Shown here: piece by piece, positions 1-64,000 of the stretch
Numbering within the stretch: the stretch's first letter is position 1
Layout of the letters: the number at the start of each line of letters is the position of its first letter
NCBI GenBank assembly: GCA_003243955.1
Contig: QHCE01000024.1
Coordinates: 188 to 64,187 of the forward strand
Source: Acidimicrobiales bacterium
Lineage (GTDB): Bacteria > Actinomycetota > Actinomycetes > Mycobacteriales > QHCE01
Reading direction: 5' to 3'
DNA: 64,000 nt
Notes under the pieces: generated by a model
The model's database searches: none
Told to the model about the DNA's origin: nothing
The model's input: the letters and a program-made list of their open reading frames with translations, nothing else
Made by a program: the position numbers and the translations under genes

Positions 1-498
1 TGAGTTATCCACAACCAGTGCTTGTGGCGAAGAATCCGATACCGGCGAACGCACTACGCTTACCGCGTCCCGCCCGATGCCATCCCCCTTACCGAAAGCC
101 GACCCGAACGGCACTTTCACCTTGGTATGACACTCCACCGTCAAAGTCTCGCCATCAGAACTCGCAGCCATCTGCAACTCTCGATCGTCGGCATAGAACC
201 GAGTCCGATGCTCCTCCACGGCCGACGCCACAGCTTCGGGCGAGAGCGGCAAAAACTTCTCCGAAGATCCTTTGTTAGTTAACACTTTATTCGAATCGGC
301 TTCTGCCGCTGCCCACGTTGCCGCACTGTCACATATCGATTGAATATTGCGTTGCGCTAAAAAAGCGGCGGTAGCTGTCGTCATCCCCATGATCATCAAA
401 ACCACGATTAGCACACACACCACGATCATGGGAAGCATGCTTCCCGCATCACCCCGTGGCAGGTGGCGGCGCAACGCACCCTTCAGCTTTCTAAGCAC
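1..498 (-). CDS. TadE/TadG-like pilus assembly protein (Rv3654c type); 3' end runs off the window
   Basis: Absent from the ORF track because it has no stop inside the window. The minus-strand GTG at 498-496 overlaps the upstream TAG (GTGCTTAG). It reads VLRKLKGALRRHLPRGDAGSMLPMIVVCVLIVVLMIMGMTTATAAFLAQRNIQSICDSAATWAAAEAD and stays open to position 1. GDxGS followed by a hydrophobic helix is typical of actinobacterial TadE-like proteins. Confidence 0.6.
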   Translation of the reverse strand, partial: MLRKLKGALRRHLPRGDAGSMLPMIVVCVLIVVLMIMGMTTATAAFLAQRNIQSICDSAATWAAAEADSNKVLTNKGSSEKFLPLSPEAVASAVEEHRTRFYADDRELQMAASSDGETLTVECHTKVKVPFGSAFGKGDGIGRDAVSVVRSPVSDSSPQALVVDNS

Positions 499-1015
499 CG
501 GATAATCGTCTCTTCGAGTTTCGCAACTTATCCACCTGCACCTCATACTGTGCGGTAATTGTTTTGGACGCTCCTTCGAAAAATGACGGCACTCCTGGGA
601 TGTCGAAGTCGAGCACCACGCACACCGTGAATCTCCCGCCGGCGTCCAGCGTGGCCGCTCCAGGATCAGGTGCAGCCGGCCCATTGGTCGAACACGAATC
701 ACCTGACTTCACGAATCGCAAGACTGCATCGGCTTTCACGCCTTGATCCTGCAGCGCGAGCCGCACTGCGTACTGTGCACGCTGCACACCTGTTGCCAAA
801 TCCGGCGCCTTAACAACAGCCCGGCCCGCCTCCCGTGCGGCCTGCGTTGTCCCTAACATGCTGCTCTGCACACTAAAAATCGCGATAGCAACATAGAACA
901 ACGGCACCAGAATCAAAATGCCAAGGAAGACAAACTCAATCGTCGCGGCACCACGATCGCCGCTGCCGAGCAACTGAAAATCTCGACGCCGGGCCTGTCG
1001 AAGCAGGCGCTTCAC
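491..1015 (-). CDS. TadE/TadF-like pilus assembly protein
   Basis: N-terminus GDRGAATIEFVFLGILILVPLFYVAIAIF matches the TadE N-terminal motif. It has 4-nt-type overlaps with both neighbours in the tad operon. Confidence 0.7.
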   Translation of the reverse strand: MKRLLRQARRRDFQLLGSGDRGAATIEFVFLGILILVPLFYVAIAIFSVQSSMLGTTQAAREAGRAVVKAPDLATGVQRAQYAVRLALQDQGVKADAVLRFVKSGDSCSTNGPAAPDPGAATLDAGGRFTVCVVLDFDIPGVPSFFEGASKTITAQYEVQVDKLRNSKRRLSGA

Positions 1016-1446
1016 GAGCTCTCCTTGATCGCGCGGCCACGCACGTCAATCGGCAACACGCCGGAGCCCGGTAGAAACAGTGCTGGAACCTTTCCCGAAC
1101 ATTGCACCTCAATCAAAGTCTCGCTACCTGCCCCCGGTTGTTCCCGACCTACACAACCCACCCGATCCGCCACCGCCCGGCTCGCACCGCGAGCAATCAA
1201 GTCAGTAGCAACCCGCGCGCCATCATCTGGACTGGAATCAGCGCTCGCCGCATATCGTGCGCCCTCAGCAGCCGAAGCCGTCACAACATTGCGCACATAC
1301 AGGTAGAGAACAGCTTGCACGATCAGCAAAGTCAGAAACAGCAACACGATGCTCACCATCAAAAACTCGGGTACCGCCGCACCTGTGTCACCGCGCGCAG
1401 CCCTACGTCTGCGACGCAAGAAGCCGTCCAGCCCAAGCTCGACCAC
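1012..1446 (-). CDS. TadE-like pilus assembly protein
   Basis: GDTGAAVPEFLMVSIVLLFLTLLIVQAVLYLY is a TadE motif, and the gene lies in operon context. Confidence 0.7.
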   Translation of the reverse strand: MVELGLDGFLRRRRRAARGDTGAAVPEFLMVSIVLLFLTLLIVQAVLYLYVRNVVTASAAEGARYAASADSSPDDGARVATDLIARGASRAVADRVGCVGREQPGAGSETLIEVQCSGKVPALFLPGSGVLPIDVRGRAIKESS

Positions 1447-1451
1447 CGTCG

Positions 1452-1667
1452 CTACCCGCCAGAACCCGAGACCACATTGTCGATCGCTTGAGTTACCGCA
1501 TTCACGATCTTGCCCTTGAACGCGGCGAAGATCGCCACCACCAGCCCGGCCGACATCACCGTCACCAACACCCAGCCCGGCACATCACCACGCTGCACGT
1601 CACCCAGAGCGAACCGGTTAACCCAGAACGGGAGTCGGCTCCATCGCTGCCGTATGCGCTTGATCAT
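1452..1667 (-). CDS. DUF4244-type Flp-like pilin
   Basis: 71 aa with GDVPGWVLVTVMSAGLVVAIFAAF, a single hydrophobic helix. It sits between tadC and tadE, as in actinobacterial Tad loci. Confidence 0.6.
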   Translation of the reverse strand: MIKRIRQRWSRLPFWVNRFALGDVQRGDVPGWVLVTVMSAGLVVAIFAAFKGKIVNAVTQAIDNVVSGSGG

Positions 1668-1838
1668 TCGTCTCTCCCATACTTGGGCTATACCGCAGAC
1701 CGCAATCTGCGGCGCATGCCTACCATCGGGCCAGCGTAATGCAATAGCCGCCTCGAAAACACTCCGTGCGCAATCTGTGGATAACGTCGACGCCAGAACC
1801 GGCGGTTTCCCTTAGACGTTTTCCCTGAAAACGGGGCG

Positions 1839-2792
1839 CTAGCCCGTGAGCAGCGTAATGTTGACCAGCCCCGGATACAGCGCAAATAGCACAGTGATCG
1901 GTAGCAGCAAAAACACCACCGGAAACATCATCGCAATCTCGCGCTGACCCCCGGAGGCCAGCAACGCCCGCTTGCCGGCCTCCCGCACATCAACTGCCTG
2001 CGCCCGCAGCACTTCGGCCAACGGAGTGCCGCGTTCCAGCGCGATCACCATGCCGTCGATGAACCGAGCGAGGACGTCCAAACTGGTACGGTTGGCAACC
2101 CCCTGCAGCGAAGAGATCAACGAAGCGCCCGACCGTGCCTCCGATAACGCCCGATGCAGCTCTATCGAAAGCTCTCCGCGGCACAACCGACACACCCGCT
2201 GCAGCGCGGAAACCGGCGACTCTCCAGCTGCCACCGACAACGCCAGCAACTCGGCGACCACCGGAAGCTCCTGCACCATGGAGCGTTCTCGGCGCCGCAC
2301 CGAGACCGTGAGCCACCAGTCCCGCCCCAGCACTCCACTCACCATACCGACGCCAATAAGTGCCACCGCGGCCAACAGATTGATCGAAACTGTCGCCACC
2401 GATATCAGCACTGCGGTCAGTAACCCACCCAGCCCGCCAAGCACACCCCACATGACCTGCTCGACACGAAAATCCTCAACGCGCTGCTCAGAGCCGAGCG
2501 CCGCGAGCCGAGTCCGCACCGACCGCGCACCGCCCAACAACCGCTCGAGGAAACCCCCAGCCCTGGTCAGCAGCGGCAACGCCAGGCGCCCTGCCGGCCC
2601 CCACTGATTCACCAGCTGGGCCGCCATACCGGTATCGACCGCAGTCCTCGGCGCCGCGGGACCCGCGGCTGGTCGAAGATACGGCTCGAGCCGATCCCCC
2701 AACCGAAGCCTGGCCGAACCCGGCGGGTTGATCGCCGCAAGCCAGCCTCCAGCCAGCATTAACGCGCCCAGTATCACCGCCAACAGGGTCAC
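1839..2792 (-). CDS. tadC: TadC-like type II secretion system F-family membrane protein
   Basis: Multi-TM T2SS-F-like sequence. The track ORF extends to 2954, but the GTG at 2792 overlaps the tadB stop as GTGA, so the shorter start is preferred. Confidence 0.75.
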   Translation of the reverse strand: MTLLAVILGALMLAGGWLAAINPPGSARLRLGDRLEPYLRPAAGPAAPRTAVDTGMAAQLVNQWGPAGRLALPLLTRAGGFLERLLGGARSVRTRLAALGSEQRVEDFRVEQVMWGVLGGLGGLLTAVLISVATVSINLLAAVALIGVGMVSGVLGRDWWLTVSVRRRERSMVQELPVVAELLALSVAAGESPVSALQRVCRLCRGELSIELHRALSEARSGASLISSLQGVANRTSLDVLARFIDGMVIALERGTPLAEVLRAQAVDVREAGKRALLASGGQREIAMMFPVVFLLLPITVLFALYPGLVNITLLTG

Positions 2793-3658
2793 GACAATAC
2801 CCGCCGTTCTTGAGGTAGCTGACCAATGCGCAGCATCAGCCGATAGGCAAGAAAACTCAGGCCCGCGCCAACCACAAGGAGGAACCTGCCTGAGGTTGAA
2901 TCGTAAGCCTCCAACGTTGTGGCCTGAGTCGAAAGCAGCAACAGCACGACCCACGGCGAGGCCACCGCCAACCGGGCCGCGTTCACCGTCCAGCCCTGCC
3001 TGGTCTCTAGCTCAGCTCGAGTGCGTGAATCCTCGCGTAGGAAGGCCGACAACGTGCGCAATAACCGTCCTAAATCCGTACCACCCACCTCGCGGGCCAA
3101 CCGAAGTGATTCACATACTCGGTCACCGATCGGGTCGCTCAGCTCATCCTTGAGGCCATCCAAGCTTTCAGCGAAACGCCCCGTAACCCGATAGTCGGCG
3201 GCGAACGTGCTGAAAGCGGGCCGCAGCGGCTCTGGGCCGCGGGTAGCCAACGCCGCCACGGCCTCGGGCAGCGACAACCCTGCCCGCACCCCAGACGCAA
3301 GGTTGTCAACCACCTCCGGCCAGATATCTCGCAGCTCCCGCAGCCGACGGTTCCGCATCCCTCGCACGGCCGCGGTCGGTGCTAGAAAACCAAAAATTCC
3401 GAAGCACACCGCCACCGAAATGCTGCGAGTCAGCACCACAACCAAGAATGTTGCCACCAACGCGGCACCTACCTGCACCCCCAGTAGCTGCCACGCCGAA
3501 ACACCACGCACTTCAGCTTGGCGCAGCAGCTGCCCGCGACGCCGCACCCACCGTGTCATTAAGGACACGGCCTCCGGCGGTTTCATCCGTGTTCCCGTAT
3601 AGCCAAGCCACATCAACAGCCCACCGAGGCCCACGAGTAAACCCAAAAACAGCCCCAC
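2789..3658 (-). CDS. tadB: TadB-like type II secretion system F-family membrane protein
   Basis: 289-aa membrane protein immediately downstream of the CpaF-type ATPase, with T2SS-F-like helices. Confidence 0.75.
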   Translation of the reverse strand: MGLFLGLLVGLGGLLMWLGYTGTRMKPPEAVSLMTRWVRRRGQLLRQAEVRGVSAWQLLGVQVGAALVATFLVVVLTRSISVAVCFGIFGFLAPTAAVRGMRNRRLRELRDIWPEVVDNLASGVRAGLSLPEAVAALATRGPEPLRPAFSTFAADYRVTGRFAESLDGLKDELSDPIGDRVCESLRLAREVGGTDLGRLLRTLSAFLREDSRTRAELETRQGWTVNAARLAVASPWVVLLLLSTQATTLEAYDSTSGRFLLVVGAGLSFLAYRLMLRIGQLPQERRVLS

Positions 3659-3660
3659 GA

Positions 3661-5199
3661 TTAATCACCTGCTCCTGGCGCCGACATAGCCGCCCTGGCT
3701 TGGCTTATGACAGCTGGAGACCCGCTCGAACCGTGAGTACGGTTCGAGCGGCTGCGATCTGGGACAGCACCTTGGGCAAGCAACGCGGCAAGGTCATAGC
3801 CGGCATAGCCGAATCGCTGTGGATGCGGCGGAAATCCCCCCGCCCGCACGAGTGCACCACGGGATGTGGTGAAGATGTCGGCAGTTTCGATGATTTGACC
3901 CTCGACTCGGCCCGGTAACGCAACAATCTCCGTCACCCTGCGACGCCCGGATGCCTCTAACGCCACATGCACGATCAGGTCGACGCTCGTCGCCACAGTC
4001 GGCACCACAAAGCTCGCTGAAATATTTTCTCCAGCCAGCAACGGCAGGGTGCACAGCTTGGTCACGGCCTCACGCGCGGAATTGGCATGCAGCGAACACA
4101 TGCCGGGTAGGCCGCTGTTGAGCGCAATCAGCATGTCCAACGCCTCAGCCTGCCGAACCTCGCCGACCAGGATCCGAGACGGACGCATCCGCAACGCCTC
4201 GACCACCAATCGGCGGAGCGGGATCTCCCCGGCGCCTTCCAGATTCGGCTGACGCGTCTGCATGGCAACCCAGTCGGGCAAGCCAAGCTGCAGCTCGAAC
4301 ACCTCTTCGCAGCTCACGACGCGCTGGGTGGCCGGAATCGCCGAGGCAAGGCAGCTCAGCATTGTGGTTTTCCCGGCCTGGGTACCGCCGGCCACGATGA
4401 TATTGAGTCCGGCCGCCACGGCAGCTTCCAGGAACCGGGCCGCCGCTGGAGTCAAGGTTCTTAAGGCAACCAGCTGGTCCAAGGTGTGTGCCCGAAGCAC
4501 AAATTTGCGGATGTTCACTGCCCAGTGCTCGCGGGTGATGTCAGGAATTACCACATGCAGACGGGAACCATCCGGAAGCGTCGCGTCCACAAACGGAGTA
4601 GAAAGATCTACCCGGCGTCCGCTGTATTTGAGCATCCGCTCCACCAGGTCCTTGATGTGATCGGTGGACAGCATGGTGGTCGTGAGTTCACTACGACCGG
4701 CTCGAGCCACGAACACTTGGCCAGGCCCGTTCACCCAGATCTCCTCGACAGCCGGGTCGTCGAGGAATCTTTGCAACGGCCCCAATCCGGCAACCGCGTC
4801 GAAAACCGTGCGGGCGGTAGCCTGTGGGTTCGCTATGACGGGTTGTGTGCCACCGAATGCCTGCTCGGCATGTTCAGCAAGTACGTCGGCAATGATGTGG
4901 TGCACCACGCTGGTTTGGGAAAATGGGTCCACTCCGCGGCGTCGGATCTGCTCGCGAACCGCGGACTCGATGAGCTCCACCACACCAGCTGGGGCAGTCG
5001 CTACCAGCGGACTCGACGGTCCACTTGGTGCGGAAGAAGGTGCGGGTACGGGTACGGTTGCCGCCTGGCGAACAGGCGGCTGGGCGCTCTGGCTTACTGC
5101 GCGCCCAGGCTGCACAGGCTCCAGCTGCGGCGCGCTCGGACGCGTGGGAGCCCATGCGCCTGGAGATGCGCCCGCTGCGGTAGGCAAGGAATCAGTCAT
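3661..5199 (-). CDS. tadA: CpaF/TadA secretion ATPase
   Basis: Walker A GGTQAGKTTML. Also has the ILVGEVR and HANSA motifs of the VirB11/CpaF family, and a long Pro/Ala-rich N-terminus. Confidence 0.9.
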   Translation of the reverse strand: MTDSLPTAAGASPGAWAPTRPSAPQLEPVQPGRAVSQSAQPPVRQAATVPVPAPSSAPSGPSSPLVATAPAGVVELIESAVREQIRRRGVDPFSQTSVVHHIIADVLAEHAEQAFGGTQPVIANPQATARTVFDAVAGLGPLQRFLDDPAVEEIWVNGPGQVFVARAGRSELTTTMLSTDHIKDLVERMLKYSGRRVDLSTPFVDATLPDGSRLHVVIPDITREHWAVNIRKFVLRAHTLDQLVALRTLTPAAARFLEAAVAAGLNIIVAGGTQAGKTTMLSCLASAIPATQRVVSCEEVFELQLGLPDWVAMQTRQPNLEGAGEIPLRRLVVEALRMRPSRILVGEVRQAEALDMLIALNSGLPGMCSLHANSAREAVTKLCTLPLLAGENISASFVVPTVATSVDLIVHVALEASGRRRVTEIVALPGRVEGQIIETADIFTTSRGALVRAGGFPPHPQRFGYAGYDLAALLAQGAVPDRSRSNRTHGSSGSPAVISQARAAMSAPGAGD

Positions 5200-5524
5200 C
5201 GAGGAGTCACCCTAGCGAAACTAGGCGCCCTAAGGGATAAATCTTCGGTGATCCTGTGGAAAAGGATGAGGAGCTCTAGGCATTCCACTACGTTGGCATC
5301 GAGTTGTCGCACGTTTATTTCGGAGGAAGCCGCTGCGCCTCCTCGCTCAAACTGTCAGAATGAACAACTGTGGCACAGGCAGATGATGACACGCCGATCG
5401 AAATCCGTTGTGAGAGCTTCCTTGTCGGCTTAGGCCCATTCAGGCCTCCGCAGGAAACAGTGGAGCTGTCTCGCAAAATTGACAAAATCATAGCCGAATA
5501 TAGGGCCTCGTCGACAAGGTCAGA

Positions 5525-7120
5525 ATGCTATGCAACGCCGCCAAAGTCGACCATCAACTTGGCGCTGAAGGAGCCACGGAGACTGAGCTTGATTTCCTGC
5601 GCCGGGAATTCACCGCGATTCCGAGCCAACTGGATAGGCTCGTGGGAGAGCTGAGCGAAAATTCAGGCAAAGTTCATGCGGCAGAGCAGGGGCTGCTTGA
5701 CGCACTTCGCAAACTGACCCGTGTAGATGCATCAACCATTAATGCCATAACCGATTCCCAGCTTAGAGGCCTGCAACAGCTGGAACAAGAACTCCTGAGA
5801 CGGGCTCAAGGGCTTCACGGCGATCTAGCGGGCTTGGATTCCGCCGTCAAGGCGAATCAGGACCAGCTCACCGCCTCGCTGCGGTCGCTCCGTACACTGC
5901 CAGAGCGGCTGAGTATGGGCTTTGACCCAGATCACGGGCCGCCGTGGCTTCGGGTGTTGCTCACTGATGGTACCGGCAAACAGCACGCGACCGTGGTTCC
6001 ACATATTCTTGGGCTCTTCGATGACCGAGACCCTGAGACTCCCACTATGGGGCGCGCTGCTTCGCTGCAGCCCTTTAGTCAGCCCACAGAGAAGAAGAGA
6101 TTCCGCCTACGAAGCGCGAAGCGTGCGGGGAAGCAAGCTGCACAGCACGATGATGTCCGGCGAATGGCGGCAGAGCACGCTGAGCTGGCGGAGCAGCACG
6201 GCCGGGGAAACTATCAAACTGCCTTCACCCGTGCCGCTAACGGTTCGACGCCAACCAGCCCAGTCGGAAACCGAATTATCCTCGCCAGCCTGACTGGAAT
6301 ACCAGTGCCGGGCCGTCCCGGTAGAAGCGCAACCGGCGCGCTGCTACTCGTCCGGCCGCAAACACCCGGAGAAATAGCAGCGTACTTATTCGTTGATGGC
6401 GATACGGGTTTTCTCGACCTTTCAACGACAAGAGTAGCCGAGGACATTTTCGCCGCACTTGATTCAGTTCCCCCGCTTGATCCAATCCCGCGTGACGCGG
6501 ATCGCGGAACCCTACAACCTAGTTGCACCAAATACTCCGACGTTGGCAAAGCCATCATCTCGGCAAAGCTGACTGAAGGCCTTGCTTCCGGTCTAATCCA
6601 GAACCGTCCCACGATCAAAGCCAAGCGACCTAGCGGGCTCGGACTAACGTGGCCCCACAGGTGGCGAAAAACAGCAGATGAAGCAGTCGTCGAAGGTGTT
6701 CCAGCAATGCTCGACGCGTACCGGGGATACCCGGGCGGTGCATACGTAGCTGCCTATCAAGCTGTTAACACCCCGGTGGGTTCGCTGCCGTCGTGGCCAG
6801 GTACCGATACCGCGCATGATCCGCTCTTGACCCCGAAGGATCTGGCTACAGCCATGCTGTCCCGCATCCGACGCGCACGACCCGGCGTAGCCGAACGAGT
6901 CTTGGAACACGCGGCCATTCCGGGGTCCGATAGAAGCCGTGAGATGACAGTTCTTGCGGGCACCGGCAAAAGGCAGCAACCCGGAACACTTCAACCAGCT
7001 CCTCCTCGCGCCCCGGGGACACAAGCTTCGCCTGTGGATAACCAACGCACCGCAATGACTACTCAGCCAAACTCGTCGCGTGGGCGTTCGGCTAAAACTC
7101 CGCGTAGACAGCGCGGCTGA
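5525..7120 (+). CDS. Hypothetical 531-aa protein: helical/coiled-coil N-terminus, basic disordered C-terminus
   Basis: Longest ORF in this stretch, with AAGG 5 nt upstream of the ATG and an in-frame TAG at 5501. The stop overlaps the start of the FtsK-like gene by 41 nt. I recognise no family. Confidence 0.5.
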   Translation: MLCNAAKVDHQLGAEGATETELDFLRREFTAIPSQLDRLVGELSENSGKVHAAEQGLLDALRKLTRVDASTINAITDSQLRGLQQLEQELLRRAQGLHGDLAGLDSAVKANQDQLTASLRSLRTLPERLSMGFDPDHGPPWLRVLLTDGTGKQHATVVPHILGLFDDRDPETPTMGRAASLQPFSQPTEKKRFRLRSAKRAGKQAAQHDDVRRMAAEHAELAEQHGRGNYQTAFTRAANGSTPTSPVGNRIILASLTGIPVPGRPGRSATGALLLVRPQTPGEIAAYLFVDGDTGFLDLSTTRVAEDIFAALDSVPPLDPIPRDADRGTLQPSCTKYSDVGKAIISAKLTEGLASGLIQNRPTIKAKRPSGLGLTWPHRWRKTADEAVVEGVPAMLDAYRGYPGGAYVAAYQAVNTPVGSLPSWPGTDTAHDPLLTPKDLATAMLSRIRRARPGVAERVLEHAAIPGSDRSREMTVLAGTGKRQQPGTLQPAPPRAPGTQASPVDNQRTAMTTQPNSSRGRSAKTPRRQRG

Positions 7121-10100
7121 CGCTCGTCTGCTTAATGTCATCGCCGCACCCCAGACGCCGCTACGGGTAGTGGCGGCGCGGTTGCTGGAGACCGTGGGAG
7201 TCTCGGCCGCGACGCCACTGTTCACCGCGGCCGGCCCGCTGGATCTTCGCGTCACTCTGGGTGAGAGCTCGCTTCGCGATGGAACGGTACTCAGCGTGGG
7301 TACACCGCTTCCGTCTGCTTCTCCAGCATTCGGTCCGCGGCTGGCCGTGATCAGCGGTCCAGACTCCGGCAGTTTCGTGCCACTGCGGCCGGGAGTCACC
7401 GCAATCGGCCGTGACCCTGGCTGTCAGCTGCACCTGCATGATCCTGAAGTTTCTCGCCGGCACGCGGTGGTCACCCTCGATGCCGAAGGCGTCTGGCTCA
7501 CCGACACTGGCTCGGCTAACGGCACCTTCCTCGGGGGAGGAGAACTCAACGGAACCAGGCTCGGCGAGCAGCCGATACCACTACCACCGCACACGCTAGT
7601 GCGCTGCGGAGGCAGTGTGCTTTGGCTAACCACAACCGGGCACGGCCCGGAGTTCGCGGCACAGTCATCACCGCGGTTGACGCCACTGCCCACCCATCCC
7701 ACGCTCGAAGGCGCGCTGGAACTGTTACGGCCCCCGCGGATCGTTGCGCCTACAGTGCCGCCAACGATCACCTATCCTCACGCTCCCCAGCAGCTGGCGG
7801 CACCATCGACCCCCTGGCTCGGCGTGATCCTTTCTGTCTGTTTACCGCTTGCTTTGAGCGGAGTGCTGTGGTGGTTTATGCGCGACTCCATGGGTGTGGC
7901 CGGCGTCAGCATGCTCGGGTTCATGGCTCTAACTCCCGTTCTGATGCTCACGCAGGTCCTCACCGATCGATGGGGGAGACGCCGCGCCGCGCGAACGGCG
8001 AACACCGCCCATCAAACCGCACTCGTCGCCACAGATCAGCGGCTAGTTGCCGCGCTACAGGAGGAGGCTCTCCGGCGCTACGCGCAAACACCGGACGCGC
8101 CCACAGTTGCCGACATCGCCCAGACCCCAGCGCTGCGGCTTTGGGAGCGGCGCCCCAGCGATCCAGATTGGCTGCGGCTCCGCATCGGCTTGGCCACACT
8201 CCCGGCTGAGTTAGTAGTACATCGTGGCGGCACCACGACAAGCACACTGGTACCACCCGAACGTCCACCGTTGCCGCTGGCCCCGGCCACCATAGAGCTG
8301 GGCACGGCTGGCGTACTGGGTATCGCAGGCAGTGGTAGCCAACAACTCTGCCAATGGCTCCTAGCCCAGCTAGCCACGCTGCACTCACCCAGCGAACTGC
8401 GGCTGGCGCTACTCACCGATGCCGACCGCGACACTTGGCAATCAGCCAGCTGGCTGCCGCACATCCACGGCGACCACGCACCGGGCGGTAACGGCATTGC
8501 CACCAATCCGGCGAGTCAGCAGGCGCTGGTGTCTTGTCTGGCAACGCTAATCCAACGTCGGGTGGCCAACTGCCACAATCCAACACAGCTCTTGGATCAG
8601 CCCAATGAGCCTGCTGTGGTGCTGCTTTGCGACTCCACACACAGCCTCGCTAGTCTGCCCGGTGGACGCAGCGTGCTCGATGATGGACCTAAGCAGCGGG
8701 TATACACGATCTATCGCAGCACCGACGCCCGCGCTCTGCCCGGACAATGTCGAGCCACCATCACGCTGCCTTCCGGGCTACAGCTGGCGGCCGGCGGCGC
8801 GCTTCGCGCCACCCTGGCCGTCACGAATGCGCCGCAGGTTACCGGAATCCTCCCCGAACTCGTCTCGACCGCTTGGAGTGATCAAATCAGCAGAGCACTA
8901 GCCCCGCTACGCGAGCGCGTCGGCGCCGACCAAACCCGCACGCTACCAACTAGCGCGAGCTTTTCTGATCTACTCAGCGCGGCTTTTGACTACCCCTGGG
9001 AGCAGGACCGCAAGCATGACGATCCGAGCCGCTGGCCGCAGGTGCGGCTCGCGGAGCAGATCTCGGCGCGCTGGCGGCAACAGCCAACGTGCACTGAAGC
9101 CGCCATCGGCTTCGATAGCCGTGGCCCGGTCAGTATCGACCTCGCCGCCGACGGACCACACGCGCTCATCGCCGGAACCACCGGCGCCGGCAAATCAGAG
9201 CTGCTACGAACCTGGATAGCTAGCCTCGCGCTACACAACCGGCCCGATGAGCTGAACTTGCTGCTCATCGATTATAAGGGCGGTGCGGCATTTGCCGAAT
9301 GTGCCGAGCTCCCCCACGTCGTCGGTCTAGTCACCGACCTTGACCCCGCCCTGACGTCGCGTGTGTTGAGCTCGCTGCGCGCCGAGCTGCAGCGTCGCGA
9401 ACGTCAACTGGCCGCCATCGGTGCCGGCGATTTCAACGAACTCGGCGAACTCAACGAACACCGCGAACTCGGCGCTACCGCGCCCGATGGTGGGCTGGCC
9501 AGGTTGATCGTCGTTATCGATGAGTTCGCCACGCTCACTACCGAGCTGCCAGAGTTGGTGACCGGTCTGGTGGACTTGGCTCGACGCGGCCGCTCGCTCG
9601 GTGTGCACCTCGTGCTTGCCACACAACGACCGGCCGGCGTTGTCTCCGCCGAGATCCGGGCAAATACGGCACTGCGCATCTGTCTACGGGTCACCGACGC
9701 CCAAGACAGCACCGACGTGATCGATACGACCGATGCCGCTCGTATTGACACAGGGGTGGCCGGGCGGGCCATCATGCGGCGGCAAGGTCAGCTCGTTCCG
9801 GTGCAGGTGGCGCACATCAGTCATCCGTGGCTTCCCCCACGGGCGGAGTCACGCAACGCTGCGTTCGTCGATATCCGGGCCATCTCATGGCACGGCCTCC
9901 CGCTCCTGGCAGCTTCCTCGATTGGCGGAGCCAGCACGCACTCCGACACTGGCTCCCGGCGAGCTGTTAGCGCGCTGCACTACCTGGTGCAGACCATCCG
10001 GCTCGCCGCGAGCCGTACGCGGCTGCGACAGCCAGCACCGCCGTGGCTACCACCGTTGGCTGAACGGCTGGCTCTGGCCGAGGTAAAAAGCATGAAAAGC

Positions 10101-11543
10101 CTCAGCCCCGCTGAGGGCGCGGTGATTGGTCTGCACGACATTCCACACGAGCAGCGGCAACAGCCGTACTCCATTCAGCTCGTAACAGCCGGACACATGT
10201 TGCTGGCCGGTGGTCCGCGTAGCGGCCGCAGCAGTGCGTTGCGCACCATTGCCGCGAGTTTGGCCGATCAGCATTCCCCAGAACAGCTACGGATCTTCGC
10301 TTGCGACAGTGGCGGCGAACTTGCGACGCTACAGACACTGCCGCACTGCGATGGGGTAGTGGCGCCAGACGACGCCGAGCACTGCCAGCGCGTGCTCCGC
10401 CGACTACGCATCGAGCTGCAACGGCGGCGGGTGCAACGGACCCCTACCACCGGGGACGCCAGGGAAGACAGGGCACCATGGTTGGTGCTGCTGCTGGACT
10501 CGTGGGAAACGTTTCGGCACAGCTACGACGATCTGCGGCACGGCGCCCTCCTAGGCGAGCTAGCTAGCGTGCTACGCGACGGCGGTGGGCTCGGGCTGCG
10601 CGCGTTCGTCAGCGGTGACCGCTCGTTGCTGGCATCACCGATTGCGACCTTGTTGGGCACTCGGCTGATCCTGCCGATGGCCGATGCCGACAGTTACGGC
10701 TTGGCCGGGATCGCTCGACGGGATGTTCCTCAGCAGTTCATCCCTGGTCGGGCCATCCTTCCCAGCACGCCCGTAACAACCATGCAGTTCGCGCAGCTCG
10801 ACCCCGACCCAGCGGTGCCGGAGCAGCCAACAACGTTGAACCGGCTAAGCGCTCAGCTTCGACAGCGCTGGCCACACACCGCAACACGTGCGATGCCCGT
10901 GCGTGCACTACCCCGATTGGTGGCACCGGACATGCTGAAACCGGCTACCCAACAGTGGTGCTTACCTATTGGGTTGGGCGGCGACAACACCGAAACCCTT
11001 GAGCTGGATCTCTCCGAGACGACCACGGCTCTGATTGCTGGCCCACCAGCAAGCGGAAAAACCAGCACTCTATTGGCTGTGGCAGCAGGTGCAGCGGATC
11101 AGGGGTGCAGGCTCATAATCGCAGCGCCGGGCCGCAACGCGCTGAGCTCCGCGCTATCCACCGCAAGTACAGCGGCCACAGCTGCGCAGCTGACATCGCT
11201 GCTCGATGCCGATTCTGGGCCGTGCATGATCCTGGTTGACGATGTAGAACTGTTGGCCGACAGCGATGTAGATGCGGCGTTGAGCGCGATCGTCTCGCTG
11301 GGACACCACCGAGTGGTGCTGGCTGGCGGGGCAGATGAGCTGCTCAGCATGTTTCGGGGCTGTACTGTAGCCGCCCGACGCTCTCGGGTAGGAGTGCTGC
11401 TGGCCGCACGTGCCGGCGACGGAGAGCTACTCGGGCAGCCCCGTCTTACTGCGGGCGGCGTGCTCGACGGCGCTGGGCGAGGTTTACTGGTCCAGCACGG
11501 CACGGTAACCGCGCTGCAAGTGGTGCAATCATGTGAGAAATAA
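7080..11543 (+). CDS. EssC/EccC-like FtsK/SpoIIIE ATPase with N-terminal beta-grasp-like and FHA domains
   Basis: FHA core is AIGRDPGCQLHLHDPEVSRRHAVV...GSANGTF, followed by two TM helices (WLGVILSVCLPLAL, GVSMLGFMALTPVLML). Three P-loop domains: GTTGAGKS/VVIDEF, GGPRSGRS/LLLDSW (degenerate) and GPPASGKT/ILVDDV. Confidence 0.85.
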   Translation: MGVRLKLRVDSAADARLLNVIAAPQTPLRVVAARLLETVGVSAATPLFTAAGPLDLRVTLGESSLRDGTVLSVGTPLPSASPAFGPRLAVISGPDSGSFVPLRPGVTAIGRDPGCQLHLHDPEVSRRHAVVTLDAEGVWLTDTGSANGTFLGGGELNGTRLGEQPIPLPPHTLVRCGGSVLWLTTTGHGPEFAAQSSPRLTPLPTHPTLEGALELLRPPRIVAPTVPPTITYPHAPQQLAAPSTPWLGVILSVCLPLALSGVLWWFMRDSMGVAGVSMLGFMALTPVLMLTQVLTDRWGRRRAARTANTAHQTALVATDQRLVAALQEEALRRYAQTPDAPTVADIAQTPALRLWERRPSDPDWLRLRIGLATLPAELVVHRGGTTTSTLVPPERPPLPLAPATIELGTAGVLGIAGSGSQQLCQWLLAQLATLHSPSELRLALLTDADRDTWQSASWLPHIHGDHAPGGNGIATNPASQQALVSCLATLIQRRVANCHNPTQLLDQPNEPAVVLLCDSTHSLASLPGGRSVLDDGPKQRVYTIYRSTDARALPGQCRATITLPSGLQLAAGGALRATLAVTNAPQVTGILPELVSTAWSDQISRALAPLRERVGADQTRTLPTSASFSDLLSAAFDYPWEQDRKHDDPSRWPQVRLAEQISARWRQQPTCTEAAIGFDSRGPVSIDLAADGPHALIAGTTGAGKSELLRTWIASLALHNRPDELNLLLIDYKGGAAFAECAELPHVVGLVTDLDPALTSRVLSSLRAELQRRERQLAAIGAGDFNELGELNEHRELGATAPDGGLARLIVVIDEFATLTTELPELVTGLVDLARRGRSLGVHLVLATQRPAGVVSAEIRANTALRICLRVTDAQDSTDVIDTTDAARIDTGVAGRAIMRRQGQLVPVQVAHISHPWLPPRAESRNAAFVDIRAISWHGLPLLAASSIGGASTHSDTGSRRAVSALHYLVQTIRLAASRTRLRQPAPPWLPPLAERLALAEVKSMKSLSPAEGAVIGLHDIPHEQRQQPYSIQLVTAGHMLLAGGPRSGRSSALRTIAASLADQHSPEQLRIFACDSGGELATLQTLPHCDGVVAPDDAEHCQRVLRRLRIELQRRRVQRTPTTGDAREDRAPWLVLLLDSWETFRHSYDDLRHGALLGELASVLRDGGGLGLRAFVSGDRSLLASPIATLLGTRLILPMADADSYGLAGIARRDVPQQFIPGRAILPSTPVTTMQFAQLDPDPAVPEQPTTLNRLSAQLRQRWPHTATRAMPVRALPRLVAPDMLKPATQQWCLPIGLGGDNTETLELDLSETTTALIAGPPASGKTSTLLAVAAGAADQGCRLIIAAPGRNALSSALSTASTAATAAQLTSLLDADSGPCMILVDDVELLADSDVDAALSAIVSLGHHRVVLAGGADELLSMFRGCTVAARRSRVGVLLAARAGDGELLGQPRLTAGGVLDGAGRGLLVQHGTVTALQVVQSCEK

Positions 11544-11660
11544 GAAATGAATGTAGGCACACCGAAATAGCATGCTGTGGACTTAAATACCCGCTGTGGA
11601 CAACCTTCTACCGCACGGCAGGCAGAGCAGAATTAGCGTTTATGACGTTAAGGAGGCACT

Positions 11661-12251
11661 ATGGGAACCATGACCGCTGCGAACACCGCGACCGCGCTGC
11701 CCTTTGGGCAGCCGTTGACAATTTCCGACCTCGCCGAGATGCCCGATGACGGCCACCGGTACGAGCTGCTGGATGGGGTGCTGATCGTGAGCCCCGCCCC
11801 CAGCTGGCCGCATCAAGAGGCGCAGGGCAGCCTTCTGGTGCAACTCAGACAAGCATGTACCCCGCAGTTTCGCGTGCTCGGTGCCCCGTTCGCGGTGTGG
11901 CCGGCAGACGACAAGACCGAGCTGCAACCCGACGTTCTAGTCGCCCGGTACGACGACCTCACGCACGCCGGTCTACCCACCGCACCAGTGCTGGCCGTGG
12001 AGATCCTCTCGCCCAGCACTGCGCTGATCGACCTCAACCTGAAGAAAGCCGCCTACGAACGGTTCGGCGCACAATCCTACTGGGTGATCCATCCGTTAAC
12101 CCCGGCGTTGTTCGTGTACGAACGGGGCGACAACGGGGAGTATCACCAGCGCGCCCACGTCATCGGCGACGAACCGTTCCACGCCACTCAACCGTTTGCC
12201 ATCACCATTGTCCCCAACAAGCTCATCGCCGGCCTAAACCCGACAAGCTAG
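11661..12251 (+). CDS. Uma2-family (DUF820) endonuclease
   Basis: PDDGHRYELLDGVLIVSPAPSWPHQEA and PDVLV motifs. AAGGAGG lies upstream of the ATG. Confidence 0.75.
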   Translation: MGTMTAANTATALPFGQPLTISDLAEMPDDGHRYELLDGVLIVSPAPSWPHQEAQGSLLVQLRQACTPQFRVLGAPFAVWPADDKTELQPDVLVARYDDLTHAGLPTAPVLAVEILSPSTALIDLNLKKAAYERFGAQSYWVIHPLTPALFVYERGDNGEYHQRAHVIGDEPFHATQPFAITIVPNKLIAGLNPTS

Positions 12252-12309
12252 TGGTTGTGTAATCGTTTGCATTGCTATGTGATGAAACGACCAGTTCAGC
12301 GGCAGCGCC

Positions 12310-12345
12310 TTTTTGCCAAGTTCTCCTAACTTGGCAAAAATTTTT
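12310..12345. terminator. Bidirectional hairpin terminator between Uma2 and mazF
   Basis: TTTTTGCCAAGTT-CTCCTA-AACTTGGCAAAAA is a perfect 13-bp stem flanked by A and T runs on both sides. Confidence 0.7.
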
Positions 12346-12361
12346 ATCGTGCACCACCTCG

Positions 12362-12709
12362 TTAAGCAATGTCGACGAGCTGCCGGAGCGCGAATCGGAT
12401 TGCCTCACGCTCCCGTTGACTTATGGCATCGGCTTTATGGCGCGACACAAGCCGGCCTCTTGAGACAGCTTTGATCTGATCGCACATCGCGTATCCAGCT
12501 CGACCAGCGAGCATGACCCCCGGCTGCCACGGCGCATTGCGGTTTGTACTCGTGCAGGGCACCACAACCGCAAGCTGATTCGGTAACGAGCACGCCAGTG
12601 GGGTTCCCACTACTATCGCCGGACGACGCCCAGCCTGCTCGGTACCGACCTGCGGATCAAATTCACACCACCAGACCTGCCAGGGAGTGAGTGCGGCGCG
12701 TGGAGTCAT
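12362..12709 (-). CDS. mazF: MazF/PemK-family toxin
   Basis: WQVWWCEFDPQVGTEQAGRRPAIVV is a PemK signature. The ATG at 12709 overlaps the antitoxin stop as ATGA; the track ORF begins at 12739. Confidence 0.75.
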   Translation of the reverse strand: MTPRAALTPWQVWWCEFDPQVGTEQAGRRPAIVVGTPLACSLPNQLAVVVPCTSTNRNAPWQPGVMLAGRAGYAMCDQIKAVSRGRLVSRHKADAISQREREAIRFALRQLVDIA

Positions 12710-12930
12710 TCGCGCACCGCCGCGTCTAGCTCCGCCCACTGTGCCGCCTCTCGCTGGTACTCGGCCAGTGCCTCGGGATCTGCTTCAAGTCGGGCAATCG
12801 CGGACACGGTCTCGCGTTGAAACAGCACAATCCGCAGGGCCTCGTCCAAACTGACGCCACCTAGTTCATCGGCCGCAATCCTGGCCAACGTGTCCCGATT
12901 CAGCATCGATACTCTCATACTTGTGTGCAT
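12706..12930 (-). CDS. Putative antitoxin of the MazF module
   Basis: Small acidic ORF start/stop-coupled to mazF. The start is ambiguous (12930, 12918 or 12906). Confidence 0.5.
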   Translation of the reverse strand: MHTSMRVSMLNRDTLARIAADELGGVSLDEALRIVLFQRETVSAIARLEADPEALAEYQREAAQWAELDAAVRE

Positions 12931-12951
12931 GCATCAAAGCATACACACAAG
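12920..12951. promoter_or_regulatory. Palindromic operator-like site at the 5' end of the mazEF-like operon
   Basis: CTTGTGTGCATGC-ATCAAA-GCATACACACAAG is a 13-bp inverted repeat with 1 mismatch, at or just upstream of the antitoxin start. Confidence 0.5.
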
Positions 12952-12966
12952 GGCTAGGTAGCCATC

Positions 12967-14033
12967 CTACTTGTGGAAAGTGACGTTACTACCCGAACCG
13001 CGACGGATGATGACCTGTGGTTCCCCCGAAATCGTGGAGGGTTTTTTATGCTGCTTCTTGGTTGAGGGCAGTGTTCTCGTAGTTGGCGGGGACTTCATTC
13101 CGGCGGCGTTGTGACGAGGCTGGTGATTGTAGAACTCGAACGCGTAGCGCCACTCGACTGAACTTCCCCAGATTTGATAGGGATTCGATTCTCCGAGAGG
13201 TTGATGACCATGTCGGCATTGAAGAAAGTACGAGCAGAAGATCGGAATCTTAGCCCAATGAGATTTTCCTGTTTGGTTCTCTTTAAGCCCAGGAGCCATT
13301 ACGGTAGTTGTTGTGACCGGGCCTGATTCCAAAATAACCGATAACGACGTCCATACCTACTTATGGGATTACAATGGAGGCTCTCTCGACGACCTTGTTA
13401 GACACTTCTCTGCTAGAGGATAAGGACACCAGTGGTCTGGGCTCTGCTCTAGGCCGACTAGCCCAAGAGGGGTTTATCTCTCGGAAGGAAGACGGAGATT
13501 ATGAGCTTCTCCCCGAGGGCAAGTGGGCACGTCAGGAACCTGTAAGGTTGCCGCTCCCTGCAATAACGGTGCAGAATCGGCCGCGGCGGCGGCCAAAGCC
13601 CGCTCAGCAGGTCAGGTACCTGCCACTTCCTGGTACTGATGAAGGCCGACGCCGTAGGGGCAGCCCAGGGCACCGTAACGCGTGACGTTGGCGTAGCGCG
13701 CCTGGAGTGTCTCCCGTTTGGCTTGTTCCATGGCGACTTCCCTCTGGTTTCGGCGTTCAGCCCTCGCGCGTTCGAGCTCCAGCTGCCTTTGAGTTTCAGC
13801 TTCGACCCGAGCCTCCAGCTCTGCAACGGTCTTACCGAGAACGTCTTCGAGGCTCCACCGTCGCGCCCAAAGTACCCTCGCGAGCCTCACGGTCGCGAGG
13901 GACCCAATTACCCAAAGTGCCCTCGTTGACCCCAGATCAGGGCCACCGCAGCGATCGGCTTATTCGTCTCAGTGACGCTCCGGACCGCTCCCTCATCGAA
14001 CTCCCGATCGTACTTCTGGCGTTCCTCTGGCAT
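12967..14033 (-). mobile_element. Degraded IS3-family element: frameshifted orfA plus orfB tail
   Basis: The ATG at 14033 (AAGGAG upstream) gives MPEERQKYDREFDEGAVRSVTETNKPIAAVA, an IS3 OrfA HTH. It then shifts frame (DLGVNEGTLGNWVPRDRE). The 12967..13332 ORF ends with VEWRYAFEFYNHQPRHNAAGMKSP, which looks like an integrase-core C-terminus. The region is low in GC. Confidence 0.5.
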
Positions 14034-14084
14034 CGCTACTCCTTACAGCGGATACCTCTACGCTCCTGGGAGAACCTCAACCCG

Positions 14085-14753
14085 TCAGCTACGACGAGCG
14101 GTAGCTAAAGAGGCGAGGATGGCAAACGCGGTGATGCCGAGTAGGAAGGCAATCGACGGCGTGATAGCAGCCGGAAACCCGTGTCGGGGATTGTGCTCGA
14201 GAACGCGAAGCGCCCAGGCGACCGGCGAAGCGGGAATAATAATGCTCAATAGAGTGACCATCGCAATGCCGAGCACGGCCGCACCGGGTCGGTGCAACAT
14301 GGGTGGCCCAGCTAGCGCGCCAAGCCCGGTGCCAGCCAAGGCGAACACGAGATGAATGCCCAGCCCCCCAACCCAGGTCCTCCAGCCGTAAACGGCCGTA
14401 GGGTTGACCAGCGCGGCCCAGCTCACAGCAAGCACAACCAGCGGAAGTGCCGCGATCACGGCGGAGGTCAACAGCGCTGCCTGCACCCGCAGCTGACCCC
14501 GAGCGGCCGCCGCGGTGATCTGCCTGGCGATCGGGTCTTCCGTACTGAGCAGCGTTCGAGTCACCCAGGCCGCGACGGGGAACAACGCGACCGCGGTCAC
14601 CCCGTAGGAGGGGACCGCGGGGCCCGAGGCGTCGGCGTAAACCAGCGCGAGCAACAGTACATAGACCAGCAGCGGTGGTACCCATCGTTGCGAGCGCAGA
14701 AAGCCCGCGAGCTGATAGCGACACAGTGCGCTCATCCGACTGACTCCACACAC
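14085..14753 (-). CDS. ABC-2-type transporter permease
   Basis: 222-aa protein with about 6 TM segments, overlapping the stop of the upstream ATPase gene. Confidence 0.6.
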   Translation of the reverse strand: MCGVSRMSALCRYQLAGFLRSQRWVPPLLVYVLLLALVYADASGPAVPSYGVTAVALFPVAAWVTRTLLSTEDPIARQITAAAARGQLRVQAALLTSAVIAALPLVVLAVSWAALVNPTAVYGWRTWVGGLGIHLVFALAGTGLGALAGPPMLHRPGAAVLGIAMVTLLSIIIPASPVAWALRVLEHNPRHGFPAAITPSIAFLLGITAFAILASLATARRS

Positions 14754-15604
14754 CGAACGGATAGCCCGTTCTGCAACGCCTTAGCAAGTACCGCGTCGCA
14801 ATCCTCGGCGTCGACGTGCAGGAGGATGCTATTGGAAGTGGTTTCGATGTGTCGTACACCTGGATGTCCGGCCACGTCGAAACTCTCGGGTTGACCAGCC
14901 AGTACCACGAGCATCACCCGCTCGAGAGGCGCGGTTTCCTGGGGCTGGAGGGCACCGGCAACGAGCACCAGACTCGAATCCGGAGCCAGTGCCCGAGCCC
15001 GAGCCCGCTGACCGTGATCGGTGAAGACCACGGCTCCGCCGGCATTCCGGCACGCTCGCACCTGCTCCATAAGGGCAAGCTGCGCGCTGCGGTCCAGTCC
15101 AGTGAACGCCTCGTCAAGAATCAACCATGCCGGGTCAGCGACCAGCGCCTGCGCAATCGCCACCTTCTGGCTGGTGCCTTTGGATAGCTCCCACATTGGA
15201 GTGTCGGCGATCTGTGGCGCACCTAGCAGGTCCAGCAGCTCTCCGCTGCGCGCGGCTGTCAGACGATCTGGCAGAGCACGGATCCGACCCAGGTGACCCA
15301 GATACTGACGGACGGTGAACCGCAGGCCCGGCGGAAAACGCTCCGGCACGTATCCCACCCGCGCGGGCAGCCCTGTGATCCGACCGCGGGTAGGTACGGT
15401 GACCCCGGCCAAAATGCGCAGCAAGGTGCTCTTCCCGCACCCGTTATCACCCTGCACATGAGTCAGGGTGCCTGGTTGCATACTGCACTCGATGTCTCGC
15501 AGCACTAGTGGACCGCGCAGCTGGTACCGCTTGCTGACCCCGTTCAGCAGCACTGCCGAAGGCGCCTGATCGGCGCGTCGTGCAGATCGCAGGGAACCCA
15601 CCAC
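14732..15604 (-). CDS. ABC transporter ATP-binding protein
   Basis: Walker A GDNGCGKST, signature LSKGTSQKV, Walker B WLILDEA. Confidence 0.85.
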   Translation of the reverse strand: MVGSLRSARRADQAPSAVLLNGVSKRYQLRGPLVLRDIECSMQPGTLTHVQGDNGCGKSTLLRILAGVTVPTRGRITGLPARVGYVPERFPPGLRFTVRQYLGHLGRIRALPDRLTAARSGELLDLLGAPQIADTPMWELSKGTSQKVAIAQALVADPAWLILDEAFTGLDRSAQLALMEQVRACRNAGGAVVFTDHGQRARARALAPDSSLVLVAGALQPQETAPLERVMLVVLAGQPESFDVAGHPGVRHIETTSNSILLHVDAEDCDAVLAKALQNGLSVRCVESVG

Positions 15605-15668
15605 CTATCACCAGTCTGAGGAGTTGCTGAGCCGACACCAAGCGGGTACCTAAACATGACAGTTAGAG

Positions 15669-17309
15669 CTACCCCATGTGAGGGTAACGGTAATCTCGCG
15701 ATGGAACGAACGTCTCCTTGATTACTCGGGGCGAGACCCAGCGCATCAGATTGAAACCGCTGCCGGCTTTGTCGTTAGTGCCACTAGCCCGAGCCCCACC
15801 GAACGGCTGCTGACCCACGGTGGCCCCGGTGGGCTTGTCATTGACGTATATGTTTCCGGCGGCGTATCGCAACGCCTGTAGCGAGGCCGCGATCGCCGGG
15901 CGATCGGCCCCCCACACCGCGCCGGTAAGTGCATACGGTGCCACGTCGGCAGCTTGCGCCACAACATCGTCATACCGCGGATCGGCGAAGATATGCACCG
16001 CCAGAATTGGTGCAAAATACTCCGTCATGAATACGTCGTGCTCCGGGTCATCGCACTCCACAATCGTGGGCTGTACGAAGTAACCCACTCGGTCATCGAC
16101 ACCGCCGCCGGCGATAATGCGACAGGCAGGATCGGCGCGCAGCGCGGCGATCACCGCGGCCGCGCGATCGTAGGCCCGCCGGTCAATCACCGCGCCACCG
16201 AAGTTTTTGAGGTCAGCCACGTTTCCGTAGCTGATGTCTTCGGTTGCCGCTACCAATCGATCGCGCAGCTGCGGCCAAATGGAACGCGGGATGTATGCCC
16301 GGGAAGCCGCGGAGCATTTCTGCCCCTGGTATTCAAACGCACCACGCACCAGTGCGGCACACAGCTCCTCGATGAGGCCGCCAGCGCTGGGGTGCGCGAT
16401 GACGAAGTCTTTACCACCGGTCTCACCGACCAGGCGCGGATATCCGCGATAGCGGCCGATGTTCTCCCCCACGGTTGCCCACAACTGCTGGAACGTTCCT
16501 GTAGAGCCGGTGAAGTGGATACCGGCAAGATCACGATGCGGCACCGCGACCTGGGATACCGCCACCCCATCTCCGGTCACCAGATTGATCACACCCGGTG
16601 GCAGTCCCGCGGTTTCCAGTAGCCGCATCGTGTAATGCGCGGCCAGTTGTTGGGTGGGTGAGGGTTTCCACACCACGGTGTTTCCCATCAGCGCCGGTGC
16701 CAACGGCAAGTTTCCGGCGATCGCGGTGAAGTTGAACGGCGTTATGGCCAGCACGAAACCTTCCAGCGGCCGGTGGTCGAACCGATTCCAGCTACCCGGC
16801 GGGGAGTTGAGCCGCTCGGTCAGCAACCGCTCACCGAAACTGACGTTGAAGCGCAGAAAGTCAATCAGCTCGCAGGCGGCGTCGATCTCAGCTTGAAACA
16901 CCGACTTGGATTGCCCCAGCATGGTGGCGGCGTTCAGCGTCGGCCGCCGCGGCCCGGCCAACAGATCAGCGGCACGCAACAACACCGCGGCTCGCTCGGT
17001 GTAGTGCAGCTCCCGCCAAGCGGCTCCGGCGGCCAGCGCCGCGTCGACCGCGTCGCCGACATCGGCCGGGCTGGCCTGGTGCAGTGTGCCCAGCACGTGG
17101 GCGTGGTTGTGCGGCTCCACCACGTCGAGCGGCTCACCACCACCGCTGCGCTGCTGGCCGGCGATGGTGCACGTGAGTTCAGGGCGTTCAGAGCGCAGAC
17201 GGACTAGCTCGGCCTGCACGGCTACTACCTCAGGGCTACCAGGCACGTAGTCGCGCACCAGCTCATTGCGAGGATGGGGAAGCGCCGCCAAACCGTCCAT
17301 GTTCACCAT
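15669..17309 (-). CDS. pruA: L-glutamate gamma-semialdehyde (1-pyrroline-5-carboxylate) dehydrogenase
   Basis: 546-aa aldehyde dehydrogenase with FTGSTGTF and EYQGQKCSAASR motifs. Length and motifs fit actinobacterial PruA. Confidence 0.8.
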   Translation of the reverse strand: MVNMDGLAALPHPRNELVRDYVPGSPEVVAVQAELVRLRSERPELTCTIAGQQRSGGGEPLDVVEPHNHAHVLGTLHQASPADVGDAVDAALAAGAAWRELHYTERAAVLLRAADLLAGPRRPTLNAATMLGQSKSVFQAEIDAACELIDFLRFNVSFGERLLTERLNSPPGSWNRFDHRPLEGFVLAITPFNFTAIAGNLPLAPALMGNTVVWKPSPTQQLAAHYTMRLLETAGLPPGVINLVTGDGVAVSQVAVPHRDLAGIHFTGSTGTFQQLWATVGENIGRYRGYPRLVGETGGKDFVIAHPSAGGLIEELCAALVRGAFEYQGQKCSAASRAYIPRSIWPQLRDRLVAATEDISYGNVADLKNFGGAVIDRRAYDRAAAVIAALRADPACRIIAGGGVDDRVGYFVQPTIVECDDPEHDVFMTEYFAPILAVHIFADPRYDDVVAQAADVAPYALTGAVWGADRPAIAASLQALRYAAGNIYVNDKPTGATVGQQPFGGARASGTNDKAGSGFNLMRWVSPRVIKETFVPSRDYRYPHMG

Positions 17310-17335
17310 CCTGGCACGGCATCCTCACAAGGCGT

Positions 17336-17791
17336 TTACTCGCCCAGTTCGCCTTTCGCGTTCGTTGTACTCAGATACCGCGCTACCTGAGTAACGTAGC
17401 TACGGTATCCGGTGCGGGCAGCAGAAATAGCTAGCAATACCTTTGCATAGTCGATCTCTAAGTATTCGTGAACTAGCACGTTTCGCATGCCAGCGCTTGG
17501 CTGAAGCTCTTTAGCCAGCTCCTCAGTGAGTAAACCTTCATGCTCAGCGTCAACAAAAGACGCCCGATAGGTTTCCGGTGTCTTTCCGGTAGCCGCAACT
17601 ACGTGAGTATTAATTGCAACGGCAAGATCAACTAGCAAAGTTAGAATACGCTCCACCAGCAGACTGATGGACAGCTCATGCGACAGCTGGTGCTCAGTAA
17701 CATCACCGAGTTTGTCGAGCTCGCCTAGAAGACGGCGCATCATTCGTAGACGCCGGTACATGACGCCTTGCTCAGCAGCGTTTGGGGTCAT
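17336..17791 (-). CDS. hepT: HepT-like (DUF86) RNase toxin
   Basis: RNVLVHEY fits the Rx4HxY motif. The gene is directly downstream of the nucleotidyltransferase partner. Confidence 0.8.
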   Translation of the reverse strand: MTPNAAEQGVMYRRLRMMRRLLGELDKLGDVTEHQLSHELSISLLVERILTLLVDLAVAINTHVVAATGKTPETYRASFVDAEHEGLLTEELAKELQPSAGMRNVLVHEYLEIDYAKVLLAISAARTGYRSYVTQVARYLSTTNAKGELGE

Positions 17792-17794
17792 TCT

Positions 17795-18232
17795 CTACAC
17801 CCCCTCCGCCATGAGCTTGAGGTCCCATTTGCGCAACCAATCAGTGTCCATCCGCATGCATATTGCGGCCGCTCGAGCCTCAGCGTATGCTCCGATTTCT
17901 CTTTCATAGAGCGGAATACACTTCACTAACGCTTGTTCTTGAGCAACCGGATCAGCGCGAGAAAGATCCATAACATCAATCTCTGAAACACCCGTTAAAT
18001 CTGATATTTCATTAACGAGTTGAACAATGTCTCCAGAGTGATCTATCTCAAACAGAACTGCCACATCGAGGTCGTTAGGAGTTGTATTTTCCTTAGCCGT
18101 ACTACCAAAGACCGTTAAAACGCGGATGCCGCGCTCGGCACAAAAGATATCCAGCTCGCCGGAGCGCGCGGCGGCTCGAAGCCGAGCAAGTCCTTCGTGA
18201 GGAGTGGCCATACGCTCTACGATAACCCTCAA
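17795..18232 (-). CDS. mntA: MntA-like nucleotidyltransferase antitoxin
   Basis: FGSTAKENTTPNDLDVAVL matches the GSx10-11DxD nucleotidyltransferase motif. Confidence 0.8.
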   Translation of the reverse strand: MRVIVERMATPHEGLARLRAAARSGELDIFCAERGIRVLTVFGSTAKENTTPNDLDVAVLFEIDHSGDIVQLVNEISDLTGVSEIDVMDLSRADPVAQEQALVKCIPLYEREIGAYAEARAAAICMRMDTDWLRKWDLKLMAEGV

Positions 18233-18507
18233 GGTCGGTTTCGATAAACTTTGTTGCGATGATCAACCCTGACCACAAGAATGCACAAGACATGATCACG
18301 AATCTCTGCAACAATGCGCCAGTCGCCGGTACGGTAGCGCCATAGGTGGCCAAACTGTGAACCTTGCAGGGCTTCACCCAGTTCACGCGGGTTTGCTAAC
18401 GGCGCAATCCGCTCATACAGGTAGGCCAGTATCCGCCGAGCTATCTGCGGATCAAGCTTGCGAAGGCCACGTTGGACAACCTCGTCAAGCTCAACTTTCC
18501 ATGCCAT
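18229..18507 (-). CDS. relE: RelE/ParE-family toxin
   Basis: LWRYRTGDWRIVAEIRDHVLCILVVRVDHRNKVY is a classic RelE/ParE C-terminus. The stop overlaps the mntA start by 4 nt. Confidence 0.8.
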   Translation of the reverse strand: MAWKVELDEVVQRGLRKLDPQIARRILAYLYERIAPLANPRELGEALQGSQFGHLWRYRTGDWRIVAEIRDHVLCILVVRVDHRNKVYRNRP

Positions 18508-18718
18508 ATTCAGCCATCACTTCTGATAGCGGGACCGCGCGACTACGCCCGGCACGCAAGTTTTCTAAACGTTGCTCCGCAACATAGATTTCCTCTAGGT
18601 CATCAAGGTGCGCGACGATGGCCTCCCTTGCATAGTAAGACTTGGACCTACCTGTCGTTTTTGCGAGCACATCCAGCCGATCTTCAACGTCTTCTGGTAA
18701 GCGAAGGGCCAGCATCAT
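18491..18718 (-). CDS. Ribbon-helix-helix antitoxin (RelB/ParD-like)
   Basis: 75 aa beginning MMLALRLPEDVEDRLDVLAKTTGRSKSYYAREAI, which is an RHH fold. It overlaps the relE start. Confidence 0.7.
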   Translation of the reverse strand: MMLALRLPEDVEDRLDVLAKTTGRSKSYYAREAIVAHLDDLEEIYVAEQRLENLRAGRSRAVPLSEVMAEYGMES

Positions 18719-18770
18719 GGCCTCCTTAGGGCATGGATATCGATAGTGTCATACAACTATAGCACTCTTC

Positions 18771-19289
18771 CTACTTTAATTTTCCGCTAGGTTCCAGCAG
18801 CTCATTCAGCTCGGAGGCGTCGTACCACTCAAGCTCGTGGCCCAAAGCCGAATCCACTACAAACTGCGAATCGGTGTCCCCAAGATCGGCTGGAATGACG
18901 GCTGCCGCAGCTGCCGCTATGGCCGATGTGGCATTCGCGCTGTCTATATGCACACACGCCCACCACTGCGTAAGCACCGGAACGCTCACTCGCACCACGG
19001 CTCGATCTAGCTCGGGCCGCTGCGTCACGAACTCTTCTGGTACGTCGGCGGAGATCACCAGCCGCCGGCGGGACGCGAGCGGATCGGCGTCCAGCAGGCG
19101 TAGCGAGCCGCGAGCCGCTTCGGTGAACGCCGCGTATTCAAGTTCTTCGGCATCGTCATCGAGGTACCAGCTGCGCAACGCGGCTGTGACCGCGAAGCCG
19201 GTCACAGGAGCAGGACCGAGCTCACCCTCACCGAGCGCCTGCGCGGCTGCGGTCTGAGTGGCCGCACAATAAACTCTCATTACCACCAT
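18771..19289 (-). CDS. Conserved-looking hypothetical acidic protein
   Basis: 172-aa ORF with backbone-like composition. No family recognised. Confidence 0.45.
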   Translation of the reverse strand: MVVMRVYCAATQTAAAQALGEGELGPAPVTGFAVTAALRSWYLDDDAEELEYAAFTEAARGSLRLLDADPLASRRRLVISADVPEEFVTQRPELDRAVVRVSVPVLTQWWACVHIDSANATSAIAAAAAAVIPADLGDTDSQFVVDSALGHELEWYDASELNELLEPSGKLK

Positions 19290-19345
19290 TTCCTAGTCAA
19301 CTATTTTCACCATCAGCAGCCCATACGAGAGAGCGTGCGGCTGAC

Positions 19346-19981
19346 TCAGCGCAGCGGCACGCCGAATAAACTCTCCAGCTCCGCAATACTCGATTCCACT
19401 TCAACGTGATGCACGCCTATCATGCCGACCGCTGTGGCGCCACGAATGTTGATCTGCAGATCATCAATAAAGACACACTCAGCCGTCTCGGCCTGCAGGA
19501 GCGCCGCCGTGTGGCGGTAGATCCGTGGATCGGGCTTACGCATCCCTACGTCACCGGAGAGCACCACCGCGTCAAAGAGCTGCTCCCATTCGGCGCGGTC
19601 ATACCCCATGCCCCATGAGTTGGATAGCAGCACGGTGCCAATACCGTGCTGCCGGGCGCGTCGGAGCACACCCACCATGTCGGGTTCACCGCGAAGCGCC
19701 GCCCACAACCGAGCAAGGAGCCCATCCGGCAGCACCGGTTGCCCATCGAGGCGCCGCAACTCTCGCGCCAGGTGCTGTTCCAGCTCCGCTTCGCTCACCG
19801 AACCCAGCTCTAGACCGGCACCGAATTCGGCATATTCCCCGCCCTCGCACAACTGCTCCATCACAGAATCGAACAGCTCGACGTCGAGCCCCTCAATTTG
19901 GGCCCAACTCCGCCAAGTCTGGCCAATCGGGCTAGTAAGCACCCCACCGTAATCGCTGATCAGGCAGCGCGGTGAGTTCAT
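19346..19981 (-). CDS. HAD-family hydrolase
   Basis: Motif I ISDYGGVL, LLSNS, and a C-terminal FIDD motif. The start overlaps the stop of the upstream CpaE-like gene by 4 nt. Confidence 0.8.
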   Translation of the reverse strand: MNSPRCLISDYGGVLTSPIGQTWRSWAQIEGLDVELFDSVMEQLCEGGEYAEFGAGLELGSVSEAELEQHLARELRRLDGQPVLPDGLLARLWAALRGEPDMVGVLRRARQHGIGTVLLSNSWGMGYDRAEWEQLFDAVVLSGDVGMRKPDPRIYRHTAALLQAETAECVFIDDLQINIRGATAVGMIGVHHVEVESSIAELESLFGVPLR

Positions 19982-21381
19982 GCACTGGCTCCGGAAGCGA
20001 GTTGAGGCGGCAGCATATCGGCACTGAGCAATCTGACGGTGAGCTCGACTAACGCGGTGCGCAGCGGCGAGCGGGGGGCAACCTCGGCAAGTGTCCGACC
20101 CACCGAAGTCGCCCGATCGGCAGCATCGCGATCGTAGGGCATAAATGCCAGCTGTTCAACGCCGGCAAACCGCTGCATCGCCTGACTGACTTCTCGGGCA
20201 GGATCGCCCGGCATGGCTGAGCGGCGCAGCCGATTCATCACCACAATCGCGGATTTAACCGCAGCCGTATCGACCCGCTCACCAAGCTCGACAAGCCCGC
20301 GGACAAGTCTGGCCACACCGACAGGGTCAGCTGAGCCGACGGCGACTACCCGATCGGCGGCACCCAGCGCGGCAACGGTGGCAGCATTACGGCGAGGTGC
20401 CGCCGTATCGTAGGAGAGCTCCTCGTCGTCTTCCAAACAGAAGCCACAATCCACGACCACAAGCTTGGCAAGCTGCTTGGCCCGATCTAGCACGCCGACC
20501 ACAGCTTCGCCCCGCAACTCCGGCCATCGATCCGCTCGGCTGATTCCCGTGAGCACGGAGAGGTTCCGATCAACCTGACGGGCATAGCTGGATAGCGTCG
20601 CCACATCCAGTGCCCCGTGGTGATGAGCCCGTGCCGCTGCCGCAATACCTGGCGCTTCATCCAGCATTCCGAGGTGTTGCGCGATCACGCCTCCGTAGGA
20701 GTCAGCATCTATGAGCAGCGTGGATATTCCGGCTCGAGCAGCTTCGTCTGCCACTCCCAGCGCAATCGTGGTCCGCCCCGGCGCGCCAGTTGGCCCCCAC
20801 ACCGCGATGACGTTGCTAGCGGCGGGATAATTCCGCAGTGGCACAGGGTGCCTAGCTGAATTACCTAACGGTGGCATTGCAATGCCGCCGCTAGGCCCAG
20901 AAACCGGCGCCGCAATCTGCCCAGCGAAAGGAGCGGCCGGTGGTAGCCGCCCCGCCGGCGCGGATGGCGCGGAGACTGGGCCGATAGTGCCTAACGTCGG
21001 AGTTGGGCGTACCGCACCCGAGCGCTCGGCTGATTCCAGTGCCTGAATAACGAGCTCAGCAGGAGCATCGGCGGGTAGTACATAGCCGACCCCCAGTTGT
21101 CGAATGCGGCGTTCGCTCGGCTCATCGCCCGCGGGTACCAGCGCAACGATGTGCAGCCCACACGCGCGCAGCCGCGACACCGCCGAGGCATCCAACCGGC
21201 GTAGCTCCGCGGATAGAACAACGGCCCGAGCCGCTCCCGTACTCGCGGCCGCCAGTAGATCGGCAACATCCACGCAGCGCCGAATCACGTTCACCGAGGC
21301 GGCGCCGCGATCGACCGCGGCCACGAAATCAACTTCCCAAGCGGTATCGCTCACAGCAGTGAGGATCGGGAGGCTTGCCAC
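19978..21381 (-). CDS. CpaE/TadZ-like ParA/MinD-family ATPase (Ssd/Rv3660c type)
   Basis: Deviant Walker A VWGPTGAPGRTTIALGVA, an N-terminal receiver-like domain, and Tad-locus context. Confidence 0.8.
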   Translation of the reverse strand: MASLPILTAVSDTAWEVDFVAAVDRGAASVNVIRRCVDVADLLAAASTGAARAVVLSAELRRLDASAVSRLRACGLHIVALVPAGDEPSERRIRQLGVGYVLPADAPAELVIQALESAERSGAVRPTPTLGTIGPVSAPSAPAGRLPPAAPFAGQIAAPVSGPSGGIAMPPLGNSARHPVPLRNYPAASNVIAVWGPTGAPGRTTIALGVADEAARAGISTLLIDADSYGGVIAQHLGMLDEAPGIAAAARAHHHGALDVATLSSYARQVDRNLSVLTGISRADRWPELRGEAVVGVLDRAKQLAKLVVVDCGFCLEDDEELSYDTAAPRRNAATVAALGAADRVVAVGSADPVGVARLVRGLVELGERVDTAAVKSAIVVMNRLRRSAMPGDPAREVSQAMQRFAGVEQLAFMPYDRDAADRATSVGRTLAEVAPRSPLRTALVELTVRLLSADMLPPQLASGASA

Positions 21382-21384
21382 GGG

Positions 21385-22140
21385 TCAGCTTCCTTGTGCT
21401 GAGTTAGCTGGAGTTACCGGAGTCGCCGCACACACATCGGGGGGATCATCGCGGCCAGTGCTCTTTGGAGCAACCGCTGGCAGCACCGCTATATCTATTG
21501 CCATATTGTGCAGAGCCGCCACCAAATCCTTGGCCCCCTGGTCGGCTACTCGCACGCTCAGTGACCATTCCCCGCTCGAGGACAACGCACCGTTTCCGGG
21601 GCGCCCAATGTGTTGCACAATCGCCGAGCTGAGCAGTTTCTGCGTCTGATTCTTCGATTTATCGGAGCTGTCAGTGGTGGCATAGACATCGATTCGGGCA
21701 CCGTTTTGCAACGTGGATGGAACGTGGCGGGACTGCACAGGGATGCTCACCAAGCTGCCGCAGCCGCGCTCGCGCAGGGCGCCGGACGGTAGCAACTCTC
21801 CTTTACCGACATCCCGAGTCAAGGTTTTTCCCACAATATTTTTGTCGGCACCAACGTAGGCGCCCTTACTGTCGGGAAGCCGTGCATTCACGGCAACCAG
21901 ATCGTCGGGGGTGAGCTGCGTCCCTCTAGGCAGCGCGGTACGCAACGACCACATGCTGGTGGTGTCATCGGCAGCTGAGATGATTACTCCACCTCCACCG
22001 ATCGCGAGGACCACTAAGATGAGGCCGATGAGAAACCTGGTGTTCACCAGACGCGAGCGCTGGTGACGACGGGCTACTTGCGGCAGCTGAGGTGTCGGTT
22101 CGGATGACCCTCCGGCCATGTGGCGTCCTTTCCCAAACAA
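21385..22140 (-). CDS. SAF-domain protein (CpaB/RcpC-like)
   Basis: One TM helix followed by LPRGTQLTPDDLVAV and GELLPSGAL SAF-type motifs. It lies upstream of the tadZ-like gene. Confidence 0.65.
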   Translation of the reverse strand: MFGKGRHMAGGSSEPTPQLPQVARRHQRSRLVNTRFLIGLILVVLAIGGGGVIISAADDTTSMWSLRTALPRGTQLTPDDLVAVNARLPDSKGAYVGADKNIVGKTLTRDVGKGELLPSGALRERGCGSLVSIPVQSRHVPSTLQNGARIDVYATTDSSDKSKNQTQKLLSSAIVQHIGRPGNGALSSSGEWSLSVRVADQGAKDLVAALHNMAIDIAVLPAVAPKSTGRDDPPDVCAATPVTPANSAQGS

Positions 22141-22308
22141 TTCGGTGCAGGCCGAGACTAGCCGATCCGGGCACAGTTATGGGTGCCATGACTCAATGGC
22201 TGTGGATTACTACTAAAATCCGGCATGTGGTGGCATACTCAAGCAGAAGAAGCTATAGCAGCTTCGTCTAGCGTAAAGCACTACAACTTAAGGTGATCGG
22301 AGCAAACT

Positions 22309-22536
22309 ATGAGTTCCGAGCGGTTCTTGCAACTAAATGAGGTTGCTGAGCTCCTCAACATCAGTGCCTCCCAAACGTATGCGCTTGTGCGCAGTGGCGA
22401 CCTTCCCGCCATCAAAGTGGGCGGCCGAGGCCAGTGGAGAGTGGAACGGAAAGAGCTGGAGGACTATATCCATCGGATGTACAGCAAGACCCGCGATTTT
22501 GTAGAAACTCAGCCGTTGGTGAAGTCGCGAGATTAG
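22309..22536 (+). CDS. Excisionase-family helix-turn-helix DNA-binding protein
   Basis: LQLNEVAELLNISASQTYALVRSGDLPAIKVGGRGQWRV is an HTH_17/MerR-like pattern. Confidence 0.8.
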   Translation: MSSERFLQLNEVAELLNISASQTYALVRSGDLPAIKVGGRGQWRVERKELEDYIHRMYSKTRDFVETQPLVKSRD

Positions 22537-22566
22537 CGGACTCCACAGTGAGCACCCAGCGTTCGC

Positions 22567-23211
22567 TCATTCCAGCCGGACTAGCGCCAATGCGGCACAC
22601 GGAATGGTCTGCGCATGCCGTGGCGAGCGCGGCACGCGGCGCTCGCCAGACTCCTGAGTAGTGACATCCATGCAGTCTGCTCCCACCCGGTCTAGGCGCC
22701 CCAACACGGCATCGCCACTGCGTAGCACCAGGGTCAGTACTGCCCGGTCACGCATCAGCCGGCGCAGCACCATGCGCATGTCATATCTAGCGGCCACATG
22801 CCCTTCACTGCCTGGCGCGGCCGCGGCGAACGGCAGCCCCCGTAGCGTCATCACCGCGGCAAGTGGCAGCAGCACCCGCGCTCCGAGTTGATTTCCCGCG
22901 GCGGTGGCAAGTAACGCCCAATCAGCGCCAACATCGCGCAGCACTCCCGATACCGTGCTCGGTCCGGCGGAATCTACGGTGACGACGAGCTCGGAGCCAA
23001 TCGCGGCACGCAGCCGATCCACCAACCGCACCGTAGCTAACTCGCGACGCGTTCGATCCGCAACCTCAGCCGCGAATTCGGCGTCCTCGACAGCCGTTAA
23101 CTCGGACTCTAGATCGGTAAAAAGCCGATTCCACCGCTGGCCACCGGGAGGTGAGACCGCACCGCTAGCTGCTGATTCCTGCCACGGATAAGAACTCGTC
23201 ATGGCTACCAC
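22567..23211 (-). CDS. Hypothetical protein
   Basis: 214-aa ORF with backbone composition. No family recognised. Confidence 0.45.
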   Translation of the reverse strand: MVAMTSSYPWQESAASGAVSPPGGQRWNRLFTDLESELTAVEDAEFAAEVADRTRRELATVRLVDRLRAAIGSELVVTVDSAGPSTVSGVLRDVGADWALLATAAGNQLGARVLLPLAAVMTLRGLPFAAAAPGSEGHVAARYDMRMVLRRLMRDRAVLTLVLRSGDAVLGRLDRVGADCMDVTTQESGERRVPRSPRHAQTIPCAALALVRLE

Positions 23212-23365
23212 TGTCTCACTTTTCGTAAAACTCCGAGTAGCTATTTTGAAACAAACTGTAGTAAACGAGGAGAAAACTTTCTAAAAACAGCTAAACATAA
23301 GGAGTTGACTATAAGCAAACGAAGGTATATCACTTAAACATAGGCAAACACAGGAATGAGGGGTA

Positions 23366-24109
23366 ATGATCACGGTCGCTCGTTTGTCTCGGCTTGGCGC
23401 GGCTATCGCATGCTGTGCGGTGGTAGCCGCGTGGCTCTTGCCACATCCGCTAGCCGCGGGCAGAGCCCTTGGCAAGCTGCTGGATCACAGCAGCGCCGAC
23501 AGCCGAGCGGTGAACGAACTGACACTGGCCCTGAGCAGTCTGGTCGCGTGGGCGCTTATCATCTGGCTGGCCACCACGGTCCTGATGCTGCTAGCAACCC
23601 GACTACCCGGGCGAATAGGTGCCGCCGCTCGCAGCGCTAGCTGCTTGATCGTTCCCGCAATCGTTCGGCGCCTATTGTGCGGCGCGGTGAGCATCTCCCT
23701 TGCTAGCGGAATACTCGCTGGCACCGCCCAGGCCGCCTCGAAATCTGAGCCTGAATCCGGAAACCGTGCGACAGCAACTCAATCAGCCACCGTTCCAAAT
23801 TTGGACTGGCCGCAGCCGCAGAGCACACAGCTACCAAGCGGCGGGCAAGAGCCACATCCGGCCAACCGAACCGGGGTGGATCGAGGTAGCCGGCCAGCAA
23901 GTCAGGAAGGACTGCCCGCACAAGTGACTGTGCGACGCGGCGACTCCTTATGGGTGCTCGCCGCCGATCGCCTCGAACCCGGTGCGTCCAAGGGCTCAAT
24001 CGCTCGTGAGTGGCCCCGCTGGTGGGAGCGCAACCGTGACGTCATTGGCGAAAATCCGCACCTCATTTATCCAGGACAGGTGCTGCACGCCCCCACTCCA
24101 TCTGAGTAA
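23366..24109 (+). CDS. LysM-domain membrane protein
   Basis: N-terminal TM helices. The C-terminal VTVRRGDSLWVLAADRL...HLIYPGQVLHAP is a LysM domain. Confidence 0.75.
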   Translation: MITVARLSRLGAAIACCAVVAAWLLPHPLAAGRALGKLLDHSSADSRAVNELTLALSSLVAWALIIWLATTVLMLLATRLPGRIGAAARSASCLIVPAIVRRLLCGAVSISLASGILAGTAQAASKSEPESGNRATATQSATVPNLDWPQPQSTQLPSGGQEPHPANRTGVDRGSRPASQEGLPAQVTVRRGDSLWVLAADRLEPGASKGSIAREWPRWWERNRDVIGENPHLIYPGQVLHAPTPSE

Positions 24110-24146
24110 TCCATCCGAGCCCCTAGTAGTAACCAGGAGAACCGCC

Positions 24147-24776
24147 ATGCTCAACGCAGCAACAGCCCCCGCTACAGCCACTGGAATTAGACTGCGGCCA
24201 GCACCCGCATGTGAACCGCCATACGACGATGAACGAACCGACTCCCGCACCTATCTGGCGTCGGGTACCACACCGTTGCTCACCCACCCCCTACTTCCTT
24301 GTTTCACTGTGCAGCCTTATCGGCCGCCCATCTCGAGCACATGGCAACCTTCTCGGCCCAGACCAGCGCGCGTTGAGCTTGGCAGCTTTGGCCGGCGCAG
24401 CACGCCCAGTTGCGACCTACCGGAGCCCGGCCCGCATGGTAGGCGGCTGGCGCAGGCGCTACTGGAGATGATCGCCGGTGTGCGACCACTCGGGCAGCTC
24501 GTGCCGTGGTTGCATGAATCGCTGTATTTTGAGCTAGCCGGGCGGTATAGCAAAATCCGTATCGCGAATCGACAGGCGGAGGCCGCGGGCATGCAACATC
24601 TCGGCCGCTACGCTGCTCCCCAGCCTCGTGTGACCAGAGTGCATACCTGTCAACCTGCTGACGGGGTCGCCGAAATCAGCGCGGTCGCGGCTGAACAAGG
24701 CCGCGCGTATGCGGTAGCGCTTCGCCTCGAAGGTCTCGATGGAGGCTGGCGTTGCACCAGCTTCACCGTGGTCTGA
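24147..24776 (+). CDS. Rv3235-family protein
   Basis: ATG at 24147 with AGGAGA 6 nt upstream. Contains LRPAPACEPPYDDE and LLEMIAGVRPLGQLVPWL motifs. The track ORF (from 23982) overlaps the LysM gene. Confidence 0.6.
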   Translation: MLNAATAPATATGIRLRPAPACEPPYDDERTDSRTYLASGTTPLLTHPLLPCFTVQPYRPPISSTWQPSRPRPARVELGSFGRRSTPSCDLPEPGPHGRRLAQALLEMIAGVRPLGQLVPWLHESLYFELAGRYSKIRIANRQAEAAGMQHLGRYAAPQPRVTRVHTCQPADGVAEISAVAAEQGRAYAVALRLEGLDGGWRCTSFTVV

Positions 24777-24862
24777 AACTTCAGACGGCAAAACCCTGCG
24801 TTATCAGACAGGCATCGCTTATCATGATCCAATCCATGCCACTGTTAGCGAACCACTGAGGA

Positions 24863-25654
24863 GTGGTGACCATGAGCCATTGGCGTCGTAGAGCAGAGGT
24901 TGCGGTGGCAGTGGTTGCTGCATGCGCGGTCGGCGGTACGGCAACGGTGGGCTGCGCTCCGAGCCCCAGGCCTTCCCTGACCGCGGGCACCAGTAAGACT
25001 GTGGTGAACCCAAATCTTGGCGCTGACTTGTTGCGCTTCAGCGGTCCGCTCGGGGCGCACCTAGATACCATCGTATGCACCACAGCTGAGAGCACCAGCA
25101 GAATTACTCTCGGAACTGAATCTGTTGAACCAGTATCACTAATCACAAACTATGACCCAGGTTTAAAGGACCCTTTCCGGGAAGGACCCCAGATCATCGG
25201 CGAACACGGTCCTAAACCAATCGCTTGCGTAGCAGAAGTCATGAGCTGGCCAGGTTCCCGCTCTATTGACGCGGCCATCGTTGAATTTAACAACCCTAAA
25301 GGATCTGTTGCCGACGACAGTTTTACAAGAATAGTAAGCCCAGATGATCTTTTCTCCCAGCGCGGTATACCCCGGGACCCCGGAGATCTCCCAGCGGATC
25401 AGGCTACAAAAAAGCCTGTAAAGACCTCTCCGAAGCTGTTGATGAGCTCAGTGGCGTTTCCAAACCAGAACCAGTGGTTATTGGAGTATGCAAGCCTTCC
25501 AAACCCACAAACATTCACGCGTTACCTTCAACTACGGGTCCTGCTCAGCTACTTCCGGCTGCCTACAGCTCTACCCAGAGGCGTCACCACGAGTCTCAGG
25601 CGAAGAGGGCCGTGGGCAGAGCCACATAGCTATGCAGGGTCTTGCGGCATCTAG
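24863..25654 (+). CDS. Hypothetical lipoprotein, possibly 3'-corrupted
   Basis: Signal peptide plus lipobox (AVAVVAACAVGGTATVGC). The body is low in GC. The last roughly 40 aa look non-protein-like where the ORF meets the GC-rich trpS block. Confidence 0.45.
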   Translation: MVTMSHWRRRAEVAVAVVAACAVGGTATVGCAPSPRPSLTAGTSKTVVNPNLGADLLRFSGPLGAHLDTIVCTTAESTSRITLGTESVEPVSLITNYDPGLKDPFREGPQIIGEHGPKPIACVAEVMSWPGSRSIDAAIVEFNNPKGSVADDSFTRIVSPDDLFSQRGIPRDPGDLPADQATKKPVKTSPKLLMSSVAFPNQNQWLLEYASLPNPQTFTRYLQLRVLLSYFRLPTALPRGVTTSLRRRGPWAEPHSYAGSCGI

Positions 25655-25667
25655 CAGGTTGGCCGTG

Positions 25668-26807
25668 TCAACTTGATCTGGCCCCGGCAGGGCGGCTCGA
25701 GTCGGCACCACGAGTGGGCGAGAAAAGCGAATCGGTTCGTCGGTTCGCGTACGTCATTCCAAGCAGGTCGTGGACCTTGGTGAGGGTGTTGTCGGCGAGA
25801 TCGCGCGCACGCGCGTTGCCGGCGTCGAGGACCGTGTCGATGTAGTCGGTGGCCTCGACGATGTCGGCCCGCCGTTGGCGTAGCGGCCGCAGTAGTTCGT
25901 TCACCGCTTCGGTCAGTAGGTGTTTGAGCTGTCCTGCGCCTGCGTTGCCAATTTCGTCGGCGAGGTGTCGGGGGTTGTCGCTGGTGGTGGCCGCAAGGAG
26001 GTCGAGCAGGTTGGCGACGGCCGGCCGGCCGGTCGCGTCGTAGGTGATTCGGCGTTCGCTGTCGGTTGGCGCGCGGCGGATGAGCGCGGCGGTGTGGTCC
26101 TCAGTTGCCTGCAGAGCTATGCCGTTTCCGCTCGTTTTGCTCATCTTCTTGCCGTCAAGTCCGGCCAGCATCGAGCTGGCGGTGAGCAGCGCGTCCGGCT
26201 CCGGGAAGAGCGGCGACTCTACGGCGTATCGCTCATTGAATCTCCGGGCGATCAGACGTGTGGTCTCCAGGTGCGGAAGTTGATCCAGGCCGACGGGGAC
26301 GAGGTTGGCCTGGCAGAACAGGATGTCGGCGGCTTGGTGGACGGGGTAGGTGAGCATCAGGCCGGTCGGAGGTTTGCCGCTGGCCTCGATCTCGGCTTTG
26401 ACGGTCGGGTTGCGGTGCAGTTCGGCGTCACTGACGAGGCTAAGGAAGGGCAGCATGAGTTCGTTAAGGGATGGGACCGCGCTGTGTGTGAAGATCGCCG
26501 ATCGACCCGGGTCGATGCCGGCGGCAAGGTAGTCGGCCACGACGCCGCGGACTGTGGCTGGGAGCTGGCGACCAGCTTGTCGGTCGGTCATCACCTGGTA
26601 GTCCGCGATCAGCACAAGGACCTCGACGCCGAGGTTTTGAAGTCGGACCCGGTTCGCGAGCGTGCCGAGGTAGTGACCGATGTGGAGTGGGCCCGTTGGT
26701 CGGTCGCCGGTCAGAACACGGAACGTCCCGGGGTCTTGCAGGATCTGGTGTTGGAGGGTGGTGCTGCGCTTGAGTGCTGCTTGCTGCGACGGCGTGAGTT
26801 CAGGCAT
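25668..26807 (-). CDS. trpS: Tryptophan--tRNA ligase
   Basis: Contains PTGPLHIGHYLG (HIGH) and KMSKTSGN (KMSKS) motifs. The ATG at 26807 has AAGGAG 7 nt upstream, so the 42-aa extension in the track ORF is rejected. Confidence 0.9.
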   Translation of the reverse strand: MPELTPSQQAALKRSTTLQHQILQDPGTFRVLTGDRPTGPLHIGHYLGTLANRVRLQNLGVEVLVLIADYQVMTDRQAGRQLPATVRGVVADYLAAGIDPGRSAIFTHSAVPSLNELMLPFLSLVSDAELHRNPTVKAEIEASGKPPTGLMLTYPVHQAADILFCQANLVPVGLDQLPHLETTRLIARRFNERYAVESPLFPEPDALLTASSMLAGLDGKKMSKTSGNGIALQATEDHTAALIRRAPTDSERRITYDATGRPAVANLLDLLAATTSDNPRHLADEIGNAGAGQLKHLLTEAVNELLRPLRQRRADIVEATDYIDTVLDAGNARARDLADNTLTKVHDLLGMTYANRRTDSLFSPTRGADSSRPAGARSS

Positions 26808-27032
26808 TGGTGGTCTCCTTGGTTGGAGGCGACCTGTCGTGGCTGCCGAGCCGTAGTGCTGGTCCGGGAAGGCTGCCGCGAGAAGGCAGCCCAGGACGTG
26901 GATGGTCAGGGTCGCCGCTGCGACGACCACCACCAGCTCACGAGGATTCGGGACATGCGTAGATCATACGCCAGAACGCGGCGAGGGCCCAGGTGGACAC
27001 CCCGGCAGCGCGGTCCTGGGCCAGGGTAGTTG

Positions 27033-27093
27033 CCCGGGTAAGGCGCCGGGCTTGCGCCGCAGGACCTCGAGGTAGTGGTCGAGGTTGAGCGGG
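27033..27093 (-). mobile_element. Short IS21 IstA-like transposase fragment
   Basis: Translates to PLNLDHYLEVLRRKPGALPG, which resembles the conserved HYLxxLxRKPGAL segment of IstA. About 20 codons, with no intact ORF. Confidence 0.35.
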
Positions 27094-27096
27094 TGC

Positions 27097-27387
27097 CTAC
27101 GCAAACTCGACGGCGAAACGCTTTCCAGCTGATGGTGTGGTAGCGCGCTTGAGTGTTCGGATTACCGGCGCGGTCTCGACGTGGCCGATAGCGTCAATTT
27201 TTCCCACTCTTTCCGTCAGGTAGGTGTACAACGCGCCAACGTCACGGCAGAGAACGTTGGCGAGCAGATTGGAAGAGCCAGTCGTCGCGGCGACGAATGC
27301 GACTTCCGGTTGTTGTGACAAGGCTTCGGCCACTTCCCCCAGACGGGCAGGGCGCGGCGCGGGTACCGCAAGACGCCAGCGCGGCAT
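27097..27387 (-). pseudogene. Lrp/AsnC-family regulator fragment (ligand-binding domain only)
   Basis: LGEVAEALSQQPEVAFVAATTGSSNLLANVLCRDVGALYTYLTERVG is the AsnC C-terminal domain. No N-terminal HTH is present. Confidence 0.55.
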
Positions 27388-27389
27388 TG

Positions 27390-28472
27390 ATCATCCCGCA
27401 GACGTTTGGGTTGATCCGTGCCATGTTTGAGGGGGTGGAGCTCGCCAAGGCTTTGGGGATGATCGGCCCGGTCATGGCGTTGGCCGCGGTGTGTGGTCCC
27501 GTACTCGGCGGTGTGCTCACCGACACGAACATCCTCGGCGCGGGATGGCGCTCGGTGTTCGGAGTTAACGTGCCGCTGGGGGTCGCGGTGCTGCTGGTTT
27601 CGCCTCTCATCCGCGAGGATCGCTCGCCCAACAATCCCCGGCTCGACCTTGTCGGAACTGTCTTGGTGGCCGTTGCGGCAGGTCTGCTGATCTACCCGCT
27701 AGTGCAAGGCAACGATGCCGGCTGGCCGGCGTGGACCTGGATGTGCATGACGCTCGGGGTTGTGGTGCTGGCGGCGTTTATACGGCATCAAATCGAAAAG
27801 GTACGGCGGGCGGGAAGCACGCTCGTCGAACCCGGATTGTTCCGCGACCGCATGTTTCCCGCCGCGATGCTCAGCTCGTTGCTGTTCTTCGCGGTGATGA
27901 ACGGACTGATGTTCGTGCTCGTCGTCTTCTTTCAGATCGGACCCGGCATGAGTGCCCTGGGTGCCGGACTCACCATGCTGCCATGGTCGATCGGGCTGGC
28001 TGTCGGATCGTGGTTCGCTGGAGCGGTACTAGTACCCCGCTTCGGCGCCCGCGTGATGCGCGCCGGGGTTGTCATGACCGTGCTGGGCTTGGGTAGCACC
28101 GCGGTGCTCATCACGGCGCCGGCCTTCGAACTGACATGGCGACTACCAGCACCCCTCCTAGTAGCAGGGACAGGACTCGGAATGTTCACCGTCCCTTTCT
28201 TCAGTAGCGCGCTTTCCCGGATAGCCCACCACGAAACCGGATCCGCATCTGGGCTGCTCAACGCCGTTCAACAGCTCGGCGCAACTGTCGGAGTCACGCT
28301 ACTGGGCACCGTCTTCTTCCGCATCGCGCGAAACCACACAACGCAACTCGCGTCTTGCGCCGCCAGTGGGACCCAACTCGCACTGTGGATCTCTAGCGCG
28401 ATGCTCGTAGCCGTCCTGGCGCTGACCTACCCCATGCTTTCCAAGCCACGTCGCCACGCAACCGTGACCTAG
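27390..28472 (+). pseudogene. 5'-truncated DHA2 (EmrB/QacA-type) MFS transporter
   Basis: Similarity begins mid-protein (PQTFGLIRAMF..., GPVLGGVLTD, WRSVFGVNVPLG). About 4 N-terminal TM helices are missing. It abuts the AsnC fragment, implying a deletion across the divergent promoter. Confidence 0.6.
28383..28451 (+). repeat. Direct repeat copy A (3' end of the MFS gene)
   Basis: CTGTGGATCTCTAGCGCGATGCTCGTAGCCG...CCCCATGCTTTCCAAGCCACGT recurs at 29352..29421 with 4 differences. Confidence 0.9.
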
Positions 28473-28626
28473 TTCTCCTGAACCCCCAAGTAGCCGAAAG
28501 CAATTGAGGGCTGGCTAACAATAGCCGCCTCTTTGACTGCGACGAGCCCACTCCGCCTAGGCGACGGATGTGCTTTCAACGAGCGGATGTTGTTCTCGTG
28601 TTTATCGCTCAGTATAAATAGGGAGT

Positions 28627-29247
28627 TTAGCCAGTCGTCGGCCTCCGGTGCCCGAGGCTGCCTTGGGTAACTGGCCGCCCATGCGGTGGGCCAAAGCCCG
28701 CTGCTGGCTTTCCCGCTGTTTTTCGCCGGACCAGCGGCCCGAACGCGTTTCGCCGCGCTGCATCGTTGTTATTCAACTCGGTTTCGATAAGCGAGAAAAC
28801 CGTTCCATCCAGTTCGCGGTCAGCCGCGACCAGGACATATTGTCGCTGTAATTCTTCAGGATTATCTATCTGCGGCCCATTTCGAGTTAAAATGGCGCAC
28901 GAATTCCATGGCCGGCTCCACCCACTCGAAGCAGGAAATACTGTTTTTGTTTCACCTTGGCCTTGGTATAGATTTCGCGAAATGGCATCGCCGCCTTGAA
29001 GATACTCAAGGAGCCTGACGAGTTCGAGGTCAATACCCTCGTCCCCAGTTGAAAGCCCTGGAGCACGGATTCCGAGCATGCGAAAGCTCGGCAGTTCTCC
29101 CGCGTATGCCACCACAACTAAGTGGCTGTTGCTTCCAAGCTCAATGCCTTGGTCAGTTGGCGAGATTGGGATCGCTAGCCCCGCGATGCGTTGGGCCGTT
29201 GCATCGCTTAGTCCCTTGAGTACTTCCTCGCGAAACAGCTTGTTCAT
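28627..29247 (-). CDS. Hypothetical protein (low-GC cargo between the direct repeats)
   Basis: 206-aa ORF. No family recognised. Confidence 0.45.
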   Translation of the reverse strand: MNKLFREEVLKGLSDATAQRIAGLAIPISPTDQGIELGSNSHLVVVAYAGELPSFRMLGIRAPGLSTGDEGIDLELVRLLEYLQGGDAISRNLYQGQGETKTVFPASSGWSRPWNSCAILTRNGPQIDNPEELQRQYVLVAADRELDGTVFSLIETELNNNDAARRNAFGPLVRRKTAGKPAAGFGPPHGRPVTQGSLGHRRPTTG

Positions 29248-29351
29248 GTCTATAGGGTGTACCCCGACTCATGGCTTGAGGCTACTGCATCACCGCCGCC
29301 AGCCCTCGGCAAAGTCCTGGTTGGTGTGCCGCTAGTGGGACACAGCTAGCG

Positions 29352-29421
29352 CTGTGGATCTCTAGCGCGATGCTCGTAGCCGCCCTGGCACCTGACATAC
29401 CCCATGCTTTCCAAGCCACGT
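29352..29421 (+). repeat. Direct repeat copy B (decayed duplicate of the MFS 3' end)
   Basis: Aligns to 28383..28451 with 3 substitutions and a 1-nt insertion. It lies just downstream of the secA stop. Confidence 0.9.
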
Positions 29422-29436
29422 ACGCCATGCAAGCAC

Positions 29437-32292
29437 CTATACGGCCGCCACGCCAGGTGCACCGTGGCACTTTTTGTACTTCTTGCCCGACCCGCACGGG
29501 CATGGGGCGTTGCGCGCCGGATCGGCACTAACCCGCTGTGCCGCGACGGCTACCCGAGAGCTCGGACCAGCACCATTACTAAATGACGCACCCGCCGAAC
29601 TGGCATCTCCGTCCAAAGTTGGGGCCGAATACTGCAGATTGGCAGGTTGCCGCGCAGGCGCACCGAGCCCTTTGGCGCGGATCTCCCGGTGCTTGCGGGC
29701 GACCTCAGCAATCTCAGCAACATCAAGCACCCGGGTGGGATCGTCAAGCTCGGCATAGGCTTCGGCAGAGCCAGGTGCCTCTTCTATCTGCACTTCTAGC
29801 TTAAACAGGTACCGAACCGACTCCTCTTTTACGCCCTCTAGCAGCGCGCTAAACAAATCGAACGCCTCACGCTGGTATTCCACCAAGGGGTCCCGCTGAC
29901 CGTAACCCCGCAAAGTGATGCCATCACGCAGATAGTCCATCTCATACAGGTGCGCCCGCCATCTGCGGTCAAGCACCGTGAGCACTACCATGCGCTCAAG
30001 CTCCCGCAGCGCTTCTGGTCCCAGCTCCTTCTCACGCTCGTCATACGCGGCATGGATATCGTCATGCACTTGCTGAAGCAGAAATTCAGCATCTAGCGAC
30101 TCGCGGCCGCCGATGTCGGATTCAACGTCCTGCACAGTAATAGAGATCGGGTACAACTGCTCCAACTGTGTCCACAGCTGATCAAGATTCCAGTCTTCGG
30201 CGTAACGTTCGGCTGTGGCGTTAGTGAGATAGTCGCCAACCACGTCATCAATCATGTTGCGAATCTGGCCCGACAAGTCCGCACCCTGCAGCACTTTGTC
30301 GCGCTCACCGTAGATGAGCATGCGCTGCTTGTTGTCGATCTCGTCGTATTTGAGCACGTTCTTGCGAGTCTCGGCGTTGAGCTGCTCCAACTGTGTCTGA
30401 GCCCCCTGAATCTGACGGCTCACCATCCTTGACTCAATCGGCACGTCATCGGCCATACGCAGACCGTTCATTACTGCCTCGACCGCGCCAGAATTGAACC
30501 TGCGCATCAACTCGTCCTGGAGTGACAAGTAGAAACGAGACTCGCCCGGGTCGCCTTGCCTACCGGAGCGGCCACGCAGCTGGTTGTCGATCCGGCGAGA
30601 ATCGTGCCGTTCCGTGCCTAGTACGTACAGGCCGCCGGCATCCAGAACGTCCCGCTCAGCGGCCTTACGGAGCTGCTTGGCCCGCACCACCGCGGCTTCC
30701 CACTCAGCTTGATAGGTTTCCGGGTCCGTTTCGGAAGTGATTCCACGTTGCCGCAGCTGTCCCGCGGCCGTGTACTCCGGATTACCACCCAGCATGATGT
30801 CGGTACCCCGACCAGCCATGTTGGTTGCCACAGTCACAGCTCGCGGGCTCCCGGCCTGCGCAATGATCTCGGCTTCCTTGGAGTGGTTCTTGGCATTGAG
30901 CACCTCGTGCTTGACGCCGCGGCGGACCAGCATGCTCGAGAGCAGCTCGGACTTCGCCACGCTCGTGGTACCTACAAGCACCGGCTGATCAGCGGCATGG
31001 CGCTCCACGATGTCTTCAACCACCGCGGTAAACTTGGCCTTCTCAGTCTTGTAAATCACGTCCGACTGATCAATACGCACCATTGGCAGATTGGTCGGAA
31101 TCGAAACCACGCCAATGTCGTAGGTCTTTTGGAACTCTGCCGCCTCGGTCATGGCGGTACCGGTCATTCCGGCAAGTTTCTGATAGAGCCGGTAGTAGTT
31201 TTGCAGCGTGATGGTGGCCAGCGTCTGGTTCTCTTCCTTGATTCGGACGCCTTCTTTGGCCTCAATGGCCTGGTGCATACCTTCGTTGAAGCGCCGACCG
31301 GCGAGCACCCGACCGGTGAACTCGTCCACGATGAGTACCTCACCGTCGGTGACTATGTAGTCTTTGTCGCGCTTGAACAGCTCCTTGGCCTTGAGCGCGT
31401 TGTTCATGTAGCTGATCAGCGGCGTGTTAGCGGCTTCATACAGGTTGTCGATGCCCAGCTGGTTCTCCACCTTGGCCACACCTACCTCGGTGATGCCAAT
31501 CATGCGCTTGGCTTCGTCGACTTCGTAGTCGACATCGCGCTTGAGCTTGGGCACCATCCGTGCGAACTCCGTATACCACTTGCCCGACTGTTCCACCGGG
31601 CCGGAGATGATCAGCGGCGTGCGCGCCTCGTCGATGAGGATCGAGTCAACCTCGTCCACAATCGCGAACACATGACCCCGCTGCACCATCTCGCTCTTAG
31701 ACCAGGCCATTTTGTCGCGGAGAAAATCGAACCCGAATTCATTATTCGTGCCGTAAGTGATGTCGCAACTGTATTGGCTCCGACGATGTTCGGGCGGTTC
31801 GTTGGCCAAAATTACGCCGGTCTCCAAGCCCATGAAGCGATGCACCCGCCCCATGGTTTCGGCGTCACGAGCGGCCAGATAATCGTTTACCGTCACAACG
31901 TGCACCCCATCGCCAGACAGTGCGTTGAGGTAAGCGGTCGGAACGCAGGTGAGAGTTTTGCCCTCACCAGTCTTCATCTCGGCGATATTGCCAAAGTGCA
32001 ACGCCGCCGCGCCCATCAGCTGCACGTCATAATGGCGCTGGCCGAGCACGCGGCTGGCGGCCTCTCGAACGGCGGCAAAAGCTTCGGGTAATAGATCGTC
32101 GAGGGTCTCACCATCGCCGTAACGCTGCTTGAACTCATCTGTGAGCGCGCGCAGCTCCGCATCGGTAAAGTCAGCGAACTCATGCTCAAGCTCGTTCACC
32201 GCGTCCGCGATGCCCTTTAAGCGGCGGATGGTGCGACCTTCGCCTATGCGAAGAACCTTTTCCAGAAACACAGCGGATGCCTCTCGTGCCAC
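29437..32292 (-). CDS. secA: Preprotein translocase ATPase SecA
   Basis: 951 aa with MKTGEGKTL Walker A, a [19 protein letters not shown] motif, and a C-terminal zinc motif [17 protein letters not shown] start. Confidence 0.95.
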
Positions 32293-32324
32293 GAAACAAT
32301 GTCACTTAAGACACCTATGGTATG

Positions 32325-32376
32325 TCGAAGCCCAAAAGCAAAGTCAGCGACCGCCGATACCGGCGGCCGCTGACTT
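32325..32376 (-). terminator. Intrinsic-terminator-like hairpin (hpf side) just upstream of secA
   Basis: On the minus strand, AAGTCAGCG...CGCTGACTT forms a GC-rich stem followed by TGCTTTTGGG. Confidence 0.45.
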
Positions 32377-32383
32377 CTCTCTA

Positions 32384-32596
32384 GGCAAGACGACGAGAAC
32401 GCAAGTAGGCAAATGCCTACTGATAGGTCCCTGCCAAGGCCGCAGGAGCCGCCGCGTGCAAAACGACGTGGAAAGGCGGCTCAAGAACAGTGAAACGCCG
32501 GCAGGCAATACCCGATAGGGTCCCTGCCAAGGCCACAGGAGCCGCCGCCTACGAAGGTAGGCAAGGCGACGAGAACGCCGGCAGGGACCCTATCGG
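32384..32596. repeat. Nested direct and inverted repeat cluster in the hpf-secA spacer
   Basis: Module Y (GATAGG(G)TCCCTGCCAAGGCC(G/A)CAGGAGCCGCCGC) occurs at 32422 and 32514. Module X (GGCAAG(A/G)CGACGAGAACGC) occurs at 32384 and 32560. A perfect 17-bp inverted repeat pairs 32512..32528 with 32580..32596. Confidence 0.85.
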
Positions 32597-33361
32597 CTAG
32601 CTTTCCAGGCTTAGCACGCCGTAGTTGTAGCCCTTACGCCGATATACCACGCTGGGAAGGCTAGTGTCTACGTCGCTGAACAAGTAAAAATCGTGTCCTA
32701 CCAGCTCCATTTCAAAAAGAGCCTGATCAACCGTCATAGGCTTCGCGGTGTGCTCCTTATTCCGCACTACCTGACCCGGAAACGAGTGGTCAACGCCACT
32801 AACCTCCATTTCGGAGCTTCCGTCGTCTTCAAAGCGGAGGCTTTGCAGGCTGTCCCAGCTATCGTTGGCGGCAACTGAGTCACTGTTCTCGATACCCACT
32901 CGCTGCCGAGGCAGCGAAATGACACTGTCCAGATAACCTGGCCCGGCAGCTGCCTGAGCCAAGCTTGCGGTAGCCGCCGACACCGACACCGGTGTACGCC
33001 GACCACGGTGGATACGGCGGCGATCAGCTGCCCGGCGAAGTCTCCCCTCAAGCTTTGCGGCTGCCTTATCGAGCGCGGAATAGAAATCGCCAGCGCATGA
33101 CTCGCTGCGGATTACCGGACCACGGGACCTGCAGGTCAGCTCGATGCGTTGGCACGTATGCGATTGACGAGGATTGGGCTCGTGAAAGAGCTCTACATCT
33201 ACGCGAAACAGCTTGCTGTCGTAACGCATAAGCCGGGCAAGTTTGTCTGCCACGTGCTCGCGATAATGCTCGGGTACCTCGACATTACGTCCGGTGACAG
33301 TGATCTGGACTGGACTGCTTGTATCAGTGATCGCAACTGCTGCGTCGGTGTCAGTGTGCAT
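32597..33361 (-). CDS. hpf: Ribosome hibernation promoting factor (long form)
   Basis: VQITVTGRNVEVPEHYREHVADKL is the N-terminal S30AE domain, with a C-terminal dimerisation domain. GGAGG lies 6 nt upstream of the ATG at 33361. Confidence 0.9.
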   Translation of the reverse strand: MHTDTDAAVAITDTSSPVQITVTGRNVEVPEHYREHVADKLARLMRYDSKLFRVDVELFHEPNPRQSHTCQRIELTCRSRGPVIRSESCAGDFYSALDKAAAKLEGRLRRAADRRRIHRGRRTPVSVSAATASLAQAAAGPGYLDSVISLPRQRVGIENSDSVAANDSWDSLQSLRFEDDGSSEMEVSGVDHSFPGQVVRNKEHTAKPMTVDQALFEMELVGHDFYLFSDVDTSLPSVVYRRKGYNYGVLSLES

Positions 33362-33636
33362 GGCGTACCTCCACAATATTCGCTAACTGCTAGGGCAAAC
33401 CACTGGGCTGAATTCAGGTTGCATACGGGCTACATAGTGTTCTCAGTCCCGGTGGTCAATCGCTATACGTGCTCCCTTCATTGAAGTAAGGAACTACAAC
33501 CCAGCGCTTGCAGCAGCTGGGTTCCGTCACCACAAGATAGCCGAAGATAGGTGGATGATCTAGCACTGACGGTAACGCCTTCAGCAGTCAGAGTCACCCC
33601 TTCGCGCGGGAAATTTTCTACAACACCCGGCAGCTC

Positions 33637-34353
33637 TTAGCTCACCGCCGCCAGCGCTACCGCCCCAACAACGTGGCATCCAAGGCCTCGCAACGTGCCG
33701 GCGGCCTCGGCTAATGTGGCCCCGCTAGTTACGACATCGTCTACTACGAGCACCGAAACCCCGTCCGTCAAAGGTAGCCCGCGACGCGGCACGAATCGGC
33801 CACGAATGTTGCTACGGCGAGCCACAGCACTCAAACCCAGTGAGTCTCTTGCGCCCGGAACAGCCCTCAGCATCGAAGAAACTCCAACAGGCTGCCTCAC
33901 ATGTACGTGGCGCAGTGCCGCGGCTACCAGCGGACGCAGATGATCGCCGCCTCGATGTCGCCGAGCAGCTCGGCTGGACGGAACGGGCACCAACAACACC
34001 CGCTCATTTGCTGGCAAGTTCTGCAAAGCCGCAGATAAACCGATGGCGAGCATGGGTGCAAGCACACAAAGTAATCGCCGCCGGTTGTGCTCCTTGTACG
34101 CCAAGAGCACGCTGCGCAGCACTCCAGCGTAGGCGGATGCGGCGATACACGTAGGAAACCCTGGTGGTGGATGTGCTGGGTGAGCGCGCCGCGGCGCCGC
34201 GCGGCATGCCGACGCACAGCCTAGACACAACAAACCACCTGACCGGCTGCAGGAGACGCAGTATGCGGGCAGCATAAGGTCCGCTGCCACTCTGAGTAGC
34301 TCGGCATTCAAAGCGGCGAAGTTAGACATAGAAAAGCCAGGTGCGCTATTCAT
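33637..34353 (-). CDS. comF: ComF-family phosphoribosyltransferase-like protein
   Basis: N-terminal Cys cluster (CVSCSRSGGLLCLGC) and PRTase motif VLVVDDVVTSGATL. Confidence 0.8.
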   Translation of the reverse strand: MNSAPGFSMSNFAALNAELLRVAADLMLPAYCVSCSRSGGLLCLGCASACRAAPRRAHPAHPPPGFPTCIAASAYAGVLRSVLLAYKEHNRRRLLCVLAPMLAIGLSAALQNLPANERVLLVPVPSSRAARRHRGGDHLRPLVAAALRHVHVRQPVGVSSMLRAVPGARDSLGLSAVARRSNIRGRFVPRRGLPLTDGVSVLVVDDVVTSGATLAEAAGTLRGLGCHVVGAVALAAVS

Positions 34354-34428
34354 AGCAACAGCCTGTCAGCAGGGTACGACAAGGCGCCCGAGTGCGCACC
34401 ATTTTCTCGGTTTAGTCAGTGAGTTCCG

Positions 34429-34599
34429 TTATCGAGCGGGGCTGGTTGAAGTTGCAGGAGTTTTTTCAGGCACCGGTACCGGACCGCTATCATCGGGTAT
34501 GGTTCCGCAGCCAGCAAGCACTGTTAACGCAGCTAACAGCACCACCAGAGCGTACGCGCGGCACAGCGGTTGAGATGCCCGCGCCGCCCATGCCCTCAC
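34429..34599 (-). pseudogene. lpqB: LpqB N-terminal remnant: 56-codon lipoprotein-signal ORF coupled to mtrB
   Basis: Below the track's length cut-off. The GTG at 34599 overlaps the mtrB TGA as GTGA. It reads MRAWAARASQPLCRAYALVVLLAALTVLAGCGTIPDDSGPVPVPEKTPATSTSPAR-stop, with lipobox LAGC, then the comF upstream region follows. Confidence 0.55.
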
Positions 34600-36368
34600 T
34601 GCCGCACTCCCATGCCTCGAGCCGCAGCAGCAGTACCCGACTCATCCACAGTGTCCTCCGCCAGCTCGTCGGGGACTGCGCTTGTGAAATCAACAAAGGT
34701 CAGCATTCCCAGATCCGAGCCTGCTTGAGCTGCGGCAGGCGGCGACTGCGGTAATCCGTCGCTAGACATGACAGCGTCAGGTATCGCGTCCTCAGGCACC
34801 AAAGGTAGCGGGGAACTCTCGAGCACGCCCCCGGCGTGTCGAGGCAGCGTTAAACGGAACTGAGCACCTTGACCTCGCTGGCCCCACGCCTGTAACCACC
34901 CACGATGCAAACGAGTGTCTTCCAACGCAATGGACAGCCCGAGCCCCGTTCCCCCCGTGTGCCGGGCCCGTGATGGGTCCCCGCGCCAAAACCGATGGAA
35001 TACCGCCTCATATTCGTGCGGAGCCAGACCCACACCGTAATCGCGTACGGTGACAGCGACCGCATGCCGATCTGCCATCAGAGTCATCCGAACCACCGGT
35101 TCCTGCCCTATAGAAGTCGGCTCATCAGATGTCGCAACAGCCCGCCCATACTCGACAGCGTTACTGACTAAGTTTGCAATGATGCGCGCCACCCTTCTGG
35201 AGTCGAGCTCACAGACCACCGGATGCGCAGGTGCGTCTAACGCAATACGCACTCCAACACCGCTGGCAAATGCCGATAGCGAGCGTTGAGCCTGCCGAAG
35301 TAGCTCCACTACATCCGTTGGTTCAGGTTCCAGCACGGCAAATCCGCCGTCGTACCGGCTGATCTCCAATAGGTCGGCGAGCAGAGCTTGGAAATGCTCA
35401 ACCTGATCGTGTAAAAGCTCAGCACTACGTGCGACCTCGCCGCGAAACTCCCCACGAGCCCGATGCAGCACATCAGTCGCCATCTGAATTGTGGTCAGCG
35501 GCGTGCGCAATTCATGAGATACATCCGAAGTGAAACGACGCTGTAGGTTGGAGTAGCGCTCCAGCTGCATAATCTGCTGCTGCAGACTTTCGGCCATCTG
35601 ATTGAACGCTCTGCCTAGCCTGGCGACCTCGTCCTCACCATGCACCGGCATGCGCTCGGTGAGGACACCCGCGGAAAGGCGCTCGGCAGTGCGCGCCGCC
35701 GCAGAAACTGGGCGCACCACCATCCGCACCACGCCGAAGGCAATACCACCCAACGCAAGCACCAGTAGGACGCCCACGCCAAAGGTCACATGTCGTACCA
35801 GTGCCACTGAGTCAACCTGACCATCCAGCGGAAAAAAATAGTACAGGTTCACCAACCCCGCCCGGGTTGACACCGGCGCGGCCATAGCAAGCACCGGGCG
35901 CGGCGGCTGACCGCCTAGCTTCATACTCACATACTGGTATCCCAGCACGTTTCGCGCATCCACCAGGGCGGTTAGCTCGGCAGGTGCCTGAAGCTCAGCG
36001 GGGCGGCCATTGGCGACATAGTGTTTTGGTAGTCCCGGATTACCGATCTCCACGGAGACTTCGAACAGCTTGGCCCGTTCACCACGATCTGAGAGGTTTG
36101 CCGTGACTTCCTTGAGCACCGCATCTGCTTTGGTCAGATCTCCGGCGCGCAGCTGCTGCAGGCGCTGCAGAGCGTAACTCCTGCCATCATTAACCTCTTC
36201 GATAGCGTAAGCGCGGTGAAACTGCACCATTCCACGTGAAATCTGCTCCACCATCAATATGCCTAAAACGGCCACGACAGCGCTAGAAATCAGCATAGTA
36301 AAAACCACAGCACGTAGCTGTAGTGATCTGCGCCACAAGCTTAATAGCTGACGCCATGATCTGTTCAC
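34596..36368 (-). CDS. mtrB: Sensor histidine kinase MtrB
   Basis: Two TM helices, a HAMP domain, an H-box FTSDVSHELRTPLT, and N/G boxes. The start is ambiguous: GTG at 36368 (8 nt after the mtrA stop) or ATG at 36467 inside mtrA. Confidence 0.85.
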   Translation of the reverse strand: MNRSWRQLLSLWRRSLQLRAVVFTMLISSAVVAVLGILMVEQISRGMVQFHRAYAIEEVNDGRSYALQRLQQLRAGDLTKADAVLKEVTANLSDRGERAKLFEVSVEIGNPGLPKHYVANGRPAELQAPAELTALVDARNVLGYQYVSMKLGGQPPRPVLAMAAPVSTRAGLVNLYYFFPLDGQVDSVALVRHVTFGVGVLLVLALGGIAFGVVRMVVRPVSAAARTAERLSAGVLTERMPVHGEDEVARLGRAFNQMAESLQQQIMQLERYSNLQRRFTSDVSHELRTPLTTIQMATDVLHRARGEFRGEVARSAELLHDQVEHFQALLADLLEISRYDGGFAVLEPEPTDVVELLRQAQRSLSAFASGVGVRIALDAPAHPVVCELDSRRVARIIANLVSNAVEYGRAVATSDEPTSIGQEPVVRMTLMADRHAVAVTVRDYGVGLAPHEYEAVFHRFWRGDPSRARHTGGTGLGLSIALEDTRLHRGWLQAWGQRGQGAQFRLTLPRHAGGVLESSPLPLVPEDAIPDAVMSSDGLPQSPPAAAQAGSDLGMLTFVDFTSAVPDELAEDTVDESGTAAAARGMGVRQ

Positions 36369-36376
36369 AGTGATGC

Positions 36377-37186
36377 CTAGCTCATCACTACATGGCGTTT
36401 CGCGGTGGCACTGTCTCTGGTGGCACTGTCTCTGGTGGCACTGTCGGTAGTGGCGCTGTCTGAGCAAGGATCCGATACACCTGCTGCCCTGCCCGTCCCC
36501 GCCTTATACCCCACGCCGCGCACGGTAAGCACAACTTGAGGATTTTCTGGATCCCGCTCCACTTTGGAGCGAAGTCGCTGTACATGCACATTGACTAACC
36601 GAGTGTCGGCCGCATGCCGGTAGCCCCATACCTGCTCGAGTAACAACTCCCGAGAAAACACCTGTCGCGGTTTACTGGCCAGCGCAACAAGCAGGTCAAA
36701 CTCTAACGGAGTCAGTGCTAAACGTTCGCCAGACCGGCTCACTTCATGGCCTGCGACATCGATCACAACAGGATCCTCCGGGGCTCCGATCTGGAACCGC
36801 TGAACCACTACCGATTCACGACTGCGCAGCCGAGCGCGAATGCGAGCAACGAGCTCCTTGGGACGAAAAGGTTTGACCACATAATCGTCGGCGCCCGACT
36901 CCAAGCCAAGCACCACATCGATGGTGTCGCTCTTGGCCGTGAGCATCACAATGGGCACACCGGACTCTTCCCGGATCGCTTTGCATACGTCAATGCCACT
37001 CATACCCGGCAGCATCAGGTCCAGTAAAACCAAATCTGGCTTGCTCTCCCGAAAAACTGTAAGCGCACGGTCACCGTTAGTCACAAAAATCGGGGCAAAT
37101 CCTTCGCTCCGAAGCACGATGCCAAGCATTTCCGCCAACGCGGGATCATCGTCGACTACTAAGACTCGCAATGTCATGCATGACAT
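36377..37186 (-). CDS. mtrA: Response regulator MtrA (OmpR family) with an unusual repeat-containing C-terminal tail
   Basis: RVLVVDDDPALAEML...DLMLPGMSG is the receiver domain and VLTVRGVGYKAG ends the wHTH. About 40 extra residues follow, including DSATT/DSATR/DSATR/DSATA. Confidence 0.9.
   Translation of the reverse strand: MSCMTLRVLVVDDDPALAEMLGIVLRSEGFAPIFVTNGDRALTVFRESKPDLVLLDLMLPGMSGIDVCKAIREESGVPIVMLTAKSDTIDVVLGLESGADDYVVKPFRPKELVARIRARLRSRESVVVQRFQIGAPEDPVVIDVAGHEVSRSGERLALTPLEFDLLVALASKPRQVFSRELLLEQVWGYRHAADTRLVNVHVQRLRSKVERDPENPQVVLTVRGVGYKAGTGRAAGVSDPCSDSATTDSATRDSATRDSATAKRHVVMS
36404..36463. repeat. 15-bp tandem repeat, 4 units
   Basis: GGTGGCACTGTCTCT occurs twice perfectly, followed by GGTGGCACTGTCGGT and AGTGGCGCTGTCTGA. 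Confidence 0.95.
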
Positions 37187-37258
37187 GGTGTCACCCCTGT
37201 CCGCGGTTGCGATGACCCCCCTGACGATTTTTCGCATATGCGACAACCAAAGGTGATG

Positions 37259-39235
37259 TTATCGCGGTTCAGGGATAGATGGCGCGACAGAATCAACACT
37301 GACGCTGGCTCTGATCATCTCCATAACTCCGCCTTCGGCCAGGGCAGTGACGTCACCGAGCTCGCGGCGGTCGGCGACGTCACGCAGCAAGCGACGCATA
37401 ATCTTTCCAGAACGAGTCTTGGGTAGCTCGGGAACCACCATGAGCTGTCGCGGTTTGGCAATAGCGCCGATCTGATCGGTCACGTGGCGACGCAGCTGAG
37501 TCAGTAGGACCTGCGCAGCACCGCAATCATGCTCGCCGCGCAGAATAACAAACCCCACAATGCCCTGCCCGGTCAGGCAATCATGAGCGCCGACCACGGC
37601 AGCCTCCGCAACAGCCGGGTGGCTGGCCAAGGCGGACTCCACCTCGGTAGTGGAGATGCGGTGGCCGGATACGTTCATCACATCATCCACGCGCCCCAGC
37701 AGCCACAGATCGCCGTCCTCGTCTTTCTTGGCACCATCTCCCGCAAAGTAATATCCCTGCTCGGCATAGCGCGACCAGTACGTGTCCTGGTACCGCTGCG
37801 CATCACCCCAGATGCCGCGCAGCATGGCAGGCCACGGCTCGGTGAGCGCAAGGTAGCCGCCCTCACCGTAAGACACTGAATTACCAGTCTCATCAACCAC
37901 GTCCGCGCTAATTCCCGGAAGTGCCCGTTGCGCAGACCCCGGTTTTGTGCTGCTCACACCAGGAAGTGGGCTGATCATGATTGCACCGGTTTCAGTCTGC
38001 CACCAGGTATCCACAACCGGGCAACGCCCGCGGCCTACATGTTCCCGATACCACATCCATGCCTCCGGATTAATCGGCTCACCGACCGAGCCCAACACTC
38101 GCAGCGATGACAATTCGTACTGTGCTGGCAGCTGCTCCCCCCAGCGCATAAATGTCCGAATCACCGTCGGCGCGGTATATAAAATGGAGACTCGATACTT
38201 GTCAATGAGCTCCCAGAAGCGGCCTTGATGCGGCGTATCCGGCGCGCCTTCGTACATGACTTGAGTGACCCGATTGCTGAGCGGTCCATACACGATGTAG
38301 CTGTGGCCTGTGATCCAACCGACGTCGGCGGCGCACCAATACACGTCAGTATCGGCCTTGTGATCAAAGACCGCATGATGGGTATAACTCACCTGCGTGA
38401 GGTATCCGCCACTGGTATGCAAAATGCCTTTTGGCTCGGCTGTAGTGCCGGAGGTGTACAAAATAAACAACGGATGTTCAGCGTCAAAAGCCTGCCAGGC
38501 ATGCTCAGCAGATTGGGCGTCCACGAGGTCATGCCACCAAATGTCTCGTCCGGCGCGCCAGAACACATCCTGACCGGTGCGTCGGACCACCAAAATCGTC
38601 TCAATGCCGGTGCCTTCAACGGCTTCATCGGCGATAGCCTTCAGCGCATGGGCGCTCCCGCGCCGGAAACCGCCATCGGCGGTGATCAACACCGCCGCAC
38701 CAGCATCATTGGCTCGGCTACGCAAACTTTGCGCGGAGAAGCCACCGAACACCACGCTGTGCACAGCGCCAATCCGAGCGCACGCCAACATTGAAATCGC
38801 GGCCTCGGGGATCATTGGCAGGTAGATCATGACTCGATCACCTGGATGTACGCCCAGTGACGTCAACGCGTGAGCGGCTTTGCTGACTTCCTGTTGTAGC
38901 TGCGCATAGCTCAGGGAGCGAGTATCGCCGGGCTCACCTTCCCAATGAATTGCTATGTGATCGCCGTATCCGGCTTCCACATGCCGATCCACACAGTTGT
39001 AGGCAACGTTGAGTTTCCCACCGACAAACCACTGCGCAAATGGCGGCTTCCAGATCAACGTCGTATGCCATGGCTGCGACCAACTCAGTCTCCGAGCCTG
39101 CTCCTCCCAAAATCGCAACCGATCTTGCTCAGCTTGGGCGTAGGCAGCTTCGGTGACGTTAGCTGAGGCGGCGAGCTCGGGCGGAGGATTAAAACGACGG
39201 TCCTCATGCAGCAGATTCGACAGTGCAGATTCCAT
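37259..39235 (-). CDS. acs: Acetyl-CoA synthetase
   Basis: 658 aa with YTSGTTAEPKG (AMP-binding), WWQTETG, and a C-terminal SGKIMRR motif. Confidence 0.95.
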   Translation of the reverse strand: MESALSNLLHEDRRFNPPPELAASANVTEAAYAQAEQDRLRFWEEQARRLSWSQPWHTTLIWKPPFAQWFVGGKLNVAYNCVDRHVEAGYGDHIAIHWEGEPGDTRSLSYAQLQQEVSKAAHALTSLGVHPGDRVMIYLPMIPEAAISMLACARIGAVHSVVFGGFSAQSLRSRANDAGAAVLITADGGFRRGSAHALKAIADEAVEGTGIETILVVRRTGQDVFWRAGRDIWWHDLVDAQSAEHAWQAFDAEHPLFILYTSGTTAEPKGILHTSGGYLTQVSYTHHAVFDHKADTDVYWCAADVGWITGHSYIVYGPLSNRVTQVMYEGAPDTPHQGRFWELIDKYRVSILYTAPTVIRTFMRWGEQLPAQYELSSLRVLGSVGEPINPEAWMWYREHVGRGRCPVVDTWWQTETGAIMISPLPGVSSTKPGSAQRALPGISADVVDETGNSVSYGEGGYLALTEPWPAMLRGIWGDAQRYQDTYWSRYAEQGYYFAGDGAKKDEDGDLWLLGRVDDVMNVSGHRISTTEVESALASHPAVAEAAVVGAHDCLTGQGIVGFVILRGEHDCGAAQVLLTQLRRHVTDQIGAIAKPRQLMVVPELPKTRSGKIMRRLLRDVADRRELGDVTALAEGGVMEMIRASVSVDSVAPSIPEPR

Positions 39236-39239
39236 AGGG

Positions 39240-39715
39240 CGCCGCCTTTATCCTTTATTTTATAGGGAAATATCGCGATTAAGCTCGACATCTCTCGCAC
39301 TAAGCGATCAGAAACGTTGTAGTAGAACTCTGGATGCTCTGGCGGCACAGCGGTCGGGCAGACCACGACCCGCGCCCCATACGCCTGCAACACGCCGATT
39401 TTGTCCGCGGAGACCTTGTCTGGACAAACGAACACGCACTCGTAACCTCGCTGCTGGGCCAACAAGGCCAACCCACTCGATATTGGGCTCGACAATAGTT
39501 CCACCGAGTTGCAGCGACCCGTCTTGCTCGGCGGCGTCTATCATGCGCTGGGCTATGCGATCCTTCACCGAGCCACCGGGGTTGAGGTATTCCAGCTTGG
39601 CCAGCACCAGCGGACTACTGCGAGGGTTTTCCTGCGTACCGGTTGTGAGCACTGATCGCAGCGCAACCATGGGGGTATCGCCGATGAGGTCCACGACAGA
39701 GTCCACATAACGCAC
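39240..39715 (-). pseudogene. Cysteine synthase / cystathionine beta-synthase pseudogene (frameshifted, 3'-truncated)
   Basis: Two overlapping ORFs in different frames. The first reads LIGDTPMVAL...AKLEYLNPGGSVKDRIAQRMI...GGTIVEP. The second reads GLALLAQQRGYECVFVCPDKVSADKIGVLQAYGARVVVCP. The sequence ends about halfway through, where acs begins. Confidence 0.7.
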
Positions 39716-39779
39716 CCGACCAATCTAACGGTCAGCACCTAATCGGTTTGACCGAGACAAGGGAGTTAACCTTGATGTT

Positions 39780-40862
39780 GTGAGTCCCATATCTCGAACA
39801 CACAGCATCGCACTAAAAATCGCGGCCGGAGGCAGCCTGGGGGTGCTGGGCCTAATGGCTATCGGACATGTCATTAAGTTGCAAGCGGGGAAATTTCGTG
39901 CCGATGTTGCCATATTGCGGACCGCCCCAGCCTGTGAAGGTATCTACGGCCGCAAATACTCGGGCACACCGATCGAGTTCGTATTGATGGGCGACTCCAG
40001 CGCTGCCGGGGTAGGGGTAACGCTAGCGGCGCAAACACCAGGTGCGGTGATGGCGCATCAGCTGTCCATAGCGCTAAACAGACCAGTCCAGCTGCGGTGC
40101 CCCGCAGTACCCGGAGCGCTCAGCGCGGGACTGGTCGCTCAGGTGGCCAGCATCGTGTCGAACCCGCCCGATCTCGTACTGATTTTTGTCGGCGCCAATG
40201 ACATCACCCATCGCACTCGTACATCTGTGGCGGTCGCGCAGTTAGATCGAGCTGTCCGTGATCTGGTAACCAGCGGAGCGAAAGTCGTTGTAGGAACCTG
40301 CCCCGACTTAAGTTCCCTGGAAGGTATGCAGCCCCCGTTACGCTGGATCACCCAGTTCTGGTGCCGAGAACTCGCCGCGGCGCAGACGATAGCGGCGGTG
40401 CGCGCCGGAGCTCGCACTGTTTCTTTGGTCAACACACTGCGAGCCGAGTTTGGCTCACGGTCCCACGAGTTCTTCGCGGAAGACCGTTTTCATCCATCGG
40501 CGGCCGGATACTTGCGGGCGGCCGAGGCTATGCTGCCGTCCCTGATTGAGGCCCTCGGCTACGACAGCGAGCTTGCCCCTCCGCCATCACGTCCATGGTC
40601 GCTGATTCGTGCGCCGCGAAGCGGGCTACGCCGCCTAGCCAGAGCCGCGGTAGATGCTGCCGATACAGCAGGCACCGAGGTGACTGGCGTGCCCGCGCTC
40701 CAAGGGCAGCGTGGCATGTGGGGTCAGCTACGTAACAGACTGACCGAAGCCACTCAGTTAGCTCGCCAGCAGCTGCCGCGCTTCAGTGGTCGCCGCGGCG
40801 TAAATACCGGCGCTGACTCCGATGGGGACGCCGCGCAGCGCAGCCTCAAGGTCGTGGGATAA
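39780..40862 (+). CDS. SGNH/GDSL-family hydrolase
   Basis: N-terminal TM helix with FVLMGDSSAAGVG (block I), GANDITH (block III) and DRFHPS (block V). Confidence 0.75.
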   Translation: MSPISRTHSIALKIAAGGSLGVLGLMAIGHVIKLQAGKFRADVAILRTAPACEGIYGRKYSGTPIEFVLMGDSSAAGVGVTLAAQTPGAVMAHQLSIALNRPVQLRCPAVPGALSAGLVAQVASIVSNPPDLVLIFVGANDITHRTRTSVAVAQLDRAVRDLVTSGAKVVVGTCPDLSSLEGMQPPLRWITQFWCRELAAAQTIAAVRAGARTVSLVNTLRAEFGSRSHEFFAEDRFHPSAAGYLRAAEAMLPSLIEALGYDSELAPPPSRPWSLIRAPRSGLRRLARAAVDAADTAGTEVTGVPALQGQRGMWGQLRNRLTEATQLARQQLPRFSGRRGVNTGADSDGDAAQRSLKVVG

Positions 40863-41102
40863 GACGGCAAGCTGGTCGGCTAGCGCAAAATCGCTGTCTA
40901 GCCTGGGAACCTCGCGCCGCGGAAGCTGCCGAGCAGTTGCAGCGTAATTCGCCCACAACTGTAGAACGCGATGTACGTTGGCGCCCTCAACGCGCCACGT
41001 GGCGGCAGTCCACCCGGCGAACTGGGCTAGACACCGCTGCGCCGCCACGTGGAATTCCACGGCGGCGCAGCGGTCGCTTTCGTTGCCGCTACTTTCGGGC
41101 AT
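40758..41102 (-). CDS. Hypothetical protein (uncertain)
   Basis: Its start overlaps the stop of the upstream YccA-like gene by 14 nt, which suggests an operon. Its 3' end overlaps the convergent SGNH gene by 105 nt, so one of the two ends may be miscalled. Confidence 0.35.
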   Translation of the reverse strand: MPESSGNESDRCAAVEFHVAAQRCLAQFAGWTAATWRVEGANVHRVLQLWANYAATARQLPRREVPRLDSDFALADQLAVLSHDLEAALRGVPIGVSAGIYAAATTEARQLLAS

Positions 41103-41952
41103 ATCCCAGCAGACGCAGAATCTCCAGGTAAAGCCAGACCAACCCGACTAAAATGCCGAATGCGCAATACCAGGAGTACCGACGCTCAAGGCCCATGGCT
41201 ACACCTTGCTCGACGGCATGAAAATCAACGATAAACGTCATAGCGGCTAACCCGATCGCAAAAAGACTGAACGCGATAGCCAGCGGCCCTCCGTCACGCA
41301 ACCCCAGACCGGTACCACCATTAACGCCGAACAGCCCTAGGCCCAGGTTCAGCAGTGCGAGAGCAATGAATCCGAAAAGAGCTCCGGTCACCCACTTAAC
41401 GAATGTGGGAGTAGCTCGGAGCACCTTCAGCTTATACAGCGCGGCCATCGCGAAGAACACCCCGAACGTGCCAACAACGGCCTGCAACACAATGCCGTTG
41501 TCATATACCGAGGCATACCAGCGGCTGACAACGCCCACCAGCACGCCTTCCACCACCGCATAGCTGCCGATCAGGTACGGATTGGTGATTTGCTTGAAGG
41601 AAATCACCAGACCCAGAACTAGGCCGACTATGACCGAACCAGCTAACGCTACGCCAGTCATCCTGCCGTTATCGGGGAGCAGCAGCCACGCCAGCGCGGC
41701 TGTGAGACCTGTAATGCTGAGCAGCGAGACAGTGCGCACCACAACGTCGTCAACTGTCATAGGTTGGTCATTTGACGGCGCGTAAGGGGCGTAACTGGTC
41801 GAATACGGTTGCGTGGCGGAGCTGCCGCCATAGCCGGGGCCGTACCCGGCGCCTCCTACGCTCTGCTCCTGTAATACGGGCGAACGACGCAAGCCGGTAT
41901 GGCGACTAGCGCGTTCGGTAAGTTTGCCCAGAACCGGGTTCCTGCTTTTCAC
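41089..41952 (-). CDS. Bax inhibitor-1/YccA-family membrane protein
   Basis: SRNPVLGKL N-terminus, a Gly/Tyr/Pro-rich linker, and 7 predicted TM helices. Confidence 0.75.
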   Translation of the reverse strand: MKSRNPVLGKLTERASRHTGLRRSPVLQEQSVGGAGYGPGYGGSSATQPYSTSYAPYAPSNDQPMTVDDVVVRTVSLLSITGLTAALAWLLLPDNGRMTGVALAGSVIVGLVLGLVISFKQITNPYLIGSYAVVEGVLVGVVSRWYASVYDNGIVLQAVVGTFGVFFAMAALYKLKVLRATPTFVKWVTGALFGFIALALLNLGLGLFGVNGGTGLGLRDGGPLAIAFSLFAIGLAAMTFIVDFHAVEQGVAMGLERRYSWYCAFGILVGLVWLYLEILRLLGYARK

Positions 41953-42226
41953 GGTGCCTCCTTGAGAACCTGGCGCTCCGCCAGTGGGAACGGGCAGACG
42001 ATGCGCGTTCCACTACTGAGCCTAGCGCGCCGGGTTAGCGGTCGCAGCACACTAGGCGAAAAATGAAACCGCCCTACATTTTTCTGTCGACGAACTCGAC
42101 CGTTTAGCTGCTTTGAGGCCAAAAAACCACCGTTCTGTCGAGTTCGTGGACAGGATGGTTCGCCAAAAAAGGTGACCGTCTACAGCAGACCCTGCGCGAC
42201 TTAGCCATGAGGTAGCCAGCCTAGGG

Positions 42227-42817
42227 TTGCAGTTCATGAGCAGTAAAACCACTGGTCGGACAACGGGGAAGTTCTTGCTGGCGCTGAGCCCCCTGCTGGC
42301 CATTGGCAGCGTCGTACTCGCGGTAGTTGCCGCACAGGTGAGCTATGGAGTGGCCCGGCAGCGGGAAAGCACGTGCAACGGCCAGATTCCGATGTCCACC
42401 TCAGCCTTCGTGCTGGGCTGGGCCGCGGTTGCCGCCGCGCTGTTGGCCACAGTGGTCCTTCTTGCTGGTCAGTGGTGGCGTGACCCTATACACCGGTCCA
42501 GCATGCTATACACCACTGGATGCACCCTTCTCGCTGTCAGCGGCGTCATCGCCGTGCTTGTAGGGCTTGCTACAGGAACGTTGCTACTCGCGGGCGTGGG
42601 TGCAATCGCGCTTGTCGGTGTGAGCGTTACCGTTGTCATCGCATACGCCCGGCACCACAGATCCAGCTCGACCTCAGAAACGAAACGTCCCAGAACGACC
42701 TCGTTCCTCTTCACAGTCCTACTCACGGTCGCCCTTATCTTCCTACTGTTCAACGGTTTTGCTCTCTCTACCGTCTACGACGACGCCCCAACCAGATTGC
42801 ACGTCTGCTCCGGGTAA
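42227..42817 (+). CDS. Hypothetical multi-pass membrane protein
   Basis: 196 aa with about 5 hydrophobic helices. No family recognised. Confidence 0.5.
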   Translation: MQFMSSKTTGRTTGKFLLALSPLLAIGSVVLAVVAAQVSYGVARQRESTCNGQIPMSTSAFVLGWAAVAAALLATVVLLAGQWWRDPIHRSSMLYTTGCTLLAVSGVIAVLVGLATGTLLLAGVGAIALVGVSVTVVIAYARHHRSSSTSETKRPRTTSFLFTVLLTVALIFLLFNGFALSTVYDDAPTRLHVCSG

Positions 42818-42964
42818 CCAGCGCACAGCGCTCGCCACCTTGAGCCGGCGCGGGAGCGTCATCGATGGTTAGACGTAGGCCACCGGAGGTAGATAGCCGC
42901 CTGGCGACCTTGACTTGCTGTCGAATTGAATTCAAATGCAGTGGTTAGGTGTCTGCGCGGATCG

Positions 42965-43264
42965 CTACACGATCTTGTCCTGCGCAATGGCGTCAAATAA
43001 CTGTGCGAACCAGCGCAGCTGATAGGTTGCCAGATTCTCCGGCGAAGCCGTGAGTTTGGTTAAATGATCCCAGACCTCGGAGACTTGCCCGACGGTCAGC
43101 TCTTCAGGATCGCTGTACACGTTGAACTTCGCATTGTCCGGGATGGACCAGAAGTAATCGGATTCGAGTTCAATTTTGTCACCGTAGAGGCTACGCACAT
43201 GATCGAGAAGCGCAAGCAGCGAGTCGCGAATCCGATCTACCGAGATCTCGGTTCCATCAGTCAT
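42965..43264 (-). CDS. Small acidic protein, immunity-protein-like
   Basis: 99 aa, low GC, with GGAGG upstream of the ATG. It follows a truncated ORF tail on the same strand. Confidence 0.5.
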   Translation of the reverse strand: MTDGTEISVDRIRDSLLALLDHVRSLYGDKIELESDYFWSIPDNAKFNVYSDPEELTVGQVSEVWDHLTKLTASPENLATYQLRWFAQLFDAIAQDKIV

Positions 43265-43725
43265 AGTCGCCTCCGAGGATCTTCCTGCTGCTGTCGCGAA
43301 ACGCCTTGATTTCAGTTTTGGGCTGCTTTCACAACATTAGACTTTGGAGTAGGTAAGCCGGTTCGGCCCTCACCCCAGATTCCACAATCGTCGGACACAG
43401 GAAGATCCTGCTCGCAAAGAACCATGTCGATAAGAGCGGCGTCCGCCGCGTGCCCCAGTCGACACCACTGAAAGGGAGACAGCACATGCAAGACGGGGTC
43501 TTCATCAGTGCTCCAGCTAATGTTTCCCTTTGCCGGAATCTTCCCTAAACCGCCAGTCTATGACGCGACTGTCCGCTCCTTGCGGTAGTTCCCAGCGGCT
43601 GGACCTGACTACTCATTACATTCTTCTTCCGCCGCTATTCATCTGGGCCCCATGCGCAGTGCATAGCGACAGCAACGTTGAAAGGCAGTATCGAGGATAC
43701 GATCGGCACCTTCCCGAAGGCTGAT

Positions 43726-44103
43726 ATGTGTGGGACGTTTAGGTTCGGAATCCGAATCGCACCGGTGCCACCGGCACCTGAGATCTCGTTGCTCCCCTCA
43801 CCAAGCATAAACGCCGGGCACCAGTGCCCTATCTGCTCGTATCCCGGCCTACGGATGAAGCCCTACGATCTATGGCCGCCGCCGGCGGACTTGGAGCTAA
43901 CCCCACCCTACGAGGACCTTCTCGGGCGTGCGTCATACGAAGTGTGCCTACGGTGTGGATTCGAGTCCGGCAACGACGACAACCCTGGCACTAACTCCCC
44001 GATGTCGTTCGATAAGTACCGCCGCGAGTGGGAGGCGCAAGGATCGCCGTGGTTGGCCAAGCCTGAAGACGCGGGTCGGGCCGATTTCGGGAATATCCCG
44101 TAG
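43726..44103 (+). CDS. Cysteine-rich CPCC-domain-like protein
   Basis: CPICSYPGL...YEVCLRCGFESGNDDNPGTNSPMSFDKYRREW resembles the CPCC-family pattern (CxxC...C.xCxWE.d). Confidence 0.5.
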   Translation: MCGTFRFGIRIAPVPPAPEISLLPSPSINAGHQCPICSYPGLRMKPYDLWPPPADLELTPPYEDLLGRASYEVCLRCGFESGNDDNPGTNSPMSFDKYRREWEAQGSPWLAKPEDAGRADFGNIP

Positions 44104-44129
44104 CCTGCGGCTATGAACCTCAGTTTCGG

Positions 44130-44582
44130 TCAAATGGCCTTGTCGAGAGCCTTGATCACTTCGATGCCGAGCTGTAAGGGTGAGTCGTACGTGAATGTGC
44201 GCATCGCGTCCTCAATTGGCGTGAATCCGCGCCGCGATCCTTCGTTGCGCTTCGGAGTTATCTCGACAGACTCTCCCTCGCCGGACGGCTCCACGTACAC
44301 CCCGACCGACCGCGTTCCCCTCGCATAGGCAGCATAGCTGGGCAATCCGAACAGATTGAGGAGCGGCTGTGCCGGTTTGACGTCCCGGCCTGGGACGTCT
44401 ATGCCTTCACGGGATTGGCTGAGCGCATGACTAATGACGGCTCCCAGCTCGTCGGCCAAAGACTCTTGTGGCACACGAGTCGGCGTACCGTCGAGCACCC
44501 AGAATCCCGCGGACGTCTTCGAGTAGGCGCTGACGATGTATTCGTCCTGCCGCAGGTCGACGTTAGCTAGTTTTCTCATCAT
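44130..44582 (-). CDS. Hypothetical protein
   Basis: The internal ATG at 44582 is preferred over the track start at 44696. Low GC. No family recognised. Confidence 0.4.
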   Translation of the reverse strand: MMRKLANVDLRQDEYIVSAYSKTSAGFWVLDGTPTRVPQESLADELGAVISHALSQSREGIDVPGRDVKPAQPLLNLFGLPSYAAYARGTRSVGVYVEPSGEGESVEITPKRNEGSRRGFTPIEDAMRTFTYDSPLQLGIEVIKALDKAI

Positions 44583-44733
44583 GACACCACCGGAACCATA
44601 AACTTTACGCCCTTCGATGCCCAAAGCAGCAAGGCTGCCAACTAAGAGCCCACTTGTTCCAGGCGCTTGCGCATGTTTCGAAAAACAAATGCCCATTTGT
44701 CCCCGGTGCGACCCTTACTGACAGCTGTACCGT

Positions 44734-45726
44734 TTGCACATGGCTCAAATAGTGGTTTTGGGTGGTGGCGTTTCCGGTCTGTCGAGCGCCGTTCGACTGC
44801 TCGAACATGGTCATTCTGTTGAGGTGCTCGCGCGAGAAGTGACACCGCACACAACATCGGATACGGCGGCGGCAATCTGGGCGCCATACCGTGTCGAATT
44901 GGGTGATCTCATCGCGCATTGGTCTATGGCTTCTTTTCGACAGTTTCAGCAACTAGCCGCCGACGAGAATTCTGGCGTGGTCATGAGAGAAGGAACCTTC
45001 GGATTCGTCTCCTCGGCTCCTCCTGATTGGACTAACGGCATTCCTGAGGCGCGACTAGCCAATGAACAGGAGCGTCCTGTCGGTTGCGGTAGTGGCCTTA
45101 TCGCCCGGGTACCTGCGATCGAAATGAATCGCTACATGCCTTGGCTCCTTGCGCGCGTCAAAGCGTTGGGGGCTTTTGTCACGAGGACGGAAGTGACATC
45201 ATTCGACGAAATCTGCCGCTCAACAGACGCCATTGTCAACGCAACTGGCCTCGGTGCACGAGGATTGGCCAATGACACAGACCTGTACCCCGTCCGGGGC
45301 CGAATCGTTTTAGTTGAACAGATCGGGTTGGAACGATTCCTCGACATCGAAGCGGGAGACTGGCCGATAGGTATTTTCCCTCGTCGCGACGACATCGTTT
45401 TGACCGGTGCATACGAGATCAACGAGACCTCACTCAAGGTGCCCGACGGAATGGATGAGGGAATCGTGGAGCGGTGTGTTGCCTTTGAGCCAAGGCTGGC
45501 GCAAGCCCGGCGCCTTGGAGCAATGAGCGGACTTCGCCCTGCTCGCGATGCCGTCCGACTCGAGCTTGACCAGACCACTGACAAAATGCCCGTCGTGCAT
45601 AACTACGGGCACGGCGGCAGCGGAGTCACACTCTCATGGGGATGCGCTGACGATGTGGTTGACCTCATCGACAAAGCGTGCGGTATGACTGCCGAAGCGG
45701 AGATTCCGAAGACGAAACTAGCGTAA
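44734..45726 (+). CDS. FAD-dependent D-amino-acid oxidase-like oxidoreductase
   Basis: N-terminal VVLGGGVSGLSSA (dinucleotide fold) and C-terminal HNYGHGGSGVTLSWGCA (DAAO signature). Confidence 0.75.
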   Translation: MHMAQIVVLGGGVSGLSSAVRLLEHGHSVEVLAREVTPHTTSDTAAAIWAPYRVELGDLIAHWSMASFRQFQQLAADENSGVVMREGTFGFVSSAPPDWTNGIPEARLANEQERPVGCGSGLIARVPAIEMNRYMPWLLARVKALGAFVTRTEVTSFDEICRSTDAIVNATGLGARGLANDTDLYPVRGRIVLVEQIGLERFLDIEAGDWPIGIFPRRDDIVLTGAYEINETSLKVPDGMDEGIVERCVAFEPRLAQARRLGAMSGLRPARDAVRLELDQTTDKMPVVHNYGHGGSGVTLSWGCADDVVDLIDKACGMTAEAEIPKTKLA

Positions 45727-45748
45727 ACGCACCCTGAACAGGACTTCA

Positions 45749-45874
45749 CGCCCAGGACGGCTCGGCCGCACCCACCGTCGAATGGCCGCACAGGCAACAT
45801 TTCATTTCTTCGTGCCCAGGACGGGATTCGGCCACACCACCGTCGAATGCCCGCATGGGCAACATCTCATTCTT
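45749..45874 (-). repeat. Two tandem units of about 63 bp, each carrying a copy of the tRNA-Leu 3' end (att-like scars)
   Basis: Unit 45811..45874 begins with CGTGCCCAGGACGGGATTCGG, of which GTGCCCAGGACGGGATTCG (19 nt) is identical to the 3' end of the tRNA gene plus its adjacent flanking base. Unit 45749..45810 is a more diverged copy (CGCCCAGGACGGCTCGG). The remaining roughly 45 nt of the two units are about 85% identical. Confidence 0.85.
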
Positions 45875-45876
45875 TG

Positions 45877-45961
45877 TGCCCAGGACGGGATTCGAACCCG
45901 TACGCCCCTTCCGGAGCAGCCATTTTTAAGACGGCCGTGTCTGCCATTCCACCACCCGGGC
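45877..45961 (-). tRNA. tRNA-Leu (anticodon TAA)
   Basis: GCCCGGGTGGTGGAATGGCAGACACGGCCGTCTTAAAAATGGCTGCTCCGGAAGGGGCGTACGGGTTCGAATCCCGTCCTGGGCA. It has a 7-bp acceptor stem, a long variable arm, a GTTCGAATC T-loop, and anticodon loop CT-TAA-AA. Confidence 0.9.
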
Positions 45962-45990
45962 CACGCGATGTGCAACGCTAGGTGCTGGAC

Positions 45991-46734
45991 TTAGCCTACG
46001 GGGCTCGGCCCCAATCCCAGCTTCACCGCGCGAGTGAACACATCATCGAGCATGACAGCAGTCAATGTACCGGTGAACGTATTCTGCTGACTGACGTGGT
46101 AACAGCCAAGCACCGTCAGCGTGTGATGCGGGTTAGTCACACCGACTTCAACGCCATGGCCAAAACGCGGCCGAGGAACGGGAACCGTGAAGCCTAAACG
46201 GCGTAGCGCGGGCCACAGCGCGCTCCACCCAAAGCCGCCTAGCACCACCACCACGCGTAACGTGGGCAGTAGTAGAACTAGCTCACGATCCAGCCACTGC
46301 GCGCAGGTATCGCGCTCGAGTGGCGTGGGTTTGTTCTGTGGCGGGGCGCACCGTACGGCGGCAAAGATCCGCGTCGCGTGCAAAGTCAAACCGTCGTCGG
46401 CGCTGACGCTGTGTGGTTGATTTGCCAGGCCGGCCCGGTGGAGGGCGCCAAAAAGCCAATCACCACTGCGATCGCCGGTGAAGATCCGCCCCGTCCGATT
46501 GCCGCCGTGCGCGGCCGGCGCCAGACCCAGGATGCCAATTGACGCGTCAGCCGGACCAAAGCTCGGGACAGGCCTGCCCCAATACACCTGGTCGGCAAAG
46601 GCGGCACGCTTACTCCGCGCAACCTGTTCGCGCCAGGCGACTAACCGCGGGCAAGCACGGCAGTCAGAGACCGCGGCATCCAGCTGATTCAGTGAACGCA
46701 CCTTAGTGACATCAGGTAAGTACGCGTTCATCAT
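45991..46734 (-). CDS. Uracil-DNA glycosylase, family 5 (UdgB-like)
   Basis: [12 protein letters not shown] (Fe-S Cys), [19 protein letters not shown] motif, and a C-terminal HVSQQN motif. Confidence 0.8.
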
Positions 46735-47678
46735 TGATCAGCGTGGAGTTCAAGGAAATCCTCACCCACAGCTGCGAGCGCTACCCCGTCCAAGATGTCA
46801 TGTTCGCTACACAACAGCTCACTGGCATCCATGGCCTGCAGCACCTCGCGCAGAATCAGCGCTCCGGCGGCGATCACGTCGACCCTTCCCGGATGAATAA
46901 CCTTAACCGCAGCCCGCGCAGCGTGCGGCGCAGTCAGTAACCAGTCAGCGATCTCGCTAACTTGCTGGGGGGTAACCCGCGCATGATGAATCCGATCGCT
47001 CTCGTACCGGGTGAGGCCTTCGGTGATCGCAACCACGGTGGTCACTGAACCCGCCACCCCCACCACAGTACGAGCACAACGCAAAAACGCGGCGCCCGTC
47101 TTCGCCATGGCGGCTCTAATCTCACGCTCCGCCAAGGTGACTTGCTCCAGAGTGGGAGGGTCGTCGCGGAAATAGCGCTCGGTGAGCCGGACCGCTCCAA
47201 TATCCATGGACATTGCCGCGCTGGGCTTGTTGGGGGTTTCGCCGTACACCACCTCGGTAGAACCACCGCCGATATCAAGGACTAAAAACGGACCTCCAGC
47301 GGGGTCGAGCCCACCAGCCGCGCCTAGATACGACAGCTGAGCTTCCGTTTCTCCATTGAGCACAGTGACCTCAATGCCCAAGACATCGCGCACTATAGAA
47401 CGCAGCTCCTCGGCATTAGCGGCGTCACGCACAGCGCTCGTCGCGACCATCCGCACCACCTCAACCCGGTGGAGTTTCAGCAGCTGCGCGTAGTCGACCA
47501 ACACCGCGCGGGTACGCCGCAACGCGGCTTCATCCAATTGTTTGGTCCGATCCACCCCAGCACCAAGCCGGACGATTTCCATCCGCCGCAGCACGTCCGC
47601 AAGGCCGTGGTCGCTCACATCCGCTATCAGCAGTCGCAGCGAGTTAGTGCCGCAATCAATTGCGGCTATCCGCTGCAT
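46731..47678 (-). CDS. ppx: Ppx/GppA-family phosphatase
   Basis: The ATG at 47678 gives [30 protein letters not shown] motif is present. The track ORF start at 47798 overlaps the DUF501 gene. Confidence 0.85.
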
Positions 47679-48237
47679 GAGTGCTCTCCTCTTCGCTGTG
47701 GGCTTCGGCTTCGGTTTCGGTCGTAGCAACACAAGGTCTCGTAGTAACACAAGGCCCGGCGGCCCACCAGGTCGGAAGGCATCCCAACGCCTCGTCACCC
47801 AACGGGTTCACCCCAGGCCCTCGCGCCAACGCATGGGCCACCAGCGCGTGCAAGCACTTCACCCGGGTCGGCATTCCGCCGGCCGAAACCTGATCGATCT
47901 CAGCCACCTCACCCAACTGGTTACGCTGCGTAAGGTAGTCCACGTGCGCCGCCGCATAGCGCTGCGCCAGCTCGGAGTCGTCTCCGAGCCGCTGCGTCAT
48001 CTCTGCCATTAAGCCAGCACTCTCCAGCCGACTCAGCGCGGCGCTGACCTTGGGACAGGTGAGGTAAAACGTGGTCGGAAATGGCGTGCCATCGGCGAGC
48101 CTTGGCATGGTCCGCACTACATCGGGCAGGCCGCATGGGCAACGATGTGCCACGCTGACTGCGCCTCGGGCGGGACGGCCCAGCTGGCATTCCACCACGC
48201 TGTGGTCAAGCTCGGATAGCGGCCCGGGCTCGCTCAT
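47656..48237 (-). CDS. DUF501-domain protein
   Basis: CPCGLPDVVRTMPRLADGTPFPTTFYLTCP motif, in the conserved position between ftsB and ppx. Confidence 0.75.
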   Translation of the reverse strand: MSEPGPLSELDHSVVECQLGRPARGAVSVAHRCPCGLPDVVRTMPRLADGTPFPTTFYLTCPKVSAALSRLESAGLMAEMTQRLGDDSELAQRYAAAHVDYLTQRNQLGEVAEIDQVSAGGMPTRVKCLHALVAHALARGPGVNPLGDEALGCLPTWWAAGPCVTTRPCVATTETEAEAHSEEESTHAADSRN

Positions 48238-48251
48238 GAACCCCGAACCCC

Positions 48252-48902
48252 TCACCGGGATGAGCTCTTCTTTTCGCTCTGCACACCCGACCAGAGTTGT
48301 CCATACCATGCTTTTCCTGTCTTTCCTGGCCGTTCTTTTCCTTCCGTCCCGGCACCTCGGTCGGCATGTGAATCACCAGGATCGGCGCCCTCCACAAGGT
48401 ACGTCAGCTCGCCGGGTTCGACGTACTGCAACCGCTTGCGCGCCTGTTCCCGGATGTAGCCGTCATCGCTCCACCGGTCGATGCGCTCCTGCAACTGGGC
48501 GATGTGCTGTCTTTGCGCCACCTGATCATCACGGTTTTGCGCGATCTGGGTACGCTGCGCCACGTACTGCCTAATGGGATAGGCAAAGCTCAGCATAAGC
48601 ACGGCAACTACGGCGGCCAGCAGCGCAGCGCGACGAGTATAGCGACGCTTGACGCGCGGTCTGGAGCTTCGCGTTCGCGGGGCTTTGGACGGTGAGGTGG
48701 CGGATGCGGCCTCCGGTTTAGCCGCCTTAGACCCCCCAGTGGTGCGCGGATGACTAGTTCGATCCGGTGGTGTGCCGCGACCGGCGGAGGGCCGAGTCGG
48801 GCCGGTGCGGCGACCATCGCCTCGGCTGGGACTAGAACTCCCGCCAGCTGGTCGCCGCACCGATGTCATAACTACTCCCGCCAAGGCTGCATCGCCGCTC
48901 AT
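48252..48902 (-). CDS. Septum formation initiator FtsB/DivIC-family protein
   Basis: Basic Pro-rich N-terminus, one TM helix, a coiled coil (QIAQNRDDQVAQRQHIAQLQERI) and a DDGYIREQARKRL motif. Confidence 0.8.
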   Translation of the reverse strand: MSGDAALAGVVMTSVRRPAGGSSSPSRGDGRRTGPTRPSAGRGTPPDRTSHPRTTGGSKAAKPEAASATSPSKAPRTRSSRPRVKRRYTRRAALLAAVVAVLMLSFAYPIRQYVAQRTQIAQNRDDQVAQRQHIAQLQERIDRWSDDGYIREQARKRLQYVEPGELTYLVEGADPGDSHADRGAGTEGKERPGKTGKAWYGQLWSGVQSEKKSSSR

Positions 48903-48972
48903 ACAGCACTGAGCTGATACTAGGTGAGCATTGAGCTGATCGACGCCCGTTTAGGCCGATCGATGCCCATCT

Positions 48973-50313
<1,341 letters not shown>

Positions 50314-50346
50314 CTATCGCTACGGCGGTCCCTGCACGATTAGGAC

Positions 50347-50516
50347 TAAGAGGCTGTCGGGGGATCTCCTCCGTCGCGAGCGGTGAGTCCAGGTGGATGT
50401 ATGGCAAGGCGGAGGAATTCCAGGTAGCGGTGTTCTACCTGGAACTTTCGACAACGCAGCCAGACGCCGCCTGGTCGCCGCGCAGCAGGTACGCGAGATT
50501 TCCCGACAGCCTCTAA
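50347..50516. mobile_element. Palindromic MITE-like element, copy 1
   Basis: 20-nt terminal arms AGAGGCTGTCGGGGGATCTC and GAGATTTCCCGACAGCCTCT. The core is about 90% identical to 62756..62878 and includes the hairpin TTCCAGGTAG-CGGTGTT-CTACCTGGAA. Confidence 0.8.
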
Positions 50517-50548
50517 ACACCTATGGCAGAACCCAACGGTCTTGTAGA

Positions 50549-50923
50549 GTGACGGCCGTGGCAAGGCATCGCTCAAGCTTCCGACACAGGGCGGCTAGAG
50601 CAGCTGGGGCTTGGGCGCTAGGGGGCGCGGTCGGGGCTACGACTTTTGTTGAGCTCCTACGTCAGGGAACTCCACCGAACGAGGCAGCCAAAATTGCAAC
50701 CGGCTTTGTTTCGGGTACCGCGAGCACCATAAATAACTTTTTTGCCGACCAGCCGCAGGGCCTCTGCCTTAGCGGCATGGCTGTTACTGCTGAAATCGCA
50801 GCTGAAGCCAATGGCGTTCCCTTTGGGTTACCTTTGGCTATAGGTAACAGCGTTGGGGCCACAGCGGGCCTGTCCCGTGTATTGGTAAATCATGTTTTTG
50901 GTAGAAGACCTCCACGGCGGTAA
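50549..50923 (+). CDS. Hypothetical small Gly/Ala-rich protein (uncertain)
   Basis: Part of track ORF 50393..50923, lying downstream of the repeat element. A GTG at 50549 is possible. No family recognised. Confidence 0.3.
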   Translation: MTAVARHRSSFRHRAARAAGAWALGGAVGATTFVELLRQGTPPNEAAKIATGFVSGTASTINNFFADQPQGLCLSGMAVTAEIAAEANGVPFGLPLAIGNSVGATAGLSRVLVNHVFGRRPPRR

Positions 50924-50961
50924 CGTTAGCGGTTCTTCACGTGGCCGCCCCGTTCCGCCAT

Positions 50962-50990
50962 CTTCGACAACTAGGCACTAGTTGTCGAAG
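50962..50990. terminator. Perfect 13-bp hairpin between convergent genes
   Basis: CTTCGACAACTAG-GCA-CTAGTTGTCGAAG, with no strong T tract. Confidence 0.4.
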
Positions 50991-51042
50991 GTTTAACTAG
51001 ATGCTTTGGCTGCTTTAGTATTGTTACTTCGGCGGCTCGGCT

Positions 51043-52086
51043 CTACCCACCCGTACTCGCCGCCTCGGCGGCTCTTACCCGGCCAGCGTAGCGGTCTGCC
51101 GCGTCGCGCAGCGCGGCCTCAGCATCCAGGCTCAGTTCACGGGCCTCGGCCACAATCGCCAACAGTAAGTCGCCGAGCTGCTCACTGTCGGCGGGGACTG
51201 TAATGCCAGAAGGCAGCGCGGGAGCCGAGACGTCTAGACCGAATTTTCCGGCCTTGCTGAGGTACTTGCGCGCTAAAGACAGCGCCGGCTGTGAGCGGGC
51301 GACTCCGTCCAACGCCGAGCTCCGGCTCTTCTCCGCGTGCTTAATCTGCTCCCAATTCGCGAGCACCTCACCTGAGCCGGTCACCGACTCGCCGGCAAAA
51401 ACATGCGGATGCCGGCTTAGCAGCTTGTTCACCAAACTGGCCGCCACATCATCGATGTTCCAGCGCTCGCCTTCCGGCGCATCCTCGGCCAGCCGGGCAT
51501 GAAACACCGCCTGCAGCAGCACATCGCCGAGTTCTTCAATGATGTCGTCACGGTTGCCCGATTGCACCGCGTCGTAGGCCTCATAGGCTTCTTCCAGCAA
51601 ATACGGCAGCAGCGAGGCATGCGTCTGTTCGGCATCCCACGGACAACCGCCCGGTGACCGCAGCTGATTCATCACCTCCACCACGTCGAGCAGCCGCGCA
51701 CCTGGCGGATCCCATGAGCCGTACACCAGCTCTAGCTGTGGTTGGGGTGTCGCTGTCGGCCCTGACGGCCGGAGTAGCTGCTGGCCCAAAGCCCGCGCGA
51801 AGTCTTGATCGCCATCGGCGCCCACCAGCCACACCGCGCCGGGATCAGAACCCCCGGAGGCGATCGCCCCGTCGCGGAACTGTTGCGCCTGGGCGGCGGC
51901 CGAACCATCGAGGCCCTCGGCGCCGTCGATGATCGTGACCTTCTCGCCGGCGGAACGGACAGCTTCGACCGTTTCGGACTCAACACCGGCAAACACCGGA
52001 TGGGTGCGAATGAGGTCCCACGCTTGCGCGGTCATCACACCGGCGGGTAAGCGGGGCGAGGTCGCGAGGAGGTAGAGGTTGGTCAC
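51043..52086 (-). CDS. mazG: MazG nucleoside triphosphate pyrophosphohydrolase (with N-terminal methylase-like domain)
   Basis: CPWDAEQTHASLLPYLLEEAYEAYDA and EELGDVLLQAVFHA are MazG EExxE motifs. Confidence 0.85.
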   Translation of the reverse strand: MTNLYLLATSPRLPAGVMTAQAWDLIRTHPVFAGVESETVEAVRSAGEKVTIIDGAEGLDGSAAAQAQQFRDGAIASGGSDPGAVWLVGADGDQDFARALGQQLLRPSGPTATPQPQLELVYGSWDPPGARLLDVVEVMNQLRSPGGCPWDAEQTHASLLPYLLEEAYEAYDAVQSGNRDDIIEELGDVLLQAVFHARLAEDAPEGERWNIDDVAASLVNKLLSRHPHVFAGESVTGSGEVLANWEQIKHAEKSRSSALDGVARSQPALSLARKYLSKAGKFGLDVSAPALPSGITVPADSEQLGDLLLAIVAEARELSLDAEAALRDAADRYAGRVRAAEAASTGG

Positions 52087-52172
52087 GCTGAGCAGCCTAC
52101 TGAGCCGGGCAAGCCTGCTCGGTCCGGTGACAGCTTAACCTCCTTCTGGTCTACACATGCTAACGTAGGTGC

Positions 52173-52418
52173 ATGTTGTCGCATCGGCTCCAGATACTGC
52201 TAGATGATGACCGCTATGCGCGTGTCACCACGTTAGCGCAGGGGCGGGATACTTCAGTGGCAGCAGTGATACGCGAAGCCATAGATCGTGGTCTGCCAGC
52301 CACAACTGCCCGCAGATATGCCGCAGGCGAACGTATTCTTACCGCCGCACCGGAGCAGTTTGGCGATGCGGCCGAGTTAAAGACCGAACTGGACGAGCTT
52401 CGTGGCCGTCACGGGTAA
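52173..52418 (+). CDS. Ribbon-helix-helix antitoxin (VapB-like)
   Basis: 81 aa beginning LSHRLQILLDDDRYARVTTLAQGRDTSVAAVIREAI (RHH). It overlaps the PIN gene. Confidence 0.65.
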   Translation: MLSHRLQILLDDDRYARVTTLAQGRDTSVAAVIREAIDRGLPATTARRYAAGERILTAAPEQFGDAAELKTELDELRGRHG

Positions 52419-52860
52419 GTCTCCTACCCTGGTGCTCGACACAACCGTGCTGTTATATGCGGTCGGCAACGACCACAGGTTCCGCGAGCCGTGCCAACGC
52501 ATCGTAAAAGCAGTACAGCAGGGAGTGCTGAATGGCACCACGACCGTAGAAGTGATACAAGAGTTCACGCACGTTCGAGCACGACGACGTGATCGCGCTG
52601 ATGCCGGGCAGCTGGCATCAGCCTACATGGAACTACTGGCTCCGCTGCTTATTGTAGAGACCTCCGATCTCCGACACGGGCTACAGCTCTTCACTCAAAT
52701 TCACTCGCTAGGCAGCTTTGACTGTGTGCTGGCAGCGGCGACGCAGGCAATCGGAGGCACACTGGTCTCGGCCGACGCGGCCTTCGCCGAGGCATCCCAG
52801 CTCCGCCATGTGGTGCCCGACGACGCCTCGATCACCGACCTGCTCGCATCCGTACAGTGA
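52402..52860 (+). CDS. vapC: PIN-domain toxin (VapC-like)
   Basis: LVLDTTVLLYAV (first acidic residue), EVIQEF, and FDCVLAAA...LVSADAAF motifs. Confidence 0.75.
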   Translation: MAVTGKSPTLVLDTTVLLYAVGNDHRFREPCQRIVKAVQQGVLNGTTTVEVIQEFTHVRARRRDRADAGQLASAYMELLAPLLIVETSDLRHGLQLFTQIHSLGSFDCVLAAATQAIGGTLVSADAAFAEASQLRHVVPDDASITDLLASVQ

Positions 52861-53041
52861 CCTGACGGAGCCGTGGCTGTAATTAGAGGGTTGTTCGCGG
52901 GCACTAAACGGTTGACCAAAGATCGGCTGAGCCACAAGAGCTGCGGCATTACGCGCGCTTTCGCCAGTGTGTCCGTTTCTACTGCGAGAGCGGACATTAC
53001 AGCTTGCAGGCTGGTTTCGTGGAAGGGTTCGTGGTCTGTGG

Positions 53042-53425
53042 CTAACTGTTTCCGGGTCGCATGTACACGCCTGCGCGCGCTGCGATCACGGCAGCTTGGG
53101 CAGCTTGGGCAGCTTGGTCTGCCATGGTTTCGTCGATGCTGTCACCAGTGACTAGCAAATGGTAGTAGAGAGGAGCTGACACCGCGCGGATTACCTTATG
53201 GGTATCCGTCCCTTGTGGCACCTCACCCCGTTCGATGGCCTGTTGTACGCAGGGCACCCACTCAGCAATGCGTGTGTCGTAGAAACCGTGCATTGCGGAC
53301 GCGGCGTGGGCGTCGCACATCGCCGCCGCGATGATCGATGTGAACAGCGAATCCTGCTCGGCTGGGCCGTCGCCGACCACATGCGCACTGACCTCGTCGA
53401 AGCCGACGAACAACACGGCGTGCGC
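53042..53425 (-). pseudogene. TetR-family regulator fragment (C-terminal domain only)
   Basis: TetR_C-like helices (PCVQQAIERGEVPQGTDTHKVIRAVSAPLYYHLLVTG). The N-terminal HTH is absent, and the 5' side meets an IS fragment. Confidence 0.55.
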
Positions 53426-53427
53426 GC

Positions 53428-53661
53428 TCGATGGGACGCAGCGGGGTATGCTGGGACAACGCCGCCGCCGAGACGTTCTGGTCAACACTGAAGGCCGAAT
53501 TCTACAACCGGCACCGCTAGCCCACCAAAGCCGAAGCTAAACTCGCTGTCGGAACCTGGATCAAAGACCGCTACAACCACCGCCGGCGACACTCCTCGAT
53601 CAAAATGCTCACCCCCGTACGCTTCGAGAAGACTCACCCCCAGACGGCAACCGCCGCCTGA
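53428..53661 (+). mobile_element. IS3-family transposase 3' fragment with an in-frame stop
   Basis: [30 protein letters not shown]-stop-PTKAEAKLAVGTWIKDRYNHRRRHSSIKMLTPVRFE is a canonical integrase-core C-terminus. Confidence 0.75.
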
Positions 53662-53744
53662 CCACGCGTCCACCATCCGGGGTGAACCCAGGACCTTTTC
53701 ACATGAGGCAACGAACCCAACTACGCGGACCTTTAGATGAGTCA

Positions 53745-54231
53745 ACGCGCTCGGCATTCCACGGGGTGCATATCACTTTGCGCGCCCACAAACCCCTGGG
53801 ATGTAGAGGCAAACCACTTCGTACAAACAGTGAAGGACGCCGGATGGGGCGAAAAGGATGTCGCCGCACTAGACCTGGAAGCGGCTGGGGGGCAAAACGC
53901 AGACCAACTTAACATCTGGGCGACGAACTGGATAAACCGAATCCGCGAACAGCTCACCGGTCGAATCCTATTCGATACAGCCCTTGGTTTTTTATTGAAC
54001 CAGATGGGTGACCCGCCTGAACTGCCTGGTGCCGCTACGTTGTGGATCGCTCGATACACCACAGGGCCGGTTTACGGGCCACCACTTCGCCTCCCACGAA
54101 GTGCGCCTGATCCTCCACCGATCTGGCAGTGCTCAAATGGAACAGACGGCTGCGTTAGTGACGTACCCGGCATAGGAAGCGTTGATTACAACCACGCAAC
54201 CGATCAGGCCTTTACGGACCTATGGGGCTAG
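53745..54231 (+). pseudogene. GH25 lysozyme (muramidase) pseudogene: 5'-truncated and frameshifted
   Basis: VNALGIPRGAYHFARPQTPGM-stop in one frame is followed by WDVEANHFVQTV...AALDLE...LWIARYT...IWQCSNG...GIGSVDYNHA in another. Confidence 0.6.
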
Positions 54232-54405
54232 TAGCATGGCGTCTTCGGGGCGTTCTACTAGCCTGAACAGCCCTGGCCGCCCTGCAACTTTAAACCTCTA
54301 CTACTCTCACGCCGACACTCGAAGGCTACTGGTTCGGCATTGTCCGAAACCGTCTAAACGATGTCAGCCACCGTAGTTGTAACCAACGACGATAATCGCT
54401 GGACT

Positions 54406-54641
54406 TCATAGCGACATAAAGAGTACGCCCAGCGTTGAAATAATCTTTTCGTTATCGTACAGAGTTCTATCGCTCACGACTTCTAGGCCGAAAGATTTGC
54501 CGAACGGTGGCACGCCACCTGGTTTTACGCCACTTGTAATCTCATCGACCTCTTCTTCGGTTGCAAAGCGAGTATCTTCGGCCTGAAACAGCTCTTTGAC
54601 CTATTACTGTTGAACTTTTGCCCGGCAGGCATGACAAGCAT
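54406..54641 (-). pseudogene. YbaK/aminoacyl-tRNA deacylase-like fragment
   Basis: The minus strand reads MLVMPAGQKFNSNR-stop-stop, then VKELFQAEDTRFATEEEVDEITSGVKPGGVPPFGKSFGLEVVSDRTLYDNEKII. Low GC. Confidence 0.4.
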
Positions 54642-54657
54642 GAGAAGTTTTTTACCT

Positions 54658-54996
54658 TCATTCGGAATTTGGCGGAGCGGGACGCAGCCGCTCCACGATC
54701 GCTTCTACCTGAGCAACGGTCATGACGGGAACACTGTTCTCAGCCAGCCCAGTGGTAATCATATCTCGCACCACCGCTGACATAGATTTGTTTTCACGAC
54801 GCGCACGCTCGCTCAAGGCGGCAGCCAGCTCGTGGCTTATGCGTACCCCCACAAACGCGCTGCGCGTGTCCATCGCGGCGGCATAAGCACCGGTAGCGAC
54901 GGCTTCGCGCGCCTCAGCGACCTCAGCAACGGCAGCCTCAGCTTCTTCAGCCGCGTACGCAGCACGCACCTGCTCACCGCTCATCGTGACAGTCAT
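54658..54996 (-). CDS. Hypothetical RHH-like protein
   Basis: FVGVRISHELAAALSERARRENKSMSAVVRDMI looks like a CopG/RHH segment. No toxin partner is evident. Confidence 0.4.
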   Translation of the reverse strand: MTVTMSGEQVRAAYAAEEAEAAVAEVAEAREAVATGAYAAAMDTRSAFVGVRISHELAAALSERARRENKSMSAVVRDMITTGLAENSVPVMTVAQVEAIVERLRPAPPNSE

Positions 54997-55143
54997 GATG
55001 CATCTCCCATTCGATAGGTACGAAGATCAGCGCCCCTAGCAATCCACGCGCTATACCCGCGTCCGGTCTCTGGGGCATATACACTACCAATGTAAAACAA
55101 AATTAAACACACGTTGTCTTTACTCTTCGTAGTGATGTTCAAG

Positions 55144-58100
55144 CTAGCCGGCGAGCACGGGCAGTACATCGCGGCACCACGCCAGCAGTTCCGCGTCGCG
55201 CAGCGGGGTGCCGCCAATCCGTGCGGTGCTCGGCGCGGGCACCGTTACCACCTGCGACGCCTGCTTGTACACCGAGCCCGGGTACAGCCGCGCCAGCCGC
55301 ATCGCACGGCTTTCGGGAAGCTGGATCGGGGCGAGTCGAATCTGCTTGCCTTGTTGCGTAATCTCAGTCACGCCCGCCTCCCGCGCCTGCACCCGTAGCG
55401 CGGCGACCTCCAGCAGCAGCTCGACCGGTGTAGGCGCTGGACCGTATCGATCCGCCAGCTCCTCGCGCACCGCATCGATGCTGGCTGTGTTCTGCGCCTC
55501 GGCGAGCTTTCGATACATCTCCAGTCGCAGCCGTTCGCCAGTGACGTAGTCGTGCGGAATGTTGGCGTTGATCGGCAAGTCGACTTTCGTCTCCAGCACC
55601 GGCTCGGCTTTCACCTGGCCAGTTTGTGTGGCCTTGTATTCCGCGACCGCTTCGCTCACCATGCGGACATACAGATCAAAACCCACTGCGGCGATGTGAC
55701 CAGACTGCTCGCCACCCAACAGGTTGCCTGCGCCCCGGATCTCCAGGTCCTTCATTGCCACGAACATGCCGGCACCCAGCTCAGAGTGCTGCGCGATGGT
55801 GGCAAGTCGTTCGTGCGCGGTCTCGGTGAGCGGGCGTTCACTCGGGTACAAAAAGTAGGCGTAAGCGCGCTCGCGGCCTCGCCCGACCCGGCCCCGGATT
55901 TGGTGCAGCTGAGAAAGCCCAAACATGTCAGCGCGCTCCACGATCAGCGTGTTGGCGTTCGGGATATCCAGGCCTGACTCCACGATGGTGGTGCAGACCA
56001 AGACGTCGTAGCGTTTCTCCCAAAACCCCAACATCACCTGCTCCAGCGCATCTTCGCTCATCTGACCGTGCCCGACGCAGACTCGCGCGGTGGGCACTAA
56101 GGAACGGATGCGGGTGGCGGCGCGATCAATAGACTCCACCCGGTTGTGCACGTAGAAGATCTGCCCGTCGCGCAACAGCTCACGCTTGATGGCCGCGGCG
56201 ATTTGCTGATCGTCGTAGCCGCCGACATAGGTCAGCACCGGATGGCGCTCCTCCGGTGGAGTTGCGATCGTCGACATCTCCCGAATGCCGGTCATCGACA
56301 TCTCCAACGTGCGCGGAATCGGCGTTGCCGACAACGTCAGCACGTCCACACTGGCACGCAACTGCTTCAAGTGCTCCTTGTGCTCCACACCGAAGCGCTG
56401 CTCTTCGTCCACAATGACCAAACCGAGGTCGCCGAAGCGCACGCCAGTCTGCAACAGCCGATGCGTACCAATGACAATGTCGACGCTTCGGTCGGCCAAA
56501 CCCTCGAGCACCTTGCGGGCTTGGGCGTCGGTCTGGAAGCGCGAGAGCTGCGCGATCCGCACCGGGAACTGAGCTAGCCGCTCAGTGAACGTGCCCATGT
56601 GCTGGCGGGCCAGCAACGTTGTGGGCACCAACAGTGCTACCTGCTTGCCGTCTTGCACCGCCTTGAACGCCGCCCGCACCGCGATCTCGGTCTTGCCATA
56701 GCCAACGTCCCCGGAAATCACCCGGTCCATCGGGTGGGGCTGCTCCATGTCGCGCTTGACATCATCAATCGCGACGAGCTGATCCGGAGTCTCCGTGAAC
56801 GCAAATGCATCTTCGAGCTCGCGCTGCCAAGGAGTGTCAGCGGCGAATGCGTGTCCCGGAGTGGAGGTACGTGCAGCGTAAAGCCGCACCAGCTCCGCGG
56901 CGATTTGCCGCACTGCCTTGCGAGCTCGCCCCTTGGACTTCTGCCAGTCCGCGCCGCCGATCCGGTGCAACGTCGGTTGTTCGCCGCCGACGTAACGCGT
57001 GAGCAGGTCGAGTTGATCGGTGGGGACGAACACCCGGTCGCCGGGCTGCCCTCGCTTACTCGCCGCGTACTCCAACACCAGGTACTCGCGCTGCGCTCCA
57101 GCGACGCTGCGACGAATCAGCTCCATGTAACGCCCTACACCGTGCTGTTCATGCACCACGTAATCTCCGGGGCTCAGCTGCAGCGGATCAATAGTGTTGC
57201 GACGTTTAGGCGCCATGCGGCGTGGCGTTTCCGCTGGACGGGCACCGGTGAGGTCAGCTTCGGTGAACAGCGCCAGCCGGAACGGCTGCGCCAGAAAGCC
57301 GCGCTCGAACTCACCCGTCGTGACGGTGACGACCCCAGGCTGAGGCGCTACGTCCAACGAGTCGACCAACGCGACGCCAATGCCGGCATCGCGCAGCTGC
57401 TCGGCCGCACGCTGCGCCGGCCCGTGCCCAGCGAAACACACCACGACCGCCCAACCGTCGCGTGCGTGCTCGCCGAGCTGAGCAAGCGCTCGCTCAGTGC
57501 TGCCCCCAAAGCTTGGCGAAGCCGTGGCGTCCAGCGGAAAAGTCGCACCTTCGTCGGCAGCGAATGGACCCACCGACCACCATGGCATGCCCAGTTCGCC
57601 AGCGGTTTTCTGCACATGTTCAAGCTCGCGGAAAGACGAAACCCCGACATCGATCGGGCTCTGTCCACCCACAGCGGCCGCGGCCCACGATGCTTGACGG
57701 AATTCTTCGCTGGTGGCAACCAGATCATGTGCCCTCGCCCGGACTCGCTCCGGGTCACACACCAGCACGTGAGTGCGCGGGGACAGCACCGCAAGCAGCA
57801 GCTCAAGCTCGTCGGCTGCGTCCACCAGCGCGGGTAACAGCGACTCCATACCCTCTACCGGAATACCCTCGGCAACCTTGGCGAGCAGCTCGATGAGTTC
57901 GGGGTGCTCACTACTTAGCTGAGCCGCGCGAGCACGTATTTTGGGAGTCAGTAGCAGTTCTCGACACGGCGGTGCCAACAGTCCTCGAGGAGCAAGCTCC
58001 AACGACCGCTGATCGGCCACGCTGAAGTACCGAATCTCTTCAATCTCGTCGCCGAAGAACTCCACCCGCAGCGGGTGCTCCTCGGTCGGCGGAAATACGT

Positions 58101-58677
58101 CCATTATGCCGCCGCGCAGCGCGAACTCGCCGCGTTTGCTCACCAGCTCGACCCGGGCATACGCCAGCTCGGTCAGGCGATCGGCGAGCACGTCCAGCTC
58201 CACAACATCGCCAGCGATAACAGCCACTGGTTCAATTTCACCAAGCCTCACCAGCTGCGGTTGCAGCACCGAGCGCACCGGAGTCACCAGCACTGAGATT
58301 GGCCCAGTCGCGGGGTCGGTTTGGCTCGGATGCGCCAGCCGGCGCAGCACGGCCATGCGTTGGCCGACGGTTTCTGCTCGCGGAGACAAACGTTCGTGCG
58401 GCAGGGTCTCCCACGCCGGATACACCGCAACACTGTGCGGCGGGATCAAACAGCACAGCGTCGCCGCCAGCTGCTCAGCCTCGCGAGCGGTAGCCGTCAC
58501 GACCAGCACCGGAACGCCGGCCCCACCTGCCTGGCTGGAGGAGGCAAGAGCCGCGGCAACAAACGGCTGCAGTCCTGCCGGAGCGGAGACATTGAGCGCG
58601 GAACTGCCCGCCGAGGAGATCAACTGGGAGAATGTGGGCTGTTGCACAACCGGTGCAAGCAGGCCAGAAAGGCTCAT
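55144..58677 (-). CDS. mfd: Transcription-repair coupling factor
   Basis: 1177 aa with GDVGYGKTE Walker A, DEEQRFG, a CarD-like segment (GDYVVHEQHGVGRY), and helicase C motifs. Confidence 0.95.
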   Translation of the reverse strand: MSLSGLLAPVVQQPTFSQLISSAGSSALNVSAPAGLQPFVAAALASSSQAGGAGVPVLVVTATAREAEQLAATLCCLIPPHSVAVYPAWETLPHERLSPRAETVGQRMAVLRRLAHPSQTDPATGPISVLVTPVRSVLQPQLVRLGEIEPVAVIAGDVVELDVLADRLTELAYARVELVSKRGEFALRGGIMDVFPPTEEHPLRVEFFGDEIEEIRYFSVADQRSLELAPRGLLAPPCRELLLTPKIRARAAQLSSEHPELIELLAKVAEGIPVEGMESLLPALVDAADELELLLAVLSPRTHVLVCDPERVRARAHDLVATSEEFRQASWAAAAVGGQSPIDVGVSSFRELEHVQKTAGELGMPWWSVGPFAADEGATFPLDATASPSFGGSTERALAQLGEHARDGWAVVVCFAGHGPAQRAAEQLRDAGIGVALVDSLDVAPQPGVVTVTTGEFERGFLAQPFRLALFTEADLTGARPAETPRRMAPKRRNTIDPLQLSPGDYVVHEQHGVGRYMELIRRSVAGAQREYLVLEYAASKRGQPGDRVFVPTDQLDLLTRYVGGEQPTLHRIGGADWQKSKGRARKAVRQIAAELVRLYAARTSTPGHAFAADTPWQRELEDAFAFTETPDQLVAIDDVKRDMEQPHPMDRVISGDVGYGKTEIAVRAAFKAVQDGKQVALLVPTTLLARQHMGTFTERLAQFPVRIAQLSRFQTDAQARKVLEGLADRSVDIVIGTHRLLQTGVRFGDLGLVIVDEEQRFGVEHKEHLKQLRASVDVLTLSATPIPRTLEMSMTGIREMSTIATPPEERHPVLTYVGGYDDQQIAAAIKRELLRDGQIFYVHNRVESIDRAATRIRSLVPTARVCVGHGQMSEDALEQVMLGFWEKRYDVLVCTTIVESGLDIPNANTLIVERADMFGLSQLHQIRGRVGRGRERAYAYFLYPSERPLTETAHERLATIAQHSELGAGMFVAMKDLEIRGAGNLLGGEQSGHIAAVGFDLYVRMVSEAVAEYKATQTGQVKAEPVLETKVDLPINANIPHDYVTGERLRLEMYRKLAEAQNTASIDAVREELADRYGPAPTPVELLLEVAALRVQAREAGVTEITQQGKQIRLAPIQLPESRAMRLARLYPGSVYKQASQVVTVPAPSTARIGGTPLRDAELLAWCRDVLPVLAG

Positions 58678-58805
58678 GCGTCGAGCCTATCCGCGTGCTA
58701 CGACACTGTTACCGCCGCACACCAACTGCTAACGTGCACAGCGCCGGTGGATCCCGCTGGCGCTCGCTTGGTTCCGATAGGACCCTCGCCAGAAGGGCCT
58801 TACCG

Positions 58806-59720
58806 ATGAGAAAGCATTTACTCCGCGCGGTCGCCGTAACACTCAGCGCAGGCATGCTGCTGACCGCGTGCGCGAATACCTCCAGCTCCACCGAAGCTAA
58901 GACCGCCGACAGCGTCATAGTGCGTGCCGCCAACGGTGATGTGCGCATCGCCGCTCCGCCGAAGCGGATCGTCTCGCTCTCACCTACCGCTACCGAAATG
59001 CTGTTTTCGATCGACGCCGGCAAGCAAGTGGTCGCCGCCGACGATCAGTCCAGCTATCCCAAAAACGCTCCCCGCACGAAGCTCTCCGGCCTATCGCCCA
59101 GCGCGGATGCCATCGCCCAATACCGGCCCGATCTGGTGGTGATCGACGCCGACCGCAACGGTGTGGTTTCGGCGTTGAATAAACTCCGCGTGCCGGTGCT
59201 GGTGGAGCCCGCGGCCACCAATCTGGATGAAAGCTATGACCAGATTGCCGATTTGGGTATCGCTACCGGCCACTCTAAGCAAGCCAGTCAGCTGGCCTCG
59301 AGGCTGAAGCAGCAGCTGGCCACAGCCTTAGATCGCGTCAAAGACAAGCTCAGCAGACACAGCTACTACCACGAGGTCGACAACACCTACTACTCCCTGA
59401 CTTCGAAAACGTTCCTTGGCAGCATTTACAGCATGTTTGGACTGAGCAATATTGCTGACGCGGCCGCTGTTGCCGGTAACAACTACCCACAGCTGAACTC
59501 TGAATACATCGTGAGAGCCAACCCGGACCTGATCTTACTCGCCGACGTACAGTGCTGCGGCCAGTCAGCGGTCGCAGTAGGCAAACGCCCAGGCTGGAAT
59601 CAGATGCGCGCGGTGAGTAAACAGCATGTAGTAGAGCTCGACGCCGACAGCGCGTCGCGCTGGGGTCCACGGATCGTGGAGTTCGCGCAAGCTGTGGCAG
59701 CGGCGCTACAGAAATTCTAG
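58806..59720 (+). CDS. ABC transporter substrate-binding lipoprotein (Fe-siderophore/B12 type)
   Basis: The ATG at 58806 gives MRKHLLRAVAVTLSAGMLLTAC (lipobox). The body is periplasmic-binding-protein type 2-like (PKRIVSLSPTATEMLF). Confidence 0.8.
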   Translation: MRKHLLRAVAVTLSAGMLLTACANTSSSTEAKTADSVIVRAANGDVRIAAPPKRIVSLSPTATEMLFSIDAGKQVVAADDQSSYPKNAPRTKLSGLSPSADAIAQYRPDLVVIDADRNGVVSALNKLRVPVLVEPAATNLDESYDQIADLGIATGHSKQASQLASRLKQQLATALDRVKDKLSRHSYYHEVDNTYYSLTSKTFLGSIYSMFGLSNIADAAAVAGNNYPQLNSEYIVRANPDLILLADVQCCGQSAVAVGKRPGWNQMRAVSKQHVVELDADSASRWGPRIVEFAQAVAAALQKF

Positions 59721-59793
59721 ACAACTTGTGCCATCTTGTCGCCTGAATAACGTCCTGCTGCAGCAATACCAGGGACAAAATGGCACAAGTTGT
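59721..59793 (+). promoter_or_regulatory. Long intercistronic hairpin between the binding-protein and permease genes
   Basis: ACAACTTGTGCCATCTTGTCGCCTG ... CAGGGACAAAATGGCACAAGTTGT: a 14-bp perfect outer stem plus inner pairs. Confidence 0.6.
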
Positions 59794-59813
59794 CGCTGGG
59801 TGGGTGAGACACA

Positions 59814-60893
59814 ATGACAGATATGCAACCCCGCTATACCCGGATGCGCGCGTCATGGCTATTGAGCGCGGTTGCCGCACTACTGGGCGCGATCGTCGTA
59901 GGCGTCATGTCGGGCTCGGTGTGGTTTGCGCCGCATCGTGTGCTGCTGACGCTGTTGGATTCGCTTCCTGGCGTGCACCTAGAAACTGGCCTCGCGCCCA
60001 TCGATCAGGCAATTCTCACCCAGCTTCGGCTACCTCGTGTGATGTTGGCAGCTCTCGTGGGCGCCGCCCTGGCTTTGGGCGGTGCGTCCTATCAGGGGGT
60101 TTTTCGCAATCCTCTGGTCGATCCTTACCTGCTCGGCTCGGCCGCCGGGGCCGGACTCGGGGCGACGCTGGCTATCAGTTACGCACCGGCGAGCACGGTG
60201 ATCGGCGTACCTATCGTTCCTCTCGCGGCGTTCGTCGGTGCGCTGTTTGGAGTGACCTTGGCCTATCTGCTGGGAAGCTGGGCATCGGGTGGACCGGGAG
60301 CCAGCAGTACCGGGATCAGCAGTTCGGTGGCGACGCTGATGTTGGCCGGGGTGGCGGTAGCGGCATTCCTCACCGCATTACAGGCATTTGTGCAGCAGCA
60401 AAACACCGAGAAACTCCAGCAAATCTACGGCTGGATCGTCGGCCGACTTGGCGGCGCTACCTGGACCGATGTGGCCACAGTCGCCCCCTACCTCGCACTG
60501 AGCACTGTCGCGGTACTACTGCACAGTCAGTTACTGGATGTGCTCGCGCTCGGCGATGATGAGGCGGCCAGCCTGGGGGTGCCAGTTACTCGGGTGCGTA
60601 TCGTCGTACTGCTGGCCGCGTCGCTGGCAACCGGAGCCGCCGTGGCGGTCAGTGGCTTGATCGGCTTCATCGGGCTGGTCGTCCCGCACGTGGTGCGCCG
60701 CCTCACCTGCACCAGCTATCGGGTGGTGCTGCCCCTGTCGCTACTGGTCGGAGCAACGCTTCTGGTGTTGGCTGACGTGATAGCACGCAGTGCGCTGAGT
60801 GGGTCGGAGCTACCAGTCGGTCTGGTGACAGCGTTTCTCGGTGCACCGTTTTTTGCCGGCCTGCTGCGGCTGAATCGACGGTCTTTGGTATGA
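59814..60893 (+). CDS. FecCD-family ABC permease
   Basis: 359 aa, about 9-10 TM helices, with ILTQLRLPRVMLAALVGAALA and PVGLVTAFLGAPFF motifs. Confidence 0.85.
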   Translation: MTDMQPRYTRMRASWLLSAVAALLGAIVVGVMSGSVWFAPHRVLLTLLDSLPGVHLETGLAPIDQAILTQLRLPRVMLAALVGAALALGGASYQGVFRNPLVDPYLLGSAAGAGLGATLAISYAPASTVIGVPIVPLAAFVGALFGVTLAYLLGSWASGGPGASSTGISSSVATLMLAGVAVAAFLTALQAFVQQQNTEKLQQIYGWIVGRLGGATWTDVATVAPYLALSTVAVLLHSQLLDVLALGDDEAASLGVPVTRVRIVVLLAASLATGAAVAVSGLIGFIGLVVPHVVRRLTCTSYRVVLPLSLLVGATLLVLADVIARSALSGSELPVGLVTAFLGAPFFAGLLRLNRRSLV

Positions 60894-61693
60894 GCAACGT
60901 TGACGTAGGAGCGACGAAAAACATGCTGCGGACAAGCAGCCTCAGCATACGTCGTGGTCAGCATTGTGTGCTGCATGAGCTCTCGCTGCGGGTGCGCGAG
61001 GGAGGTTGGCTAGCGGTTGTCGGACGCAATGGCGCTGGAAAGTCCACGCTGCTGGCTGCGCTGGCTGGACTGCTGCCCTACAACGGCGAGATCGAACTCG
61101 ATGGAGTGGATGTCTCGACGCTACCCCGACGCAAGCGTGCGCAGCGGATTGCTTATTTGCCACAGACCCCTATCGTGCCCGAGCAGCTAGGCGTCGCCGA
61201 TTATGTTCTGCTTGGCCGAGTGCCGCACGCCGGTTACTTCGGGCGAAGCAGCTCGGCCGATCAACGAATAGCCACCGACGTGCTACGGCGTCTTGAGCTG
61301 CGGCACTTTGCCGACCGTCCGCTGGGAACGCTATCCGGCGGTGAGCGGCAGCGGGCGATGCTGGCGCGCGCGCTAGCCGGACGCGCCCCGTTGTTCCTGG
61401 CCGATGAGCCCACCTCGGCGCTGGACTTGGGCCATCAGCAGCAGGTATTAGAGCTTCTCGACCAGCTACGGAGCAGCGATGGGCTCACTGTCATCACGGC
61501 CATGCACGACCTAACCTTGGCCGCCCAATATGCCGAGCAGGTAGCGCTGCTGGATGCCGGGAGGCTCGCCGCCGTTGGCAGGCCTAGAGACGTTCTCACC
61601 GAATCGGCGTTGGCTCAACACTATGGGGTGCAGGTCGACGTCACACTCGACATCAACTCCAGGCCGGTGATTACCCCCAGACGGTCAAAGTGA
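60890..61693 (+). CDS. ABC transporter ATP-binding protein (FecE/BtuD-like)
   Basis: GRNGAGKST, LSGGERQRAMLARAL and LFLADEPTSALD motifs. 4-nt overlap with the permease gene. Confidence 0.9.
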   Translation: MSNVDVGATKNMLRTSSLSIRRGQHCVLHELSLRVREGGWLAVVGRNGAGKSTLLAALAGLLPYNGEIELDGVDVSTLPRRKRAQRIAYLPQTPIVPEQLGVADYVLLGRVPHAGYFGRSSSADQRIATDVLRRLELRHFADRPLGTLSGGERQRAMLARALAGRAPLFLADEPTSALDLGHQQQVLELLDQLRSSDGLTVITAMHDLTLAAQYAEQVALLDAGRLAAVGRPRDVLTESALAQHYGVQVDVTLDINSRPVITPRRSK

Positions 61694-61758
61694 ACTGCGG
61701 TTGTCTGGTAATTGGTCTGACGGACAATAATTCACAGCCGATACTGGCTCAACCACGC

Positions 61759-63189
61759 TCACACCCAGAGTGCGCTGAACGGAAGCGCTACAAGTTTGGG
61801 GCCGAACGGGGCAGCGGTCTTGCCCGTATGAAGCAGTACACCGCCGACGAAACGCTTGCCAAGTTTTTCCGCGAACCAGCGTAGATGCCGGAAGTCCTTC
61901 TCGCCCACAGTTGAGCTGGCCTTTACCTCCACTGCGCCAACTCTACCGTCAGCCGTCTCCACAACAACGTCGATTTCACGCTGATCATATGTACGGTAGC
62001 TAAATAGCCGAATCTCCTGCTGCGCCCACCATGCTTGGCGGCGTAGTTGTTCCACCGCAAAACCTTCGAGGATTGGGCCGGCGTAATCAGGCTCTTCACC
62101 AGGCGCAAGTCGAGCGGAGGTCAGGCCGAGTAGATGAAACACCATGCCCGAATCTGTGAGCTGGATGCGGTGACGGCCAGTCTCGCGCTTAGTGAGATTC
62201 GTCGACCATGGTGGCAAAAGGTGTAGCAGATAAAGCCGTTCGAGCACATCCAGATATGCCGGAAGCGACCGAGCGGGAACGTTGATGCTGGAAGCTAAGC
62301 GGTCCACGACTAGTTCGTGTGTCTGTCCAGCCGCCAACATTCGCAAGAGTACTGGTAGGCGATCAATATGTTGCAGATCTGCTTGCTCGGCGGCGTCACG
62401 TCGAAGTAAGCGGTCTAGGTAGTCCCGCCACCAAGCGTTCCGGGAACGGCCCGATGTTCGAACACGGGCCTCGGGAAATCCCCCAGCATTGGCAGCGTTC
62501 AGGTAATCTTCGCGACTCCATGTGCCCGACCGATCAAGCGTAAAATTCCCAGCTACCAATCGATCAAGAAAATTATCCGGGCGTCCCGCAAGCTCTCCCT
62601 GGGTAAAGGGATGCAGCTCAACGGTCTGAGCGCGCCCGGCCAAGCTGTCGGCAGAGCCGGGGGCTCGCAGCAAGTCTGCGCTAGGCGGTTACGAGAAACC
62701 TACCAGGCCGGAGGTCGGTATCAACAGCCGCTTAAGAGCCTGTTGATGAACTTCTTCCGTCGCGAGCGGCGGTCAGGTGGATGTATGGCAAGGCGGAGAA
62801 CTTCCAGGTAGCGGTGTTCTACCTGGAAGCTTCGACAACGCAGCCAGACGCCGCCTGACCGACGCGCAGCAGGAAAACGAAGTTCACCAACAGGCTCTCA
62901 GCGCCAGAGCCAGCTCGGGCGCGCGCTGCGCTTCATCTATGGCCAGCAGACCGCCTGGGTGCTGGGCAACGAATGCGCTGGGATCAGCGTGTGCCGCCGC
63001 CAGTGTCACTGGATCGTCAAGGGTCACTAGGCGCCCCTGGCGTGCCGCTACCAACTGTGAGACCAAGGTTGATTTGCCCACCTGTCGCGCGCCCTGCACT
63101 ACAGTGATCCGGGCCGTGTCTAAGGCTTCAAGCACCAACGGCGTAACCGCACGGAAAATTGGCTTGCGAAGAGGATCTTTAGCCGACAT
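61759..63189 (-). pseudogene. AAA_14/DUF4143-family ATPase gene, interrupted by the MITE-like element and frameshifted
   Basis: The N-terminal part (62884..63189) reads VVQGARQVGKSTLV...LLAIDEAQRAPELALAL. After the insert it reads AAVDTDLRPGRFLVTA-stop, then shifts frame to LLRAPGSADSLAGRAQTVELHPF and a DUF4143 tail (61759..62673). Confidence 0.75.
62733..62900. mobile_element. Palindromic MITE-like element, copy 2 (inside the ATPase gene)
   Basis: Arms AGAGCCTGTTGATGAACTTC and GAAGTTCACCAACAGGCTCT, with the same core as copy 1. Confidence 0.8.
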
Positions 63190-63210
63190 AGCTATCCACT
63201 ATAACCGCAC

Positions 63211-63275
63211 GCTGCGGATTTTACGTGCCTGCGCTGCGGATTTTACGTGTATCGAGGAGATCACGGAATTTACGT
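63211..63275. promoter_or_regulatory. Three direct repeats upstream of the disrupted ATPase gene
   Basis: GCTGCGGATTTTACGTG occurs at 63211 and 63233 (22-nt period), with a third partial copy ACGGAATTTACGT at 63263 containing TTACGTAA. Confidence 0.5.
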
Positions 63276-63385
63276 AAAGGGGCTCGGCGGAATAGCCATG
63301 CTGAGTCACGCTATGCCCTGCTGCAGCGGTACAGAGGCGCACTTGCCAAGAAGCGCTATTGTGTAAGTCACAAAGGTAGTTCACA

Positions 63386-63640
63386 ATGAGGGGCATGCAG
63401 TTGCCGCTCCGGTTCACCCAAGCTGCCCGAAAACACAAAATTGGGCGTGAAGCGGTGAGAGAGGCGCTACGCAGCGCTGGCGCACCTTTAGTGATTGCCG
63501 AAGAAGGAAAGGACGATCGCCTAATTTATCTAGGCAGGGACGGCCGAGGACGCGAACTAGAAATTATTGCTGTTCTTATGCCCGGTTACTTCCTCATCAT
63601 CCACGCTATGCCTACCGCTTTAAGGAGGAGTCGATCATGA
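63386..63640 (+). CDS. Small toxin-like protein (family uncertain, DUF4258/BrnT-like)
   Basis: 84 aa reading FTQAARKHKIGREAVREAL...ELEIIAV...LIIHAMP. It has a 4-nt ATGA overlap with the downstream RHH gene. Confidence 0.4.
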   Translation: MRGMQLPLRFTQAARKHKIGREAVREALRSAGAPLVIAEEGKDDRLIYLGRDGRGRELEIIAVLMPGYFLIIHAMPTALRRSRS

Positions 63641-63972
63641 AAACGAAGTACCCTACAGGGAAAGATTTCGGCAATATCGGTCCAGATGTAGACCTCAGGA
63701 AAGAGGAAATCTTTGATAGCCACGGCAACCGAATAGATGACGCCTATGTGGAGCAGGCTGTGGCCGGAGTCCATGCCCACTTACAACGTGGCCGGCCATC
63801 CCTGGAAGGCGCAGCCCTAAAAAGCGCAGCATCACGGCGCTCACCGCAAATAACCATCAAGTTTCCTAAAAACCTCAAAGAGGCTACCGCCGTACAGGCG
63901 CACCAGGAAGGTAAAACAGTCTCTCAGCTCGTACGTGAGGCAGTCTCTGAGTACCTTAAACAAGCTGTATGA
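63637..63972 (+). CDS. Ribbon-helix-helix (CopG-like) antitoxin-like protein
   Basis: The C-terminal ITIKFPKNLKEATAVQAHQEGKTVSQLVREAVSEYL is an RHH fold. Confidence 0.55.
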   Translation: MKTKYPTGKDFGNIGPDVDLRKEEIFDSHGNRIDDAYVEQAVAGVHAHLQRGRPSLEGAALKSAASRRSPQITIKFPKNLKEATAVQAHQEGKTVSQLVREAVSEYLKQAV

Positions 63973-64000
63973 CTGTTTAACTTTTTAGCTTTGGATCGCC

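Follow-up and report, generated by a model that had tools for sequence, protein, structure and literature searches.

Is the T7SS-class ATPase encoded inside a Tad pilus locus of this uncultured actinobacterium a working motor, what would it work on, and is the reading frame that overlaps its start its partner? The window, by which we mean the whole 64,000-nucleotide stretch of DNA analyzed, carries on its plus strand a 531-aa ORF beginning at an ATG (5525..7120) and a 1487-aa ORF beginning at a GTG (7080..11543), which overlap by 41 nt, just as the initial annotation had read them. The further claim that the ATPase is a local orphan also stood: WXG100, Ser/Thr kinase, EccB/D/E, mycosin, and EssA/B genes were all sought in the 64-kb window and none was found, the best WXG100 match with Pfam and a family-derived HMM being at E=1. 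The genes of the window outside the Tad region and its insertions are housekeeping ones (secA, hpf, mtrAB, acs, eno, ftsB, ppx, mazG, and mfd).

The 1487-aa ATPase is intact and evolves under purifying selection: compared with an 84%-identical orthologue, it has a dN/dS of 0.22, a value between those of tadA (0.11) and the upstream ORF (0.51). Its layout, all on the plus strand, is a ubiquitin-like (Ubl) domain, an FHA domain, two transmembrane helices, a DUF, and three P-loop domains, D1 to D3. Pfam matched FHA at residues 108-175 (4e-14), FtsK_SpoIIIE over two segments (4e-54), and, at residues 1312-1427, a third P-loop; together with the NCBIfam alignment and hydropathy, this agrees with the proposal that the protein is a triple-P-loop ATPase of the EssC/EccC class that bears FHA and two membrane helices. 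The N-terminus (residues 1-75; 7080..7304), previously guessed to be "beta-grasp-like," indeed has such a fold in an AlphaFold2 model built from a 51-sequence alignment (pLDDT 87): a beta-beta-alpha-beta-beta domain at residues 3-73 precedes the FHA domain, with pLDDT >90 in strands 3-10, 15-22, 47-49, and 70-73 and in helix 28-38. A profile of this domain matched ubiquitin and ubiquitin-like chains of the PDB (3.8e-8 to 1e-6), and Pfam YukD matched it in 5 of 31 family members (best 2e-4); the window ATPase's own segment, searched alone, gave no Pfam match. The FHA domain (residues 87-185; 7338..7634) is predicted to be phosphothreonine-competent. The residues predicted to bind phosphothreonine, R111, S125, H128, and N147, are invariant or near-invariant across 51 family members, and the best Foldseek matches are the phosphothreonine-binding FHA domains of GarA, OdhI, and FhaA. 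The two transmembrane helices (residues 244-268 and 270-294; 7809..7961) were called from Kyte-Doolittle values >1.6 in 19-residue windows.

All six ATPase motifs quoted in the initial annotation were found in the P-loop domains. D1 (9063..9794; Pfam FtsK_SpoIIIE at residues 662-852) has an intact Walker A, GTTGAGKS, and Walker B, VVIDEF; these motif residues show no variation across the family, and D1 is predicted to be catalytically complete. D2 (10107..10829), which matches EccCb, carries LLLDSW and a Walker A, GGPRSGRS, with a K-to-R change; since GRS is the family consensus, this change is not a lesion specific to the window copy. In D3 (10947..11540), where P-loop families match the residues given above, the motifs are GPPASGKT and ILVDDV, and the Walker A reads GKT against a family consensus of GRS.

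Among known systems, the ATPase fits the T7SS class without falling into any one described type. NCBIfam EssC (TIGR03928) scored 473.3 bits over residues 217-1341, not reaching its cut-off of 778.4, and neither EccCa (TIGR03924; 308 bits against 509) nor EccCb (TIGR03925; 287 against 347) reached its own. These scores under the EssC, EccCa, and EccCb cut-offs count against reading the protein as an export motor. The best PDB sequence match was T. curvata EccC 4nh0 (9.5e-65, residues 664-1311), followed by YukB 9qks (2e-53). Two elements of the T7SS core are present: a membrane-bound EssC/EccC-type multi-domain FtsK-like ATPase, scoring under the curated equivalog cut-offs, and a ubiquitin-like EsaB/YukD-type domain, fused in cis on the ATPase. 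The FHA-bearing N-terminus, the two membrane helices, and the DUF with three FtsK-like P-loops recall firmicute T7SSb EssC/YukB. However, two degenerate FHA domains have been described in EssC (PMC11217815), whereas the window ATPase has a single one with its phosphothreonine-binding residues intact; EsaB/YukD is a separate protein in T7SSb, and EssA, EssB, and EsaA were not found around the window ATPase. Actinobacterial T7SSa EccC (T. curvata 4NH0, EccC5) shares the phylum and the D1-D3 logic, but it has no FHA domain, and the window has no EccB, EccD, EccE, or MycP. The likeness to TsdC of T7SSd (PMC11217815) lies in described features, since TsdC too is an actinobacterial ATPase whose FHA domain has a conserved motif for phosphothreonine binding; the TsdC genera Olsenella and Bifidobacterium are absent among the named matches. 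The published account of T7SSd in Actinomycetota (Garrett, Higginson and Palmer 2024, PMC11217815) reports no ubiquitin-like gene of its own. Unlike T7SSd, the window has neither TsdA (WXG100) nor TsdD (Ser/Thr kinase), both of which are present in two relatives (L016 and L017).

These relatives belong to a large actinobacterial family, to which the window ATPase is 28-38% identical; in all, the relatives form 106 clusters at 28-100% identity, and 592 of 600 metagenome candidates were confirmed as members. A WXG100 gene adjoins the ATPase in about half of the independent related loci (at least 41 of 85, E<1e-8), and some relatives also have a Ser/Thr kinase nearby. L016 and L017 have complete loci of WXG100, kinase, and PASTA-protein genes beside the ATPase, a set of WXG100 genes, membrane Ser/Thr kinase, and large extracytoplasmic protein that resembles TsdA/C/D/I of T7SSd. 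Taking the family and the architecture together, we think it rather probable that the window encodes a functional, stand-alone T7SS coupling ATPase of this family, and that the upstream ORF is a decaying remnant. The ATPase would be a membrane-anchored oligomer that recognizes helical substrates and powers their export; D1 would be its motor, whereas D2 and D3 would serve in regulation or in substrate docking. Through the FHA domain, assembly or activity of the ATPase may be tied to a kinase whose gene lies elsewhere, and the fused Ubl domain may take the role that the separate EsaB/YukD has in other T7SS. Because the window contains no WXG100, kinase, or other T7SS gene, an export role here rests on genes not seen; a WXG100 partner and cargo would be encoded beyond the 64-kb window, or may have been lost.

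Next to this stand-alone export ATPase, a second reading has to be weighed, in which the ATPase was co-opted as a partner of the Tad pilus machine. As claimed previously, the ATPase lies between tadA on one side and tadZ/cpaB on the other. The tad block (491..5199, minus strand; Pfam T2SSE, T2SSF twice, and TadE) is divergent from the ATPase unit and comprises tadA (3661..5199), tadB (2789-3658), tadC (1839-2792), a flp-like gene of 71 aa (1452-1667), and two TadE-like genes (1012-1446 and 491-1015); NCBIfam TIGR03819 matched in this block with 258 bits, under its cut-off of 373. On the far side, also on the minus strand, are the CbiA/ParA-like tadZ (19978-21381) and the SAF-domain cpaB (21385-22140). 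The order ATPase, pruA, DUF6912, tadZ, cpaB is common to L020, L032, and L059, and L025 has its pruA-DUF6912 part before the contig ends. Since loci with ATPases only 35-38% identical keep the order from ATPase to cpaB, the position of the ATPase is ancient and does not stem from a recent insertion. An accessory mosaic (11661..15604) separates the ATPase from pruA in the window; it holds Uma2 (11661-12251), a PemK toxin-antitoxin pair (12362-12930), IS3-type remnants (12967-13332 and 13908-14033), and an ABC transporter pair (14085-15604), and it is missing in L020, L025, and L032, which have pruA immediately after the ATPase.

Of 85 independent relatives, 16 have Tad genes no more than 10 kb from the ATPase; among the 37 with at least 10 kb of flank, 11 do. 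These Tad-adjacent relatives span two different Tad types. In L019, L021, and L057, tadA directly adjoins the ATPase, divergent from it, across a gap of ~200 bp with no intervening gene. A similar theme is seen in Bacillota, where T7SSg and T7SSh always adjoin Tad genes and T7SSf has a TadZ-like component, an arrangement whose meaning the authors left open (PMC11217815); their phylum is different, TsgC and TshC have no FHA domain, and these Bacillota loci retain their WXG100 and ubiquitin-like genes. Since Tad neighbors recur, the job of the window ATPase may be Tad-related rather than classical WXG100 export, and the cooperation with Tad suggested in the initial annotation is plausible. It could take the form of co-localization through the ParA-like TadZ, of export of pilus-associated or contact-delivered effectors, or of Tad-dependent DNA transfer, and the tadA-divergent subgroup would then no longer need a neighboring WXG100 gene. 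Adjacency by itself, however, is no proof of function; the flanks of many family members are free of Tad genes, and many members have WXG100. The background rate behind the enrichment, ~1.2%, is an assumed value, and since the housekeeping gene pruA stands in the same synteny, the linkage may be due in part to a gene order that became frozen. We therefore regard a Tad-coupled role as possible but on balance unlikely. The view that the ATPase is an ordinary conserved neighbor of Tad loci with an assigned function holds in its first part only: it is a recurrent Tad neighbor, but no function has been assigned.

A third reading makes the 531-aa protein a dedicated substrate or adaptor of the ATPase, that is, a working two-gene module. 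The two genes are co-oriented, and their 41-nt overlap suggests translational coupling. The upstream gene family is confined to a narrow clade, where it occurs only between tadA and the ATPase (the window clade, L100, and L103), and its paralogues, rapid evolution, and common inactivation are like those of polymorphic T7SS cargo. The product, soluble and of pI 9.7, has a helical insert and a basic C-terminal tail that is conserved in character. Against this, the window copy has lost its most conserved part to a frameshift. Orthologues are ~55 residues longer at the N-terminus than the 531-aa ORF, and the extra residues are encoded in the window from a GTG at 5370, out of frame with it (VAQADDDTPIEIRCESFLVGLGPF...AEYR; 5370..5504, plus strand); this ancestral 5' end contains the family's most conserved motif, and tblastn with P0002 residues 4-62 matched it at 5370-5540, in the different frame. 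DNA alignment of the window with L011 and L008 located a 1-nt deletion at ~5504/5505 (5501..5507, plus strand; TATAGG-GCCT), with an in-frame TAG at 5501-5503 before the ATG at 5525, and the same deletion is present in three further independent assemblies (L002, L004, and L007). The 531-aa ORF is what a frameshift has left in frame of a gene of ~590 aa whose ancestral start is at 5370.

Of the six lineages examined, only L011 has an intact upstream gene; in the other five, the window among them, the gene is broken or split. It is frameshifted at residue ~357 in L008 and ~285 in L014, scattered over three frames with its C-terminal half missing in L103, and divided into two halves by an in-frame stop in L100; the ATPase is intact wherever this could be checked in these lineages. 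L008 also has a defence-like gene pair inserted between the two genes, and the co-occurrence expected of a pair fails in the three loci with directly adjoining tadA described above. From its dN/dS, the upstream gene is under relaxed constraint: residues 1-400 give 0.3-0.5, and the C-terminal ~130 residues give ~1-2, as for a tail evolving neutrally. Since residues 1-400 keep these lower values, the truncated product may retain a role. The 531-aa ORF had no family match in Pfam (E<=0.1), NCBIfam, or PADLOC, and the suggested relation of its N-terminus to WXG100/LXG proteins found no similarity, the family-derived WXG100 HMM giving E=1 and hhalign a probability of 2.5%. Nor does the N-terminal helical region look like a targeting region, since its helices are an insertion inside a domain, between two conserved motifs, that is missing from the paralogue L100_394. 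The upstream gene, which probably once encoded a cargo or accessory protein, is in decay and is neither an obligate nor a conserved partner of the ATPase. A dedicated two-gene module in the window is quite doubtful.

PADLOC matches of mad8 (2e-45) and SspH (2e-32) to D1, and the neighboring toxin-antitoxin pairs, Uma2 (PDC-S03), and IS remnants, might suggest that the ATPase is instead an FtsK-like DNA translocase or a MADS/Ssp-type defence ATPase in an accessory island, but this is very improbable. The mad8 and SspH matches are confined to D1 and its generic FtsK fold. The RecA-like P-loop fold of D1 does match FtsK structures (1e-21), yet the FtsK model NF007615 aligns D1 only and scores 72 bits (cut-off 1566) where EssC and EccC match far better. 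The three tandem domains with FHA in a membrane-anchored EssC layout and the family-wide WXG100 neighbors favor secretion, and the slot is ancient and adjoins housekeeping pruA.

For the family as a whole, the points of interest are that T7SS and Tad genes are repeatedly linked and that the ubiquitin-like domain is fused to the ATPase; the two-gene module is not a general unit. The Ubl domain fused in cis may explain why an EsaB/YukD gene is missing from actinobacterial FHA-type T7SS, a part of T7SS diversity beyond mycobacteria and firmicutes whose mapping is only starting. Published work left open whether the co-location of T7SS and Tad in a few Bacillota is a coincidence. In this broad actinobacterial family, Tad adjacency recurs over deep divergence and with two Tad types, which allows the question to be tested in genera that can be cultivated, such as Kribbella and Pedococcus. 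We put forward, as a tentative idea with the odds against it, that Ubl-FHA-EssC-type ATPases and Tad pili are functional partners and that Actinomycetota and Bacillota independently gained or kept this partnership, with the tadA-divergent subgroup, the window included, acting without a locally encoded WXG100. If such a partnership were true, it could mean polar co-assembly via TadZ, delivery of effectors on contact, or DNA transfer linked to Tad.

The two overlapping reading frames described in the initial annotation are both real: an upstream ORF of 531 aa (5525..7120, +) and the 1487-aa ATPase ORF (7080..11543, +) overlap by 41 nt. Pfam places an FHA domain at residues 108-175 of the ATPase (4e-14), followed by two FtsK_SpoIIIE stretches (4e-54) and a third P-loop region at residues 1312-1427; two hydrophobic helices span residues 244-268 and 270-294. 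Among the NCBIfam models, firmicute EssC aligns to residues 217-1341 with 473 bits (curated cut-off 778), EccCa reaches 308 bits (cut-off 509), EccCb 287 bits (cut-off 347) and FtsK 72 bits (cut-off 1566). The top sequence matches among solved structures are Thermomonospora curvata EccC (4nh0, 9.5e-65), YukB (9qks, 2e-53) and EccC5, with FtsK itself at 1e-21. The Walker motifs quoted earlier for the three P-loop domains (D1 to D3) are all found in the sequence. The K-to-R substitution in D2 (GRS), which had been called degenerate, is indeed present, but it is not a lesion of the window copy: GRS is the consensus of the whole ATPase family. In D3 (10947-11540), the window has GPPASGKT where the family consensus is GPPRSGRS, the lysine being the exception and not the rule.

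When 5.8 billion proteins were searched, the ATPase relatives fell into 106 clusters. Some form a tight clade (84-100% and 53-55% identity); the others, at 28-38%, come from Kribbella, Actinomadura, Dactylosporangium, Pedococcus, Modestobacter, Rathayibacter, Leucobacter, Arthrobacter, Streptomyces and many MAGs. Our metagenome scan confirmed 592 of 600 ATPase candidates, and 80 metagenome loci were kept with their flanks. A WXG100 HMM built from the ATPase neighbours showed (E<1e-8) that, of 85 independent loci, at least 41 have a WXG100 gene adjoining the ATPase; as many contigs are short, the true number may be higher. The L016 (Dactylosporangium) and L017 loci combine the ATPase with WXG100 genes, a membrane Ser/Thr kinase encoded directly downstream of the ATPase, an 815-840-aa PASTA protein, MoxR, DUF58 and TgpA. 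Their gene composition is like that of the actinobacterial T7SSd of Garrett, Higginson and Palmer (PMC11217815). Taking this resemblance together with the WXG100 neighbours, the ATPase family is T7SS-class. In the PMC11217815 supplements examined, neither genera of the family nor accessions of TsdC, the FHA-bearing ATPase of T7SSd, were found. Of additional note, the ATPase and Ser/Thr kinase genes are followed in L016 (14401-20143) and L017 (14371-20751) by MoxR, DUF58 and a TgpA-type transglutaminase, a trio absent from lists of described T7SS components.

Within the 64-kb window, there is no gene for a WXG100, Ser/Thr kinase or PASTA protein, EccB/D/E, a mycosin or EssA/B; the ATPase can therefore still be called an orphan over this span. 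To its left lie tadA, tadB, tadC, a 71-aa Flp-like gene and TadE-like genes (491-5199, -), and to its right, from left to right, pruA (scoring above its NCBIfam cut-off), HepT/MNT and ParE toxin-antitoxin pairs, DUF6912, a HAD hydrolase, tadZ and cpaB (-). The other 40 kb are housekeeping: a TrpRS/TyrRS-type synthetase, secA, hpf, mtrAB, acs, eno, ftsB, ppx, mazG, mfd and an iron ABC transporter. Genes were called by combining greedy longest ORFs with database calls, GC3-based calling being unusable at ~60% GC. The best NCBIfam model for the window tadA (3661-5199) is TIGR03819, "TadA family conjugal transfer-associated ATPase" (258 bits, cut-off 373), and tadZ matches the actinobacterial Ssd/CpaE model weakly. 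Scanning 5100-12400 for sigma-70 promoters and terminators gave nothing above shuffled sequences except a hairpin after Uma2. This hairpin (12310-12340, 13-bp stem, A and T runs on its flanks) separates Uma2 (+) from the PemK toxin gene (-); it resembles a bidirectional terminator and may close a transcription unit made up of the 531-aa ORF, the ATPase and Uma2.

The main rival to the type VII mechanism suggested below, and a plausible one, is a Tad-coupled role of the ATPase. Of 85 relatives, 16 have Tad genes within 10 kb of the ATPase, as do 11 of the 37 with at least 10 kb of flank; the binomial tail is ~5e-13 under an assumed background of 1.2%, which is an estimate, not a measurement. 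Two Tad types are involved, that of the window (TadA 59-65% identity) and that of Kribbella. In L019, L021 and L057, tadA and the ATPase point away from each other with only ~200 bp between them. The order ATPase(+), pruA(-), DUF6912, tadZ, cpaB, p214 is common to the window and to L020, L032 and L059, and L025 keeps its pruA-DUF6912 part before the contig ends. The ATPases of L020, L032 and L059 are only 35-38% identical to that of the window, and a divergent WXG100 gene lies upstream of each. The ATPase has therefore long resided in this neighbourhood and is not a recent insertion. The recent part is the toxin-antitoxin, IS and Uma2 filling. A mosaic of Uma2, a PemK toxin-antitoxin pair, IS3 remnants and an ABC pair separates the ATPase from pruA, and the filling at 11661-14033 and 17336-18715, namely Uma2 (PADLOC PDC-S03), the PemK pair, IS3-type transposase remnants (12967-13332 and 13908-14033, -), HepT/MNT and the ParE pair, is entirely missing from the syntenic loci L020 and L032. 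In Bacillota, Tad genes are reported to "always" adjoin T7SSg and T7SSh, and T7SSf to have a TadZ-like gene within its locus, the meaning being left open (PMC11217815). We found no literature report of a T7SS-Tad link in Actinomycetota, the only report being that on Bacillota. In the Pedococcus locus L019 (4588-9816), the tadA beside the ATPase is cut to 232 aa. Next to it stands a block encoding a SIR2 protein, a Rep protein, a serine recombinase and a type I restriction system; a mobile element seems to have inserted into the Tad locus here.

A substrate-plus-motor pair, as proposed for the two overlapping genes, is not supported, as the upstream gene is not a conserved partner of the ATPase: it is intact in 1 of the 6 lineages examined, and the window copy has lost its best-conserved motif. 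Orthologues carry ~55 additional N-terminal residues, including the motif EIRCESFLVGLGPF. The window still encodes them, starting at GTG 5370, but in a different frame from 5525..7120; a 1-nt deletion at ~5504/5505, identical in three further independent assemblies (four of the lineage in all), shifts the frame near residue 50 and leaves the first ~45 codons out of frame. A weak AAGG lies 5 nt upstream of ATG 5525. Programmed frameshifting at 5504 was rejected on inspection: it needs a -1 shift on TAT-AGG-G, and no slippery heptamer was seen. Elsewhere, the L008 copy is frameshifted near residue 357 (in three assemblies) and the L014 copy near residue 285, the L103 copy is scattered over three frames and lacks the C-terminal half, the L100 copy is split by a single TAA into same-frame halves of 275 and 309 aa, and only the L011 copy is intact (594 aa). 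Compared with L011, dN/dS of the upstream gene is 0.51 overall (0.3-0.5 over residues 1-400, ~1-2 over the last 130), against 0.22 for the ATPase and 0.11 for tadA.

The upstream family is found only between tadA and ATPases of a single clade, to which the window, L100 and L103 belong. The first protein search gave only four clusters of relatives, a profile run against all 1.8 billion representatives only 9 matches, mostly fragments, and a third, word-indexed search one new fragment (P0118), from the broken L014 copy. Neither the ORF nor its paralogues match any family significantly in Pfam or PADLOC, nor does the ORF in NCBIfam; its protein lacks TM segments and is basic (pI 9.7). A WXG100/LXG identity of its N-terminus was rejected (Pfam sub-threshold coiled-coil matches only, WXG100 HMM E=1, hhalign probability 2.5%), and AlphaFold2 on the intact orthologue P0002, with an alignment of only 3 sequences, gave a pLDDT of 33, too low for use. 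In L100 (7038-10044) and L103 (6325-8435), more distant clade members, the interval from tadA to the ATPase holds two paralogues: the split or broken copy with the helical insert described above, and an intact one of ~390 aa without the helical stretch. Therefore, the coiled coil reported for the 531-aa ORF is an insert, lying between the conserved motifs IxCxxFxVGxGPF and GFDPDxGPPW, and not an N-terminal targeting hairpin. The restriction of the family to the tadA-ATPase interval fits a former cargo or accessory protein. In the sister lineage L008 (54% identity), the 541-aa gene and the ATPase are separated by an inserted defence-like pair (11997-15849) that encodes a 908-aa Ppl/Lamassu-like ATPase and a 378-aa SLFN/pAgo-associated protein, which makes the tadA-ATPase junction a hotspot for insertions.

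Our model of ATPase residues 1-220, built from a 51-sequence family alignment (mean pLDDT 87), has a beta-beta-alpha-beta-beta unit at residues 3-73 and an FHA sandwich at residues 87-184. Foldseek ranked the phosphothreonine-binding FHA domains of GarA, OdhI and FhaA highest, and the phosphothreonine-binding residues R111, S125, H128 and N147 vary little or not at all across the family. A profile of the first ~80 residues of 31 members matched ubiquitin and ubiquitin-like chains in the PDB (3.8e-8 to 1e-6), and Pfam YukD matched the most members (5 of 31; best E-value 2e-4); the window segment searched alone had no Pfam match. The fold and these matches bear out the "beta-grasp-like" N-terminus of the initial annotation, and the model and profiles support a ubiquitin-like (Ubl) module, a separate gene (EsaB/YukD) in other T7SS, that is here fused in cis to the ATPase. 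The JGI call (P0005, 1457 aa) starts 30 codons downstream (~7170), which would abolish the overlap with the 531-aa ORF; the conserved, confidently modelled strands at residues 3-22 favour GTG 7080.

Based on established knowledge of EssC/EccC, we suggest a mechanism. The ATPase would act as a membrane-anchored oligomer in which D1 hydrolyses ATP, and D2 and D3 would regulate activity and dock substrates. The FHA domain would read a phosphothreonine mark set by a kinase whose gene adjoins the ATPase in some relatives but would be distal here, and the cis Ubl domain would take the place of EsaB/YukD. Substrates, a WXG100 protein among them, would be encoded elsewhere. The Ubl fusion (7080-7304 in the window) spans the FHA-type ATPase family, including P0010 and P0027, members beside WXG100 and kinase genes. 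It might account for why no separate EsaB/YukD gene was found for actinobacterial T7SSd in PMC11217815.

Follow-up and report, generated by a model that had tools for sequence, protein, structure and literature searches.

A 56-codon lipoprotein gene retained from the 5' end of lpqB downstream of mtrB in an uncultured actinobacterial clade

In the window (the whole 64-kb stretch of DNA analysed here), the gene that directly follows mtrB is an open reading frame of only 56 codons, which by its sequence is the retained 5' end of lpqB; the full gene encodes a lipoprotein of ~580 residues, the partner of the MtrAB cell-division sensor. Substitution patterns within a clade of related lineages show that this short ORF (hereafter the stub) is a protein-coding gene under purifying selection and not a decaying pseudogene. 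We favour, with a probability of about 60%, the reading that an ancestral deletion in lpqB left a selected lipopeptide of 26-56 residues, which carries the LpqB N-terminal motif and probably acts on the sensor of MtrB.

The MtrAB-LpqB system is almost universal in actinobacteria. Mycobacterium tuberculosis depends on it as an essential system, and in that species both cell division and intrinsic drug resistance are under its control. The mtrAB-lpqB cluster is described, in a passage of PMC2991359 that cites Hoskisson and Hutchings 2006, as conserved throughout the sequenced actinobacteria, with Tropheryma whipplei as the one exception. Statements in PMC3353115 (citing Nguyen et al. 2010) and PMC12818412 report that LpqB binds the extracellular domain of MtrB and modulates the phosphorylation of MtrA in mycobacteria; the second of these, a 2026 paper, calls LpqB a 'likely periplasmic modulator'. 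A literature search for loss or truncation of lpqB yielded, within the literature searchable, no report of lpqB reduced to a lipopeptide N-terminus, and within that literature the stub is a new variant of the system. The sequence examined comprised the window and contigs of 1.2-22 kb from its relatives, all of the genomes being MAGs or metagenome contigs.

Organisation of the locus

The features of the region are listed below in the order of their coordinates in the window.

29437-32292, minus strand: secA
32597-33376, minus strand: hpf
33637-34353, minus strand: gene for a ComF-family phosphoribosyltransferase (Pfam Pribosyltran), which follows lpqB in lpqB-bearing relatives
34354-34428, minus strand: 75-nt spacer from the stop of the stub to the start of comF (from the sequence; comF ATG at 34353)
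34429-34599, minus strand: 56-codon ORF plus TAA, the mini-lipoprotein gene and retained lpqB 5' end (from the sequence and the ORF list)
34429-34455, minus strand: variable Thr/Ser/Pro-rich tail (ATSTSPAR) and TAA stop; tails differ among lineages
34456-34509, minus strand: Cys31 (predicted to be lipidated) and conserved mature motif CGTIPDDSGPVPVPEKTP, counterpart of the N-terminal tether motif of LpqB
34510-34599, minus strand: lipoprotein signal peptide, codons 1-30, with an Arg-rich n-region, the h-region ALVVLLAALTVL and the lipobox L-A-G before Cys31
34611-34607, minus strand: Shine-Dalgarno sequence GGGAG of the stub, inside the 3' end of mtrB and 7 nt 5' of the GTG
34419-34754, plus strand: antisense ORF of 111 aa overlapping the stub (from the ORF list)
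34596-36368, minus strand: mtrB, sensor histidine kinase (Pfam HAMP, HisKA and HATPase_c)
36377-37186, minus strand: mtrA, response regulator, 269 aa as called in same-species MAGs (Pfam Response_reg and Trans_reg_C)
37259-39235, minus strand: acs
39289-39715: PALP/CBS remnant, another truncated gene near the stub in the same species

The likely start of mtrB is the GTG at 36368, as indicated by the gene call in L002 (a same-species MAG) and by the sequence, and the longest ORF has 623 aa; the extracytoplasmic sensor domain of MtrB sits between TM1 and TM2. The GTG start of the stub (34599-34597) shares bases with the TGA of mtrB (34598-34596), the two together reading GTGA (34596-34599). The product, M/V-RAWAARASQPLCRAYALVVLLAALTVLAGCGTIPDDSGPVPVPEKTPATSTSPAR, passes a PROSITE-type lipoprotein rule and, written with its signal peptide cut, consists of MRAWAARASQPLCRAYALVVLLAALTVLAGC followed by GTIPDDSGPVPVPEKTPATSTSPAR. 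Two Arg residues lie within its first seven, the h-region has a mean Kyte-Doolittle value of 2.7, and the sequence rule predicts a PS51257-type lipobox (LAGC) at Cys31. The frame ends at mature residue 26, and the stub region is identical in four same-species assemblies; contigs of this species were located through the acs gene. Gene callers left the ORF uncalled in the window's own species.

Pfam detected no domain in the 56-aa product, including LpqB_N (PF25976), GerMN/Germane (PF10646) and the Gmad1 beta-propeller (PF10647). The spacer at 34354-34428 holds no lpqB remnant, no terminator-like site, no promoter consensus and no Rfam match, and Rfam, terminator and promoter-consensus searches of the region returned nothing that accounts for it.

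An earlier sequence-only reading had given 34354-34599 as the interval of the stub. That interval does hold the ORF, which alone occupies 34429-34599, the remainder being spacer. The other structural claims of that reading agree with what was found: the GTG at 34599 overlapping the mtrB stop is seen in the sequence, the signal peptide with its lipobox conforms to the PROSITE pattern, the 56 codons end exactly 75 nt before comF, and Pfam supports the identities proposed for mtrA, mtrB and comF, beyond which HPF and SecA are encoded.

Relationship to LpqB and distribution of the short gene

The N-termini of 18 full-length LpqBs, and nothing else of these proteins, went into an HMM that was searched against 2085 stop-to-stop segments from the window and five related loci. 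The window ORF scored E = 2.3e-11 and the five orthologous stubs 6e-9 to 1e-5, the next-best segment being at 0.3. With full LpqBs as tblastn queries, the stub was the single match in the window and in each related locus, aligned to LpqB residues ~4-37. A phmmer comparison of the 56-aa product with 1.84e9 representative proteins returned as true matches only the stubs of L013 (E = 6e-5) and L005 (E = 7e-4); matches to P0142 and P0143 were dropped on inspection as spurious repeat proteins. A word-indexed protein search with the 56-aa product found no homologues because the query is too short.

The mature N-termini of the stubs read CG[TGSR]IPDD[SG][GEA]PVPV and those of the outgroup LpqBs C[GSA]GVPDSG[DPE]PV[AVP][VI]P. 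In a longer alignment the patterns become [AS]GC-G-x-I-P-D-D-[GS]-[EGA]-P-V-P-V-[PHK]-x-[KR] for the stubs and AGC-[SGA]-G-V-P-D-S-G-[DPE]-P-V-[AVP]-[VI]-P-N-[RK]-K for the outgroups, and the tether motif of LpqB that corresponds to positions 34456-34509 is C-x-G-V-P-D-S-G-x-P-V-x-V-P-N-R/K-K. Homology between the two ends near mature residue 16-18. The likeness to full-length LpqB thus comprises the slot after mtrB and before comF, the overlap with mtrB, the kind of lipoprotein signal peptide and the mature motif C-x-G-[VI]-P-D-x-G-x-P-V-x-V, whereas everything past about mature residue 17 is absent, i.e., some 540 residues with the LpqB_N (PF25976), GerMN (PF10646) and Gmad1 (PF10647) domains. 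Since it shares position, signal peptide and N-terminal motif with LpqB but has none of the three domains, the stub is a truncated LpqB orthologue and not a full member of the family.

Full-length genes are found in the same slot outside the clade. L017, L018 and L024 (MtrB 54-56% identical) have an lpqB of 577-593 aa directly 3' of mtrB with LpqB_N, Germane and Gmad1 on record, and L006 (a Nanopelagicales MAG, MtrB 41% identical) likewise has lpqB directly after mtrB, which brings the outgroup range to 559-593 aa; L025 probably also belongs to the lpqB-bearing outgroups. Where contigs reach past lpqB (L006, L017, L018), a gene in the comF position and then hpf follow. The full-length gene overlaps the mtrB stop in three outgroups, as measured in L006 and L018 and as given by gene coordinates in L024, whose upstream GDSL-lipase and PALP genes are also common to the clade of the window. 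Between the stop codon of mtrB and the start of comF lie 1735-1995 nt in L006, L017 and L018, as compared with 242 nt in the window and 186-715 nt in the four clade loci for which this interval was computed. Remnants of lpqB were sought in the spacers of the clade, including the extra 129-aa ORF of L015 and the 579-nt spacer of L005, and none were found.

The identity of MtrB to that of the window falls from 100% (same species) through 77, 77, 77, 72 and 68% and then drops to 56% or less. In all lineages with an MtrB identity of at least 68% the body of lpqB is absent and a short ORF lies at the mtrB stop. The stub occurs in six species-level lineages, represented by the window, L005, L013, L016/L022, L015/L023 and L014, of which five have it intact and one frameshifted; at least ten assemblies, independent of one another and made from different samples, show the architecture. 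Outside the window's species the stubs are as follows.

L005: 89-91 aa
L013: 63 aa, called as a gene
L016 and L022: 75 aa
L015 and its close relative L023: 88 aa
L014: frameshifted

The mature peptide measures 26-56 aa across the intact lineages, with tails that vary in length and sequence. L022 and L023 are the genuine loci among five returned by a metagenome scan with a degenerate stub motif; L019, L020 and L021 were rejected as chance matches inside unrelated genes, and no full-length LpqB with the exact stub motif was present among the loci found.

The stub of L014 has an intact motif (GCATIPDDGGPVPVKD), but its frame lacks a start codon past the TAG of mtrB, and an ATG (7604) located 35 nt 5' of the mtrB stop is out of frame with it. 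The pattern resembles a frameshift of 1 nt within the signal peptide, due either to recent inactivation or to an assembly error; unless it is the latter, the stub gene would be dispensable or dead in one lineage.

The six MtrBs of the clade were monophyletic in 100 of 100 neighbor-joining bootstrap replicates with 33 outgroup MtrBs. Because the clade is monophyletic and nested among lpqB-bearing lineages (L017, L018, L024, L006 and probably L025), the short-ORF state is derived, and a single deletion of lpqB in the ancestor of the clade would be the most parsimonious history.

These comparisons also bear on what the sequence-only reading had said of the origin of the ORF. The resemblance it noted between the mature segment and the N-terminus of LpqB is borne out by the HMM and by the alignment, and its absence of about 1.6 kb of lpqB from the locus by the outgroup genes in the same slot. 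Of the two options it offered, a missing lpqB or a lineage that makes only a mini-lipoprotein, the latter fares better, given six lineages and purifying selection on the ORF. It had proposed that the spacer between mtrB and comF be compared with relatives and had held that a full-length lpqB elsewhere in the genome, together with a short ORF present in all relatives as an ancestral state, would count against its reading; the six lineages do share the stub, but the state is derived and not ancestral, so its presence in relatives does not refute the reading.

Constraint on the retained segment and alternative explanations

The tests of selection cover six lineages and short blocks. Within the clade mtrB has reached saturation at synonymous sites (pS 0.50-0.77, with pN 0.07-0.24), and the C-terminal tails of MtrB and the noncoding spacers are unalignable between lineages. 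A block of 16 codons in the stub (G-C-...-PVPV-xx, with the conserved pattern GC-G-x-IPDDGEPVPV-xx) has a pN of 0.07-0.24, a dN/dS of 0.08-0.31 and a pS of 0.35-0.85, so that the constraint on the motif is about equal to that on MtrB itself. Variable columns number 3, 5 and 14 at codon positions 1, 2 and 3, respectively (16 columns each; 14/16 at third positions vs 8/32 at the others, Fisher p = 5e-5). Across the whole ORF, L015 and L023 differ in 27 of 88 codons, 20 of the differences being synonymous and 7 nonsynonymous. The h-region changes freely in sequence (dN/dS 0.6-1.4) with its hydrophobicity kept, and the tail beyond mature residue ~+18 is unconserved between distant lineages. A start codon, a purine-rich Shine-Dalgarno-like sequence and a valid lipobox are kept in all five intact lineages, together with an overlap of 4-14 nt between the stub and the stop of mtrB; the lipobox is also valid in L023. 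Codon position 2 of the antisense ORF at 34419-34754 is where the variable sites fall, which rules this ORF out as the conserved frame.

No other part of full-length LpqB is as conserved as the segment that remains in the clade. Pairwise identity in C18-K35 is 0.76 as compared with 0.50 in the globular body among nine close sequences, and 0.49 as compared with 0.30 among all 17. For the nearest full-length LpqB, AlphaFold2 run on a 17-sequence alignment gave a model (mean pLDDT 85.8, pTM 0.83) whose confident globular fold sets in near residue 45; residues 1-43 (signal peptide and early mature region) stay below 50 in pLDDT and form no secondary structure. A search for a solved LpqB structure found none. 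The retained segment is thus predicted to be a disordered tether. Maximal conservation together with predicted disorder suggests that it most likely serves as a short linear motif for contact with a partner.

A corresponding signal is seen in MtrB. Among the clade members, the identity of the sensor domain stands to that of the cytoplasmic core in a ratio of 0.91, vs 0.60-0.71 in outgroup pairs of similar divergence. Judged by this ratio, the clade conserves its sensor domain to an unusual degree, and the domain is not a relaxed loop that has lost its ligand.

It is unlikely that the lipopeptide serves a partner other than MtrB, be it as a sorting or recognition signal (in lipoprotein maturation, glycosylation or septal localisation) or through another divisome protein. 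A conserved and predicted disordered motif would suit such a role, and MtrB is reported in complex with TapA, Wag31, FtsI and other septal proteins (PMC12818412). Wherever the gene is intact, however, its translation has stayed coupled to that of mtrB, the constraint on the sensor domain of MtrB points the same way, and a maturation signal without cargo would give no reason to retain the gene.

We also give little credence to the stub being a non-functional remnant, i.e., the 5' end of a deleted lpqB that has yet to decay. Several observations are of the kind expected from such a remnant: the frameshift in the signal-peptide region of L014, the variable tails, the lack of a gene call in the window's species, and the nearby PALP/CBS remnant of the same species (39289-39715), which indicates that deletional decay is active here. 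With synonymous divergence in mtrB reaching 0.77, however, neutral sequence should no longer be alignable, as is the case for the spacers and the MtrB tails. The low dN/dS of the motif, the third-position periodicity and the excess of synonymous over nonsynonymous differences between L015 and L023 likewise contradict neutral decay, as do the start codon, Shine-Dalgarno sequence, overlap and lipobox kept in five of the six lineages. Ordinary remnants of 5' deletions resemble the stub in their origin by a large deletion, the PALP/CBS remnant being an example nearby, but evolve neutrally, whereas the stub combines the low dN/dS and codon periodicity with a start, a Shine-Dalgarno sequence and a lipobox kept clade-wide.

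About equally improbable is a role in cis only, in which translation of the stub would serve termination-reinitiation for the expression of mtrB and comF or the stability of the mRNA, the signal peptide and first residues being kept for harmless processing of a by-product. Such a role needs no specific amino acids, and yet 12-16 mature residues are conserved, the same ones that are most strongly kept in full LpqBs. The conserved start/stop overlap with mtrB and the conserved Shine-Dalgarno sequence would fit it, as would the absence of a terminator between the stub and comF and, in L016, an overlap of 38 nt between the stub and the comF start; across the clade, however, the gap between stub and comF ranges from -38 to +456 nt, and coupling to comF is therefore not conserved.

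A full-length lpqB elsewhere in these genomes, moved there by translocation or duplication and leaving the stub as a scar at the old site, is very unlikely. Coverage extends to the 64-kb window and to the 1.2-22 kb contigs of relatives, which leaves room for a second copy, but LpqB-like segments other than the stub were found neither in the window nor in the clade loci. None of the 21 matches to the nearest full-length LpqB in a search of 5.8e9 proteins, itself of limited sensitivity, could be traced to the clade, and a scar would not show purifying selection.

A chance ORF or an assembly artefact is hardly conceivable: the ORF is short, open frames are common in GC-rich DNA and the 111-aa antisense ORF overlaps it, but the same architecture recurs in the independent assemblies, the HMM and phmmer matches are highly significant, and the variable sites at antisense codon position 2 show that the antisense frame is not the conserved one.

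Proposed mechanism and significance

The reading that we prefer, a selected lipopeptide acting on MtrB, starts from an origin that the comparison with relatives shows: some 1.5-1.7 kb of lpqB was deleted in the common ancestor of an uncultured Mycobacteriales-type actinobacterial clade. The deletion removed the LpqB_N, GerMN and beta-propeller domains and left the start codon overlapping mtrB, the Shine-Dalgarno sequence, the lipobox signal peptide and the first ~16-18 mature residues. By analogy with established lipoprotein biology, translation of the stub would be coupled to that of mtrB, the product would be exported by Sec, Cys31 would be lipidated by Lgt, and the signal peptide would be cut by LspA. 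In the window's species the result would be a membrane-anchored lipopeptide of 26 residues, CGTIPDDSGPVPVPEKTPATSTSPAR. The weakest step is the last, in which the motif may contact the extracytoplasmic sensor domain of MtrB, so that the clade would keep a minimal LpqB that still modulates MtrB. MtrB is the most plausible partner because LpqB is reported to bind its sensor domain, the gene stays coupled to mtrB, and the sensor stays conserved.

Small membrane-anchored modulators of sensor kinases include MgrB and SafA, which act on PhoQ in enterobacteria, and the lipoproteins LprF and LprJ, which act on KdpD in M. tuberculosis. As tiny membrane-tethered peptides acting on a histidine kinase these may offer a functional analogy to the stub, with no sequence relationship. 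The clade and Tropheryma whipplei both depart from the near-universal mtrA-mtrB-lpqB arrangement. T. whipplei, however, is reported to be without the cluster, whereas the present clade has an intact mtrA and mtrB, both under constraint, and only the body of lpqB has been lost, its N-terminus remaining under selection.

The occurrence of the stub also illustrates that lipoprotein genes of fewer than 60 codons are missed by gene callers, as happened in its own species. For the biology of LpqB, the clade points to a specific segment, the lipid anchor and the first ~17 residues, which is the most conserved part of the protein and is predicted to be disordered. As the 56-codon gene is still under selection, this segment probably does a job on its own. 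A further-reaching proposal is put forward only tentatively, and we are inclined to doubt it more than to accept it: the lipidated, disordered first ~17 residues of LpqB (C-x-G-[VI]-P-D-x-G-x-P-V-x-V-P) may themselves engage the MtrB sensor, with the clade as a natural minimal LpqB. If this is true, the lipopeptide alone would suffice for a selectable function, and the globular body of LpqB, the ~540 residues of GerMN and beta-propeller, would be a dispensable accessory input module that can be lost.

Taxonomic placement and RNA genes

The same-species metagenome-assembled genome (MAG) whose MtrB is designated P0001 carries the NCBI label 'Acidimicrobiales bacterium', and its closest relative is labelled Mycobacteriales. 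The MtrB sequence of the window's species clusters with Cryptosporangium, Micromonosporaceae and Jatrophihabitans-type sequences; the submitter's assignment to Acidimicrobiales is probably wrong. Regarding RNA genes, the sole Rfam match at the gathering threshold in the 64-kb window was one tRNA gene.

Window 45877-45961, minus strand: tRNA gene (Rfam match)

Variable and conserved parts of MtrA and MtrB

Window 36404-36461, minus strand: 15-nt tandem repeat at the 3' end of mtrA (3.9 copies, 88% matches)
Window about 35800-36240: MtrB extracytoplasmic sensor domain (residues 20-165 of P0001)
Window 34596-34800: MtrB C-terminal tail, with equivalents in L005, L013 and L014

The 15-nt tandem repeat encodes the C-terminal tail of MtrA, a pentapeptide repeat of the SDSAT(T/R) type (ending in SDSATTDSATRDSATRDSATAKRHVVMS before the stop codon), and is followed by the mtrA TAG (36377-36379) and then by the mtrB GTG (36368). 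Sequence comparison showed that the pentapeptide repeat is absent from the MtrA tail of the relative L005. Within the stub clade, i.e., the six lineages that retain only a short 5' end of lpqB (the stub; 56 codons in the window), the sensor domain of MtrB is as well conserved as its cytoplasmic core (identity ratio 0.91); in pairs of lpqB-bearing outgroup loci of similar divergence, the sensor domain is far less conserved than the core (ratio 0.60-0.71). C-terminal to the HATPase domain, MtrB of the window, L005, L013 and L014 has a tail about 30-65 residues long, which is acidic in the window and wholly dissimilar in sequence from one clade member to another, whereas the conserved stub motif (the C-G-x-IPDD-type mature N-terminus) lies only a few dozen bases downstream.

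The stub and its surroundings in L014 and L015

L014 7604-7809: stub orthologue
L015 2249-2638: additional called ORF (129 aa) between the stub and comF

The stub orthologue of L014 is without an in-frame start codon and lies 3' of the TAG that ends mtrB, in frame with that gene. An ATG at L014 7604 would provide the n-region of the stub (beginning MTELDGRATIRSRPAATDHPLRKLA) and is in a different frame, which points to a 1-nt frameshift within the stub signal peptide. The MtrB tail of L014 also contains a stretch 'AGIPDDDDG' similar to the stub motif, which could be a local duplication or a chance resemblance. The 129-aa ORF between the stub and comF was found in the L015 lineage only, where it extends the mtrB-comF distance to 715 nt; it yielded no Pfam match and showed no similarity to LpqB.

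Genes upstream of mtrA

Window 39289-39715, minus strand: remnant of a PALP/CBS-domain gene, upstream of acs
Window 37259-39235: acs

In all clade loci that reach upstream of mtrA (window species, L013, L014), acs separates the PALP gene from mtrA; the nearest outgroup, L024, has no acs at that position, its gene order being GDSL lipase, PALP, mtrA. The acs of L013 is represented by two calls (481 and 133 aa), a split which may reflect a frameshift. The intact PALP/CBS-domain gene encodes 457-458 aa in L014 and L024. The window remnant, annotated as a 128-aa gene in same-species MAGs, covers residues 1-140 only, across two frames and with 63-75% identity to L014. It is a second truncated gene of the stub neighbourhood and suggests ongoing deletional decay.

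Follow-up and report, generated by a model that had tools for sequence, protein, structure and literature searches.

Two palindromic sequences in the window, the stretch of 64,000 nucleotides analysed here, are copies of a previously undescribed, non-coding family of MITEs from an uncultured actinobacterium of the Mycobacteriales branch. This class assignment follows from clean empty sites, a 3-bp target duplication, terminal inverted repeats, a sequence devoid of coding capacity, and dispersed copies. The element is of an ordinary kind with one exception, namely that its terminal arms change fast between copies and yet are always complementary to each other. All observations considered jointly, the best explanation, which we hold to be highly probable, is a non-autonomous MITE of ~162–164 bp that is mobilised in trans and duplicates TWA at its target, with an IS5-family enzyme as the likeliest partner. 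The initial annotation of the pair had proposed a structured RNA, a hairpin-dependent mobile element, or two MITE subfamilies. A mobile element of the MITE type is now backed by two empty sites with 3-bp target duplications, and the notion of two subfamilies understates the variation, given six copies with six arm pairs. The host lineage is far from cultured genera, since the next MazG matches after those of close relatives are ~59% identical and come from Micromonospora or Cryptosporangium.

Structure and distribution of the element

Both of the ~170-bp palindromes first described in the window are present, and in the same (+) orientation. [quoted passage not shown] The extents originally given (50347..50516 and 62733..62900) enclose genuine palindromes, the outer 3 bp of which are the duplicated target triplet and not element. 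In the same way, of the TAAGAG said to be shared by the left ends, GAG is the start of the element and TAA the target triplet. Copy 1 (164 bp; 50350..50513, plus strand; ends GAG...CTC) is found in the mazG–eno spacer between TAA triplets at 50347..50349 and 50514..50516. Its placement upstream of eno stands, at about 100 nt from a start that the public record puts at ~50250 rather than at the 50–220 nt first stated. Copy 2 (162 bp; 62736..62897, plus strand) is found inside an ATPase gene, between a TAA at 62733..62735 and a triplet at 62898..62900 that now reads TCA, one change from TAA. It is also in place in three other assemblies of the same species, GCA_050999955.1 and two Logan assemblies. 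Public gene calls for the region are those of contig DAITIK010000002.1 from the MAG GCA_036837295.1.

From the outside in, the element is composed of 19-bp arms, short and partly paired hinges, a helix, an irregular stretch, and a central hairpin. In copy 1 the arms are at 50350..50368 and 50495..50513 (plus strand) and form 17 Watson-Crick and 2 G.T pairs over 19 positions; in copy 2, 18 of 19 positions pair between 62736..62754 and 62879..62897 (plus strand). Position 20 pairs in no copy. The elements begin with GAG in five of six copies, the sixth, at locus L001, starting with GTG. Inside the arms, an imperfectly palindromic core of ~120 bp surrounds the central hairpin, which has a 10-bp stem and a 7-nt loop. 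Its conservation between the window copies was noted early on, and the 27-nt sequence TTCCAGGTAG-CGGTGTT-CTACCTGGAA indeed occurs exactly twice in the window, at 50418..50444 and 62802..62828 (both plus strand), where none is expected by chance. The 10-bp stem is invariant across all six copies save for one compensated pair in the copy at L002. The core helix inside the hinge contains two conserved G.T/G.U pairs, one of them in all six copies and the other in five. The irregular stretch, in which CAGGTGGATGTATGGCAAGGCGGAG faces CGACAACGCAGCCAGACGCCGCCTG, is near-invariant, and the same mismatches and bulges are retained in all copies. Lengths are 162–164 bp except at L003, where two internal insertions, one of them within the loop of the central hairpin, bring the element to 202 bp.

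Folded as RNA, the plus strands of copies 1 and 2 each adopt one long hairpin structure with an energy of -97 to -100 kcal/mol (z-scores relative to shuffled sequences, -8.4 and -9.3), and the element is also computed to fold strongly as single-stranded DNA. A compensatory change between the two copies had been reported for a second helix (CCAGG/CCTGG versus TCAGG/CCTGA). The pairing of copy 2 is found in the predicted fold, where GGUCAGGUGG pairs with CCGCCUGACC, but the compensation itself depends on how a 2-nt indel is placed, the alignment having a gap at this pair in copy 2.

The further copies and the covariation that the initial annotation had suggested looking for were both found. Six copies were found, each at a locus unrelated to the others, and they come from a minimum of four genomes or metagenomes: the two in the window and four elsewhere (L001 to L004), the latter in two Mycobacteriales MAGs and one metagenome contig. 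The genomes with copies include those of the window, JTS-RE384, and LS6_sbin.2, which are different species-level genomes. In collection scans based on exact words or patterns, by which diverged relatives may have been missed, an exact core 20-mer was found in only three contigs, all from Mycobacteriales MAGs, in a genome collection of 185,579 species, and a 26-position pattern in one contig of a metagenome collection and in no viral contig. BLAST searches of plasmid and phage collections gave no similar sequence. A search with nhmmer through ~260 kb from the same and related genomes gave no copy beyond the six, and nothing else resembling the arms occurs in these sequences. Copies appear to be few in each genome.

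When the four open frames of the core were used as protein queries, only an open reading frame of the window itself, 50393..50923, was returned. This 176-aa frame (plus strand) is a public protein call that starts in copy 1 and runs into the spacer. With a G+C content by codon position of 0.64/0.59/0.50, which is unlike that of coding sequence, and no match in Pfam, it was probably called in error because of the element.

Several other repeats occur in the window. The 3´ end of tRNA-Leu(taa) (45876–45961, minus strand), with ~40 nt downstream, is repeated 64–65 nt further on at ~90–96% identity (45772–45961), a pattern suggestive of the scar left by an integrative element at its attachment site. 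A direct repeat of ~95 nt is found at 28356–28451 and 29325–29421, the copies being 969 bp apart and 89–97% identical. A 15-nt tandem repeat, GGTGGCACTGTCTCT, is located at 36404–36461 inside a long minus-strand reading frame, and short repeats at 32382–32585 have start-to-start spacings of 93 and 176 nt.

Insertion sites and the interrupted ATPase gene

[quoted passage not shown] For copy 1, locus L008 from a relative with an 84% identical MazG has the orthologous mazG–eno spacer without the element, reading GGAC-TAA-ACACC against GGAC-TAA-[164 bp]-TAA-ACACC in the window. For copy 2, loci L005 and L006 read GGCGC-TTA-AAGCC, with a single TTA (TAA on the plus strand of the window), against GGCGC-TGA-[GAGCC...GGCTC, 162 bp]-TTA-AGCGG on the minus strand of the window. 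On these comparisons, both copies were inserted after the lineage split from the relative sampled in SRR13704960.

Between mazG and copy 1 is a geneless stretch of 525 bp (50517–51042) that is 81% identical to L008. Its place is taken in other relatives by a 333-aa open reading frame, an ATPase gene, or a TacA/TacT pair, and tblastn detected no remnant of the 333-aa frame in it. In the MAG JTS-RE384 (L009, 3025–4299), an intact AAA_14/DUF4143 gene is located between mazG and eno. A member of the gene family broken by copy 2 thus adjoins, in JTS-RE384, the site that corresponds to the position of copy 1 in the genome of the window.

The effect of copy 2 on its host was to break a gene. The N-terminal fragment of the ATPase (62884..63189, minus strand) covers positions 3–84 of 129 of Pfam AAA_14, and its frame enters the element and stops there. 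The C-terminal DUF4143 fragment (61759..62673, minus strand) is assigned from Pfam and the joined reconstruction. Joining the two restores AAA_14 positions 3–128 of 129 with a score of 83.5 bits, and intact orthologues, P0001 (92% identity) and P0002 (91% identity), are encoded at L005 and L006, the former being syntenic with the window. The AAA_14/DUF4143 gene (61759–63189, minus strand) is accordingly a pseudogene that copy 2 has cut in two; it has also lost 1 nt next to the insertion and contains a second frameshift further along. In the public record, the two parts are listed as independent proteins, 101 and 304 aa long.

Other copies are in the 3´ region of a gene or at an operon junction. 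Copy 1 separates the minus-strand genes mazG and eno. Those outside the window are between an ABC-like gene and coaE (L001), precisely between two GGDEF genes, with the stop codon of the first on one side and the ribosome-binding site of the second on the other (L002), on the minus strand between plus-strand genes (L003), and between a HAD-like gene and hemA (L004). Three of these four are at or within a few bases of the upstream stop codon (L002 5401–5403, L003 766–769, L004 5258–5270). At L002, the upstream gene has the duplicated TAA as its stop codon, and the other triplet is found ahead of the ribosome-binding site that belongs to the next gene. Insertion may favour stop codons, since TAA/TTA triplets are probably rare inside the genes of this 60% G+C genome. 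The sequence TAAGAGGTCTCC beside the L002 copy was considered as an excision footprint and rejected, since it corresponds to the ribosome-binding region of the GGDEF gene that follows.

The flanking triplets are identical in two of the six copies and differ by one base in three. These single differences are always at the middle base (TTA/TAA at L001, TAA/TCA at copy 2 and L004). The original target of copy 2 was TAA according to the empty site, and it is puzzling that its TCA recurs at L004, an unrelated copy.

Arm covariation and the conserved core

Each of the six copies has its own pair of arms. Within a copy, the 19-bp arms are complementary at 16–19 of 19 positions, and the left arm agrees with the reverse-complemented right arm of the same copy at 16–19 of 20 positions, compared with a mean of 12.5 of 20 for the right arms of other copies. 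The original observation on the window pair, that the 20-nt arms differ at 7 of 20 positions between copies and match their own partner with 1–2 mismatches, is reproduced, and the idea that pairing was preserved while the arms drifted has gained strength with the four additional copies. In the alignment of six sequences, 18 of 62 pairs are changed on both sides, against 8.1 ± 1.9 in shuffles, and none of 500 shuffles reaches 18. A control in which the partner was slid by 1–3 columns gave 1–5 such pairs. The terminal helix alone has 13 covarying pairs out of 21.

Across the six copies, divergence is about threefold faster in the arms than in the core, with complementarity kept, the mean difference between copies being 32.5% in the arms and 11.5% in the core. 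Moreover, the distances in the two regions are uncorrelated (r = -0.25). Between copy 2 and the copy at L004, 4 of 122 core positions are different, compared with 13 of 40 arm positions (Fisher p = 3e-6), and the copies at L002 and L003 have similar arms and the most different cores. Descent with point mutation alone fails to explain this mismatch of histories. A hybrid arm pair, with a left arm of one type and a right arm of another, is not found among the six copies. The complementarity looks like a property of the elements that propagate rather than one maintained at each site, because the 0–3 arm mismatches of the inserted copies fit a slow decay after insertion.

Two simple origins of the arms were tried and rejected. 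An origin from, or resemblance to, the flanking target DNA was hinted at by a BLAST overlap at copy 2, but comparison of the six copies with shuffled flanks gave no convincing signal, the lowest p being ~0.017 among 24 tests. Insertion of the core into an existing host palindrome was likewise discarded, the empty sites holding the triplet only and the window containing no arm-only palindromes.

Separate binding of the two ends by a transposase gives no reason for variable arm positions to be complementary. The hairpin constraint on the variable arms is real but puzzling, and three causes of the matched arms are possible: a folded, paired form may be needed for propagation, one arm may be repaired from the other in a snapped-back hairpin, or the core may undergo gene conversion. 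The last of these can be extended to a neutral by-product, in which gene conversion homogenises the core, the arms keep an old divergence and are matched by template switching, and no structural selection is involved. The uncorrelated arm and core distances speak for such a process, as do the near-identical cores and different arms of copy 2 and L004, and the arm mismatches of inserted copies, which suggest that there is no maintenance in place. However, conversion within a genome cannot align cores across the genomes of the window, JTS-RE384, and LS6_sbin.2 without transfer, and template switching would tend to erase the conserved mismatches and bulges of the core unless these are selected. 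Single crossovers in the core should, in addition, produce elements with hybrid arms, and none was seen. We regard the neutral process as a candidate on the unlikely side.

A further possibility is that the element is recognised as a folded structure and not by its end sequence, with the asymmetric core as recognition module and arms that need only pair or be re-copied at each move. This would explain the six matched arm pairs, the lack of hybrids, and the disagreement between arm and core histories. We put it forward tentatively and consider it unlikely as things stand.

Strand asymmetry, mobility, and related elements

Folding of both strands, also among the checks first proposed, shows that the long hairpin is more stable on the plus strand in six of six copies, by 2.7–14.6 kcal/mol. 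The difference is due to G.U pairs, and the arms of the six copies contain four G.U against one A.C on this strand. All six copies are oriented antisense to the neighbouring genes, including copy 2 within its minus-strand gene (two-sided p 0.03 for six of six). With six copies, an effect of transcription and an effect of replication on the orientation cannot be told apart.

These asymmetries bear on the proposal that the element is a structured non-coding RNA gene, mobile or domesticated, with the core as the functional RNA and a terminal stem that need only pair. The better fold of the plus strand in every copy and the preponderance of G.U over A.C in the arms agree with it. So do the two conserved G.U pairs of the core, which were inherited, however, and are not independent events. 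Internal loops and bulges are conserved and regular helices covary, and the core differs by ~11% between genomes whose intergenic DNA differs by ~19%. On the other hand, a sigma-70-type promoter or an intrinsic terminator was found on neither strand, and a TANNNT hexamer is absent from the conserved part of every copy on either strand. The Rfam search suggested in the initial annotation matched no family: at the gathering threshold, the window yields nothing but a tRNA at another position, and a permissive search of the locus gave a chance match of 10 bits. As the better-folding strand is antisense in all six cases, read-through transcripts would bear the weaker strand. A needed RNA gene would not be expected to destroy another gene, as one copy does, or to be missing from a close relative, as is the case for both copies of the window. 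An independent RNA gene is unlikely on account of the lack of a promoter, the antisense orientation, the destroyed gene, and the copies absent from the relative, and we consider the wider proposal of a structured RNA, one of those first made for the pair, quite improbable.

The hairpin-dependent elements named at the outset fare worse still. On this view, the element would belong to the REPIN/RAYT or IS200/IS605-PATE type, and a tyrosine (HUH) transposase would move it in the form of folded single-stranded DNA. In REPINs, hairpin pairing is kept by correlated changes, as is the case here, and orientation bias relative to replication is typical of single-strand transposons. The present element folds strongly as single-stranded DNA and is biased in six of six copies with respect to gene direction, and probably to replication direction as well. 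IS200/IS605 and RAYT elements, however, make no target duplication and insert at a specific tetra- or pentanucleotide beside one end. A 3-bp duplication at a clean empty site together with symmetrical ends thus argues against them. If genes are co-oriented with replication, the better-folding strand would, moreover, be on the leading-strand template, as judged from the negative GC skew of the plus strand, and this is opposite to the IS608 type. Finally, no HUH gene was called in the loci examined. Known hairpin-dependent single-strand transposons are therefore very improbable. A small protein gene is ruled out by 1-nt indels that shift every frame, leaving no reading frame shared by all copies.

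Trans-mobilisation of a MITE is the reading we prefer. A transposase encoded elsewhere would move the element in trans, inserting it at T(A/T)A and duplicating these 3 bp, and the likeliest partner would be an IS427/IS1031-type enzyme of the IS5 family. Among IS5-family elements, IS1237 from the actinobacterium Leifsonia has termini starting with GAGG and duplicates TTA/TAA (PMC2516522). IS1237/ISLxx6 of Leifsonia xyli thus resembles the element in its GAG(G) ends, its 3-bp TTA/TAA duplication, and its actinobacterial host, while only GAGG is shared between the IS1237 repeat and the arms when compared by eye. In Paracoccus, by contrast, elements of the IS427 group duplicate 2 bp (PMC3281130). 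The present element differs from the IS427/IS1031 type in that its arms vary between copies, its interior is conserved, and no partner transposase with matching ends was found; in agreement with the first observation that no transposase is nearby, none was called in 81 kb of the contig of the window. The IS5-family assignment is accordingly inferred.

The conserved core would be what the mobilising machinery or a host factor needs. For the covariation, we favour the view that only elements with pairable ends keep propagating, or alternatively that the element snaps back into a hairpin in which one arm serves as template for the repair of the other (quasi-palindrome template switching). Following insertion, the arms would then decay slowly. 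Some observations count against a MITE. The flanking triplets are identical in only two of six copies, and copies seem to be few. Classical MITEs are conserved in their terminal repeats, whereas here it is the arms that vary.

The element shares no sequence with bcr1, ERIC, Correia elements, or REPINs, but has features in common with each. In the Bacillus cereus group, the non-autonomous bcr1 repeat (~155 bp) has target duplications, is not conserved in its genomic distribution, and keeps its fold by means of compensatory changes (PMC3184786). It is similar to the present element in size, non-autonomy, target duplication, and structure kept by compensatory changes, and different in its 5-bp duplications, unrelated sequence and host, and known transcription. 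ERIC and the Correia elements of Neisseria are MITEs that are palindromic over their whole length, duplicate TA, and have conserved terminal repeats. They share with our element a similar size, a single hairpin over the whole length, and intergenic or 3´ sites, and differ from it in that the latter duplicates TAA/TTA (TWA) and has arms that are ~32% different between copies. Palindromic MITEs are generally described as being located in intergenic or 3´ positions and co-transcribed with their neighbours (see PMC10969869). REPINs resemble the element in being non-coding and in preserving a hairpin through correlated changes in both halves, and are unlike it with regard to the 3-bp duplication. 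They are REP doublets moved by RAYT, and are RAYT-dependent, shorter, high in copy number, and free of target duplications.

In conclusion, the new MITE family is mainly useful for annotation, in that it accounts for the broken ATPase gene and the spurious call of a 176-aa reading frame, and its insertion polymorphisms could serve as strain markers. The more interesting aspect is the reversal of conservation, with a conserved interior and ends that are variable but complementary. Were the element recognised by its fold, it would be a target-duplicating transposon with hairpin- or cruciform-dependent mobility, and would provide a simple test system, in which one arm is mutated and pairing is then restored. 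If the variable paired ends reflect a folded intermediate, the family would link cut-and-paste, target-duplicating transposons to hairpin-dependent ones.
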